DNA from: Lytechinus pictus | Taxonomy: Eukaryota | Length of the DNA stretch: 64,000 nt | NCBI RefSeq assembly: GCF_037042905.1 | Contig: NC_087245.1 | Span: 26,166,001 to 26,230,000 of the forward strand | Direction: 5' to 3' | In this document: piece by piece, positions 1 to 64,000 of the stretch | How the letters are laid out: the number at the start of each line of letters is the position of its first letter | Position numbering within the stretch: the first letter of the stretch is position 1 | Notes under the pieces: model-generated | Databases searched by the model: none | Seen by the model: the letters and a program-made list of their open reading frames with translations, nothing else | Told to the model about the DNA's origin: nothing | Program-made: the position numbers and the translations under genes

Positions 1-73
1 TCAGATATGATAGCTTCTCTCGTCACTTTCACCAAATAGCAGTTATTTGCTCATCATGATACCCAATTCCACT

Positions 74-371
74 ATTATAATAATAATATGTCCATTTATA
101 TAGCCCAGTTACTATGTGCATATACTCAACTGCGCTTTGATACTTGGTATCATATTATTTATTACCCCGGCTGTAGCTAAGCCGCCATAATAATAGGCTC
201 TAAAGCGTTCAAGGAATAAATCCTACCGGGTACCCATTCACCTCACCTGGGTCGAGTGCAGCACAATGTTGATAAATTTCTTGCTGAAGGAAATTACGCC
301 ATGGCTGGTATTCGAACCCACGACCCTCTGTTTCAAAGTCCAGAGACTAATCCACTGGGCCACAACGCTCC
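74..371 (-). mobile_element. tRNA-derived SINE, copy 1
   Basis: Minus strand begins GGAGCGTTGTGGCCCAGTGGATTAG (A box)..GGGTTCGAATACC (B box), has core cactcgacccaggtgaggtgaatgggtacc and ends ctatataaat..(att)n; homologous to 17010-17287 and 49150-49454. Confidence 0.88.
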
Positions 372-3300
372 ACGTAGCATTTAATAAACACATGTATGTG
401 ATTGTACATAGATACATGTAATGATGCATATTTCATGAAATGACAAAAGGTGTTATGAGAATGCATTTACCCATTGCTTGATATAATTTGGTTTTCAGTG
501 CAAATTGTTTTTATGACATGCACCTTTAATCCAGCTATATGAATAAGGTACAAACTAATTTTTGAGGTATGAGGTTTAGGGCTGGAATTGCATCTTTGGA
601 TAGTGATAGTTAAGGTTGAATTTAATATATGATAATCATATCCCATTATTACACATGTTTAATCTAAATTACGCAAACACACACACTCACTCAAAAGGCT
701 GGATATATATATTTTTTAATATTAAGATGTTTTAGCACTGTTTATGTGGGAAGTTATTAAAAGTAGAATTTTGCACAAGTTTGGCGATGTATTATCAGTA
801 ATGATATAAACTTATGACATTGTATTGATGTTACCCAGTGTTGTTATGATGTTATATCTTGCTGCAAATTGATTAAGAAATTAAGATACTTTTATTCTTG
901 TAAATTAATTACCCCAAAACTCTACACTTAGGTTTTAAGAATGAAACCTGGTCAAATGACATGAAAGGTGGCTCTTATCCTATATGATAATTTTTTTTAT
1001 CTAGATCTATGTTTTTGCTCCTTTTAATACAATGGCGACTTTCTCAAACTGTAAAGAACATATATTTATATGACATTTTTTGAAGTCAATATCTGCTTCA
1101 TTTAATAATTTAATTGAATATTATAAAATCAATCCTTTTACACAAAGAATAAGAAAGAAAATAATCTCACTAATCTTCGTTAGATCTTAAGTTTGTGAGA
1201 GTTATTTTCTTCGATTTTAATGGGTGTCTTTCATACTGAGCTAATGAGAGAGAAATAAGAGCTATTCCTAAATGTTACAAATTATAAAACTGTAATTTTG
1301 AGTTCTATATTTTTTGTTATGTATATTTCTATATTATATTTTGTATGATGTAATCACTTGATTTACCATAAATTACTATAATTTCTTTAATTTTTGCAGG
1401 TGTAACACCCAGAATACAATTCTTTCAGTCGCAGCAAATGCTTGTAAATAATAAAATTAATGAAAGTACTACATAAAGATTGAATATGATTCAGCATCCA
1501 TTATTTGAGTGTTTGTTGTCTCCCCTCCCCCTTTCAATACCGGTATTATAGTCCTGTAAAATAACGTTCTCTTTATATTTTTTTCACTTTTGCAATTTAC
1601 ATGCATGAATATTGAACGAAAGCCACTCATTTTGAGCAGGCTAATATGAGCGAGAGTGTATAGATGAGTGTAGGGTGTATTTTCTCCAACGTTGTACCTA
1701 ATTTATAGGATCTTTCCTCTTGAATGTGAACCGTCAAAAAAACGTAGATAAAAGATTTTTAAATCATTTTTTCCATCAGCATATTTGTAGATTAAAGTAT
1801 CATAATTATTATTATCATCATAATTAATATAATTTGATTGCAAATTGAAAGAAATTTACTTTTACTTTGTTAAAATACGACGACCTTGGGTACCTCATCT
1901 ATCAAGATCACCAGTCGTGCTCAAGCTTGACCCAATAACATCTTTATGTATCACCATTCTCTAACTCTTAACATGAAATGTGTACCTAAGTTATTTCTAA
2001 AGTATGAATCTTCATGAGATGCATTTCTTTTTCATAAATAACAATTATATGAAGGTTCCAAATTGTGTGTGCAAATAAAAATTGGTACCACCAGTTTTTA
2101 TTCGTTGAACTCAGTGATAGGCATCTATAAACAGATTTATGCACTTTCGTCTAAATCTAGCGCCCTCTCTCTGTACTGTTTTTATTTTTCATTTAAAATA
2201 GCCATATTAGAAAGATACTGAACAAAGATTATATCCTGAAATTATCAGCCCATTCTATTCTTGTGAAGGTGTTTTATTTAAACAAAACAAAAATAGGCAA
2301 ATATTTTATTTTGGTCAGGCACCCTCTCGACTTAAACTCTAATGTAAAGTCGGTAAATTTATTGAATACAAGATTTTTTTTAGTTTGTATCCTTCACACC
2401 GCGATCGTTTTGAGGCACATGCATTAATATAATCTAGTAAAGAAATGGAATAGTGATTTTCTGCTGTACAATATTGGCTTACGCAATACCAATTCACGGT
2501 CACGTTGGTGCATCTGAACTCTGAAGCGGGAGGCAACAGGGTACAAAAATAAAAGAAGTTCCTGCAGCAGAGTCTCGAGAACACCTGTAATCATACCAGA
2601 TTGCGTAATCTTACATTATATCATGTAAAATTACAGGAAATTGGTATTGGTGTATGGAACCTTACAAATTTCCCTAAATAAAACAAAATTTTCCCCTTTT
2701 AAACAGACCTGTTCTGATAAAATTGTAGAAAAATTCCTGTTTTATGAATTTACAGAATGATTCTGTTATTGCTTTCTGCAAAATCTTGTGTTTTTTTCTG
2801 TAAAATATTTTTTTTTAACAGTGTAGAAGTGACAAAAAACCCAACACTTTAATGAGAAGTTGGAATGGGGCGCAATTTACGTGCTTGCTTTGCGGGCTGT
2901 TTTTTTTTTCTTTATTTCTTTTCAAGATACGCCAGTACGTACTCAGTCACTCTCATCTTTAACCGACACACTATACCACACAACCGATTGAATAGAATCA
3001 TAAGGATAACTCTCCAGCATCTTTTATGAGTTATGTGAATTTTTAATGAAATTAATCCTTGCAGTAGAAACCGCATAAAATACAAGACAGCAAGGTAGAT
3101 AGCCTCTATATTATACACCATTAATAGCAAACATATTCATTATTTTGACTATAGGTCACACTTCAAAATAAATATTCAACTTGAATCATTTAACTAAGAT
3201 TAAATGTTTAATTATTTGTGGTAAATATCAAAGTCAGCTAGTGCGCACATTTGAAGAGCATGAATAAAGGGATGAGTAAAATTGTGATTCATTATGAAGC

Positions 3301-5172
3301 TATGTAGTACAACCCATCAATATAAAGCCAAGTCTTGTGTTTTACAATAACTTAATCACAATTATTAATTGATTAACGATATTTTTGGTGAACCTCTTTC
3401 ATTTGATGAAAAAGTTATGAAGATGAATGTATGATACATGACCGAATAAAACAACAGGAAAAAGGTTTCATTGCTACGAAAAGTTGTCTGGCGGGCGATA
3501 TCTTGATTTCAAGGTCATTTCTAGTTATAAGTTCGCCTTCTATCGTTTCAATGCACACCGCAATCGAAAATCAAAATGAGCGAGGAATATCAAAGTTGTT
3601 TGTTTACAAATGCCGCCTGTATTTTCTTAATTTCATCAAATGAACTACTTTTCATTGCTTTTTGCTGCTGCAGCAACAAACATCTGACAATCGAATGACA
3701 GACGACAGTTGTTAAACAAAAACGAAAAGGTGACACATTGTGACAAACAGTATTGTGAAACGCCTTCGATTGATACCATTACAATTAAGTAATCAGAAAT
3801 TCATTACCTCTCAGTCGTTTTGTTTTTAAATCAAGGTATCACTTAGAAGAGCATAAAATGAAATAAAAAAACACACTTTTTCCTTTAAAATTAAGATTTG
3901 ACTCGTCAATTCTTTAATCCTTATTTTTTTATTTCAAATCGCTCTTTCGCACTTATCAGTGAAATATTTATCATATAAGAAGATTCAAACTTTTTAAAGT
4001 GCAGCGTATCAGTAATGTAATTAAATTTTCAGAAAACATCAGTAGTTATCAGTGTCGGATAATTTTTTTTCCATTTTCTTTGATGCACTGTATAACAATA
4101 ATTAAAGTTGACAATTCATGACTTATTTTTTCTTTCATAAATGGAAGCAGCCAATTAAAATTACGTGACTATAGTGCATCCCTCATTTATACACTAAAAT
4201 TACCATACAGTTTTACATATACAAACATTAAATTTTGGTTGAAATGTTACATCACACACAGGTATGCTCGGTTCAATACAATATCTAATCTGTAACGCTG
4301 CATATTTTCATGGCAAGAAAAAAGGTTGAAATTCTGTTCAAAGTCAGAAACTTGTCTACATACTATAAGAGTGAGATTCGAAATGTGTTGTCATCTGAAG
4401 TAATACACGTAATGATATTCAGTATTCTGCCTCTGAAAATGAAACATTCATATACTAATGATCTACAATGATAAAATAGTGAAATTAACAACATCATTAT
4501 TTTCGATCTACCTTTTATCTAGTTTTGTTTTATTCTGCAGCGTATAAACTCTTTCATTTCATCTGTAAAGGTAAATAAACCAGAACGAGGCTGGACTAAC
4601 TATCACCTATGGTGATTATGCCCAAAATTTCATAGGAAACTTGTAAAGAAAATAGATAAACTAATCTAGATGACTGAAGCAAAATGTTTACTATACATTG
4701 CTCATTACACAATCTTATTTGGATCATGTAATATAATATTCTGTTTATTTACCAGAATAATAACAGTTTCATCCCATTCACTTCTTACATCATTTATACC
4801 AGATATGTTGCCAACGAACAAAATATTATTAACTCCCAAAACCCCCTAAATCTTCCGATAAAGTTTAAATGACCGTGTAGGCCTATATTTAAGATCATAG
4901 TTGATTTTCAATCGTTTCCAAAACCCTTGCGGATCAAGACTGATCTACGACATTCTTTACCTTTTCAAATGAAAATTCGCTTCATTAACAGTTCATTTAA
5001 CCTTATACCTGTTATAGACTAAGTGGTATTTTGTTAGACCAAGTGAATATTAGTTAAAATTGGGATAACCTTACTGGAAATGAAATTGTTAGAAAACGAA
5101 TTGGTTGTAGACGACATGTAGGATTAGACCAAATAGAAAGTAGACGAAAAGCTTATATACCAACCGATACTT

Positions 5173-6079
5173 CCCAGGACCAAAATCCAGCTGAAACCAA
5201 TTAGAGCAAAACCAATTGAAACCAGTTGGCCAACTGGTTTCAATAGGGAAATTGGAACAACTGGTTTCAATTTAAACCAGTTGCCAATTGGTTTCAATCG
5301 GTTCCAGTTGAAACCAATCGGTTCCAGTTGAAACCAATTAGGCAACTGCATCTCAGTTGGTTCTAGTTGTTCCAATTTCCCTATTACAATAGAATCCAAT
5401 CGGAGGCAACTGGTTTCAATTGGTTCCAATTGGTTCCAGTTGAAACGAATTGGAGGCAACTGGTTCAGTTGGAATGAACTTATAATTAGTTCCAAATTAA
5501 TTAACATTTGTACTAAAACTATTGCTCATGCTAACACAGAAGCATTGTTATATGTCTATTAATACCAATGTAAAGGGCATTGATAAAATGTAAACTCGTA
5601 TACATATATAGTTATATGGAGGAGCTTCGAATAGATGTATTTGTATTTGATGTAATTTGGTAACAGTTAGTGGTGTACTAATTATCTTTTAATCTATTAT
5701 AATTATAATCTATAATATTAATGAACATGGTTTTCACTGTTAAGTATTCTAAACATTTATCTTTAAAAAGTGTGGTACTTGAAAATGAAAAGAAATGAAT
5801 AGATACATTGTAAATGATGATAAATCACATAAAACATTAATCTGTACACATTGGCAGATAATATGCAAATCAACTGGTTTCAATTGGATCCAGTTGGATA
5901 ACTGGAAAATTTTCCGATTGGAAACAAATTGGAAGTCATTTCCAGTTACCCAACTGGTTCCAGTTGGTTTCAATTGGTAATTGTTATATTATATTCCAGT
6001 TAAAACCAATTGAAACCAGTTGAAACCTATTGAAACCAGTTGGAAATCCAACTGGTTTCAATTGAATTTTGGTCCTGGG
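5173..6079. mobile_element. Non-autonomous CMC/EnSpm-like DNA transposon with ~10-bp subterminal repeats
   Basis: TIR cccaggaccaaaat / attttggtcctggg, 2-bp TT flanks on both sides, many aactggtttc/aattgg repeats in both orientations. Confidence 0.8.
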
Positions 6080-6903
6080 TTGACATGCATTAATATTAGC
6101 TACCCACTGAGTGATATACCCTCTTGGTGCAGCCCCTTAAATATCACTTATTTGCAGTGTTCTCCTCAGCCTCTCTCCCCTGAGGTGTCTCAAAAATAAT
6201 TACACATGCAATATATTCTTATAGTTCCTTCATAATGAAAACAAAAAATACATGGAGTACAAATTTCGAACAAAGGAGAAATTAATCATAAATAAATGAG
6301 TGTATTGCAGATAATGTGGGGATTAGAGCTACATTTTATTGAAAACCTACAAGAGCTTGTTGGAACAGAAAATACCCGATAATCATCTGATAATGAACGA
6401 GGTCATTCGAGGTTGTATATCAGACTCTGTGTAATAGGTATAACGTGGTTTGGGATGGTTGGCATATTAAATTTCAGCATCTGATGAGTCGGCATAATAC
6501 ACCGGACTGGAATTGAGGCCATGATCTGTTTATGAATCCTCGTTGACGGGCAGTATGGGGCGAGGGAGCGAAGCGATGAAGCATATCGCAATTTTCCTCA
6601 TTTAGTTGTAATAATGTGGTACAATGTTTGTCCCATCTCACCTCCTCTCCCTACCAACCCGTATATCATTTTCGGATGAGCTTTACATTTATGGACTGGT
6701 TTCTTCCGTTATCATTTACTAAGAGATATGGAGATATGCTTTGAAATCCTCTTTTAAGTAGACAACCCATTCGTTTGAAATAATTTCATTGCGTTACAGC
6801 TTGCCATGCAGGGCATTATGATAATTCACTGGATTAATGACTGGGATGGCATTGAGGCAAGCGAACAAAAAACTCGATTTACTAGCCGATTCCTTCGTCA
6901 GAG

Positions 6904-6949
6904 CTATCTTCAGTGACTTGGTCTTGTAGAGTTCCAGCTGAGTGTACAG
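6904..6949 (-). repeat. 46-bp duplicate of GPR158-like exon 9 segment (7384-7429)
   Basis: ctatc[t/c]tcag[t/a]ga[c/t]ttggtcttgtagagttccagctgagtgtacag occurs twice, 480 bp apart, with 3 mismatches. Confidence 0.92.
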
Positions 6950-7138
6950 ACCCCTTGGTACACGGTTAATTTGCGATTTCATCTAGTCTTGTTAATATTA
7001 TGGCGGTAAATGGAGATCTTTAGATGATGCTTTTAATAAGATTGGGCCGCAATCATTCATAGCTGTGGTCATTGCTCCTGCAAAATGATGATTTACTAAG
7101 AAAGGTAATTGCCGAATTCATATGTTTCCAGCAAGATG

Positions 7139-7444
7139 TCATGATTGAGGGGACCACTTTTGGTTGACATGCGCATGGACCTCTAAACCGTCGACATGAT
7201 TAGGCCTGTAATCGTGCAGTTCGACGGCCTTCGTCAAGCTCTCGTTGCTCCGAGCAATTTCCGAAGAGAATTCGGATTCCGAGTGACCGCTGTGAGTACG
7301 CAGGCTGTGACCCCGAGAGAATCTACGGGGAGGGCGCCATCTTGGACCACCGGAACGTTTCTTTGAAGGTAGGTGTGGGTTGTCTATCCTCAGAGATTTG
7401 GTCTTGTAGAGTTCCAGCTGAGTGTACAGTCGTTTTAGCTCCTC
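7139..7444 (-). CDS. GPR158-like exon 9 (terminal coding exon); not in ORF track
   Basis: cttccag|EELKRLYTQLELYKTKSLRIDNPHLPSKKRSGG..KWSPQS-TGA. Confidence 0.9.
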   Translation of the reverse strand, partial: EELKRLYTQLELYKTKSLRIDNPHLPSKKRSGGPRWRPPRRFSRGHSLRTHSGHSESEFSSEIARSNESLTKAVELHDYRPNHVDGLEVHAHVNQKWSPQS

Positions 7445-10400
7445 CTGGAAGTGGGGGGGGGGGGGAGAACAGTTATCATGGTTATGATCATGCTAATTCT
7501 ACTAATTGCGAGATATTCTTCAATCAAAACCTTCTGTTTTAATCATAGGCAAGCAAATTTTTGCTGGTGAGATTTTTTTTTTACACCTGCATGAATTCCT
7601 AAAAACATTTTTTTTCTCTCAAATCATTTCCACAAATCATCAGATACTAGTTCATAATTACCCTGGCACATTGTAAAGCCTTCTCATTAGATGTCAAGTC
7701 ATCCTTGCTGCACTGAACTTCAATGTTAGGGCACTTAATTATATACTACATGGTTTTAGACGCTCCAGTCTTATGTTAGTCAGTCACCATCCCGACTTTC
7801 CTATGATGATACAATAATAAAGTCCGAACAATGGTGGAGGATGGACTAAAAGGGGACTGTGCCAGACATCCACACAGGACGCAAGTGGAATGCCTAGCAA
7901 GAAGTTGAGGAAATTGAGTCTCAGCTAGCTGAGGCACAAGGTCATGGTAGGGCCTATGCAAACCAACAGAACGGGCTAGGCAAGAATCCAACCCAGTTTT
8001 TCTTTAAGGCAAGCACGGAAATGAAGCGGAAGATGGTTTCTGACGAAATCCGTCACAAAGGGGAGGAACGTCGTATAGCTAAAGCAGTTGGTCTCGTGTA
8101 GCAGGGAGCTTGGTGTCGATGGGAGGGTGTAGAACCGAGGTTCCTGTCTTGGAACAACACATGGAAAATGGAAACAGACAGACTCAAATTCTTGCTACGA
8201 GCAACTCACGATGTTCTCCCTTCTCGCAATCTGAAGAAGTGGGCCAAGACTGAGAACGAGAATTGATATATAGATGTGGAAAAAAAGGTTCACTAAGGCA
8301 CGTTCTATCTAATTGTCAGATGTCTCTGGTAGAGGCCGATATACATGTACATGGAGGCACAATGAGATCTTGAAAGAATTTGGCAATTCCTTAAATAACA
8401 CCATAGAAAAGCAAAAACCAAACAAAATCATCAAATGCTCCAGTGATGATCTCTTTTGTGAAGGCTGGAACAAGCACTGGATCCAATATGAAAGCTATAG
8501 CTAGACCACATGCAAGTAGGCTCCTTTGTCTAGCAAGAGACTGGCAGTTGGTCTCAGACTTGGATGAGCAGATGACCTTCCCAGTGAGATTGTATCTACC
8601 AACATGCGACCAGGCATGGTAGTCTGGTCAAAGCAATCCACGTCTGTTATCCTCTGTGAGAGGGAAACATAGAGATGGCCCTTGAGTGCAAGACAACAAA
8701 GTATGCCGGACCTATGTCAGAATGCAAGGAGGGGATGGAAGGTAGATTACTATCCAGAGGATATGCTACAAAGTCTCTCCATGCATTTGTTCCTCTCAAG
8801 GATGGGCATTTCGAGCAGAAGGAAGCTGGCTTTGGACTTGATGGAGATTGCTACAAGGTCCTCAGCCTGCATTTGGAACAGATATAAAGCCAATTTACCA
8901 AACGAGCAGCTGGAGGTGGCATCTCGTCCTAATGCTGCTGGCCCGCCTCCTGCCACATCGCCATACAGAGGATAATGGGCCGAAATGGCTGACAGGAGGA
9001 CCTCGACTGAGGATCCAGCTGTTCTGGAGGACATGTCTCTGCACAAGGTGTGTTTCTTTGTGTATCTTTATCTCATGGTTTAAATGAATGGTTTCATTAA
9101 ATAACAGGGATATCATAGACTAAAACGACCCAAAATATTTTTATCATCTCCTTTCTTGGCTTATTTCTATTTTGTCTTTTCTCCTCCCTTTTTCAATACT
9201 TGAAAGATCGCAGGGAGCAGTCGCCCCTTTGCTCCCATGTGACCACGCCCCTGATTGATAGTGATGCAAATCATCATTTTTCCATCTGTATACTTACCCG
9301 TACATCTTCTGCATTAAAATTGTGTTGGTCGGTAGAAGGATTAGACGCTGAATTTTGTTTGAGGAAAGTGGAGTTTTGCCACTTGCTAGCTGCATCGTAT
9401 ACCACTCTAGAGTTGACTCTTTCTCGAAACTCCTCATTGTGTATCAGCTTGTGTAACACTATCAGCTAAAGCGAAGGAAGGGGGTAAATGATCCTGGTCA
9501 GTCCTCAAAATTCATTAACAAAGCTATAGTTTTCATTATAATATGTCATAATTATTATGGTATATTTAATAATGAAGAAAAGATATTGGAAATATTCAAG
9601 TGTTTTTTCTGAGTAGAGCATATAGAATCATACTAAGAATCATTGCTGCTTTTGTCTATAACAAAGGGCTTTTGACTCATTATCTACTTCTTATACACTG
9701 AAAGTGGTGAAATAGAATTCGTTCATTGATTAACATTATATAATTCTATAAATAATTTGTATTTCTGATAACTATACCTGCGTGTGTTTTTGCTGGTGTA
9801 CAGTATAGTATAATATATTTACCTTTGGTATGAAGATAATTGATACCATGACAGTTATTGTTAGTTGAGAATGAATGAAGGTCATTAGAAAAGTCCAGTC
9901 AGGCGGTGTAGTTGACCACAGAAAATGTCTGAAAATTTCAAACAAGATCATAATAAGATGGGGGTCAGATATTTGGACACAGATAACATATCACCTACCT
10001 ATCATCTACATTTTATTTTTCCTCGGGATGTCAGGGATTATAGTCATAAAAATATGAAATAATTATGAAGGTATATAATCTCCGAATATTGCTTTACATT
10101 AAGCATAATATTGTTCATGAAATATTGCTTGCAAAAACTAATTGAAATGGCCGTCTTGTCCAGACAATAAATGGTTCTTCCTTCTTCATATCAAAAGTTC
10201 TTTCATACAAAAAATAAAATACGCACTTATTTTTATATTAGCTAAGATCCGGACCACAGAGGAAATTCATGTAAACGCGCGAATTAATCCCCTCTTTAGG
10301 GGATTTGCCAAAACTTAAAAGAGGTATAAAATTATGAAAATTTTAGTGTAAAAAGTTAGGGTGGATGAAGGCGGAGGCCTCTTACTTTTTTTGTTTTGTT

Positions 10401-13205
10401 GATTACTCACCTTAGCACATGTAGAAAGACAGAAAGTATTGTCTCGTTATAGATGGCTACTGTGATATATCTTGTTTCGTGGAATTCACAGGGAGCTGCT
10501 CTTACCGCATAACATAGGTAGATAGCGAACAGAAGGAATAGGAATTCAACTATACAAAGCAAACAGAGAAAAGAAAAGAAAATGATTATGTAGAATTTAT
10601 TCATTTTCAAACATGCTAATTAATATACTCAATAAATGCCAATAACGCTTCGAAATTTGTAAGGCAGTGTGCATTTGAAATATTTGCGCAGAAACGTACA
10701 TATTATTTCTACTTTTAGATTAAAGTATACAAATCCATTTTTATTTCTAATTCCGAAATTTTGTATTGTAAGTATATTCTACCTTAAATGTTTATTTTCA
10801 TCAATTTATTTATTCCTTTGTTTATTATTATCATTATTATATATATATATATATTATATATATTTTGGGGGATTGGTATTAAAAAAAGAAAATGAACCCG
10901 AGGCTAAATTATTCCATTGATAATGCCTCTTATCATATATCAATTCCTCGGTAAAAGCCTTTTCTCAAATCCATCTTTACATTCATATATACCCTGTTTG
11001 TGGAAATGTACATATTCACCATTTTGTGTTATAATTATTTAAACGCTACACTGACAAAGTTTGCTGTGACTGTATCAATGGTTGTCTGTCGTGACTCTAA
11101 TGATTTTTCTACATCGGAATAAAAGAAAACGAACTGTTTCATTCGTTATTAATCTTCAATCTTTATGATGTGTGAAGGTGTGTTCCGGGGGTGTGTGTGA
11201 TTTTTTACACGGTGTGAGGGTGTGCGTGCGCGAGCACACACAAGAGTGTGGGAGTTTATAGAGACGAAACATTGTCTTTTGAAATAAGTCATTTTCAATG
11301 TCAGCTTTCTGAATGTATCCGACTGTTCTATTCGTGGATATGAGCTGTAAATTCCTGTAGTAAAATGATATCAGATGGGAAATAAAATAATAAATCCTGT
11401 GATTTCAGCTGATTTAGATATTTCTGTTCGCTGCGATATAGCAACACTTGAATCGTGTCGGAAATTTTAGTTTGTCCTTGTGACCTTCACAGATTAGGTC
11501 TTGGTAGAGACACTCGGTTATAGATTAGAGAACATACTGAGCACATTTCAAATCAAGCACGTGATCCAAAGGCTACCACGAGGGGGTGGCGCCATGCTAT
11601 TTTTATGTGGTTGGTATTGTAGAGGTACACGACTAAGACTTCTTTTTAACGCTCTTCTTCCTTTCTTTCTTTCATTAACAATAATAATGACATTAATTGA
11701 TGATGATGATGATGATAAAAACTCGATTCAAAGCACCTTTTCCATATGATACAAAATGCAAACTATTATCATCTTAATAACGATTAACCATCATCATCAT
11801 CATCATCATCATCATAATTTCAATCGCACTTACTGACGTCTATGACGTAATCCCACCATCGTACTTCGCACGTATAGAACTTCATTCCATCCCCGTCCTG
11901 CCCTAAAGCGACGATATCGACGTCACAGTATTGCATACTCTGAACAGAGAATATGGTCCAAGCAGCTAGGTAACCCGAAAGAACTAAGATGATAAGAAGG
12001 AGCCACTTGAGGACATCACGGTCGCGCACTAGAACACGAGTAGCTGATCGGGTTTGGAAAATGGCCAGTTTCCTGAATATAGATCAAAAGTAATATGAGA
12101 AATTCTTAAATTTTGCATACATACACAGTAGAAACGATTTATTATTTATAAAATTTATATTAGAAATTACATTTGTTTTTTATATGTGATGTACACTCCA
12201 AATCTTGCTTTGTCATCACTCACTGGTCTGACTAAATTCCAATAGGGGCTGGTGACCTTATGAGCTGACCAGGCTTGCCCCTTAAATTGTCGGTGAACGG
12301 AGCAGCAAGCCAGAGGGCACCAGGCCCACCAGGATGTAGCTAGAAATTTCAGTGGGTAGGGTGATTCGAAACTGTACTTATTCTTTTTTTTTGTAAATTA
12401 TGTACCCTTTCGTATTTGTAGTAATATAAGATCTCTTTGTTGACTTCGTTTACATCTATATTTATATTTTTTGTTTACATATATATCCAAAGTAACTGTT
12501 GCTGAGCTAGCGCCACCATGAGCGTCTTTGGACTGTTTGTGCGCCCATTAAGACATCACCATTATTATTATTATTATTATTATTATTAATATTATTATTA
12601 TTATTATTATAAATGTGAATAGATGACTGTAATATAATGTCGGTAGGTAGAAGCTACTCCCTTCAGAACCCGTCTTAGAGTTGGGATTGGTTCAGATCTC
12701 AAATCAATTTTTACTTTAATATCATATCAATCAGTTATATACTCTAGAGATACGAGTTAAAATTGAGTTTAGTATTTTTATTTAAATTCATCCGAATATC
12801 TTAAGACGGCGCGAGGTTTAAAAGATGTAAATGATGCGAAATGAACTAGCACTATGCAATGTTTTTCAGGGCTAATTATAATTACACAGTAAAAAAATAG
12901 CACGCTGTTTAAGCCTGTCACTTCAACAACAAGTTGTTTAAACTTTTTAAACAAGTTGTTTAAAAAGTTTAAACAGTTGTTTAAAAGGTTTAAGCAGTTG
13001 TTTAAAAGATTTAAACAAAAGTTGTTAGAGTGACGGGCTTAAACAACGCGCTTAAAATTTAAACAGCGTGTTTACAGTGTATTCTCCTATAGCAGCGAAA
13101 TGATAACCATGATAATGATAACATGAATAATGATATAAATGTAGAAGGCTATAGAATATGATGATGTTGTTGATGATGATGATGATAATAACAACAACAA
13201 CAACG

Positions 13206-13238
<33 letters not shown>

Positions 13239-16200
13239 ATAATAATAATAATATCTTTATACACTTAAAATGTTGGGCAACATACTGTCTACTGTGTTGA
13301 GTAATGTATTTTGGCAAAAAATATATATATTCTGGGCAATTATTTTTCAGTTTAGCAAATTTATTACCCAATTATTAGTTTCTATCACCCAATTTGGACA
13401 GATTTTAACCAGTAGTTGTATGGAAAGTATGTTGCCCAGGGTTAGTTAAAGGTTGGGCATTTTTGCCCAACTATTTTAAGAGTGTAAAGACAAATAAATA
13501 TTTTAACATCAATACGCGGTTGAAACACCCAAATATAATTTCCATTTCGGCGATGTGAACAGTGAGATGATAACTTCAATAGAATATTCCATCTTTGAGA
13601 GAGAGAGAGAGAGAGAGAGAAGAAGAAGAAGAAGAAAATCCTAATGAAAACAAGAATTTAAATAACAGTAGAATGGTTAATAACTGTAATCACGAAATCA
13701 CCATGAGCGAATGAACATTCTTAATCCTACCACCAACCTGTAAATTTTGAGGACAAGCATTCCATAGGCAATGGCAAACCCCCAACCTCTGAGCCACTTT
13801 GCGAGGAAGCAGGTCAGTGCACATGGTTCGAAGTACATAGCGATAAGTTCAGCATAGAGAACAAAGGCTCCAATGAGGAGAACGACAAGCATCCACGGAC
13901 TGTCACAGCAAATCACCTGTAATAGTATTTAAAGTATTGAGTTCAAATTAGGGTTTGCATGCTCTTTATATGAGCTGTGCATTTAATCTCTTTTTTTCAA
14001 CGACATATAGATGTTGGTTCGGTGGGAAGTCCTTCCCTTTGAAAGAATTATCCGAATTGTAATGTTATTATGAAATCGATTATTTTGTCTATGACTTTTA
14101 TGTAACTCTTTAAATACTACTTGGATTATGGGCAGTTTAATCGGCGTGATAGCTTCCTTTCCTTACAATGTACTTCTATGAAGTAACTAGTATGATATGG
14201 AATATGTACAGCATAGAAATACATTGCAATAGTGCGTTGCACTTTGTATTATGTTAGATAAAAGTTTGTTGCACTGTGTACTATTTTCTCATACGCGCAC
14301 TATAGCTAACAGGATAGGCACAAGCAGGGGCGTCGATCCATTTTTCAGATGGGGGGGGGGGCAAAATCATGAATCAACTTTCCAAAGGCACTCGATCACA
14401 CAAAACAAACAAACAAACTCACACACACATATATGCCTATATATATATACATATATATGACTCATGAGATAGAGACACATATCTCACCAACAAATAAATG
14501 CGAGCGCGAAGCGCGAGCTGAAATTTCTTTATATTCTGACCTGAAAGCTTGATATTCTAAGCATTTTTGGTACTAATGATTAAGATGGGTATCTAAAAAA
14601 CAATAGATGCGAGCGCGAAGCGCGAGCTGAAAATTTTGATATTTCGATCTGAAAAACTTGAGTTTAATGGACGTTTTTAATAAAAAACAAGATATATATC
14701 CAACAAAATATTATTGCAAATCGGTGTGGGAGTTCTTTTGAGGTCTAGAACTGAAAACGGGACATTCTATTCACCTATTTAATCATGAAAAGTATGGGTT
14801 TTTGCTACAGAAATGATGCGACCGCGAAGTGCGAGCTAAAATTTTGTTATATTCCAATCTGAAAAGCGGACATTTTGAGCACGATTTTAGATAAAGAACG
14901 AGTTGTGTATTTCAATTTCGCTTGCTGATTTCTGTGTAACATTACAATCTTATCTTATATTTTTATTTTGCACATGCGGAATTATTGGGGGGGCAAAACG
15001 ATATGTTTGCCCCCCCCCCAATATTTTTATTGGTGGGGCGATCGCCCCCCTGCCCCCCCCCCCCCCGGATCGACGCCTCTGGGCACAAGGAAAGATGAAA
15101 CCTCTTAGCTTTGCCTAAATTTGGTCATATATTTTCAGTTAAGGTAAAAAACAAATTACCGAAAAGGACAAATATTTTGTCTACATGTTATTTCTATATG
15201 AATAATCAAATTATATTTGCGGAGTGGAATATAAAGCAAATAATTTTTTTTTCAGCAAATGAAGCAAACCATCACTTTGTCGTCAAAGTAAATCTTTCTT
15301 CAGTTCCGCTTTCGATAGCCACATCTATATCGTCTCGGAAACGATAGGTTGCATCATCATTTTCACCAACAGAAACTATTTGCTTAATTGAGGAGTAAAT
15401 AATGAGAAATAGTGGGATAGACAATGATACCTACCTTAGCTGTTCTATTTCTGAGGATGATTACGACCAAACCAATCGTCAGGAGCATGCACAAAGCTTG
15501 CATGGTGAGTATGACAGCTCGAAGTATGGCATCGTTAGTCACGAAGCAAGGTGCATCATCCAGACAGGTGGTACAACCTTCACGGCAAGGTCGACAGTCA
15601 AAGTTATGTATATAGTCATCAGCTCCGACACCTCCTTCGTGTTGTGGAGATATTGATAGCATCCAAGCTTGTTCAACCATCGATCCATTGAAGGCCTTTA
15701 CAGGAGCAAAGGTATCAGGGAAGTAGAAACGATCTTTGCAGACACACTGGTAGGAACCACTGGAGAACCCACGTCTTGATACAGGAACGCACTGCGGAAA
15801 GCAAAGCAATGATATGATTATTAGCTTGGTACCATATAACCAGGGTAATATTATCAAAACAGCAAGAGCAGATGTACTCAAATCCTTGAAACTGAGGCGA
15901 AGTTATAAGGTACTTCATGCATATATACATGTGGTTTATGTATTATATGTACGATCTAAAATGATTTATTATGAAAAGTAAAATCTTACACGGATGTACA
16001 ATGGGGTCACTCTGTCTAAGATTTATTTCTAGTATTGATAATACCAATTCGATTACTCTAAGTGCACATTTAGGGTTGCAAATTTGCACCCAAATGAAAA
16101 GGATGAAAAGATACATTATATTCGTTTTTGTTTGCTTCCAGAAATGCCTGTTTGCCTCTTCAAAGTTGCACAAAATATTTGATTTTTGTGCACCTTCCCG

Positions 16201-19200
16201 AAAGGGTAAAACTCTGCATTCTTAAAGCTGGAAATGTAGCTAATTGTACTTTTACAGTGTGCAAAGTTGCACGACAAAAGAGGTCCCAATTTTCAGAAGG
16301 GGGTCGTTCAAAAAAATATCCCAGCCTCAGCTATCACCACTCCCGCGGGGTAGGTCTAGTCGTTTAGAAGACATAATTATATAAAAATGATGGACTTACT
16401 GTTGTAGTGTTTCGACATTTGTGTGTGCCAGCGAAAATCCCTGTTCCATTGTCGCATTGGTCGATATCCATAGACATCAAATCCATATCAACGGACACTA
16501 TGCCTCTGAAAAAATCCAATGTAGAATAATCAATGAGAAATTGATATATGTGTAGAAGAAAGAAGTGCACATGATATTTCACAAATTCAATGATCTACTC
16601 ATTTGTGTTAAGCATTAGAATTTTTGACCGTTTTTCATATTGTAGTTCCCTAAATTGTTTGGATTTTTTACAGGCATAACAGTGTTGCCATGTTGGTATC
16701 AATTATTTTATTTATTAGAGCATTGTAGAAAAAAAAATCCTTTGGTATCAAGGGCATGCTGTCATGACGGAGCTCGAACCTAGAACTTACATGTCTCTAG
16801 TCGGATGCCTTAGACAATCAGCCACCTCATTGTTGATATCACCTAGGCTATAATATCATCGACATTTGTTTGCCCAACCTGCTGGTAGCTTTTCGATAAT
16901 CACAAAAAATTACCCTGCAGTCGATTTTTTCCAATGTATCTTCTTTTTCGTGTTTGGATCTTTCATAGCTAAACAACGTTTGTGTGATCACTCTCCTTAT
17001 CTTAATATAATAATATTTAAATAATATAGGATTTGTATAGTGCACGTATCCACCTTGCTATAGGTGCTCAAGGCGCTCCTATATTACCCCGGCTAAGCTA
17101 GTCTACCGATTCTGGTGCGCTCAGCTTTTTGAGGAATTACTTTCTGCCAGTACCCATTTACCTCACCTGGGTCGAGTGCAGCACAGTGTGGATAAATTTC
17201 TTGCTGAAGGAAAACACGCCATGGCTAGGATTCGAACTCACGACCCTCTGTTTGAAAGGCGAGAGTCTGAACCAGAACGACGCGCCCACAAAATTATCTT
17301 AAGGTACATTATGTTTGGAACATCCAGTAAGTGACTACAATTTTTTTTTTAAGAGTCGAAGAGCAACGGAAGTTAAGCTATCTTGCGCACAATCGACCCT
17401 TTGCGCGCTGATGTTGCAACCTCTTCCTTCAAATTAGGCTAATAAAAGGCAATAGTTCTTGGATAGCATCTATATAATGATGATTGGTATCACTTTAGCA
17501 ATATGGAAATCTTGAATTAAAGATAATAACATGGAAACAATTGTCATTATTAACCACAAAAATTAATTCAGCGAGCAAAGAGTTGATGGCATTTGATAGA
17601 GTGAATCACGGTGTACTTGTTCAGAAACTTATCCAACTAAGGGATGGATGAATCTAATACTGCTGCTATCTTCTATATAGCTATCTAAGCGGACCTATAC
17701 ATTCTGTCAAGGTATGTAGCACCATCTTCGAAGTTTGATCCCTAACTGGTCTGCCTAAAGGGGCAAAATGGGGCCCCTTTTATTCATTAATATTGTTGAT
17801 GTCAGATATTTGCGATGCCCTGGAGGAAGGAATGTCTTGGACTTCTAAAGGTGATACCTCTCCATTTCTATCAGTCCTTTACCTCCTTGAGGATTGTTGT
17901 AGAACAAATAATTAAAAACCGAATCTGAACAAGTGATCTACAATACTTGTGCTCTTGACGAGTATTCGATGAGTTGAGTAAAACCTTTATCAATGGATTT
18001 TCCTACTGCTCTTCTCAGAAAAATCCTGATGTGATTACACAGCAAAAAACTTGTCTGGAGAGGTTCTATGACATTGGCTCCGGCGTCAATTGCTCCAATG
18101 GAAAATTTGCACATTAAGCCAAATATAAAATCTAACCTCCAACACAAATTCAACTCGAATCCTTATCTTCACATTATTCTGAACCAAAAACTTTATTACA
18201 ATCCTAACTCTAATAATATGACATCTGATATAATAAAAACGCAGCAAATGTCGTAGGAGCAAATGTCGTGTCACCTCTGGAAATGTTGCAGAAATACGTC
18301 TGTCACAATGTCTGAGCAGTTGTAACGAACAAAGTGCAACCTCTCGGATCCTCTCTCATTATACATGTTATACTAGTCTTGGTATTATTTTTTTTTTAAC
18401 AAGGGGAAGGTTATTCAATGGATCGATCCAGGATTGACATGTGGAGAGAGAGAGGGGGGGCACTGTGTACAGGAAATATCTTCCAAGCAATAAAAGTTCA
18501 AAGGTCACCACTATAGCAGTACTATCTCAAAAAATAAAATGAAAAAAAATATCAAAACAAACGAGGAAAATGGGCCACACCCCGTCGCCCCCCCCCCCCG
18601 ATCGGCTCCCTAGTTGGCTCAGTGAGTTGCCTTTCTGTAATTCAGCTTGATTTGTCCATGCTAACTCTTTCGCATCTTTTATGGTGTCTGATGATTGTTG
18701 ACGTTCTTCCTTTTCTCACACCCCCCCAAAAAAAAAAAAATTCTTTAATCTCTAATTCTCATATCAATTAAAAAAAACTGTACCTCTCTATATCCTTTAT
18801 TCTCTCCAAAATCTCATATTGTATCATTCATTTTTCTATTAATGAAGTAATTAATATTTACACCCACGAATATTATAAGTATGATTTCTTTAACGATATT
18901 GATTGAAACCATTATGTAAACATTTTTTAATTACTAAGTAACAGCTAAACAAACATTCATATTTCTGTTTTCAGTGGTGGTGGGTGGGGCCTTCCTCTCA
19001 ATCGAATGCGTGCGGTACAAAATGAATTTCCTTATACTCTTCACTGCGTTTCACAGTCGTTTTCTACCATACACAATTTCTTTATTAATCGTATACCCCT
19101 TTGGGGCAATATCACTTTTAAATGAGTTTTTTTCATTACAATTAGGTTCAATTTTTTTTATTTGTTTTTTTTCTAATACTACTGGACAGTGTTTTATTGC

Positions 19201-22200
19201 TAACAAGAGCAATTGATGAGTACTAAAGCTAATATAATAATGAAAATTAAAACAATGAAAATGAAATACGATAAAAGACAATCCCACATGACCAGTAAGA
19301 ACAATTATTAGTACAAAAATAAAAAAAATCATTTCATAAATCAAGGTTCGAGAAATATGAGTGCGCAAAAGATTATCAACAATTATTGTTCGTTTTAGTG
19401 TCTTGAAAATTGATCTCTGATTCTTATTTGATTATATTCGTATGAAATTTATAAGATAGGAAAATGAAAAAATCATTTACACAAGCTCATGTACTGATGT
19501 AAATTTGATCAAAACCATTCAACACTACAATATAAAATTTCTTTACTTCAAATCTCATTTCATAGTTGAATTGACAATAGACGCTCTCCTTTCGTTTAAT
19601 CTAATATTACGAAGAGAGATTGTCGCCTTGTTGAAAGGATGTTGATTTGATAATGAAACACATTTCCCGTCTCATCCCATGCCCGGATCCCATGCCAAGG
19701 TCATAGTATTAAAATTATAATTTCAATGCCATCAACGTAGTACCAAATGGTGTATCAGAAACGATTAAAAGTAATAATCCCATATTCCAAGGAGAGAGAT
19801 CGCAGCATGTTATTATGTTAATGAATTACAACTGAAATAAATATTCCGTTCAAACGACTTAAATCAGCAAACAGTTTGATATTGCATTATGAGTGCAAAG
19901 GTGAAATTATCTCCATCGACTACTCCGAGAGAAATTGAATATCGAGGGCAGACAAGTCAGCAAATTGTTTTCTTGACCTTTTGGTACACTATTCGAGATT
20001 TCTTCTAAAAACCCTTGATATTCGTTTCGACTTCAAACATTCTAAGAAGATATCAATTTCAGTTCCAATTTTGCAAGAGATAGAAAATTTCTCCAAGGAC
20101 AGACATAGTGGTGTTACGGATGGATATGATGGAGAAAATTTGTTTAAAAATTCAAATGCGTGTTCCCGAAAATGGGAGCCACATCTGCTAAAATTTAAAT
20201 ATATAATTTTACGTTGCACCAAAATTTAAAATATTTTGGGGCTTGAATTCTGTTAAAACTGTTATTTCAGTGGAGCTGCTGCTACCCTGTTTAAAGCGAT
20301 AGAGCCTCCTCGATCTGGCGCTGCACAGCGGCTGCCGGGCCCACGATCAATTGGGCAAAGCAAATTTTCGGAGTAATTCATTTCATATGAGCATGAAAAG
20401 CCTAAGGTAGCTAAAATATATTCTTTTATCGCTTATATGCCAAATATTACTAAAGCTTGGAATGTTACGGTGAGATTTTATTGAAAGAATGCAACATTTT
20501 CCCTCAAAACACAATTAAGTGAATCATACAGTTCTATTCATCTATGTTCCAATAAAGTATTAATATGACAATTTTGTACAATATGACCTATTCTATAAAA
20601 CCTAGGTATAGTCATATACCCCGCTTCACAAATATGACGGAAATGATCACAATATTTTACCCAAAATATTTAACATGTATTAAAGTTATATTCAATTCAA
20701 TTTACATTTCACACGATCCTAATATATTTTTCTTTTTTTGACGGGGGGGGGGGGATGGGGTGGCAAGTAATAAAACAAAATAAAATTTCAATCTTTATTA
20801 TTCGATGTTGGGTATATCAGAACATTTAAATGTATACATATATTAATATTAATATTTTGGTGCCTGAAACGGAGTATGGTTCTTTGTATCTGTTTAAATA
20901 ATTTTCAAATAGGTAAGTCAAGGACAGCCACGGTATTCTTATCGAACTTAACATTCATTTTAATGAGCTTAAAACAATAAAATAATATATCTTACACATG
21001 ATATGTGGCACACGTCATATAGCATACATATTTGGAGAAACATAACACTTGTGTTTCATATGGCCTACCACTGTCTCCACAATGTTAGCTGAATAGAGTT
21101 TAAAGTTTAACAAAGCAACATAAATAATTCCTTAATGAAGACTCATGGAGAGTCGGGATACTTTCTATGTGACTAAACACATTCCGGAAAAGCTATGTGA
21201 CATATCTGCAATACTTTGGTTATTAACTCTAGTTATGTTGGGATAATTCTTTACAGTTCGCTTCTCCGTTCCTTAGAGGAGAACCCTGGAATAACAGTAG
21301 GAGCAATAACACGACCATGTCATGCTGATTGATGCACACATAATTGAACAAACTGAACAGTTGTAGTTCAGCAATAATTTGACACGTCTCGATGAAAGCA
21401 CCATGGCATATTGCGTCCGGCCACCCGCCATTCGGCTGTTTTGCTACCTTCTACCATGGAGGTCAAAATGATGTAGGCAATTTATTCATTTGAAAAGAAG
21501 GGCAATCTTGAAAAGAGGGAAACTGCGAAATATGTTTTTATGGGAGTCAAATGAGAATCAAAGGTATTAGGATGATTTCAAACTTTAAAGATGGTCTTCT
21601 ATAAAACTAACTCATTGATCATGTTGATTGAGGTATAATATTATGTTCTAAAATGATTATATTATTGATCAGAGCGGGTAAGTATTAACACTTGTTAACT
21701 CTCAAACTCCAAACCATTAATTTCTTAATTGCACTAGGTAGAGGTGTCATTTTGGGAGATGGGCTAACTTTTTTTGAAACGCATAGCTGCCTGCTGAGAT
21801 GAAAATTATTGTGTCAGTGTTAAGGTTTCCCTGTAGTTAGAAACCAGACTGTTGCTGTAAAACAAGTGTTGATAATTGAAATGTGGATGATTGTGATTTC
21901 GTGCAACTATACACTGTAAAAAATGAAGTGCTAATTTAGCACTTCCAGTGCTTGTATAGTGACTGCACTACCAGTGCTGAGTTTCTAGTTCAAATTTAAA
22001 CTAGACAATCAGCACTCGAAGTGCAGTCACTATACTAGCACTGTATAGTGCTAAAATAGCACTTTTTTTTACAGTGTAGAGCAGAAGACCAGTGGCGGAA
22101 CCAAGATGGGGGGCATTTCTGGCCCGTGCCGCCCCCCCCCCCTTGAGAGACATAGTCAAAATGTGTAATGTAAATATGTCGTTCATGCACAAATGTGCCT

Positions 22201-25200
22201 CCCCCCATTTGAGAGTCACAGCCAATATATTCTTTAATGGGAATATGCCGCTCAAACAACTGGACCCGCCCCTGCAGAAGACAGTGGAACAAAATCTTCA
22301 TTGTGGGATACTAGTATTGAATAGTAATTGGAGAGGTCATAACAGTTACTACCATATTATTTAAAATTTATTGTTCACACGCACACCCTCAAAGGCACAC
22401 GCGTCACACATCAACCCGCACCCTCATACATAAGCGCATTGATTCTTAAGTCAAACATGATGATGATGATGATGATGATGATGATTATTATTATTATTAT
22501 TATCATCATCATCATTGTGTGGTGGTGGTGGGTGCTGGTGTTATTCTTACTTTCATTTGTCATACAAGTTTGACATTCAAATGTATTAGCCTTTTATAAT
22601 GCACGTATATAGTTCGTTCCCATGCATGCTTCCATTGAAACGTTCTCTTTCACGTATTCAAGAAAATTGATATTCGTTTTTATCCAAACTTGTCAGATCG
22701 CAGATATGCGATAAACGTGATAGGTCTTAAAGGGTGTTGTTTATAATAATTGCACATTCTTAACAACAAAACGATTTAGTTCAAGTTTTAAGGGAAAATG
22801 ACAGCAAGTTTTACTGGTTTGAATAAATACTGAAAATCATATGGACAGCAGATCGCAAGTCATAAAAGATAACTGCGCTATGCTCGAATTGCAGTGAAGA
22901 TTCCCCGGGTAAATAAAAGTAAAACTCAATAACGAAATAACTTTGAAGAACTAAAGTCACAACGAATACCACAGTAGATTTCATGTACAAATGTCTTGGA
23001 CATTGGAGTTAATCATGAACTAAAGGTGAATTATAAAACTAAGGGTCTATCTGAGTGTCTGCATCTGGCTTTCTGACTTCACATCCTTCTTTCCAATTCA
23101 GACTGCATACGAAGGCAATGATTCCATACGCCCATTGTATGACGTAAATGGCATAACTCAAGAATGCGTAGCCTTGTGTTCAACTTAATTCTCTAGCTCT
23201 CTTACAAAAGTCTTCATCTTATTTATTTCAGTTATTCTAAAAATATACTCTAGCTGTGATAACTGATGCGATGTAAAATTCAAAGGAAGAAGTATCTATT
23301 CGCAAAAAATAAAATAAATGCTATGGGTTGTTTTGCAGCTCACAAACACGTCAGTCTGATATTACACAGCCATATTTGTCATTATTATCATCATTGTCAT
23401 TATCATCATCATCATCATATTATGGGGTATATTTTTAGGTATGTGCATACATAATTATGTAGGGATGTATAATCTGTAAGAGTATACCAATTATTTTCAT
23501 TGATTTTGACCCATTCTCTTTTTTTATTTTTCTGTATTTGAATGAAAATCAAACTTGTATATTTAAGGACATAGAGCTTGATCCGTCTTGCACCATTTAT
23601 TACTTACAACTTACTTCATCGGGGCCCGCAGCTCTACAAGCTTGATCATGTTTCTTTGACTTAAATTAAGCTTTAATTGACTGGTTGTATCATTATGTTA
23701 CTTGTATACTTTTGATTTGTATGTAATTTAATATTATGCATTATATTTGCTGTTTCTTACATGTGAAACAGATGTCAAACGAGAATATAAGAAATGAAAT
23801 GAAAAACAAATGAATGAAAATGAAATGATGATGATCATCATCATCTTCATCACCAGCATCCATGATTTTTTCGTTTTTAACATCTTCTTTTGCCATAAAC
23901 GTTAATTTGTAATAATGATTACATTTTAATGGCATTCCTTCTTTGCGATTACATAACTCTAGATGAACCAATTGATTATTATTTTGTTGCAGCTTTGAAC
24001 ATAACTTCAGTTAATTGTTCGCAATTTCCTACATGTATATCAATTTTGTATTAAATTTTGTATAATGTTATATTTGGATATTATGTTATAATTTTGTATT
24101 ATGTTATATTTGGACAAGATGTTTATTATTCATGAATGCGGAAGAAAACAAACAAACAAGCATGACACTCCTGGTGCTCAACAATCCATGATAACTACGA
24201 AAACTTTTAAAGCCTTTTCAACATCATCACATCACGGAAGAGAACTCTATGAATTAGTAACGTATCAGTACTTAATATTGATGACACTTTTTCTGGTTAT
24301 AAATGCTCATATTTTCCCCATACAAGTTCTCATACTAACAAGCGCCCATTTGATGTGAGACTGCAAGAAAGACAATAGCTTTCAAGAGCGCTAAGTGAAT
24401 TGTGTAGGCCTATGTCTCTATTTAGTGTTGAAATGATATATATATTTGCTATCACATTGTTGTATATTGCTACGGTTTAATATTATCAGTTTCTTTCAAT
24501 ATTACTTTGAATTATAAAATCATCCAGTACAACTATAGGCGGATGTATTATTCAAAGTTTGCAGTGTTAACAAGGGTATTGGTGACAGAATATTACCGCA
24601 TTACCACCTAATATGGCATCATGGACAGATACAAGTGTTTAATCAAGTGATCAAAATGGTGAATAATATAATGTTTCCACTTTTTATGGGAAACCTTGTA
24701 AATGGAGCACAAACGTACAATTAATACATCAAGCATTATGAATCAAGGTGGACAAAGGAATAGATACTAAACAGAAAGATTTGTGTCGGAAATGCAGACT
24801 TCTGATTGGTTGTATCTCAAAAAAGCAATTTATTTTTGTAATTGCATTTGACTTCAGCTCTTTTTGAAACAGACCTCATAACTACTTAACGTTGATTAAG
24901 ATTGTGTTGTGAAATGAGCCAGGGATACTTTAGAAATTATTAATCATAATGAAAGGTTTTGTCGAGTAGCCTTCAGTTCAAGATAAGCTATTTCGTATCG
25001 CAGTGATGCATTTACTAACGTTGTTATATATCCTCCCTTTTGAGGTGTCAACGTAAAATGTAAAAACATGGACCTGTCAGTTTGGTACAGTTCACAATGA
25101 CGTGTAAAAGTACCTCTATGTATGATATTAATATTATTAATGGCAGCTTATATTTCAATTTTTTTATTTACGTACTTAATGGGAATCTGAACAGGTGAAT

Positions 25201-27151
25201 AAATCAAAACTTCCAATAGGGATATCATTTCAAAGATACGTTTTTTCCTACAAAAAATGTTTAATATAATTTATAAATCGTGTTTACTGTAGTCAACGCA
25301 ATAGATATTCACTGAAGACAAACACCCACACGTACACCCGTGAGAGTGCTCACACACAAATATACTCACACTTCCACAACCTGGCATGCCTCAACCGCAC
25401 ATTTACAATCACACACAATGTTTTTCAAACAGACCCATACACATACCCCACACATACCCTTCACACACGCACACCCTCAAAAGCACACGCATCACACACA
25501 CTAACCCACACCCTCATACACATATAAAGCGCATTGATTCTTAAGTGAAACATCGTTCATTTAAAAGGGCACTGTATAAAATAAATGTCTTGCTCATGGG
25601 AAAATGTCATCCACCGTCATTTAAAGATGAACCTTTTAATTACTCTTCTAAGCAATCTTATTACGTAATCGGTTCAATTTTAGAATTTTGCTTCTCCTTT
25701 TTAATCAACAAGCTTATTTTTTCCTAAATTGATTCATCGTCAGATCAAATTCCCAATTGACGAATTTCATGCAATACTATTGAAACTGCAATAAGAGGGG
25801 ATTAAAGAAACCATATAAACTCGGTAACATAGAATAAAGTAGCCACTTGGATGCCTATTGCTCATCATTCATCTTCGATATTCATTTTTGTACTGTCAGT
25901 GCATTGACTGGATATTATTATGATTCAACCTATAGCTGAGCGCCAGACACGGTGAGCGTAACATGACACTCGGCAGTCGAAAGCAAAGAGTTCCTCAGGG
26001 TAGTATATTGTTAGTAGTCAGAGATCCCAACTGTGCATAATTTATGTCAAAAGGAAGAAGAAGAAACAGCGCGCGCCAGTAGAGGCTATATAGAGTTTTC
26101 ATAAATAGAAAATTGATTTCTATGATATGAAGAGTTTCTAGTGATACGGTAGTTTATGGTCATTATTTAAGGCTGATGGTTTCGTAATAAGCACTTAACT
26201 GATGGTATGTATCGCGCACTGTGCTTGTTCTTATACCTACACTCTTTGACAATGATGTGAATATATTACAGTAAAGGAGGGACGTTTACTCACTGTCTTT
26301 ATAAGCCATGAGTGACTGCTAAGAAAAATCATTAATTCACGTTTCATCTGATTTCTAGAGTATCAAATCGTTGCTTACAATAGTGGCGTAATACAGCAAC
26401 TGCATTATTTGGTTAAAGTATATTCCACTTCAAATTTAATACAAATGTAAAGAGAAAGGCTTGTTACGGGGGGAGTTCAAGACGATATATCAGTCAAGCA
26501 TTCTGTTATTCAATCATTATTTCATTATCGTGTCCTTCCCCCAATTTCACATGGAAAATTTCAGCATAGGAATAAATGATAAATAAGCTAAACTTCAACA
26601 TAGCTATAATCAAAGGGTAATGAGAATATATAGAACATGGCAATAAAAAATATAAATTGGACCTACAGAAATCTGGAGATTTTCTGACGTGAAAAAATCT
26701 AAAGGGGTCGCATCTTATTTAGAATTTGGTTAATATAATAGATTAAAATGCTTATAAATTATAGCTATTAATAGTAAGCTATAAGTTCCCTAAAACCTTA
26801 CATTACCTATGCATGATCATTATGAAATGTGTTTTCAAAAGGGGGACGTTATGTTCAAACTGCTATTTCAATGTTCAAAAATAAAAAAGCAATATTACCT
26901 TTTAATATCTCCTCTCTTTTTCAACTTAATAAACACATCAATTTTTACAATACCCGGCAAAGTTCGAAATGACACAACTCAAAAGTCATCAAGGTCCTCG
27001 AATATGAAAATCTTTGAATGTCATTGTTACATCATGTAGCTTCTTAAACTGTTTTAAACGAAAATGTAAGTCAAGCTTGCTATCCACTTACAGTAATTTT
27101 TTTCTACAATGTCTGTACATGCATATTCTATATTCCTTAATAGCTTACTAT

Positions 27152-27188
<37 letters not shown>

Positions 27189-27308
27189 TATGCTATGAAT
27201 CCAGTGACCGGGTAATAATAATTGTGAAGCGCTTTGAGCAGTCGTAGATTGATAAAGCGCTATATAAATGCCAATTATTATTATTATTATAGTATTATAT
27301 ATATATAT

Positions 27309-27343
<35 letters not shown>

Positions 27344-30300
27344 ATGATTTGAAATGTATCTATATGATCTTATGTATTGTAAATATGTAATTTTTTTTAA
27401 TGATTTTGAAATAAAAACACTGATTTGAATTGAATTGAGTCCACGATATCACAATGTATCTCTATAAATTATTATACCACGTAGCTATCCCACATATGCT
27501 CAAACAAAGATTATGATTAAAATTTATTCTCCAGTCATTCAATAAGTGGACGAAAAACCGTGACACCAGGAACATGAATACATTGCTACCCGAGGTGCAG
27601 GTGCAGATCAAGGGAGAGGGGGGGGGGGGTTACACGAAGCCTTACAAAATGGTAACCTCCGTTCTTTTTCATTACTCCTCTCCTCCTCTCTGGCATAAAC
27701 CCACAGATGACATGCATGAGATCACGAGAAATGAGTTTCGCCAAATTTTGACATCTTTTAAATTGATGTTTGTTAATCACGGAAGTGGTTTACGGTACAC
27801 CATGTGTAAAGTCCTGAAAGGACTGAGATAAAGGTAGTTAGAGATACAACTGAAATGGATATGCAAGAAAGTCAAGGTTGGGATGGGAAGTATATCCTTT
27901 TCGGAATGAGTGTAGTCCTTAAAATTTTTGTTAAATGAAATGTCTAAATGTTATTTGCATAATGTTACATCATACATACTATTTTGTCATCATGATGAAC
28001 GCAACCTGCTGACTAATGAAAAGTTAAACATGTAGTATACTAACTAAGATATGTACTGACGACATCAATAATAAACACATATGCATATTGAATTAATAGC
28101 TGCAATAGCGGTAAGATCGTAGAAGTAATTTTCTGTCGTACAGACAAGACAGTTCTCTGTCGTACATGAACTGCCAATCGTATGGCGTACAGACAGCCAC
28201 TGATGTTCAGATCAAGAAGCCTGTGAGTCCTAAGAGGATAAGGAGAAACCTTCTTGCTGAGTTTTTGAGTGCTTGGAGATTCAAGAAAGGGTGATTTGGT
28301 CCCTCTGGATAAGATAACGGAAGACATTATTCCAGAGGTCTAATCCAGACAGATAAATAGCCTTCGTGATGGTCACTTTACCGCTTCACCTTGCGTAGGT
28401 AACAACTTAGACATGGGGATTCAACGTTGTAGATGATGCATCGAGTTGACAAGACCAAAATTACAATGGAATTGCATGGTGATGGTTGGTCGGATTTCTC
28501 AATGATCATCAGTATGATATCCTTTGTTTTGTTAGAGGAAACATGTTGGAGCGGATGACAAAAAAATAGTCTTCTAATAATTTAGTTTGAGATTTTCAAC
28601 AAAGAATCAACTGGTACAATTATTGAGTTACCATGCGCTGCATCAATAACTTGAGTTGCAGCAGAGTTATCATAAAAATTTACCCAATGAACCATTAAAA
28701 ATTATCCCCAGCGTACAATGGAACAGATTTAAAGAGTGAACTATAATGGTCCGATGACAGAAACTTGCTGGATTTCATAAGGCAATCCATAAGATAAGAA
28801 AGGTGGCGTGAGATTATAAATATTCCGATCCCGAAGTACTATGATCGGGATCGGATACCCTGGAGCGCAAGTCCTATTATACCCGGAATGTAAAGACGGA
28901 TGGGCATATTTCCATGGTCTAATTTGTGAAACACAAATAAGTGCCTTTCCTTTCTGACTGACTTGTAGGGTATTGCAAGAAACACAGTTTACGTTCATTT
29001 GCAAATGAAGCATAAGTCCCAAACTGGAGCGTAACAGAACGTTGCAAGAAAGTTGAGTATAACGCAAATATTGGCCTTACGCTTACGCTTGATTTGGATT
29101 TAAACAGTAGTTTCTTGCAACGCGCCATAAGTTTTGGGGACATCAGTCTGAATCTAAGCCGTAATTGTCTTGTTATTAATTCTAACGTTTATCTTAGAGT
29201 ACCTTGGGTATTTTTTATAATTGAAATATCAAACACTTTATCCCACTTATGATTAGGTATTATAGAATCATTATCTTCGTTGGCTTATGACCAACATAAC
29301 CAAAGCGTGTCCAGTGAATAGAAGGTGAAAGGACTGAATGCCTGAACTCCGGCCTGATTTTCTTCTTACATTAAAACCTTTGTCAGACTGAAATACCGCA
29401 GAGACGATTCCACCAGCGATATGATTATTAATCTGACCCAGCCCTGAACACTGACACAAATCACACCCAACTTCACACAAACATATGGACGGATTGCATT
29501 TACCCCAACCCCAAACACATACCTGCAGCAATATTCAATAGCCTTTGATAGAAATCAATTTCCCGCCAAAAATCTCCAATCACCTGCCTTACTTCCTGTA
29601 GAGATTGTGAAACAGGTGTTTTGACGAGCTTTCTTGCGATTTTCGCCATGTCGAAATGACAGCAGAGATTCATTTTCCAGGCTTCATGAACTCGACCGAT
29701 GGAATAGCAATCAATAACACTGGTGTATGATAACTTTAGCACAATGTTTATGATAATTATGCAAATAATACAAGTTCTTCATAATTACGATGAATATCAT
29801 TAAAAGGACCGGGGTTCTAAGAATTAATTTGTTTATGAAAGATAAGTGTTGGGGATATCAGTCTGAATGTCAATTATAAGCCATAACATTTAAATGTAAA
29901 ATTGAATGTAATCAGAAGACATGGAATAATGGAAATCTTCTTGATTTGGAATAATATGTATGATTTAAAGATAAAACTAAGGATGTCTTGATTGTTAATG
30001 CCTTTGGTAGACATATTCATCTACAGTAGCTCTTCAAGTTGCATAAATTACTGATGCATTGGCAAAGTTACTATTCAAAATACATATTCAGACTAAAGAA
30101 AAACTAAGGAAATACACGTCCCCTCCAAAAAAAGCATTGTAGGTATACGAAGAGAAAGTGGTGGTTCGAACTGATACTGTCATGTGTCAAAGAGGATTTT
30201 CAGGGTATATATCTTGCTAATGTGGGGATTGTGTTTTCATCGAGGAAGCCGTATAAGCGCAAGTTGAATCTTATATTTATGAATGCGATTTGCTCTGAAA

Positions 30301-31512
30301 CCTTCGATCCCGGACATATTCGAACTTCTGATGCATAATACATTTACGAACTTTGGTAAATTTTAACTTTCTACAAAATATTTTTCTACATGTACAAAGA
30401 CTGTATTATTATTATCATGTAAGTACTCTATTTTTATGATAATATACTTACAATATCGAATCTGAAGCGTTGAAAAACGGCACCGAATAGCTTATTAACC
30501 AGCGATTTGTCTTATTGCAGTCAAAATATGGATTTGACCATGTTCCATGCTTACTAGTCACAAAGAAAGAAGATATATTCTCTGATATTCCATTGGTAGT
30601 CTCATTTAGTCTTCGGATCACTATGTGATTTTGAAGGGGAAAGCTTGCCCTGTCAATGGACGGATGTGCATCTAAAATACCATTTCCACTAAGGATTGGG
30701 TGATTTTGAACTTTATCCTCATCAACGTTTATCTCGTTAATCGTGGAGCTTCCAGGACCCCTGCGAAATGCGCAAGAAGAAAACAAATCCTCTCCAATGT
30801 ATGCGAATGAAATGCAACAGCCCATTATTTCTTTATTACTCTCTACGTTCGTTCGTACAAGCGAGAAGTAAAGTGATTTCTCATTAAATACGCTGGATGG
30901 GGAAGGGTTACCTTGACCAAAGAAGGTGTTGAGGAGATTGGCAGTATATACCGCTGTGCTATTAACGTTTCTTATTGAGTCAAAATCAATGATTTGAGAC
31001 AGCACATCGTGCTCTACATCATCCGATACCCAGTCAAAGTGCGAATGCCACCCACACTTTCCTTCATCTAGGGTTTGAGATCGTTTAAGTACGTTAAGGA
31101 AGCTTGTTACAGGGTTAGGACTCTCCAGTATACTTTCTAAATTAAACACTTCTCTTCTCTCTCTCGACTGAATAACAATTTTCTGATTTATATCATGTTT
31201 AACAGTATTGGCCATTTCACCTTGTGGAGGATTAATCGTTCCAATGTCGTTATAGCTTGGCGCATAGAGCGGTAGTTTTCGACTTTTTGTTTCATTAGCA
31301 TGTGGTCTCGAATGCACTCTCGTATCGTTCTTCAGACTTCTGTTATGGCGCCCGGAGAGACGATGGGGGTTCAGAACTTGATCAATGTATCCTTGTGGGA
31401 CCTTTCCATTCACGCTGTACAAACCTTCAGCTCTTTCTGGAGAAACATTCTTGCAGACACACACTGTAACAAATGTCCCTATCAATAAATATGCTAATCC
31501 GTATCCTTCCAT
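7139..31512 (-). CDS. GPR158/GPR179-like class C orphan GPCR (metabotropic glycine receptor family), complete 9-exon gene, 886 aa
   Basis: Hand-spliced exons 31512-30452, 16505-16400, 15791-15435, 13916-13738, 12072-11834, 10549-10411, 9928-9823, 9465-9298, 7444-7139. All are GT-AG with matching phases (2661 nt). Contains a signal peptide, Cache-domain motif GTWSNPYFDC..WLISYSVPFF, DIDQC + EGF-like/Cys-rich region, 7TM with LKIYR, EFHETRY..AIYNE and IFIPK, and tail EDVREELKRLYTQLELYKTK..DNPHL matching the GPR158 EDIRDELKKLYAQLE..NNPHL motif. One-to-one orthology is not established, so no symbol is given. Confidence 0.93.
7800..9050 (+). mobile_element. 5'-truncated, decayed non-LTR retrotransposon of the restriction-like endonuclease group (Hero-like), in GPR158-like intron 8
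   Basis: Frameshifted peptides PDIHTGRKWNA..VGPMQTNRTGLG, QGAWCRWEGVEPRFLSWNNTWKMETDRLKFLLRATHDVLPS, zinc knuckle CGKKGSLRHVLSNC..GRYT..WRHNEIL, and RDWQLVSDLDEQMTFP..STNMRPGMVVWSK (degenerate RPD nuclease motif). Boundaries approximate; clade assigned from recalled motifs. Confidence 0.82.
9298..9465 (-). CDS. GPR158-like exon 8 (proximal C-tail)
   Basis: cgctttag|LIVLHKLIHNEEFRER..FNAEDVR|GTAAGT, phase 0-0. Confidence 0.88.
9823..9928 (-). CDS. GPR158-like exon 7 (TM7); not in ORF track
   Basis: ttttcag|HFLWSTTPPDWTFLMTFIHSQLTITVMVSIIFIPK|GTAAAT. Confidence 0.92.
10411..10549 (-). CDS. GPR158-like exon 6 (TM5-TM6)
   Basis: tttgtatag|EFLFLLFAIYLCYAVRAAPCEFHETRYITVAIYNETILSVFLHVL|GTGAGT. 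Confidence 0.92.
11834..12072 (-). CDS. GPR158-like exon 5 (ICL2, TM4, ECL2)
   Basis: attcag|KLAIFQTRSATRVLVRDRDVLKWLL..CEVRWWDYVIDV|GTAAGT. Confidence 0.92.
12886..13079. mobile_element. CACTA/EnSpm-like MITE
   Basis: cacagtaaa..cacgctgttt / aaacagcgtgtttacagtg ends, internal ttgtttaaa repeats. Confidence 0.6.
13157..13252. repeat. Compound trinucleotide microsatellite (GAT/GTT/CAA/CTA/TAA)
   Basis: Direct reading. Confidence 0.9.
13262..13484. mobile_element. CACTA/EnSpm-like MITE
   Basis: cacttaaaatgttgggcaa / ttgcccaactattttaagagtg with TA flanks. Confidence 0.55.
13738..13916 (-). CDS. GPR158-like exon 4 (TM2-TM3)
   Basis: acag|VICCDSPWMLVVLLIGAFVLY..WLRGWGFAIAYGMLVLKIY(R)|GTTGGT. 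Confidence 0.92.
14325..15081. mobile_element. hAT-like non-autonomous element
   Basis: TIR caggggcgtcgatcc / ggatcgacgcctctg, perfect 8-bp TSD ggcacaag, three internal atgcga(g/c)cgcgaag(c/t)gcgagct repeats. Confidence 0.88.
15435..15791 (-). CDS. GPR158-like exon 3 (EGF-like/Cys-rich domain + TM1)
   Basis: tttccgcag|CVPVSRRGFSSGSYQCVCKDRFYFP..CRPCREGCTTC..RNRTAK|GTAGGT. Confidence 0.93.
16400..16505 (-). CDS. GPR158-like exon 2
   Basis: ttttttcag|A GGC ATA..; GIVSVDMDLMSMDIDQCDNGTGIFAGTHKCRNTTT; donor GTAAGT. Confidence 0.92.
16765..16830 (-). mobile_element. Degenerate tRNA-like SINE head fragment
   Basis: Minus strand ggtggctgattgtctaaggcatccgactagagacatgtaagttctaggttcgagctcc has A-box-like and B-box-like motifs but no intact cloverleaf. 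Confidence 0.5.
17010..17287 (-). mobile_element. tRNA-derived SINE, copy 2
   Basis: Shares acctcacctgggtcgagtgcagcaca..gataaatttcttgctgaagg..gccatggct..ttcgaac with copy 1. Confidence 0.85.
17585..17805 (+). mobile_element. Decayed CR1/L2-type LINE reverse-transcriptase fragment
   Basis: AFDRVNHGVLVQKLIQL .. SYLSGPIHSVKV .. TGLPKGAK(W)GPLLF with stops/frameshifts, matching RT motifs AFDxVxH and GVPQGxxLGPLLF. Confidence 0.7.
21912..22076. mobile_element. CACTA/EnSpm-like MITE
   Basis: TIR cactgtaaaaaa / ttttttacagtg, TA flanks. Confidence 0.75.
22090..22274. mobile_element. hAT-like MITE
   Basis: cagtggcggaacca / tggacccgcccctg ends, perfect 8-bp TSD cagaagac. Confidence 0.85.
27154..27340. 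repeat. Two (TA)n microsatellites flanking an L2-type tail
   Basis: Direct reading. Confidence 0.85.
27220..27290 (+). mobile_element. L2-type LINE/SINE 3' tail
   Basis: tgtgaagcgctttgag..aagcgctatataaatgcca(att)n; similar tails near 12510-12610 and 35635-35705. Confidence 0.6.
30452..31512 (-). CDS. GPR158-like exon 1 (signal peptide, N-terminal region, Cache domain)
   Basis: 354-aa ORF starting MEGYGLAYLLIGTFVTVCVC; donor TT|GTAAGT at 30451, phase 2. Confidence 0.92.
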
Positions 31513-32005
31513 GTTGCTGTAGTAGCTTACCCTGGACGCATTGGTCGTATGAGGTATATCTTCACAAAAAATAATATTACTTGGTCCGTTTTAAAAGACG
31601 CCAAAAGAAAATTATCCTCATAAGTGGAGAATGATATTTTCTTCCTCTTTTCAAACGACTAGATTCCTTTGATGCGAGAATGGAATATGTACGTACTCTC
31701 CCTCCTGCTCATATGTGCATATATTGATAATCGGTAAACTCCATTCACGTAGATGAAGAGGAAAATACACTGCACCAGTCTGGTTTGAGCATAATCAGTC
31801 GAGCTGGAAACAAGAGAGTGGTTCGCTTTCTCCTTTACAAACCAGTGGTAAAAACGTACACATCTGAAATAATGCGCCCCATACACTGAAGAAATGAAAT
31901 CAGCAAGTGTGCGTATGCATGCATCCTACGAGTATCGTGTTGTGTTATGGGGGTGTGTGTTAGGATGCGTGTGTGTGTGCGTGAGTGTTTTGTGTGGGTA
32001 TGCGT

Positions 32006-32045
<40 letters not shown>

Positions 32046-32435
32046 TGCATGTAGTAGTATCGGGGTTCTCCACCAGAATTCAAAGCTATCTTGTGTAGCT
32101 TGGAACGGGACGCCGTTACATAGCCTTCATGGCCACAGCAGGCTGCTGTAGATAATGCGATGCACATGAGCATCTAAAAAATAAATATAAATCAAGAGCC
32201 ACGAATTCAAAAGATTTCCACCCGTGGCGTCATAATGTACGTAAAGCAGATAGTTGGAAATTTGATGTCATTTTGAGTATAATTGTATTTTATTTTTAGA
32301 TACGTCGGAAGCAGGATACAGAGTCAGAAGCCGCATTTATACGTACTTTTACATATATATTTATAGATAAATTCGTGATACGGGCTTTCACAATTGATCG
32401 TTCACTTTTTAAACCACAGTAATCTGCTAAAAGAC

Positions 32436-32470
32436 TATATACATATACATACATACATACATATATATAA

Positions 32471-32511
<41 letters not shown>

Positions 32512-32523
32512 CACACACACACC

Positions 32524-32605
<82 letters not shown>
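32436..32605. repeat. (TA)n/(TACA)n/(CA)n compound microsatellite upstream of the GPR158-like gene
   Basis: Direct reading; additional (TG)n at ~32012-32038. Confidence 0.95.
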
Positions 32606-32612
<7 letters not shown>

Positions 32613-35600
32613 GACAATGTGATGGTAAGGATAAAATAAAGAAGCATCAGTCATGGCAAAAATCTTCAAATTAAAAACCAAATATACATCCTACAGATGA
32701 ATACTACCCCTCATTCTATTCCCCTTTTCTTTGATACGCCATTATGTGTATTTCTATATAATGGTGAGTAGTTCATTGATATCTATAATACAAGGTGTGG
32801 ATAATAATTATGAAATAATTTGTCAGGATGCCAAGATGCACTTATTGTACACCTATCTCGGGTACAAGGGTAAAATTTTTATTCGCTTTGCTTATTTTTC
32901 TTTCTTTTTATTTTGTCTTTTATTTGTTGCTTTTTAGTTAACTCGGTTATATTGAGTATGAATTCTATCTGTTCTATAATATAGACTATAAAGTAGATAT
33001 AAATGTAACAAATTTCCCGCAGGCGATTATATCTTAGCAATAAAGCAGTATTTAATTCAAAAATATATCAATATAAATAATAGCCTATCATAATTTCAAA
33101 ATATATTGATTTTATCTCAGATCCTTGCTCAACACTCAGTACAGCTGTTTTTTAAATAATAAATAAGACTTTTGATATACATTACATAAAGCAAACAGGT
33201 GTTATGCAAGTACCTTAATTTTGTGTGTGTGATAATGAATAGGATTATGTTATGAAAAAGGGGAAAAATACAACTTTGTTACCCTCAGTTATTTCCATTT
33301 TTATTCTCTCCTTTTTTTGTGGTTGAAATAGCACTCTGATTTTTGTTTGTGTTTTAACCCGCTTCATAAATCCTATTATCTGTATTGCTGTTATATCATC
33401 ATCATTATTCTTATTGTCACAATTAAAATTATCATTACCAAAATATGATAATGATAATAATATTATTATTATCATAATAATAATGACTATCATAATAACA
33501 TTATCATTATGATATATATCATTATCATAATCATAATCATAATTAGATGTTATTGTTCTGTACCCGTCATTGTTTTCACAGCTATGTTATCTTCATCTGA
33601 CTTGGATGAGGTGGCACACCACTCGGTATTGATTTTGCATTCAATATTACCTTGTAATTGAATAAATTCATGATGAAACACGATATTGATTGAACTTGGT
33701 CAATCTCTATATAATCATCTTGCCTTGAGATCTGATGAGCCTTTTGGCATCCTCCATATTCTGACGTCATATTCTCTATTATTGGCACAGAACAAAGTCA
33801 TATGCACGATATACCGAATGAGTAAAATAAGAATACATCTGAAATATTGCCAATTTAACATTAATCAGAGTCCTTGTCATGAACACGTGATTATTATAAA
33901 CGTTCAGACAGAGTCTCCTTTCCCATATTATGATTAATTGGATAATGAGGAGGCATTTTTTGGAATGATGTAAAATTCGATTTGTATCACATGGATGTGA
34001 GGAATGAAACCAGCTGTCAATGAAACCATAATATTACGAATTGCAGTAAAATACCTTGCAAAATAGCTATTTCAAAAAATAACATGATCATTATTTAATC
34101 ACACGTTTTGGTAATGATTCTCATATTAATTTAATTGAAAAGTAATTACGCAAGTGTTGTGTAGTCAATGTACCTCAGCCAGATTAGACAGCAGCGGCTC
34201 AAGACATAAACTACTCATAAACATGATAAAGTTATGGCCCTTACCAAGGCTACAATATTTGTATTATGTACGCTATATTACACCCCCAAAAGAATATAGT
34301 ATATTGCTTTTTGATATTATGATATTTTCCGAGCAAAAAGATGTAGTACCTCACATTCTTCAAGAAATGTTTTAATCTCATTGTTTAAAGAAAGCACAGC
34401 TATATTTCCGTTGCCGTTCTCAAAATAAATTTATGTTTTACTTAAATAAACTCTCCGTTCAATCAGCATAATAAACTTCATGTACTTTCTATAACACGCT
34501 ACAGACATGATTGTATATCCTGAAAATGATTTCAGCAGATATGAATGCACAACACAAAGGAAAAGGCCAGAGAGACAATTATTAGGTACGTTGATCGATT
34601 CAACTTCAATTCAGAATGGTCGCATTTGTAATGGGATTTCTCGGAAAAATTCGGGAGTTTATTATAAAAGTCATTTGGTAAATTCGATGTATTTATGAAA
34701 GGGTTGTCCTGGATTGCTCAAGCAATATAGTTTTGTCACATAATATAGTTAAAAATGAATATTTGAGGGGTACATACAGTGTATCTTTTTTTATTGAAAT
34801 CAATCAACTCTGTACTTGCAACAGTTATTCGATTCGCGCTTATAGATAAGCATCTTGTGCATTGAAATCCAATTAATTACACATTCCTCAAGACCATGCA
34901 GGGACCGTGCGACCATGTACCTTCCCTCACGCAAAAATAGTGAGGGGGAATAAGAAATAAAATAATAAAAACGAAGGAGTCTTGGGTCAAAACAGACTCG
35001 TCCGCGCAAGCCGACCCCCATTAAACATTAAATTTAAAAAAAAACAGTAGAAGACAAAGTAAAGATCGAGGGAATGAAAAAAAGGGAATAAAGCGCAAAA
35101 AGGGAGGGACAAAATAAGAGGAAGACGAAAGAAACAGGGCGGAAAAGGAAGAGGGGAATAGGGAAGAAATGCAGATTGCGACCCCCCCCCCCTCATAATA
35201 AAGAATCTTGGAGATTTAAAGTCGTTATCTCCTGTCATACCATTATAGATAGAGAGCTATAATTGTCTCGTTTTCTAATAAAAAGAAATAGGTCAGGTTT
35301 CGCTTCGCTCTTGCCTGATTTGTGAGATGCGAATCTATTCGTGTTCATGATTCTAGGAAAGTTCCCATGTCTCGCGGAATTTGTTTGGTAAGATACGTAG
35401 CCTAATCATGGATTTGTACAAAATAATGTACCCCAAAAAAAAGAGTCGTTCGAGATCGGCCTATACAGAAAGTGGTTAGATTTATCTGTTTTCATAACGT
35501 TATATCAACTGAATTTTCAGTTCGCGTTTTGCGCTTGCATTATTTTAAATTATATCAAATCAGATATGCTTCATCATAACGATTACAAAGTGTCTTAACT

Positions 35601-36679
35601 TTATCTTTATTTGTTTATTAATTCATTTTGCTCTTAAGCACCTTAGGCATCTAATGAAGATATGAATATGGAAGTGCGCTATGTAAATCTTATGTATTAT
35701 TATAATTCATCTATTTTTGCAAATAGATCACCCCTCCCCCATAAATGACATTCATCATTGTAGCAGGGTTGTAGCTTTCCAAAGGTTGTAAATGAAACTC
35801 AAATGAAGGGCCGAAACTACAGTTAAGCTAGTACATCTGCAGCATAATCAGTGGCAGTGGCCGGAAACGAAAATTCATTTATTTTTGTGCGTGTGTTTGT
35901 GTGTGTGTGTGGGAGGTAGCTAGGTTTAGAACGTGTGAGAGGTAGCTACTGTTTAAAACGTGTGCCAATATTCAAATGTGGGGGTCACATCCAAGTCCGT
36001 ACGTATCCAAAGTTGATGGGGGTGTCTGCTGTTGCCCTCCACACCTCCAAATTGTGAAAACTCACAACTATAAAGTTTACTTTAATTTACCAAAATTATA
36101 CACTAAATTATTTCCTTGTGATACGCACGCAGTCGCTTTGCTTCCTCGCTTTCCAGTTTTTTGATAAAATATTGTGGACACCCCCCTAGCTTTCCGGGAA
36201 AAGTTTAGCGTACAGACCCAAATGCCACATAAATATATGTGACAGGGACTCTCTCCCCCAAAATATGCCCCTGGAAATCCCCCCCCCCCTGTCATGACCC
36301 AGCATTGCCTCCGATGTGCCAAGCTGCTACTGGGCATAATTTTCTTGAATTTTCCCATTCTGAATAAATGTAAATTTGAAACTGTTTTCAAAAGATTCAG
36401 CGTTATATACAGACAGAGAGGGCAGTATGCATTCTATAGTATTAGTGTTCCTAATACAGGAACACTATATAGTATCTGCCATCTCTGATTGCCCAAGGAG
36501 GAAGAGAAAATGGTAGGAAATAGGATGAAAAGTTGAAGGGTTATTAAAAAGTTTTTTTTTAATCACCAATTGGCTCTGTCTGGCCCCCCTTTTTTTCTCG
36601 CAACGCCACTGATTTGAACCATCAATAAAGCAAGAAGAGCTATTTATAGCCAAAAAGATTAAGTTTTAGTTTGTTTTCC

Positions 36680-37217
36680 TTAAAGGGGATCGTTCACCCT
36701 GACGAAAAGTCTATTGTTTAAAAAAAAACACAGTAAAATAATAAAGTATAGTGGTAATTGATTGAGGAAATATTCATCACAGATTAAAAAAAATATTAGA
36801 GTTTAATTTCAATTGATTTATTTGTGATGTTGCAAGTCACTTTCCTATATATTGTCTAGTACAAGATCAATGAAATGCCATTTTCTAAAAATGAAAATGG
36901 TCTTTATTGTACCTGTGGTATATCAACAGACAAATTATTTTAAACCCGCTCTTTAAAGAAAAATAAATTTTAGCCATCATGAACAATTATAGAATTAAAA
37001 TGTATGCAGTTTATATAACTTATTACTCATAGGCCCTATTACATAACGATACATAGGCATCAGCTCGCAAATGACGTCACAAGTAAACCTTAATATTCTA
37101 ATAATTTTCTTTATCTTTCATGGGTTTTCCTCAAACTTTCACTAATATATTTGTCTTTTTCTGGTATTTTTGAAAAAACAAAAGAAAATCTTCCCCTAGG
37201 GTGAACTTTTCATTTGA
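36680..37217. mobile_element. TTAA-flanked (Kolobok-like) MITE, family A
   Basis: ttaaaggggatcgttcaccctg..agggtgaacttttcatttga; related copies at 38490-38955 and ~53872-54030. Confidence 0.65.
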
Positions 37218-37435
37218 CAGGAATGCCATATTTATTTGGAAATTATGCTGATTGGCCAAAGTTATATATAGATTCAGTTGCCAATAAAAACAAATATGAG
37301 AAATTCGAAAACCCCTGAAAAGACTCCTTTCCAAATCAATCGTTTCCTTTTTAAAGGGTTAGAACAGCTTTTCCTTCCAGAATGAAATATCTTTATTTAA
37401 AAATTGAATTATAACTGAGGGATTTCAATTACATA

Positions 37436-38125
37436 AACAAGTGAAGCGCCTCTGACAGTCTCATCTGCATTACGCGATTCAATACAGCAGCAGTGCTGAC
37501 TTTGAAAACTACTAAAAATAATTATTAAAAAAAAAACACAATTCATTTAATGATACAATACTACGTTCATTGACCCTAAATGATATTTGACCTTGATCAT
37601 GGAACCTAAGACTTGTCAGTGATACTTGATTCCCCCTATGTCCACATTTCATAAATTATATCCATAAACATTTAAAGTTATGACAGCAAGTTAATGATTA
37701 CCCCCAACACGGCCAAAGTTCATTTACCTTAACTGACGTTTGACTTTGGTCATGTGACCTGAAACTCGCACGAGATGTTCAGTGATATTTGATTACTCTT
37801 TATGTCCAAGTTTTATGAATCAGATCCATAAACTTTCGAAGCTATGATTGTGACTCAACAAATACCCCAACTTGGCCAAAGTTCATTGACCTTAAACGCC
37901 CTTTGACCTTGATCATGTGACTCGAAACTCAGACAGGATGTTTAGTAATACTTGATTAACCTTATGTCCAAGTTTCATGAACTAGGTTCGTATACTTTTA
38001 TAAGTTATACTGTCATTTCAAAAACTTAACCTTCGGATAAGATTTGACGTTGACGCCGCCGCCGCCGTCGGAAAAGCGGTACATGCCTATTATAGTCTCA
38101 TTCGGCTATGCAGGTGAGACAAAAA
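37436..38125. mobile_element. Helentron-associated (HINE/DINE-like) element with internal tandem repeats
   Basis: aacaag start and aaaaa end; subterminal inverted repeat gtctcatctgcat / atgcaggtgagac; three internal units with ttcattgacc..tttgaccttgatcatg..cttgatt..tatgtcca; partial copy at ~56660-56830. Confidence 0.65.
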
Positions 38126-38489
38126 CCCTCAAATAAAAAATTTGATTATTACCAGATCATTTTTTTAAATGGTCTATTTCTTCTTTTTATCATTTTTTGT
38201 TGTCTCTCCCATCGTTTTTATTCTCAAAATTATCTTGAGCTTTTTTTTCCCTTTTCGACCTATAATAACACATATTCGGGATCAAATAATGCATGAGTTA
38301 AAAAAACTTAAGAAGATATTCCCTATTATCAAAATCTTCTTAGGCCTATATTTGTTTATTTATACTTCTATTTCTTTCAAAATGTGTCTTTTAAGCTTTA
38401 TTATTTTATTATGTTCGTTGTTTATCTGTTGAAAGAGCAAGGGAATCGCAGCCGGTCACGGAGTGTGTAAAGCTCTCATACAGCCACAT

Positions 38490-38955
38490 TTAAAGGGGAA
38501 GTTCACCCTGACAAAAAGGATTCTTGAAAAAATAGCAGGAAAAAAATGATGAAAAATAATGGTGAAGGTTAATTTGAGAAAAATTCATTAAAGAATACAA
38601 AAAATTATTAGAAGTTTAATTATTTGATTTGTAGCCTCATAATAATATGCGAGCAGCTACCCTTCATGCCGTATGCATGTTAAAAATCAATGAAATGCCA
38701 GAAAGATGACGATAAATTTTATTTTACCTTTATAGTATATCATTAGAAACATTATTTTCACATCTGATGCTAAAATGAAAAGAAAAAAAAAACATTACGA
38801 ACTATTAAAATTTATAGTGGGCAGCTGCTCGTGTATAACGTCACAAATCAGAAACATAAAATTCAAATGATTTTATTTATTTCTGATGGATTTTCCTCAA
38901 ACCTTCACCAATATCTTTTATTTAGTTTTCCTGCTATAAAACTTTTCGTCAGGTG
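38490..38955. mobile_element. TTAA-flanked (Kolobok-like) MITE, family A, second copy
   Basis: ttaaaggggaagttcaccctgac..ttttcgtcagg; internal inverted gagcagct/agctgctc and ggtgaaggtt/aaccttcacc. Confidence 0.65.
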
Positions 38956-39338
38956 GGCGCGCCAGGGTTGCTGCCCTACAGCAAGGCCCTATATGAGCTA
39001 GCCCTCTACGTTCGTTGACCTACAGCAAAAGAAGGCAGATTTAGCAGAAGTATAAAAGGAACGGTACACTTCGCAAGGCAAGAAAAGGTACATTACATTG
39101 ACAATCGTCAGGTAGATTTACGGAAATTGTATTGTCAATTTAATGATGATTGATCGTGAATCATGTATCTTGAAAAAAACTATTCGTTTGTGTATGTAAA
39201 AGTTATTTCCACTCGGTGTCTGAATGTTCTACCACACTGTTGTAGTCCCACATGCTAATTTCTGTGTCACACGCACTTGCAACTCATTGTTGCAAGTAAG
39301 TTAGATCTAGGCCTACTGAGTCGAACTATATTTTATAT

Positions 39339-39850
39339 ATGATGGGGGGACCTAAAGCTACGCACTTTGTTTTCAAACGATAAAAACTATGTCAATTTTG
39401 ATATTTGAACAAATTATCTTTCACTAATTTGTGGCAAACATATCAAAGATCATTAACCAAGAAAAAAATATTGCAAAACTCACGTAATCCGTAATACGAA
39501 AATCCCGCCGTGTTTTCCGAACACCTCTTGATTATGCCGCCCGATGTAGACATGGTAGAAGGGGTCCTAAAGCTACGCACTCAATTTATCATGCAAAATG
39601 ATAGTATTTCCTGTGCCTCAATTTCTAAAATATGTTCACATAATATAGGATAAAATGAAATTAAAGTGAATATACATGATATAACTCAAAAATTCCAAAC
39701 TGTTGTTGGTTTTCTCTGCATTTAGAGATTTACTGCAGCCTCTAGAAAAAATTGAATAGGAACACAGAGTCGCATTTGCCATAAGAATTGCATGCGCGAT
39801 GAGTGGTGCGTAGCTTTAGGACCCGTGAAGCTTTAGGACCCCCTACCATA
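39339..39850. mobile_element. TA-flanked MITE (Tc1/mariner-like)
   Basis: gggggacctaaagctacgcac at left (repeated at ~39561); gtgcgtagctttaggaccc..agctttaggaccccctaccata at right. Confidence 0.65.
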
Positions 39851-40223
39851 AAATGATTGATACCTAACAAGTTTACCTCAAGTGATGTTCGTGTAGTCTC
39901 CACCCCACTTCACTACCGCTACACTACGCTTCACCTACCTGAACATCCAGGTGGTTAACTCGCTCTGATACTTCGAGTGACAAAGGTGGGATTTTATGGG
40001 GGGAAATATAAATCTCATGCACCACTACTAAAAAGAATAAAAAACTTATCTTCCTACTTTTCATTCTAATTTCACTCAATATCCATCCTCCGGTTAGTCT
40101 AAAAATTGGTGATTTTAGAGCCAGTATCGGGTTCCTCACACATTAATTCACTGCCGATTCCACAAAACATCGCAAATCGCAGCTCAATTTATGAATATTC
40201 ATGATGGGACTAGCCTGGAGGCT

Positions 40224-42496
40224 CCTGGGGCCCGTTTCTCAACACCGTCATAAGTCTAACTTCTTGACTAAATCAGAGATAGTGAGCTACTTGTCCGCAA
40301 ACCATTTCACAAAGCCCTCTTTGCCAAGATCGGGGACAACAGCCTGATTAAATATTTATGACACCTCCAAACCTGTCACAACTTCTTTCTTAATGACGTA
40401 GTGGCATCATGTGGGTAGACTATGACATGCAAAAGTGCCTTAAACTTTGAAAATTATAATCTTACGTAATCAATTGTAGAACATGGAATTATATAGCAAA
40501 ACAAGTGCAATCAGGGTGACCAGATTTCACAAAGTGAAATACGGGACAATCGACAAAGCATGCTGCACGAGCGGATCAACCGAGCCAGGTCTTCATAAAA
40601 AAAGATGAACAAAGGAGGCTACACAGTGTTAGACCTGTAAAAAAAAAATAGAATTGGAAGGGAGGATGAACGAAAGAATGAAGGAGAGGAAGAAAAGACG
40701 AAAGAAAAGAGACGAATTGAGAAAACAGAAAGAAAAAATGAAGGGGAAAATGAAGGAAAAAATAAAAAAGAATGAACGAAAGTTCGAATAAAAGAAGGAT
40801 GAAAGAAAGAATAAAAGAGAAAAAAAGGTTTCCGTCATTCTTTGAATTGAATATAGAAAGAAAGAAAGAAAAAGGAAGAGAAGCTGAATAAATGTGTGAA
40901 AGACAAAATAAAGAAGAGAAAGAATAAAGAGAGAAAGAAAGAAAAAGTAAGAAAAAAGGAGGAGGAAAGAAAGAATGAAGGAAAGGAAATTCTTTTCCTT
41001 CATTCTTTGAAAGAAAGAAAGAAGAAAAAACAGGAAGAAGGGAAGGAAGGGAAAGAAAGGATAAGGGAAAAGAATTAGAAGGAAAAAATGAAATAAAGAA
41101 TGAAAGAGAGAGAGGAAACAATGAAGGGGGGAGAGTGAAAAAAATAAATGGTAGAGAAAGAACGAAAAGAAAAAGGAGAGCAAGGGAGAAGGAAGATAAG
41201 AAAAGTTTAAGGAAAGAAAGATTGAAGGGAAAAAAGGAAATTAAAAAAAGATGAAAAGTAAAAGAAAGAAAGAAAAATGAACAGAAAGAGAAAGGATCAG
41301 GAAAGAAAGATAGAAAATACAGATAGAACAAAAAAGGGCAAGCATGAAGGATAAAACGTAAAGGATAGAAAAGAGAAAAATGAAAGAAAGGAAGGGGAAA
41401 AAAGTTCAAACTTCAAGCAAACAAAAAATCCAATCCTCTAACAAAAATCTTAAAATTTGGGGTTATTTATTTGGGGTTAAAATATTTTTTTTAATTAAAA
41501 AAAAACTAAAATGTTTTAGAAATGAATAAAATTTCAAAGTGAAACATTTTCACCACACAGGCATCTCTCCCATCCCATATGCAAGTTCGCACTGGTCACA
41601 ACAAGACAGAAAACGAAAACTGAAACAACTAGATCTAGTTATGAAAACTCAACAACTTGTTCCTCCGATTACATCACCAAATCAGTAATCTGAGTATCCA
41701 TAATATAAGTATACAAATTTCCTGCTGATTTTGTGATTATTTTGGTGGAAATACTGTTTATCATGTGAGATTGTTTGCACCATTGAGAATCTGCTCCCAG
41801 CTAGTAGCTAGCCTGCCACACACAAGCAGGAGGCCAGTTCGTTTGCAATGTATTGAGTTAGCAAGAAAATCACCGCAGAACTTGCGAAAGTTTAGTTATC
41901 AATTTTATTGTGGTCTCTGCTTCATCATCTGTTGGTTATTTGATGAAAATTCTTCACTTTTAAATGTATTAACTATATTTTGGAATCTTATATATATTTT
42001 GGAATATTATATTCTGGAATCATAAAAAAAGCATACAATGATCATCCTTTTACAAAGAAAACCTTTACATGTATGGTTTACTTCCGTAAACTATTAAAAT
42101 TTGATATCATGGGGGTATCCATCTTAACATCAACAAGTGATTTTTTAGTCATGAAATGAATTATTCATAATTTTATTTTTTTCAGCAATTGTATGCTCCA
42201 TTTTTCAGAGTTTATGTATGGTGCATATTTTGCCTCTGTTATTATTTTGATTAGATGTATTCCCCAATTCACCACAATACTTGCAGTTAAATAATAATTT
42301 TGCCTTTTGGAAATTATGCTGTTTTGTGACTATAAAGGCTACGTCTCGTCTGCTCTTTTTACCGATTGTATCGATATCAAGGGATTCTAGTAAGGAAGCC
42401 CTTTGTGAAACGGGTTTAGTAAGATTAGAACTAACTCCGTGGTTGGTGGATAAAGATATGACTAACTTGTCCTGGTGTTGAGAAACGGGCCCCAGG
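40224..42496. mobile_element. 2.3-kb non-autonomous PIF/Harbinger-like element
   Basis: Perfect 23-bp inverted ends cctggggcccgtttctcaacacc / ggtgttgagaaacgggccccagg (including CWG flanks); no transposase visible. Confidence 0.75.
40590..41410 (+). repeat. Purine-rich (GA/GAAA) low-complexity tract
   Basis: ~800 bp dominated by A/G; gives spurious F/L/S-rich minus-strand ORFs. Confidence 0.9.
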
Positions 42497-44512
42497 AAAG
42501 TAAAAATCAGTCTACTATACGTAGGCTTACCCTCCATGAAGCCTGGGATGGCATGCCATTGCTCTATGCGGACCGAGTATTTTGGAGACAACAGTGTTGC
42601 TCCAAAATACTTGTTTTCTTCCCAAACTTATGTAAATGGGCTAAAATATATTATTTAAGCTTTCAGCACTAAATAGACATATTATGGAATAAAATTTAAC
42701 ACAAATTATAGAAAATATTACAAGTAGAGAGGCGTGTACTTTACAGTCTGTTATTGTCACCATCTTTGTTATCGTAGCCAAAGATACTAGACGCGTATAG
42801 AGGGTGACAATATCATGAGCAGTGCCAACTTAGCTTTCAAAAAATACTTGTCGACCGATAAATATTATGAATTGTAAAATACTTGCACCAGCCGATAAAT
42901 ATTGTAATTTGTGTCAGCAAAATGCATTGTATGAATGTAGTATGGTTTATAAGTGTATATTGAGAGATTTTGTTATTTATTAACTCCTATTTTGAATTCC
43001 AAATAAGGAAAGGATATCCTGAGATACTAGATTTTTATATTACTAAACTTATAATACTTCAACAATAAATGAACTAAGACCAAGACAATGGACTTGAAAA
43101 GAATAAAAGATTTATTATAATTTATCATCATAAAGGAAACACAACTTCTTAAATAATTGTTAAGGGGAAATAGGAATAATTCTTCTATTAAATTGTATTC
43201 ATACAATGATGCAAATACTAAATTTCAGACCCTTTCTGCACCTGCAGCTAAAATATCCTGAGTATCTGTATGTGCCTCTTTTTGCCTTATTATTGGATGA
43301 TTCTATTTTCTTCAAAGTTGTTCTTGAACCTACCAGAAAAAGTTAAACGAAATGTCTTTACAGACAATAGAAAAAAAACCTGCAGAACAGCTTAACCAAG
43401 AAACAAAATCCAATGTTTGGATAAAGATTCGAATGTTATTAAATTTATCCACTCTTAGATACAAGTATCCAAGGACTTACTACATTTCTAAAAAAAACAA
43501 AATGCCAATTACTATTTGTCACATGATCGATATACACATAAAATGTGATATTATAATTGAATTCCCTAAAAAAATATCTTTCAACCAAGAACATACTACA
43601 GTGCGTATCAAAAAAAAGTTTACACTTCGAAAAAGTCCTGTAAAAGTATACATTTGTAATATCCTGAAGATTTTTCAACATTTTAACATTGGTACAGATC
43701 CATTTAAGCAAATGACGATATAACTGTCGAAAAATATTTCCGCTTGAGTGAGCACCACTTACTTTTGAAAAGTTAGTGAAAAATGATTTGCGCAGAACTT
43801 TGAAATAGTTATGCGAATAAAAGTAGACCTTAATCATGAGGAACACATAGAATTTAGCTATTGAAAGATATCTTTTACCTTTTTAAATTTATTTCCTTGC
43901 CCAAAACACTTCGAAGAGTGCCATTGCACCCCACCCTGCTCCCCCACACACTGAGGCCATCGTGACTATATTTGCTTTACACTGAGCTGTGATTTTCATG
44001 AAATGGCTTAGGCTTGATTTTCATTTTGTTAATCATTGTCAAGCTTGGGAAAAGTGTGAAGAAACAAATGTAAACCCACTTTAAATGATAAAAACTAAGT
44101 GAAAAAAATGTTGGAGATGTCTGATATAAGATTTTGTTTAGATTTAGTTATGTCCTCAGATCCAGTTGGCACAAAAAGGGTAAAGGTTGTGTTAAAATTT
44201 TAAAGGGATGGTCTGGGCTGTAAATATTTATAACTTAATAAATAGAGTAGAATTCACTGTTCACTACGCACTGTATAAGTAGAGATAAAACGGACAGATA
44301 ATTACTGAGACCAGCTATGGTAAGTAAAAAGATTTTGGCAGCAGTCAGGTCAGAAGGGCGTCATAAAACCTTTGTCACATGCAGAGATTAAAAAGGATGT
44401 TTGGGTTAAAAAAAATATATATATAAAAAAGGACACCGATTTCAAGTGAAAATCTGTGGTTGATTGCATATGTGCAGTTCATGAATTCTTGGAAGCTAAT
44501 GGGGCTGTAAGA

Positions 44513-44677
44513 CCTGGGGGGCGTTTCATGAAAGGACTTGTCGGACGTTTTATCCGACAAGTCCCATTTTATCCAACAGTTACCATAGTAACAGTACCTC
44601 TCAGCCAATCAACATTAGAAAAAGATGTCAGATCTGACAACTTGTCGGATGAAAATGTTGATGAAACACCCCCCAGG
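44513..44677. mobile_element. PIF/Harbinger-like MITE
   Basis: cctggggggcgtttcat / atgaaacaccccccagg ends; internal acttgtcgga/tccgacaagt repeats. Confidence 0.8.
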
Positions 44678-46296
44678 ACGTTATAGCCAGTGTACAGCAA
44701 CATAAGTATCACAGTCCATTATGACATTTAATCCTATTTCATCAATGATGCATTATACCAACTTTTGATACATATGGTATACACTGGTTAACATTCAACT
44801 ACAGTATGATAAGCTACTTTTCTCATGTAGTTGAAAAATAAAAATCCAACTAAGTGTAACATTTGTAATCTGCTTAAATAACACATTTTTCCAAGTGCTG
44901 ACAATATCATTACCCCACCTTTTGCACGGCTACCATCATAAGGCACTCCAGTATTTATTTAATTTCTTTGAAAATACACCAGGTACTAATTCATGTAACC
45001 TGGGTGGGGAGTGGCAGACAGTACAGTTAGATTTTACCTCCAGACTTAATTCAAAATAAAAAGATGCTGATCCACAACACCTTTACGTAAAAAAATTCCT
45101 AAATAAACCAATGCTAACCCCTAGGTCAAAAGAAAATAGCCCTTTAAAAACTGATCACTTAAAATTCATATGATAGTACGTTTTCTTGTAGATGACGTAC
45201 ATGCCTCATTGAGACCCTCCCCGCCTTTATCTGAAAACATCACTAAAATCAGTCTCAACATATCGTCAAATAGCTCCCTTTCACGCTTAGTATTTGGGAA
45301 TGAGTGCTTCAATACTGGAATGTCCAAAAGGCAATCTATTATAAACATTAACATTTGGTACTGTTAGAAACTCAACTCAAATTTATTTGAGAGTTTTGCT
45401 TATTTCTTTGAAGTGCTGTGCAGGGAGTGGCCGGATTCTGTCCAAGTGCATAAGACTAAATTTTAAAGGGATGAAACAACTTTATTTCTAGTAAGAAAAT
45501 TTGCTTCTGCCAGAATTAAAGGTGCAGTGTACAAGCCTAATCAACAATACCTAAACTTTTGGATGACATGTAACTCAATAACTACGTTAAAAGATGAAAA
45601 ATAATATTTGCCATACAGCAAGCTTGAGAGCACCCAGCTGGTAGACAGCAAATTTGGCCCTGTTGGCCCATCTCAGTGGCACGTGACACAGGAACCATGC
45701 CTGCCTGAAGAATACTTAACAGTGGTTAACGATGGTACCCTTAGCATGAAATCATCTCCATTTTGTTTTGGTAAATAACTGACCACTTGGCCTGAGCTCC
45801 AGCCATCCCTAATCTAGGAGTGCAAATGTGAATGAATTACCAGCTGAATCAGTGAATTTAACTCTTGGACAAAGTTGCCAACTGCCATTAATAACTTTCA
45901 TTTTAAGTTTTCTTCTATGAAGACTTATTACAACTGAACCTTAATAAATAAGAGCAAAAAGTAGGAAAATAAAGGTGCAGTCACACTTGAACATTTTAGC
46001 CAGTGTATGCTGATATAACTAGGCTATGGCAAGTCATTTTCTTAATCCCAAATCGATATCGAGAATCGCCTTTTGTTTACTACATAAATGATTCTTCATA
46101 TGAAGAATTTGAATTCTTGATATTTTGTGTAAACAAATTGCAGTTCTTAATATAAAGAATGGAATGCTTGATAAGAAACAAGATTAAAAGGGAAAACGGC
46201 TGGCCAAACATACGGAATGTCAGCATACCCTGGCTAAGATGTCCAAATGTGACTGCTCCTTTAGGATGCAAATCCTATAAAAATATCTTGAAGGAA

Positions 46297-46886
46297 TTAA
46301 AGAGAATGAAACCCTTGAGGAATAAAATACAATGAAATAAATACAGTGAAAATTAGACATGCAACAAGAAAGCCAGGGTGGCGCCAGCATATTTTGAAAA
46401 ACCTTCATATAGGCCTTCTTATAATTTTTGTTTTCTTCTCACTTCTGAATTAAAAGTTAGGAGCATTTGAATGTCGAGAATGCTAATGCTATGGAGATCT
46501 CATTGGCAAAGTGACCAAGATGTGTCACACATGAACAGCTCTCTCATTTGATACATTAAAAAAAGTAATTTAAAAATATCGTTTTGCTTATTCTAATTTA
46601 GCTCCAGCTATTTGTCCATGATGTACGTATTGTGTAAAACTTCTATTGCAGTAAATCCTTGCACTTGAAAGAAAACATGATCTATAGATATACTTCATAA
46701 AATTTTTAAGTGAAACCTACAAAATTAATGAGGAAATTGTTCATGTGTGACATCACACATCTTGGTCTTAATGCCAATGGGATGATCTTTGTAGAATTAA
46801 TGACATCAGCATTAAAATAGTCTAACTTTCTGGATTTGTCAGTTTTATACCTTTCAATTGTTCTCCCAGGGTTTCATTCTCCTTAA
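46297..46886. mobile_element. TTAA-flanked MITE family B, old diverged copy
   Basis: ttaaagagaatgaaaccct / gggtttcattctccttaa; shares gagcatttgaatgtcgaga..ctaatgctatggagatct with 59961-60551. Confidence 0.8.
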
Positions 46887-46960
46887 GAACCATGATTATT
46901 TCATGGAGAACATACATGTAAAGAAATGGTACATATGCCTAGAAAACAATAGATGAAGTG

Positions 46961-47040
46961 CTATAAAGCTTTCCCAAGCTCAATTTTCTTCTGTATTGCT
47001 TTAGCTGAATGGTAAATCATGGAATCAATCAGTCCAGCAA
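46961..47040 (-). CDS. ERGIC3: ERGIC3 exon 11 (terminal)
   Basis: (V)[28 protein letters not shown]. Confidence 0.95.
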
Positions 47041-50000
47041 CTGTATTAAAAAACAAATGAAGCAGAAAATAGAAAAAAAGGATTTAAAAAATCACTCGCT
47101 ATATTGTTGAAACTTGCACAACATACATTTTTTTTTAATATAGCCCTTCACATGTCCATTCTAACAATTTTAACCTGAACATGCAGGGCGTTGAAATTAC
47201 ATTATTTGAAGTAATAACAGCATTGTGAAAAATTTTGCTTGTACAGGTTGTAAAGATGTGATTATGTATTTATGTCACTAGCATGTCCGGGAATGTAATA
47301 AGTAGACTACACACTTTGAGGATATTCAAATTTTAATATGGTACAGTATTGAAAACTTCAAATATGTCTTACTTGATAAAAAATATATACACTTACCTGT
47401 AAAAACTCCCCCTATGATAGCACATACTCCAGTTAAGAAATGCATAAATGATCTGTAAAATAAAGACAATTCATTGCATTGTTTTCTATTAAAGCTATGC
47501 ACTGTAAAGACAAAATTTACAGGTATTACTGATGCAATGCTTCAATATACAGTAAGTGAAAAAAATAACTATTAAGATAAAAATTATGAACAACTTTTGC
47601 ATTCTCTCTCTACCAATATTTCTAGTATAGAATGTATACTTTGTTGGTAGTATGAACTTTTTGTCAACAAACTATTATACGATTGATCATATTTCCTTCA
47701 AATATCAATTAACCTCAAAATATTTTTTAACGTATATCTCAGGAGAGTTCTTTCTGTCAATGGATTGTTTAGACTTTTAACAACTTTACAATTAGAAATG
47801 ATTAAATGATCAGAATCTTACCTATTTACTTCTTTATATTTAACCATAAGTGGAGACAGTTCATATAGAACAAAGACACCCGGTAAACCATGTTCTCCCG
47901 TTGAAAACGATGTTGTTACTTGCTTCTCATGTTTTGTGACGGAATACTGATTTGTTCTCGTTATAGATTGGTCCAGTTTGGTGTACGTGGTAGGAACAAT
48001 TTTGACGAAATACTGAAACATGGAAGAACCTAGAAGTAATATACAAATATATTAACAGTTAATAAAATATGAAAAGAAAAAGAATAATGATGTTGCAAGT
48101 ATTGTGAAATGCTTAACTAATTCATTGATATTTTGATGTCTTCCTACTAAGGACAAAATGATGAAGATGCCAGTGTCTGCAAATAACATCAGAACCTTCT
48201 TGCTCTGGCAGGGTTGGTTTCATGAATATATATCACTAATTCATTAATATTTCCCCTGAGGATAAAAAGATCAAGATATCCGTGTCTAGACAGCCTACAT
48301 CAGGATAGTCTTGCTTTGACATGGTTGGTTTCATGAATACATGTCATTAACTCACTGATGTTATGATGTCTCCCCATTCAGGATAAATTGACCAAGATGC
48401 CTGGGTCTGCGCAACCTATGTCAGGGCCTCCCTGCTTTGACAGGATTGATTTCATGAATACATGTCATTCATTAATTAATGTTTTGATGTCTCCCTTCAG
48501 GATAAAATTGATCAAGATGACTGGGTCTGTGCAACCTATGTCAAACCTATGCTTTGACAGGGTTGATTTCATGAATACATGTCATTAATTAATTGATGTT
48601 CTGATGTCTCCTCATTCAGGACAAAGAGATCAAGATGCCAGTGTCAATGCAACCTACATCAGGACCTTCCTGTTTTGACAGGGTGAAGATGGGTTTTATG
48701 ATCGGTTTCTGTGTTGGGATGGGGTCAGGTGCACTCTTCGGTGGATTTTCAGCTTTAAGGTACGTATATTTGAGAATTTCCTACAGACTGTATGCTATAT
48801 AGTTTGCCAGGGAGAAAGGAGGGGGGATATTTTTTTTGCAAATTTTGGCGTTGGGTGCCATTTAGCTGAAATATTAACATCAATCACTCTATGATACTAG
48901 TACTTTCATTGCACCGTACATGCAGGTACCTTTTCATGCACTCTGAGCAAACAGCTACAACCACCAGTCTATGAAATAGAGTTATGCCGTATGGCAATAT
49001 GTCAAGGAGAGATATCTTATTATTCATTCTTTACTACTATTCATTGATTGATTTATTTTTAAGCCAACTGGTAACATGTAGTCTAGGCAGAGATTGCAGC
49101 TATTGTATATTGCAGTTGTTTTTTGTACAGAAGGTGGTTTGGTGCAGATAATAATAATAATATACAGTTCTTGTATAGTGCATATCACAATTATGAACAA
49201 TGTCTCTATGCGCTTCCGAAGGACTTGGATATTATTACCCCAGCTGTAGCTTGGCAGCCGTAATTACTAAGATTACAGGGCACACGCATTTCAAGGAATA
49301 AATTCCTGCCAGGTACCCATTCACCTCACCTGGGTTAAGTGCAGCACAATGTGGATAAATTTCTTGCCGAAGGATGTTACGCCATGGCTGGGATTCGAAC
49401 CCACGACCCTCTGTTTCAAAGTCCGGAGACTAATCCACTGGGCCCCAGCGCTCCATTTTGGTACAGATTTTCTGTACCAAAATTTGCCGCCTTATCCTGA
49501 TTGGCGATACAAAATCATTTAGCAAGACAAGAGGGTGTAGCCTGTTTGTAGCCTTGCCACATCAGACGTATGACCTGCATTTAGCATAACAGCAAATATA
49601 ATATTGCCACATCAGAATTGTAAACCAAAAAGACAATAGCCGCAGCCTCAAACTAGATCAAAGACCAACAGTAGTCAAACGGTGGTATATTATAAATCTA
49701 TCAATAATTAGTAAAGAATGATATATAAAAGAGATGTCTCTCCTTGATATATTCGCATACCTCTATAGTACAAAATAAAGTGAATCTGTTTACAGCATCA
49801 TATTTAAAATTTATTTGAAACGAAAGAAAAAAACTCCCATGATTTACAATGTAGTTCCCTAGATTCACCCGTTTCTATTTACATCCTTTAATTTTATGCC
49901 TTAGCTGTATACATTTTGAGACTGTGCATAGTTTGTACCAATCTTTGTTTTCTATCAAAGAAATTAATTGATCAATCCTTATTGGACCTTAATCTATTAA

Positions 50001-53000
50001 TGCATATAAAACCCATACATTGAGAGGCATATACTGTATAGTCAAAACTAAGAATTGTATCTTTTCATCCTGATCTCCAGATACGGTCTTCGTGGTCGGG
50101 AGCTGATGAATACAGTAGGCAAGAGCATGGTGCAGGGAGGGGGAACGTTTGGACTCTTCATGTCAATTGGAACAGGAATACGATGCTGATATATGAGGAA
50201 TTATCTTGAAAGGACTCTTAAAATCATGAACTGATCACAAATAGGATGTCATTCATCAAGGAACTGACCTCGAGTTTTGAACAATGATACTGCGGTTGTG
50301 AGACTAAGTCTAACTCTCCTCCAGTGTATTGGATTTGGTGGATATTCAATTGTGAGATTGATTTAACAAGCATTTCTTTCCTCATTGTTGAACATATCAA
50401 ATTGATTTATTTGTGTAATTTCCCATGACTGATTTACAGTTATGGGTCTCTTATATTTATACATGTACACTTTAATCATTCATAATTTTGATGTACAAAT
50501 ATTTTCATGTGTTAAAATCTTACCAATACAGAGAACAACAAAAAAATTGCACTTTTTTGTTGTTGTTTTTTCTTCTTCCAGAGTAAGTGCTGCTTCAAGG
50601 TGATGAAGATAATATAGGACTCTACTTGAAGGGTACATCCACCCCCCCCCCCAAAAAAAAAAAAAAACATTGATCTCACAGTGAAGAGAACCAGCAGAAT
50701 TAGCTTGGTTTTTTTCTGTAGGTGTGATGATGCCAAAAGGAAAACCATGCTTATCAACATATTGACGGATAGCTCAACTCAGACACAAAATTTTGATAGG
50801 CTTTTGTTTGGCTTCACCTCTTCCTTGCATGTGGAAAAGAAGAGTTAAAAAACTTAATCTCCTTTTCGGGATTGTTAGTGGATTATAGGTAAGAATGTCT
50901 AGGGAATTTGCTCCACATTTTTTTGAAGCTGCTACACAAAAAGTCTTTAGCGTATCAGATTTTTACATAGGACCGTAAGGAACTCGGTTAGAGCTTTTAT
51001 ACTGCAACCAAAAATGCTAATCAACTTTATTTTATAATAAGCACAATAATTCCCTCAATTCCTCTTATTTGAAAAGGGTATGAGTAAGAATGCTAAGTTA
51101 AATGTGATATTGTATGCACAACATTGTCAGCGTATCACATAATGAAAGGCAAGAATACAATTACTTTGCGGAGAATGTGTTTGTTTTATTTTTACCATGC
51201 AAAATGATATCACATGTACAAGAAAAGAGTGTACTGTTCACTTTGCAGAAAGAATACATAGTAGGGACAATGCATGAATAAAACTGAAGTGCAAATTTCA
51301 TTCAATAACATAGTAGATGATAGCATTTATAATTTCATTATATGAACAGAACCACCAACTTTTTATACCAATACATTGAAATATTAAATGCCACAATAGT
51401 ATATTAAGATCATAAATATGTGTATTCATGGTACAGGCAAAGTTGATTGAATCCAATGAGCGCTTTACCTTGTCTTCAGCACCTTGTCGAGCGGTACTGG
51501 CACAGAAATGTAGTGAGCATTATGAGGCCTCTGTTACAACCCCGGTAATGTAGCAATGATGCCTAATGTCTCAACAACGCATTTGACATCACAATCCAAA
51601 AGATGTAACTAGGCCTACATAGTACTCTGTTAGCACTAAGGTTTCTGTGCGGCGGGTACTGACGGTTAATGCAGTGCGCGAGAGGACTTTTCCACTGTTA
51701 CATGTAGCTTGCAGCACTGGGCACATTAACACACAGTGTAGGTTCCATTCATTCTTCACAGCATAGGTTGAAGCTGAGAACTTTTTTTTACCAACTGAAA
51801 ACACCCTCTAACACCTTTGTTTAAATCTTGGCTAATAACTTAATTGAAATGTTGCCTCCAAAAGATCAGTTGTTCGCCTGTAATACTTTTCGCCAGGAGG
51901 CTAATGCATTACAGTCAGGATGCACTTTGCAATATTCTGATTATATTACATGGTATACATGTGTAAAATAAAACTTTAAAATCCATATCGCAAATAAAGC
52001 TTCATTTATATGCTATTTTTCAGTCTGGATACTTTGTATCATTTTGTAGTATTCTTTGCACATTCAAAAGTCTGTCTGAAGCTTTCATAAAGGGTCAATA
52101 ATATAATATATGAGATAGACAGGCAAAGCTGAGAGGGAGAGGAGAGGGGAGACGGCAGAAAAGGAGAGAGGGGGAGCGCAGAAAGGCGGAGAGAGAAGAG
52201 GGAGATGGAGGGTTGAAGAGGAGGAAGGGGGGAGAGTGAGAAAAGAAAGGGAGGTAGAAAAGAGAGAGTGAAGAGAAAGAACAGAGATGAGATAGACAAG
52301 CAAACAGAGAGGGGAGACAGCAGAAAGAGGGGGGAGAGCAGAAAGGTGGAGAAAAAGTAGAGAACAAAAAGTGGTAAAGAGGGAAATGGAGGGTGTATAG
52401 AGGGGTAGAAATAATAAATCATAATGCCAATTCCGCAGCAGATATGAATTCAAGAATAAATACTGTACAAGATTCTAGATCCAATTTCAAAACCTCTGAT
52501 ATAACAAGAAGCATTTTTGCTACTAATATTTACCTTTAACATCAATGATCTTTGTATTGTCAAGAGGATTTTCCATGCCAGGATACTCCATTCCAAATGA
52601 CAATGTTTTGACGTGATGTGTCATGTTAAACTGAATAAATATAAAATAGAAAATAACAGAAAGCAATTATATAGAAAACTGAATTATAGAAAAAAAGAGC
52701 ATTTTACTGATTTTTAAAAATGTACTGTCAAGTGTGATTAAGTTGAAATTCTACATAAGGTATCACAGGCCTAATTCATTCCCCATAGACTCGTGTGTTA
52801 AATTGGCACTTTAAAAAATTCATAAAAAATAAGGATGAAATTCGGGGGTCGAATGTTTACTACCAGTGGATAGGATATATATCTGGCAATCCATATCTGA
52901 CCAGAAAAGGGTCCCTCGACCAGCTCATTTAAAAAATAAATTGGCGTGTTTGAAGACATCGTCGGGGGGAACAGATTCATCACCTCAAACGGCAAAATAG

Positions 53001-56000
53001 CCCTAATCCTTCCGCCAGTCAAAATATAGTAAAAAATTTGTGATATTTCTTCCCAATTTGGGAAAAGGAAGTTCAGTAATTACCAAAAATAGAATCAGTG
53101 TTAGATGGACAATCATATGCATACACTTTAAAAAATAGCAATGGGTTGGCTCGAATGAATATCTATGGCCTGCCACTAGTGATTAGGCCCGTGCAGCCAT
53201 AAGATGAATAATTAGCTATGTGGAAACAATTTTATCGAACCTGAACATGCAAACCATGCACCATTCACATCTTTCAAGCCAAATTTCGCTAAATTGAACA
53301 GATTTTTGAAGACTAATAAGTTCTGATTACGGCTCTCTAACATGAACCATAGTTATTTAGATGATTTGAGACCCGTTTCATAAAGCTCAACAATCATTGA
53401 TAGCATTGACTACAATGTATAATTAATCATGAAAATCAAGCGTACGATTAATCGCTATGAATTTTTGAGTTACGGGACCCTGATTATATATGACACCATC
53501 TGGCTCTAACGAGAACAAGATATTTTAATGTGTATAAAGACCTCTGTGACCTTTGACCTCATAACCCCAAAATTCAATCAGATCACTGCCATATATGCAG
53601 ACATGAGCCAAGTTTCAAGTTCTTAACCACCTTCGTGAAATAAGGCCATTGATGTTGGTTTTGATGATTTAATTAATTAAGTACCTTTCCTCCTGAGTAA
53701 GGTTGTAAATCATGAACATGGACATGATGCTGTTGGAAACTCTTTCCTGGAGCAAAGTGGAAATTACCAGCAACCTGCATTTAAACAAAACAAAGTAAAC
53801 TTCTGAAGGTTTCCATGGCAAAGATCAATGTAGAGGCTTCATTATACACCTGAAACTTACAAGGGAATAGGTTAAAGGGGAAGTTAAAAAAGTTTTTTGT
53901 GAAAATACCAGACATTAAAAAAAACACATTGGTGAAGGTTTGAGGAAAATCCATCAAAGATTAAGAAAGTTATTAGAATTGAAGATTTTGATTTGTGACA
54001 TCATATGCGAGCAGCTGCCCATTATAAAACACATAAATTCAAAAAAAAAATTATGGTTCAAAACTGCAATCTTCTTAATGATTAAATCATTATATTTATG
54101 CATCTTTTGATGTAATAGTCTTGCAGTGCATGTTTGCTGTTTTTTTATTTGTTAGAGACCTATGAACTTCTTCGATAGTCTAAGCACTTCCAATGAGCCA
54201 TCAGAAGGGGAAAGTATTTTTAATAACTATTGGTGAAAGGGAATTTCAAGGGCAGAAAGACAGTTGAGGTGGGCACCAAAGGCTATTGCATTCATTGCAT
54301 TGGATTATTACAAGCCTTGCTAGTCCAAGGTTGTGTTTTACTAAGATTCAAGTGTGACTAAAAGTCACAACTTAATTTTTAACTTGCGATATAATTGTTT
54401 CACTGCTTTGGTCTGATCTTGATCCAGGGATGGCACTACTAGGTATGAATCAATGAGATAGAGTGATATATATCATGTGTGTGTTGGCACTTAAACATGA
54501 CTCTTTCACACTTAAATATTTGTGATACACCCTCCAGATCAGTTTGAATCAGTAATTGTAAATCTTCAAATAAACATAGCCAAGGGCATAGGCGGGGGGG
54601 GGGGGGGGGGGGGTGCACATGCACCCTCCCGCTGAGGCAGAGGAGTTCTGACACTGGCAAGCATAACAAAATTTGAACCCCTTCTGCTTTCAACAGCAGA
54701 TTTTCTAAACTTTAGTTCCACCTCCCCAAGACATCTGCACCCCCATACCATTTAAGTTCCACCTCCCATTAAAATCCACCTCCCCATGCTCAAACCAGCC
54801 TACGTCCTTGACATAGCAGCACATGTATTAATTACCTTGTTTACTTCTAGATACCCAAATACTTCACAGCCTTCCTCCTTCTGGGATTGCATCTTCTCGG
54901 CAAAGCCCTCCCGCTTACACTGCTCTATGTTGGAAGGATCACTGAAAGCCCAACCTTTCCTACGATAAGCTTCCTGTACTGATTCACAATCATTGCAACA
55001 TCTGTAACAGAACAAAGAGTATTCAATTTGGCCAGGTTGAAAACTTAAGGTGATTCTGTCTCAAATCTCTTTGGATCGCAGAAATCTGTACAACAATTGG
55101 CAGAGTTTGACTTCGATATAATTTTTTAGCCCGTAACACAAAGCTAAGCAAAAATTGTATCACATTTTTTAACACTTGTATTGACTACAATGTACAATCA
55201 ATCGTTAAAAGCGTACGATTGAAATAAATAATGCTCCGAGTTGGGCTATTATTCAACTTATGATACATATAGATCAACTTTTGCAGTCTACTGTATAATA
55301 ATAAAAGGCAAATAGTTACAATTGGTGAAAGTGATGAGACAAACCATTATTCCAAATGAGATTTTGATGTAGCTATCTTTCCAAAGTGAAGCTCAACAAA
55401 GATAGCATCGACATTTGCATCGCTGAGAAAGTGAGAAGTTTTCTTACCCACTAACACCAAAAGGTGTTTAAATGCTTTACATTCCATCTGCACATTCCAG
55501 TTAGAAATAGGAAATTAAACCTATTTCTCTCTAATGAAAAACAAACAAAACAAAGGAAAAAAACAACTATGGCTAAGACATGACATTCATGAAATGTGAC
55601 TTTTTCAGAATGATCCCTAACATGTCATGAGAATATCCTATTATCATGTGATAAGTCATACTTACTTTAAATCGGCTGTTTCTGCACCATAGCAACTCTC
55701 ACATCGATTTGGATCTAATACTTTCTTCTCTTCTTTCTGGTCCTCTTCTTTCTAAAATAAACATACAAATAAAGATTTGAAAATGGCAATAATAAAAGTT
55801 TTTTAATAACAATAACGAAATATTCTGGTTTTGTATACCGCATAGCATGTTACCATCAAACATTTCTAGCTTCCCTCCAAGAAGAAACCCATGTTCATGT
55901 GATAAGCCTAACAATCTCTAAATTTCTGAAATAATTCTTGACAGTGATCATGGAAGCAATAATCACTTTCAAGTGAAATGACAAATTCATTATATTTGAT

Positions 56001-59000
56001 CCACAGCAAATCTATTCTATTATTACTTACTTTTTCTTCCAAAAGCTATACTAGCCTTCAAGTTGTTTCAATAAGCTAAAACTATGGCACAAATACTATT
56101 TCTTGCACCCCTGATGGCTGGATGTACCTTCTAAAAAAGAACTGATTTTATCATTTACTAATTTAAAATGCAAGGTGATCATAAATTAAAATTACTTGCT
56201 TTCTGAAAAATTCCTGAGGAGGTCTGTGTCTTGATTTTTGTGTCTTAAAGATGTCTCTAGTAAGAAAAATAATGCGTTAAAAGAAATTAAGTTTCTGTCT
56301 TACCTTTTCTGATTCTTCCTCCTCTTTCTTTCCTAGTTCCTCCTTCTCAGCTTCACTAATAGGAGTTCCGGTCTTGTCAATCCTTCGCTTGAAGATGTTA
56401 TGATCTACATCTAACTGCTGTTCGCCTGATATATCCATCGCATCAATACTAAGATCTATATCAAAAACAAATAAATAAATAACTAAATAAATGATGTAAC
56501 ACTGTGTATTCTTACACACTTGTATCTCCATCTAATTCAAATTATTCTATTCAGAGGCACACAAATGAATATGGAAAGAGTTTTTGTGGGTTTTTGATTG
56601 GATAACTTAGATGCATCTCCCTCCTCATTTGGAAATAAATTCACTCTGGAAATTAGTCTACAAGTGGAACGCCTCTGGCAGTCTCGCCTGCATTATGTAA
56701 TTCAATAAAGCAACAGTGCTGACATTGAAAACAACTTGGAAGTCTTGGATGAATAATTTTCCCCCAAAACACCATTCACTTGATGATAATTTACTTAGTT
56801 TGTTGACCCCAACCCCAAATTCCAGTTACTTAACCTAAGACACTTTTATATTATGTAGTTTCTACAAGACATGCATCCATTCATGGTTTTATTTCAAGTT
56901 AAAATTTGATTACGCTGCTACAATATAGAGTACCGAAGTGTGACGTCATCAATTTTCCAATTTTGTATTTCAGCATTTTTTATACCACATTTTGGTAGAG
57001 CAGGATGAAACACCCCTACTACCAAGATTTGGTGCGAATCGGTCCATGGGGGCCTCAGATATGACCTCAGGAATACATTATTAGCCCCATAGAAGTCAAT
57101 GTATTATTGGCCTGGTTCCAAACTTTTAGAACAAGGCCAATAATACATTGACTTCAATGGGGCTAATTATGTATTCATGAGGTCATATCTCAGACCCCAT
57201 GAACCGATTCGCACCAAATTTTGGTAGTGGAGGCATTTCACCATGCTCTACCAAAATATGGTATCAAAAATTCTGAAATGCATAAAAAGTTTTTTGTGAT
57301 GTCATCACTTCGGTACTCTATTGTCCTTGCTGTTCACACAACAGCAATAATAATAGTAAATTGTTTACTATAAAGCCAACTTACAAGCACAAGCCATTTT
57401 GGGGAATACTATCTCCATATTGATTTTGAGTTTCTCGCCTCTAGTTGCGTCCACATAAAGCTCTGGAATAACCTGTGAAAACAAACAAAAACAAGGACAG
57501 TAAATAAATCTCTCAAGGGCCGTCTGCACCATCCCGAATTTTCAAATCAGCCCGCTATTTCTGATCCGGCAAATTATCCCGATCTGAACAATTTCGAGAT
57601 TATTTGCAATGGAGACGCAAATATCGCGCTAGTTCGTAGGATTAATCTCGAGATTGCAATCCCAAGTCAACTTGGGATTATTTGCAAAATAGCGCGCTAT
57701 TTCACGAATTATCGCGCTAATTCGTAGGTGCAGACGCACTCGGGATTATTTATTCACGGCGTCAGACCATAATGCATCGATGCCTCGCTCGAGCAGGAAT
57801 TGCTCTTCTTGCGATGGTGGAGACGGGGTTTCTTGAATCTCAAGATTAATCGCGAAGAGGGCCGATCGGGCTAAAATCTCGAGATTGAGCAAATTCGGGA
57901 TGGTGCAGCACCGCCTTCACTTGAGTCAACTATGAGTACCTAGCAAACTGAAATGGTATTGGATGACACCTTTTTCATCACTTTCTTCGATTCTCTTGAC
58001 AATTGACAAAATTTTCTATTTTTTAATCTATTTAGTGACACCGGGGATAATTCAGCGCATATTTTGCTTTAAAACTTGCAGATTTTGATTGTTTCTTAAT
58101 CCTATGTCGCAAACCTTAGGCATCTCCTGGTGTATTTACCTGGAGAAAGGGAAAAAAGACTTGCAAGTTAATTATAGTCATTTTTAATTCAATTTTCTTT
58201 CCTGTATATTTAAGACTAGAATAATAATAATAACACTAATAAACAAAATGTATCTCCATCTCAATAGCACTTTAAAAAATGAAGGCTTGGCATTTCTTTT
58301 TATCACATCCTGAAAAAATAATAACTTTAGACAGTTAAATATACAAACACACCAGATTGTTTTAATTATACTACATCTTTCACATAAACTAGCGTTTTTT
58401 ATAATATTTTTTATCTTCCATTTTATCTGCAAATGAATCCATACTTTGACGATGGATAATCTTTAAATATTCATTTACCTTTACTCAACATAGACTTTAA
58501 ATTCTTAGAACATGATTTTTCTACCTCTAGTAAATTTGCAGCCTCAGTTATTGGATAGAAAGAGAAAGCTACAATCATAAAAATCAAAATATTTTTAAGA
58601 GTATTTTAAAAAGCATTCAATATTGATTTTTAACCCTCAATCTCCCGGGGTATTTTGATTCTTGTCAATCCCGGGGGGGGGGGGGGGGGGCCATTATGCC
58701 CCCCCCCCTTAAGATCTCGGCCGCCGATTGCGCGAGCGACGCAAAAATTTGCACACTGGTAGTGTGCGATGTAATCTACAAGGCTGTATGGTAAAATTTT
58801 CCAAAATAATGAGATTTTATTTTATATGAATTAATTATGCTAATTTATGCATAAATCATACTTTTTGCTATAATTCACTAAATAAAGCTCCTAGAATGCT
58901 AATTTTTGGTAAAAAAATTCTTTGTAGCAATCTTAACAATCGCAATTAAAAAAACTTCGGTTCGGAAATCAATTTCTTATGTATTTTATTGTTTTATGAA

Positions 59001-62000
59001 TTTCTTATGTATTTCTTTGTTTTTTTACTTTTTGTTTTTTATTGTTTTTTCAATGGAAATCATTCCAGACTTAGTTCTGATCATAAACAAGGCAAAATTA
59101 ATTCAGTTTAATCAGTAAAAGTAGAAATAATGATACATTTATGAATTTTTGCTAAATACACAATTTGCATTGGATTTGTACATGAAATCACGTTTATGAG
59201 CAATTTTGGGTTTGACATGCACTTACATAATGTTGCGTAATGTCGTAACCGTGTACCCGGGCGTCACAAATTTGGTCTCAAAATTTGCGCGAGACTTGAA
59301 AGTAAAAAGTCAGTGAGCGGCGAGGTCAAAAAAATTTGCGCAGCAGATATATCGCGAAAATTGTCAAGGGAGAATTAGGGTTAAAATGATTTAAACATTA
59401 TTTCAAATGTATTAAAACACAATTTTCTCAATAGAAATGTTCTCACCTCTTTTGTAAGATAGAAATTCAGTTCTGATATGAACAGTGTGATCATAATGAT
59501 ACTGCTTACGATGGTCACTGAAATAGAAAGAAAAGGTAAATATAAGCAAAATATAATTTTGATTTTTTAGAGTAGACCAAGATCCATTTTATAATATATT
59601 ATAATCATGTCTTGAGTTTTAGTATTTGTTAAATTATAATTTTTATCTATAAATTGTTCTTCAAAACGGCATTTAGTAACATCGCTAATCAAAGGTACGT
59701 CATAACAAAGCGGTTCAAGGTAAGCTTGTAACCGATTTTGTAATCGGCAACCGATTCCATTCGATTTCACCACAATCGGCAATCACTTGCCGATCTTCGA
59801 TCATGCCCCTTGAAGGAAAAAATCGAAAATAAAAAATCGGCGTAGATCTGGTTACAGTGCGTGATCGCTCAGAACTTATTTCAAGATTGTTTTTGAGGTG
59901 CTAGCTATTTAGAGGTCGCATTATTCAGGGAGAAAGACGCGGTATTATCTATGGCGATGTTTAAAGGAGAATGAAACTCTTGGAGCAAGTTAGCTTTTGT
60001 GAAAGCAGAAAAATCAAAGAATAAGATCAACAAAACTTTGAGTAAAATAGGACTAGCAATAAAAGAGTTATGAGCATTTGAATGTCGAGATCACTAATGC
60101 TATGGAGATCTTCCCATTGGCAATGCGACCAAGATCTGTGATGTCACACACGTACAACTCTCCCATTTGGACACTGAAAATATACCCCAAAACACCTCTT
60201 TTTGCTCATTCTAATCATATGACAAACGATTCATCAATGATATAATGTTGTGAAACCTCTGTACTTGTCATCTCATAAAGAGAACACCTCACCTTGTGAT
60301 AGACTCTATAAAAGTGAGAATATAAGTGAAATAAGTACTAAAGTAATGAGGGAGTTGTACGTGTGTGATATCACAGATCTTGGTCGCATTGCCGTTGGGA
60401 GGATCTACATGGCACTAGTGATCTCAATATTCGAATGCTCATAACTTTCTTATTATTCATTCAATCTTCCTCAAACTTTCAACAATAGGTTTCTTTGGTT
60501 TTTCTCTTTGATATGGATTCAGCTGGTTTCAAGGGTTTCATTCTCCTTTAAGAGGATAGATATCTTCTCTTCCAACTCATGGTGATAGCGGATGCCGCCG
60601 TGAACTTTGAAAGGCCGTATTACCGACGGAGCTCACTGCGTTACTCTCTTACATCGTTTATGATTATATACATTTTATTTTCAACCTCGTGGTGATAGCG
60701 GATGCCGCCGTGAACTTTGAAAGGTCGTATTACCGACGGAGCTCACTGCGTTACTCTCTTACATCGTTTATGATGATATACATTTTATTTTCAACCTCGT
60801 GGTGATAGCAGATGCCGCCGTGAACTTTGAAAGGTCGTATTACCGACGGAGCTCACTGCGCTACTCTCTTACCCCTTTATAATGATATAAATCTTCTCTT
60901 CAACCTCGTGGTGATAGCGGACCCCGCCATAAACTTTTAAAGACTGTACTATTGACGGAGCTTATTGCGTTACTCTCTTACATCGTTTATGATGATATAC
61001 ATTTTATTTTTAACCTCGTGGTGATAGCGGACCCCGCCGTGAACTTTTAAAGATCGTGCTACTGACGGAGCTCATTGCGTTACTCTCATACATCGTATAT
61101 AATGATATAAATCTTCTATTCAACATCGTGGTGATAGCGGACCCCGCCATAAATTTTTAAAGACTGTACTATTGACGGAGCTTATTGCGTTGCTCTCTTA
61201 GTTGTTTATGATGATATTCATTTTATTTTCAACCTCGTGGTGATAGCGGAAGCCGCCGTGAACTTTGAAAGGTCGTATTACCGACGGAGCTCACTGCGCT
61301 ACTCTCTAACCCCGTTTATAATGATATAAATCTTCTCTTCAACCTCGTGGTGATAGCGGACCCCGCCATAAACTTTTAAAGACTGTACTATTGACGGAGC
61401 TTATTGCGTTACTCTCTAACATCGTTTATGATGATATACATTTTATTTTCAACCTCGTGGTGATAGCGGATGCCGCCGTGAACTTTGAAAGGTCGTATTA
61501 CCGACGGAGCTCACTGCGCTACTCTCTTACCCCCTTTATAATGATATAAATCTTCTCTTCAACCTCGTGGTGATAGCGGACCCCGCCATAAACTTTTAAA
61601 GACTGTACTATTGACGGAGCTTATTGCGTTACTCTCTTACATCGTTTATGATGATATTCATTTTATTTTCAACCTCGTGGTGATAGCGGAAGCCGCCATG
61701 AACTTTGAAAGGTCGTATTACCGACGGAGCTCACTGCGCTACTCTCTTACCCCCTTTATAATGATATAAATCTTCTCTTCAACCTCGTGGTGATAGCGGA
61801 CCCCGCCATAAACTTTTAAAGACTGTACTATTGACGGAGCTTATTGCGTTACTCTCTTACATCGTTTATGATGATATACATTTTATTTTCAACCTCGTGG
61901 TGATAGCGGATGCCGCCGTGAACTTTGAAAGGTCGTATTACCGACGGAGCTCACTGCGCTACTCTCTTACCCCCTTTATGATGATAGACATCTTCTCTTC

Positions 62001-64000
62001 AACCTCGTGGTGATAGCGGACCCCGTCGTGAACTTCAAATTGATTTGAAAACGCTAGCTACCCAAAACATTTTAATAACATATTTCAAATCATCGTGCGT
62101 GCTTGCGTCTTCTACTTCATTTTAATTGCACTTGCGACTTTAAAGGAGAATGAAACCCTTGAAACTAGCTGAATCCATATCAAAGAGAAAAATCAAAGAA
62201 ACATATTGTTGAAAGTTTGAGGAAGATTGAATGAATAATAAGAAAGTTATGAGCATTTGAATATTGAGATCACTAGTGCCATGTAGATCCTCCCATCGGC
62301 AATGCGACCAAGATCTGTGATATCACACACGTACAACTCCCTCATTACTTTAGTACTTATTTCACTTATATTCTCACTTTTATAGAGTCTATCACAAGGT
62401 TATGTGTTTTCTTTATGAGATGACAAGTACAGAGGTTTCACAACATTATATCATTGATGAATCGTTTGTCATATGATTAGAATGAGCAAAAAGAGATATT
62501 TTGGGGTATATTTTCAGTGTCCGAATGGGAGAGTTGTACGTGTGTGACATCACAGATCTTGGTCGCATTGCCAATGGGGGGATCTCCATAGCATTAGTGA
62601 TCTCGACATTCAAATGCTCATAACTCTTTTATTGCTAGTCCTATTTTACTCAAAGTTTTGTTGATCTTATTCTTTGATTTTTCTGCTTTCACAAAAGCTA
62701 ACTTGCTCCAAGAGTTTCATTCTCCTCTAAGATGATGCGTCGTAAGAGATCATTCTAATAATTCTAAATCGCTAGCACCTAAAAATACTTCTAAAAGATG
62801 TCCTGCCGATCGTTCATTAACCTGTGATCTATGAGAAATATTTTCATTTTATTTTCCTTTGCGCCTTTGCTCGGAAGATGCGTCTTTCGTTTATCTTTCT
62901 AATAAAAATCACTTGGTTTATTTTAAAGCAATAACACCTCAAAACCCCTGGCTTTAAAACATGTTCCAAACGATCGCGCATGTTGGCGACTTCCATTCCA
63001 ATGCATTCGTCTTTGTGACTTTGTCAGGAAGATGCGCGCGACCGCGAACAACATTTTGATGTATTCCTTTGTTTTTAAACATCGCCGATTCGATTTCAAT
63101 TTTAGAAGCTTAACTTGCCGATCCGATTTTCGATCTGATTTTTGATCCGATTTACAACATTAGTTCAAGGGACAGACTAGACCAAAAGCTTCAATCTCTG
63201 TTATTTTGGTTGTTCAGCTGAACTCCGTTGGCTTCACTCACCAAATACAGAGACCGAAGTTCTAGCGCGAACTGTACAGGAGACTCAATGGCCATATGTT
63301 TATGTACTATAAGTTCGGATAAAACAGGAAGTGAAGTAGCGCGAGGTAAGTCACTGTTTTTGTTCCTTTAACTTGATTTTCCCCCGTTTTTGGACAATTA
63401 ATGCCAAAAGGGAATATTAATTTGCATTTCAGTCGTGTTAATTTTTAAAATTTTTATTCATTAAAGACAAAAATTGAAGAGCCCCGACAGGGGGATTTTG
63501 CATTGAAAGTCCCCTAATGGTGGCTGCATGATAGCGAGCCGTCTGTGTACGAGGAGAAATTTAAAAAATGTTTAAAAACTCCTCGAAACAGACGGCTGCC
63601 AGCTGTCTAGGGACAGACCTATTTGTTGACAAACACTACAGATCGAGGGATCTACAAGACTCAAGAGATCGGTCTGGACTGTAAGTGTAAGAAACCTTCA
63701 ATTTTTCACCTTTTTATTAACTAATTTTTTAACCTTCATACACATTAGGCGTATGGTCGACTCCTTGCCTGAGCTCCGCCTAGCCTCCGGCCCGCAAAGA
63801 AAGAGCTCCCTGGGCCTGGCGGTCTGGTAGGGCTTATACTTATACTACAGTCCCACATCCATCTATTCATGTTTGTTATTTCGAATTGCCACAAAATCAA
63901 AGTGTTTTTTTTACCTGCAGCTCCTCCGAATGTTTTGACTCGGAAATCTTCGAGAGTTTTAGGGTAGGCATCAAACTGCCTCAGGCGGTTCCAAACGTCC
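46961..64000 (-). CDS. ERGIC3: Endoplasmic reticulum-Golgi intermediate compartment protein 3 (Erv46 homolog), 11 coding exons, 5' end cut by window edge
   Basis: Exons 64000-63915, 59517-59447, 57472-57385, 56455-56304, 55751-55666, 55001-54836, 53774-53685, 52630-52534, 48029-47822, 47452-47397, 47040-46961. All are GT-AG with matching phases. Diagnostic peptides: [92 protein letters not shown]. Confidence 0.97.
47397..47452 (-). CDS. ERGIC3: ERGIC3 exon 10 (TM2)
   Basis: (R)[24 protein letters not shown]. Confidence 0.95.
47822..48029 (-). CDS. ERGIC3: ERGIC3 exon 9
   Basis: (G)[43 protein letters not shown]. Confidence 0.95.
48113..48685 (+). repeat. Tandem array of ~120-bp units: four degenerate partial copies of the ROMO1 acceptor/first coding exon plus the real one
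   Basis: Motif gatgtctcc..cag|ga.aaa..gatcaagATGcc.g.gtc...caaccta..tcagg.cct.c.tgctttgacagg.t recurs with ATG-equivalents at 48167, 48276 (ATA), 48397, 48517 and 48635. Confidence 0.92.
48635..48759 (+). CDS. ROMO1: ROMO1 coding exon 1
   Basis: Acceptor cattcag| at 48619, caagATG at 48635, donor AG|GTACGT. Confidence 0.95.
48635..50189 (+). CDS. ROMO1: Reactive oxygen species modulator 1 (Mgr2 homolog, TIM23-complex subunit), 77 aa, two coding exons, nested antisense in ERGIC3 intron 8
   Basis: Exons 48635-48759 and 50081-50189 (AG|GTACGT ... ctccag|A, phase 2) splice to [77 protein letters not shown], matching the ROMO1 family signature [23 protein letters not shown]. Confidence 0.96.
49150..49454 (-). 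mobile_element. tRNA-derived SINE, copy 3 (in ROMO1 intron / ERGIC3 intron 8)
   Basis: Same family; (TAA)n tail; flanked by probable target-site duplication tttggtRcagat (49138-49149 and 49457-49468). Confidence 0.88.
50081..50189 (+). CDS. ROMO1: ROMO1 coding exon 2
   Basis: cttttcatcctgatctccag|A TAC GGT CTT CGT..ATA CGA TGC TGA. Confidence 0.95.
52100..52410 (+). repeat. Purine-rich (GA) low-complexity tract
   Basis: gagagggaga-type sequence with internal gagatagaca.gcaa and gagac.gcagaaa duplications. Confidence 0.85.
52534..52630 (-). CDS. ERGIC3: ERGIC3 exon 8
   Basis: [38 protein letters not shown]. Confidence 0.94.
53685..53774 (-). CDS. ERGIC3: ERGIC3 exon 7
   Basis: [36 protein letters not shown]. 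Confidence 0.93.
54836..55001 (-). CDS. ERGIC3: ERGIC3 exon 6
   Basis: [37 protein letters not shown]. Confidence 0.95.
55666..55751 (-). CDS. ERGIC3: ERGIC3 exon 5
   Basis: [34 protein letters not shown]. Confidence 0.93.
56304..56455 (-). CDS. ERGIC3: ERGIC3 exon 4
   Basis: (Y)[41 protein letters not shown]. Confidence 0.94.
56926..57320. mobile_element. Foldback MITE (near-complete palindrome)
   Basis: tagagtaccgaagtg / cacttcggtactcta ends; arms complementary inward to centre ttggcctggttccaaacttttagaacaaggccaa. Confidence 0.85.
57385..57472 (-). CDS. ERGIC3: ERGIC3 exon 3
   Basis: [35 protein letters not shown]. Confidence 0.94.
57518..57915. mobile_element. MITE with terminal inverted repeats
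   Basis: ctgcaccatcccgaattt / aaattcgggatggtgcag; internal aatctcgagatt palindromes. Confidence 0.75.
58630..59384. mobile_element. piggyBac-like non-autonomous element
   Basis: TTAA-CCCT ... AGGG-TTAA termini, with polyG/polyC inverted block near the left end. Confidence 0.7.
59447..59517 (-). CDS. ERGIC3: ERGIC3 exon 2 (TM1)
   Basis: tttcag|(V)[29 protein letters not shown]. Confidence 0.93.
59961..60551 (+). mobile_element. TTAA-flanked (Kolobok-like) MITE family B, left copy
   Basis: ttaaaggagaatgaaac / gtttcattctcctttaa; long imperfect internal inverted arms; 591 bp. Confidence 0.88.
60553..62037. repeat. 110-bp satellite array, ~13.5 units, with higher-order structure
   Basis: tcaacctcgtggtgatagcgga.. 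starts at 60571, 60681, 60791, 60900, 61010, 61120, 61229, 61339, 61449, 61559, 61669, 61779, 61889, 61999. Confidence 0.97.
62140..62730 (-). mobile_element. TTAA-flanked (Kolobok-like) MITE family B, right copy, inverted relative to left copy
   Basis: 591 bp; reverse complement of 59961-60551 with scattered substitutions only; outer TTAA reads CTAA. Confidence 0.88.
63915..64000 (-). CDS. ERGIC3: ERGIC3 exon 1 (partial; ATG outside window)
   Basis: [34 protein letters not shown]. Confidence 0.95.

Follow-up and report, generated by a model that had tools for sequence, protein, structure and literature searches.

The window examined here, a stretch of 64,000 nt from the sea urchin Lytechinus pictus (NC_087245.1, positions 26,166,001 to 26,230,000), carries ERGIC3 on its minus strand as 11 coding exons running from 63999 down to 46961, with GT-AG boundaries at 10/10 introns. 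The translation is identical at 392/392 positions to residues 5-396 of L. pictus ERGIC3 (XP_054754014.2), the first four codons falling past the window end, and its ERGIC_N and COPIIcoated_ERV domains (PF13850, PF07970) place it with ERGIC3/Erv46. The first seven exons, exon 1 being truncated by the window end, occupy 53685..63999, followed by exon 8 (52534..52630), exon 9 (47822..48029), exon 10 (47397-47452), and exon 11 with the stop codon (46961-47040). Intron 8 (48030..52533, minus strand, 4,504 nt) interrupts the gene after codon 282 in phase 1, exon 8 ending on a single nucleotide of the split codon. The preliminary description called this the largest ERGIC3 intron. That is so among the 10 visible introns, but the margin over intron 1 (4,397 nt) is small and is owed to a tandem array; minus its four extra copies, intron 8 would measure 4,036 nt.

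Within intron 8, on the opposite strand, lies all of the coding sequence of ROMO1 (48635-50189). The first coding exon (48620..48759, plus strand) begins with 15 nt of 5' UTR after an AG acceptor and, from the ATG at 48635, supplies 41 codons plus 2 nt. A GT-AG intron of 1,321 nt follows (48760..50080), in phase 2 within the Arg codon of ALR/YG, and the second coding exon (50081..50189) ends in TGA. Joining 48635-48759 to 50081-50189 at GT(ACGT)...(CTCC)AG yields a 77-aa ORF free of stops, and together with the ERGIC3 model this bears out the original reading of ROMO1 as antisense in intron 8. The protein matches a spliced relative (P0003) at 72/77 residues and Glandiceps ROMO1 at 61/77. P0003 in turn fits Pfam Romo1 (PF10247) with an E of 3e-28 and 66/66 profile positions matched, and PF10247 is present in 74/75 matches of the ROMO1 first exon. 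A Romo1 profile over the length of the protein and an intact frame with a phase-2 intron thus assign the window gene to the ROMO1/Mgr2 family. A scan of the window against Rfam returned no matches. We take both ROMO1 and ERGIC3 to be housekeeping-type genes.

Immediately upstream, at 48118..48585 on the plus strand, are four decayed tandem copies of the ROMO1 exon start (~110-121 nt each), which the first reading had overlooked. Each copy runs from the end of the intron through the acceptor, 5' UTR, and start into the first ~20 codons; a fifth unit, from 48586, is the predicted working exon. The units are 67-84% alike, and the acceptor AG is invariant. We rejected the copies as additional coding exons: they carry frameshifts, copy 2 has lost its ATG, and the short frames opened by copies 1, 3, and 4 (26, 63, and 23 codons) all stop before 48635. 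Such debris could be taken as a hint that the window ROMO1 is itself a duplicate, a pseudogene, or an assembly artefact, with the working gene elsewhere. We regard this as very improbable given the intact frame, the canonical splice sites, the conserved intron, the 72 residues shared with the spliced relative, and the fact that the gene occupies the ancestral position (see below).

The splice acceptor at 48618-48619 lies 15 nt before the ATG, and therefore an untranslated first exon should exist upstream. The unique sequence between ERGIC3 exon 9 and the array amounts to just 88 nt, and the GT sites in it are weak. Candidate first exons lie at 39200..47560 on the plus strand, with stronger donors (GTAAGT) after 39295, 44319, and 47551; these are called from sequence pattern only. 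The CpG observed/expected ratio is 0.83 at 37.7-41.0 kb versus 0.37-0.49 across 41-57.2 kb. The untranslated first exon probably sits on the far side of ERGIC3 exon 9; the two transcription units would then be interleaved. Strict nesting is shown for the ROMO1 coding exons.

How general is the arrangement? The comparison set comprised 80 ROMO1 loci from metagenomes and is rich in arthropod-like sequences. ERGIC3 exons are present in 19 of the 80, invariably antisense to ROMO1 and arranged as nesting predicts. Wherever the host-intron donor is visible (16/16 loci, representing 11 distinct organisms at <80% DNA identity), it falls at the codon and phase of the urchin intron, that is, P[LMI]D or QLD followed by 8 codons and 1 nt. 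The acceptor is in phase 1 in 8/8 loci. Both ends can be seen in six loci, where the intron measures 567-7,756 nt, and in L027, L002, L032, and L033 it is reduced to about 570-770 nt. The intron of ROMO1 itself, at ALR/YG, occupies the same site in 10 of the 11 nested loci inspected; L002 is nested although its ROMO1 is intronless. Two loci, L013 and L004, have named ant and wasp ROMO1 proteins (P0053, P0219) as their best matches and are therefore protostomes, so that at least 2 of the 11 organisms are insects by protein match. L004 resembles a spliced transcript of ROMO1 that at its 3' end extends over ERGIC3 exons in antisense.

The remaining 61 loci lack ERGIC3. Most of them (55) have <5 kb of right flank, many being transcript-like, and were excluded from the nested-or-not count. 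The other six have a right flank of 7 kb or more (L018, L020, L028, L029, L038, L042), and therefore either the two genes have come apart there or these are extra ROMO1 copies. ROMO1 is intronless in 5 of these 6 versus 1 of 11 nested genomic organisms. This is the pattern that escape by retrocopy would give; it may instead reflect lineage-wide intron loss.

The same pair is nested in Drosophila melanogaster. Table S1 of Assis 2016 (row 190; PMC5174743) gives FBgn0036488 (plus) as a simple nesting within FBgn0036489 (minus). The former is CG6878, whose top human ortholog is ROMO1, and the latter is CG7011 (PMC6063728 supplements), a homologue of Erv46p (PMC2195992). Each identifier occurs once in the table file of PMC5174743, so the pair is absent from the young melanogaster nestings listed in that file; in the accessible part of the paper, the pair is tabulated by identifier without discussion of its age. 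Both genes are expressed in S2R+ cells (log RPKM 1.82 and 1.53; PMC6063728), and this co-expression in one fly cell line does not suggest mutual exclusion.

Among other named animals, the linkage that the preliminary description proposed to look for in deuterostomes was found in a sea cucumber and two hemichordates. Consecutive accessions on one contig, which denote adjacency and do not imply nesting or a particular host intron, occur in Glandiceps (XP_077990177/178), the sea cucumber Apostichopus (XP_071855293/294-5), the nemertean Tubulanus (XP_074656982/983), and the snail Lymnaea (CAL1544931/932), and in Saccoglossus both genes share a 27,669-bp contig with consecutive UniRef identifiers. 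The two hemichordates with adjacent genes are Glandiceps and Saccoglossus. In an older Apostichopus draft the two genes are far apart (PIK38505, partial, versus PIK40864). ERGIC3 comes first in 4/4 GenBank/RefSeq pairs, but we dropped accession order as a sign of nesting: the UniRef and FlyBase identifiers run in reverse. In Nematostella, the only cnidarian outgroup examined, the accessions are not consecutive. Published gene lists give ERGIC3, SPAG4, CPNE1, RBM12, NFS1, ROMO1 in cattle and ROMO1, NFS1, CPNE1, RBM12, ERGIC3 in turkey; nesting is not retained in these lists, three or four genes intervening. Human ROMO1 and ERGIC3 are both at 20q11.22 (published), and in salmon the two are named side by side at one SNP. 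The separation of human ERGIC3 and ROMO1 given in the preliminary description agrees with the cattle and turkey lists. The amniote block thus keeps the two genes near one another on one chromosome, but without nesting.

Nested antiparallel copies are therefore on record from both a deuterostome (this window) and protostomes (D. melanogaster, and the insect-like L013 and L004). Because nesting or linkage is found in protostomes and deuterostomes and not in Nematostella, the association appears to be bilaterian and ancestral. The idea of an ancient deuterostome microsynteny was right as to its antiquity, but too narrow in its scope: the pairing extends to fly, insect-like loci, nemertean, and snail. 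Whether the nesting was ancestral or lineage-derived had been left open; the identical codon and phase of the host intron in the urchin and in 16/16 loci point to an ancestral nesting. This same-intron result covers the urchin and the metagenome loci. The nesting likely arose before insects and sea urchins parted, and the lineage leading to birds and mammals likely lost it afterwards. The protostome/deuterostome split lies >550 million years in the past.

Could the two genes have been mere neighbours in the bilaterian ancestor, with nesting arising several times independently? Nestings do accumulate over time (PMC5174743), and the five named accession pairs demonstrate adjacency only. Repeated nesting would not, however, be expected to choose one intron, with identical codon and phase, in 16/16 loci as well as the urchin, always antisense, when ERGIC3 has 10 coding-region introns here. 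Independent origin is already largely refuted, and we give it very little credence.

We consider it quite probable that the arrangement goes back to a single nesting event in the protostome-deuterostome ancestor and owes its persistence more to a structural lock than to any shared function. A break between ROMO1 and ERGIC3 would cut the ERGIC3 coding sequence, and loss of the host intron would delete ROMO1, a fitness gene in fly cells; escape would therefore need two steps, the copying of one gene elsewhere and then the loss of the original. Each gene would have its own promoter and its own strand, with separate coding exons, and transcriptional interference between them would be tolerated. 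We infer a single origin, the lock as the likeliest cause of persistence, and duplication-based escape in amniotes and some other lineages. This does not exclude selection on regulation as well.

Regulation might alternatively be the main reason that an ancestral nesting was kept, through shared cis-elements or through antisense or collision coupling of ROMO1 output to ERGIC3 transcription. Retention of the same intron even at about 570-770 nt would fit, as would the ROMO1-like transcript reading antisense over ERGIC3 exons, and the genes being only a few genes apart in cattle and turkey and side by side at the salmon SNP. Against this, ROMO1 and ERGIC3 belong to different Pfam families, their proteins reside in different cell compartments, and amniotes have lost the nesting, which the six long loci also lack. 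Since the genes do not lie head-to-head, they have no bidirectional promoter in common. In fly cells both genes are expressed, yet the CRISPR knock-outs go in opposite directions (CG6878, a fitness gene, mean Z -5.7; CG7011, Z +4.0; PMC6063728). Many ancient gene pairs are ascribed to cis-regulatory constraint (PMC3514665), but on balance we hold this explanation to be unlikely here. A more specific version, to which we give slightly less weight still, is that convergent interleaved transcription links the mitochondrial import subunit with the ER-Golgi cargo receptor, with the urchin decoy acceptors and their upstream ATGs tuning ROMO1 via alternative 3' splice sites.

The nearest known system is Synapsin-TIMP. 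A five-genome survey (Solda et al. 2008; PMC2330155) found only three overlapping clusters common to ecdysozoans and vertebrates, all nested antiparallel. Like Synapsin-TIMP, ROMO1/ERGIC3 consists of unrelated protein-coding genes, nested antiparallel and common to protostomes and deuterostomes; unlike it, both genes are of housekeeping type, expressed together in S2R+ cells, and the gene orders of cattle and turkey do not show the nesting, so that a survey anchored on human would overlook the pair. As in 71.3% of fly nestings, the small internal gene lies on the opposite strand, but internal genes in Drosophila are typically young duplicates with tissue-specific expression (median tau 0.91; both figures from PMC5174743), whereas ROMO1 is an ancient fitness gene that still has its ancestral intron. 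Irimia et al. 2012 likewise describe pairs of unrelated genes held in tight linkage for ~600 million years (PMC3514665). The mechanisms proposed there are head-to-head co-regulation and enhancer-bearing bystander introns by a developmental regulator (PMC3514665), but ROMO1/ERGIC3 shows neither: the two genes overlap in a convergent sense, and developmental regulators are not among them. We found no description of ROMO1 nested in ERGIC3 in the literature searched; the main text of PMC3514665 names neither gene, although its supplementary pair list may. The gene names were also not found in the six supplements of PMC2330155, where other identifiers are possible, so this carries little weight.

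ROMO1/ERGIC3 adds to the few known ancient bilaterian nestings, and was found undescribed in the literature searched. Most nested genes are young and tissue-restricted; here, two housekeeping-type genes are fixed at one intron position, and ancient nestings are undercounted where human is the anchor. Natural examples of un-nesting are provided by the amniote arrangement and by several intronless copies that stand alone. Since the pair is intact in Drosophila and Romo1 is a fitness gene, a direct test of the structural lock versus co-regulation is possible. Please note that deletion of, or RNAi against, one gene in fly or urchin may affect the other.

The coding part of ROMO1 lies antisense within an ERGIC3 intron, and this nesting is real, involves an intact gene, and is ancestral to bilaterians. 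In the window, which protein identity assigns to the sea urchin Lytechinus pictus, ERGIC3 runs on the minus strand from 63999 down to 46961 in an 11-exon model with all introns GT-AG, and by protein comparison the model equals residues 5-396 of L. pictus XP_054754014.2 (392/392 identical). Its intron 8 (48030-52533, minus strand; 4,504 nt, against 4,397 nt for intron 1) follows codon 282 in phase 1 and houses the plus-strand ROMO1 coding exons, 48635-48759 and 50081-50189, which are joined by canonical splicing into an intact 77-aa protein. This is identical at 72 of 77 residues to that of a spliced relative (protein record P0003), which matches the Pfam Romo1 family PF10247. These models agree with the exon and intron coordinates of the preliminary description. 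Two L. pictus ERGIC3 accessions, XP_054754031.1 and XP_054754014.1/.2 (P0078, P0166, and P0167), differ by one residue and probably represent a haplotype duplicate of an earlier assembly.

Directly 5' of the ROMO1 start, on the plus strand, a ~120-bp unit is repeated in tandem as four decayed copies (48118-48585; TRF score 502). The unit spans the end of the intron with its AG acceptor, 15 nt of 5' UTR, and the start plus ~20 codons of ROMO1. The five units, working exon included, are 67-84% alike, and the simplest reading of the array is neutral tandem slippage. One copy has lost its ATG; in the other three, frames of 26, 63, and 23 codons open but end before the true start. Because the acceptor AG is kept in 5/5 units, these sites might serve as 3' splice-site decoys that add upstream ATGs.

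The acceptor just before the ROMO1 start implies an untranslated first exon upstream. On the plus strand, only 88 nt of unique sequence, with weak GT sites, separates ERGIC3 exon 9 from the array, and strong donors follow 47551, 44319, and 39295. CpG o/e is 0.83 at 37.7-41 kb but 0.37-0.49 over 41-57.2 kb, a stretch that extends well beyond the ERGIC3 stop. If low CpG signifies methylated gene bodies, the profile fits a candidate ROMO1 promoter near 39-41 kb; a 3' end of ERGIC3 that reaches far downstream would fit equally. The ROMO1 coding exons are nested, and the two transcription units may, judging from base composition and splice sites, be interleaved.

Elsewhere in the window, ERGIC3 intron 1 contains two mutually inverted, 97.6% identical elements of ~590 bp (59961-60551 and 62140-62730), MITE-like with ~207-bp terminal inverted repeats, and between them a tandem array of 13 110-bp units (60576-62035) with a 220/439-bp higher order. 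A diverged copy lies at 46448-46831. The same intron carries, on the plus strand at 63325-63351, CAGGAAGTG, an ETS-like word, and after it a GTAAGT donor at 63346; this may mark exon 1 of a divergent neighbouring gene that overlaps the ERGIC3 5' end. A GPR158/179-like class C GPCR gene occupies about 7100-31512 on the minus strand; GPR158_179_EC matches weakly at 30448-31512 and 15387-15902, and 7tm_3 matches at 13701-13928.

Linkage was compared by accession in six other named species with both proteins. Accessions are consecutive on one contig in four: Glandiceps talaboti (XP_077990177/178), the nemertean Tubulanus polymorphus (XP_074656982/983), Apostichopus japonicus (XP_071855293, 294-295), and the snail Lymnaea stagnalis (CAL1544931/932). 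An older Apostichopus draft disagrees (PIK38505, partial, vs PIK40864). In Saccoglossus, a 27,669-bp contig carries both genes, and their UniRef ids are consecutive; in Nematostella, the accessions are not consecutive (EDO42835 vs EDO47695). We take the human 43.2-kD homologue of yeast Erv46p to be ERGIC3. Drosophila CG7011 is 38% identical to Erv46p and 47% to that human protein (PMC2195992). In Table S1 of PMC5174743, D. melanogaster FBgn0036488 (3L:15162003-15162365, +) lies inside FBgn0036489 (3L:15160964-15163495, -); the supplements of PMC6063728 identify these as CG6878, whose top human ortholog is ROMO1, and CG7011.

Metagenome contigs were scanned with a 22-sequence ROMO1 alignment, which confirmed 127 stretches, and the best 80 loci were kept. 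ERGIC3 exons (tblastn plus a profile of 79 ERGIC3 proteins) are present at 19 of these 80, all matches being antisense and in nesting order. Wherever the host-intron donor is visible (16/16 loci), it sits 8 codons + 1 nt past a conserved P[LMI]D (QLD in two), as in the urchin; one of them, L033, uses a GC donor (2843-2845). These 16 loci represent 11 organisms at <80% DNA identity; the acceptor of L045 brings in a twelfth. At 8/8 loci the acceptor is in phase 1, and six loci show both intron ends, spaced 567 to 7,756 nt apart. Of 11 nested loci examined, 10 have the ROMO1 coding intron where the urchin has it. The closest named proteins of L013 and L004 are those of ant and wasp. L004 (107-1026) has an intronless ROMO1 followed by 882 nt antisense to an intron-containing ERGIC3; it has the appearance of a ROMO1 mRNA with a 3' UTR that extends over exons of the host gene. 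Counter to general nesting, no ERGIC3 was found at six loci whose right flank measures at least 7 kb (L018, L020, L028, L029, L038, and L042), and ROMO1 is intronless in five of them, possible retrocopy escapes; the other 55 ERGIC3-free loci, with right flanks <5 kb, were left out of this count.

The preliminary description had proposed an ancient deuterostome microsynteny. Linkage by accession in Glandiceps, Apostichopus, and Saccoglossus bears this out, and nesting is ancestral; the linkage ranges wider than deuterostomes, taking in Drosophila, the insect-like loci, Tubulanus, and Lymnaea. A single origin in the common ancestor of bilaterians most simply explains why the same intron, phase, and orientation recur, and we consider it very probable.

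As the reason for persistence we favour a structural lock. Any breakpoint between the genes would have to cut ERGIC3, and loss of the host intron would delete ROMO1, whose fly ortholog CG6878 is a fitness gene (mean knock-out Z -5.7); escape would require a copy elsewhere, then loss of the original, and the stand-alone copies that lack introns are weakly consistent with such a route. The chief alternative is that regulatory coupling keeps the genes nested. Nesting does persist in host introns <800 nt, and L004 resembles a ROMO1 transcript running antisense across ERGIC3 exons; however, the orientation rules out a shared bidirectional promoter, and one fly cell line expresses both CG6878 and CG7011 (log RPKM 1.82 and 1.53) with opposite knock-out scores, that of CG7011 being Z +4.0 and strongly positive in both replicates (3.7, 4.1) (PMC6063728). 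The reanalysed RNAi value in supplement 1 of that source is the same for both genes, as from a shared amplicon.

Coupling might also explain why the genes remain close in amniotes, but nesting has been lost in places. Reported gene orders are ERGIC3, SPAG4, CPNE1, RBM12, NFS1, ROMO1 in cattle (PMC11311081) and ROMO1, NFS1, CPNE1, RBM12, ERGIC3 in turkey (PMC8470100), and both human genes are placed at 20q11.22 (PMC7566486); we infer that the pair became un-nested in the lineage leading to amniotes. A Chinook salmon SNP entry names ergic3 and romo1 side by side (PMC12794147).

Nesting is common, with 982 annotated pairs reported in D. melanogaster, and internal genes are described as tending to be young and tissue-specific (PMC5174743). 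The overlaps reported as common to ecdysozoans and vertebrates number three, including Synapsin-TIMP (PMC2330155). ROMO1/ERGIC3 is of the same kind, but unlike them it is not nested in the cattle and turkey gene lists, so human-anchored surveys would miss it. Literature searches pairing ROMO1/ERGIC3 with microsynteny, sea urchin, and Drosophila returned no description of the nesting, although the pair list of PMC3514665 may contain the linkage, and the arrangement is already visible species by species in genome annotations. ROMO1/ERGIC3 adds one to the small known class of ancient nested pairs.
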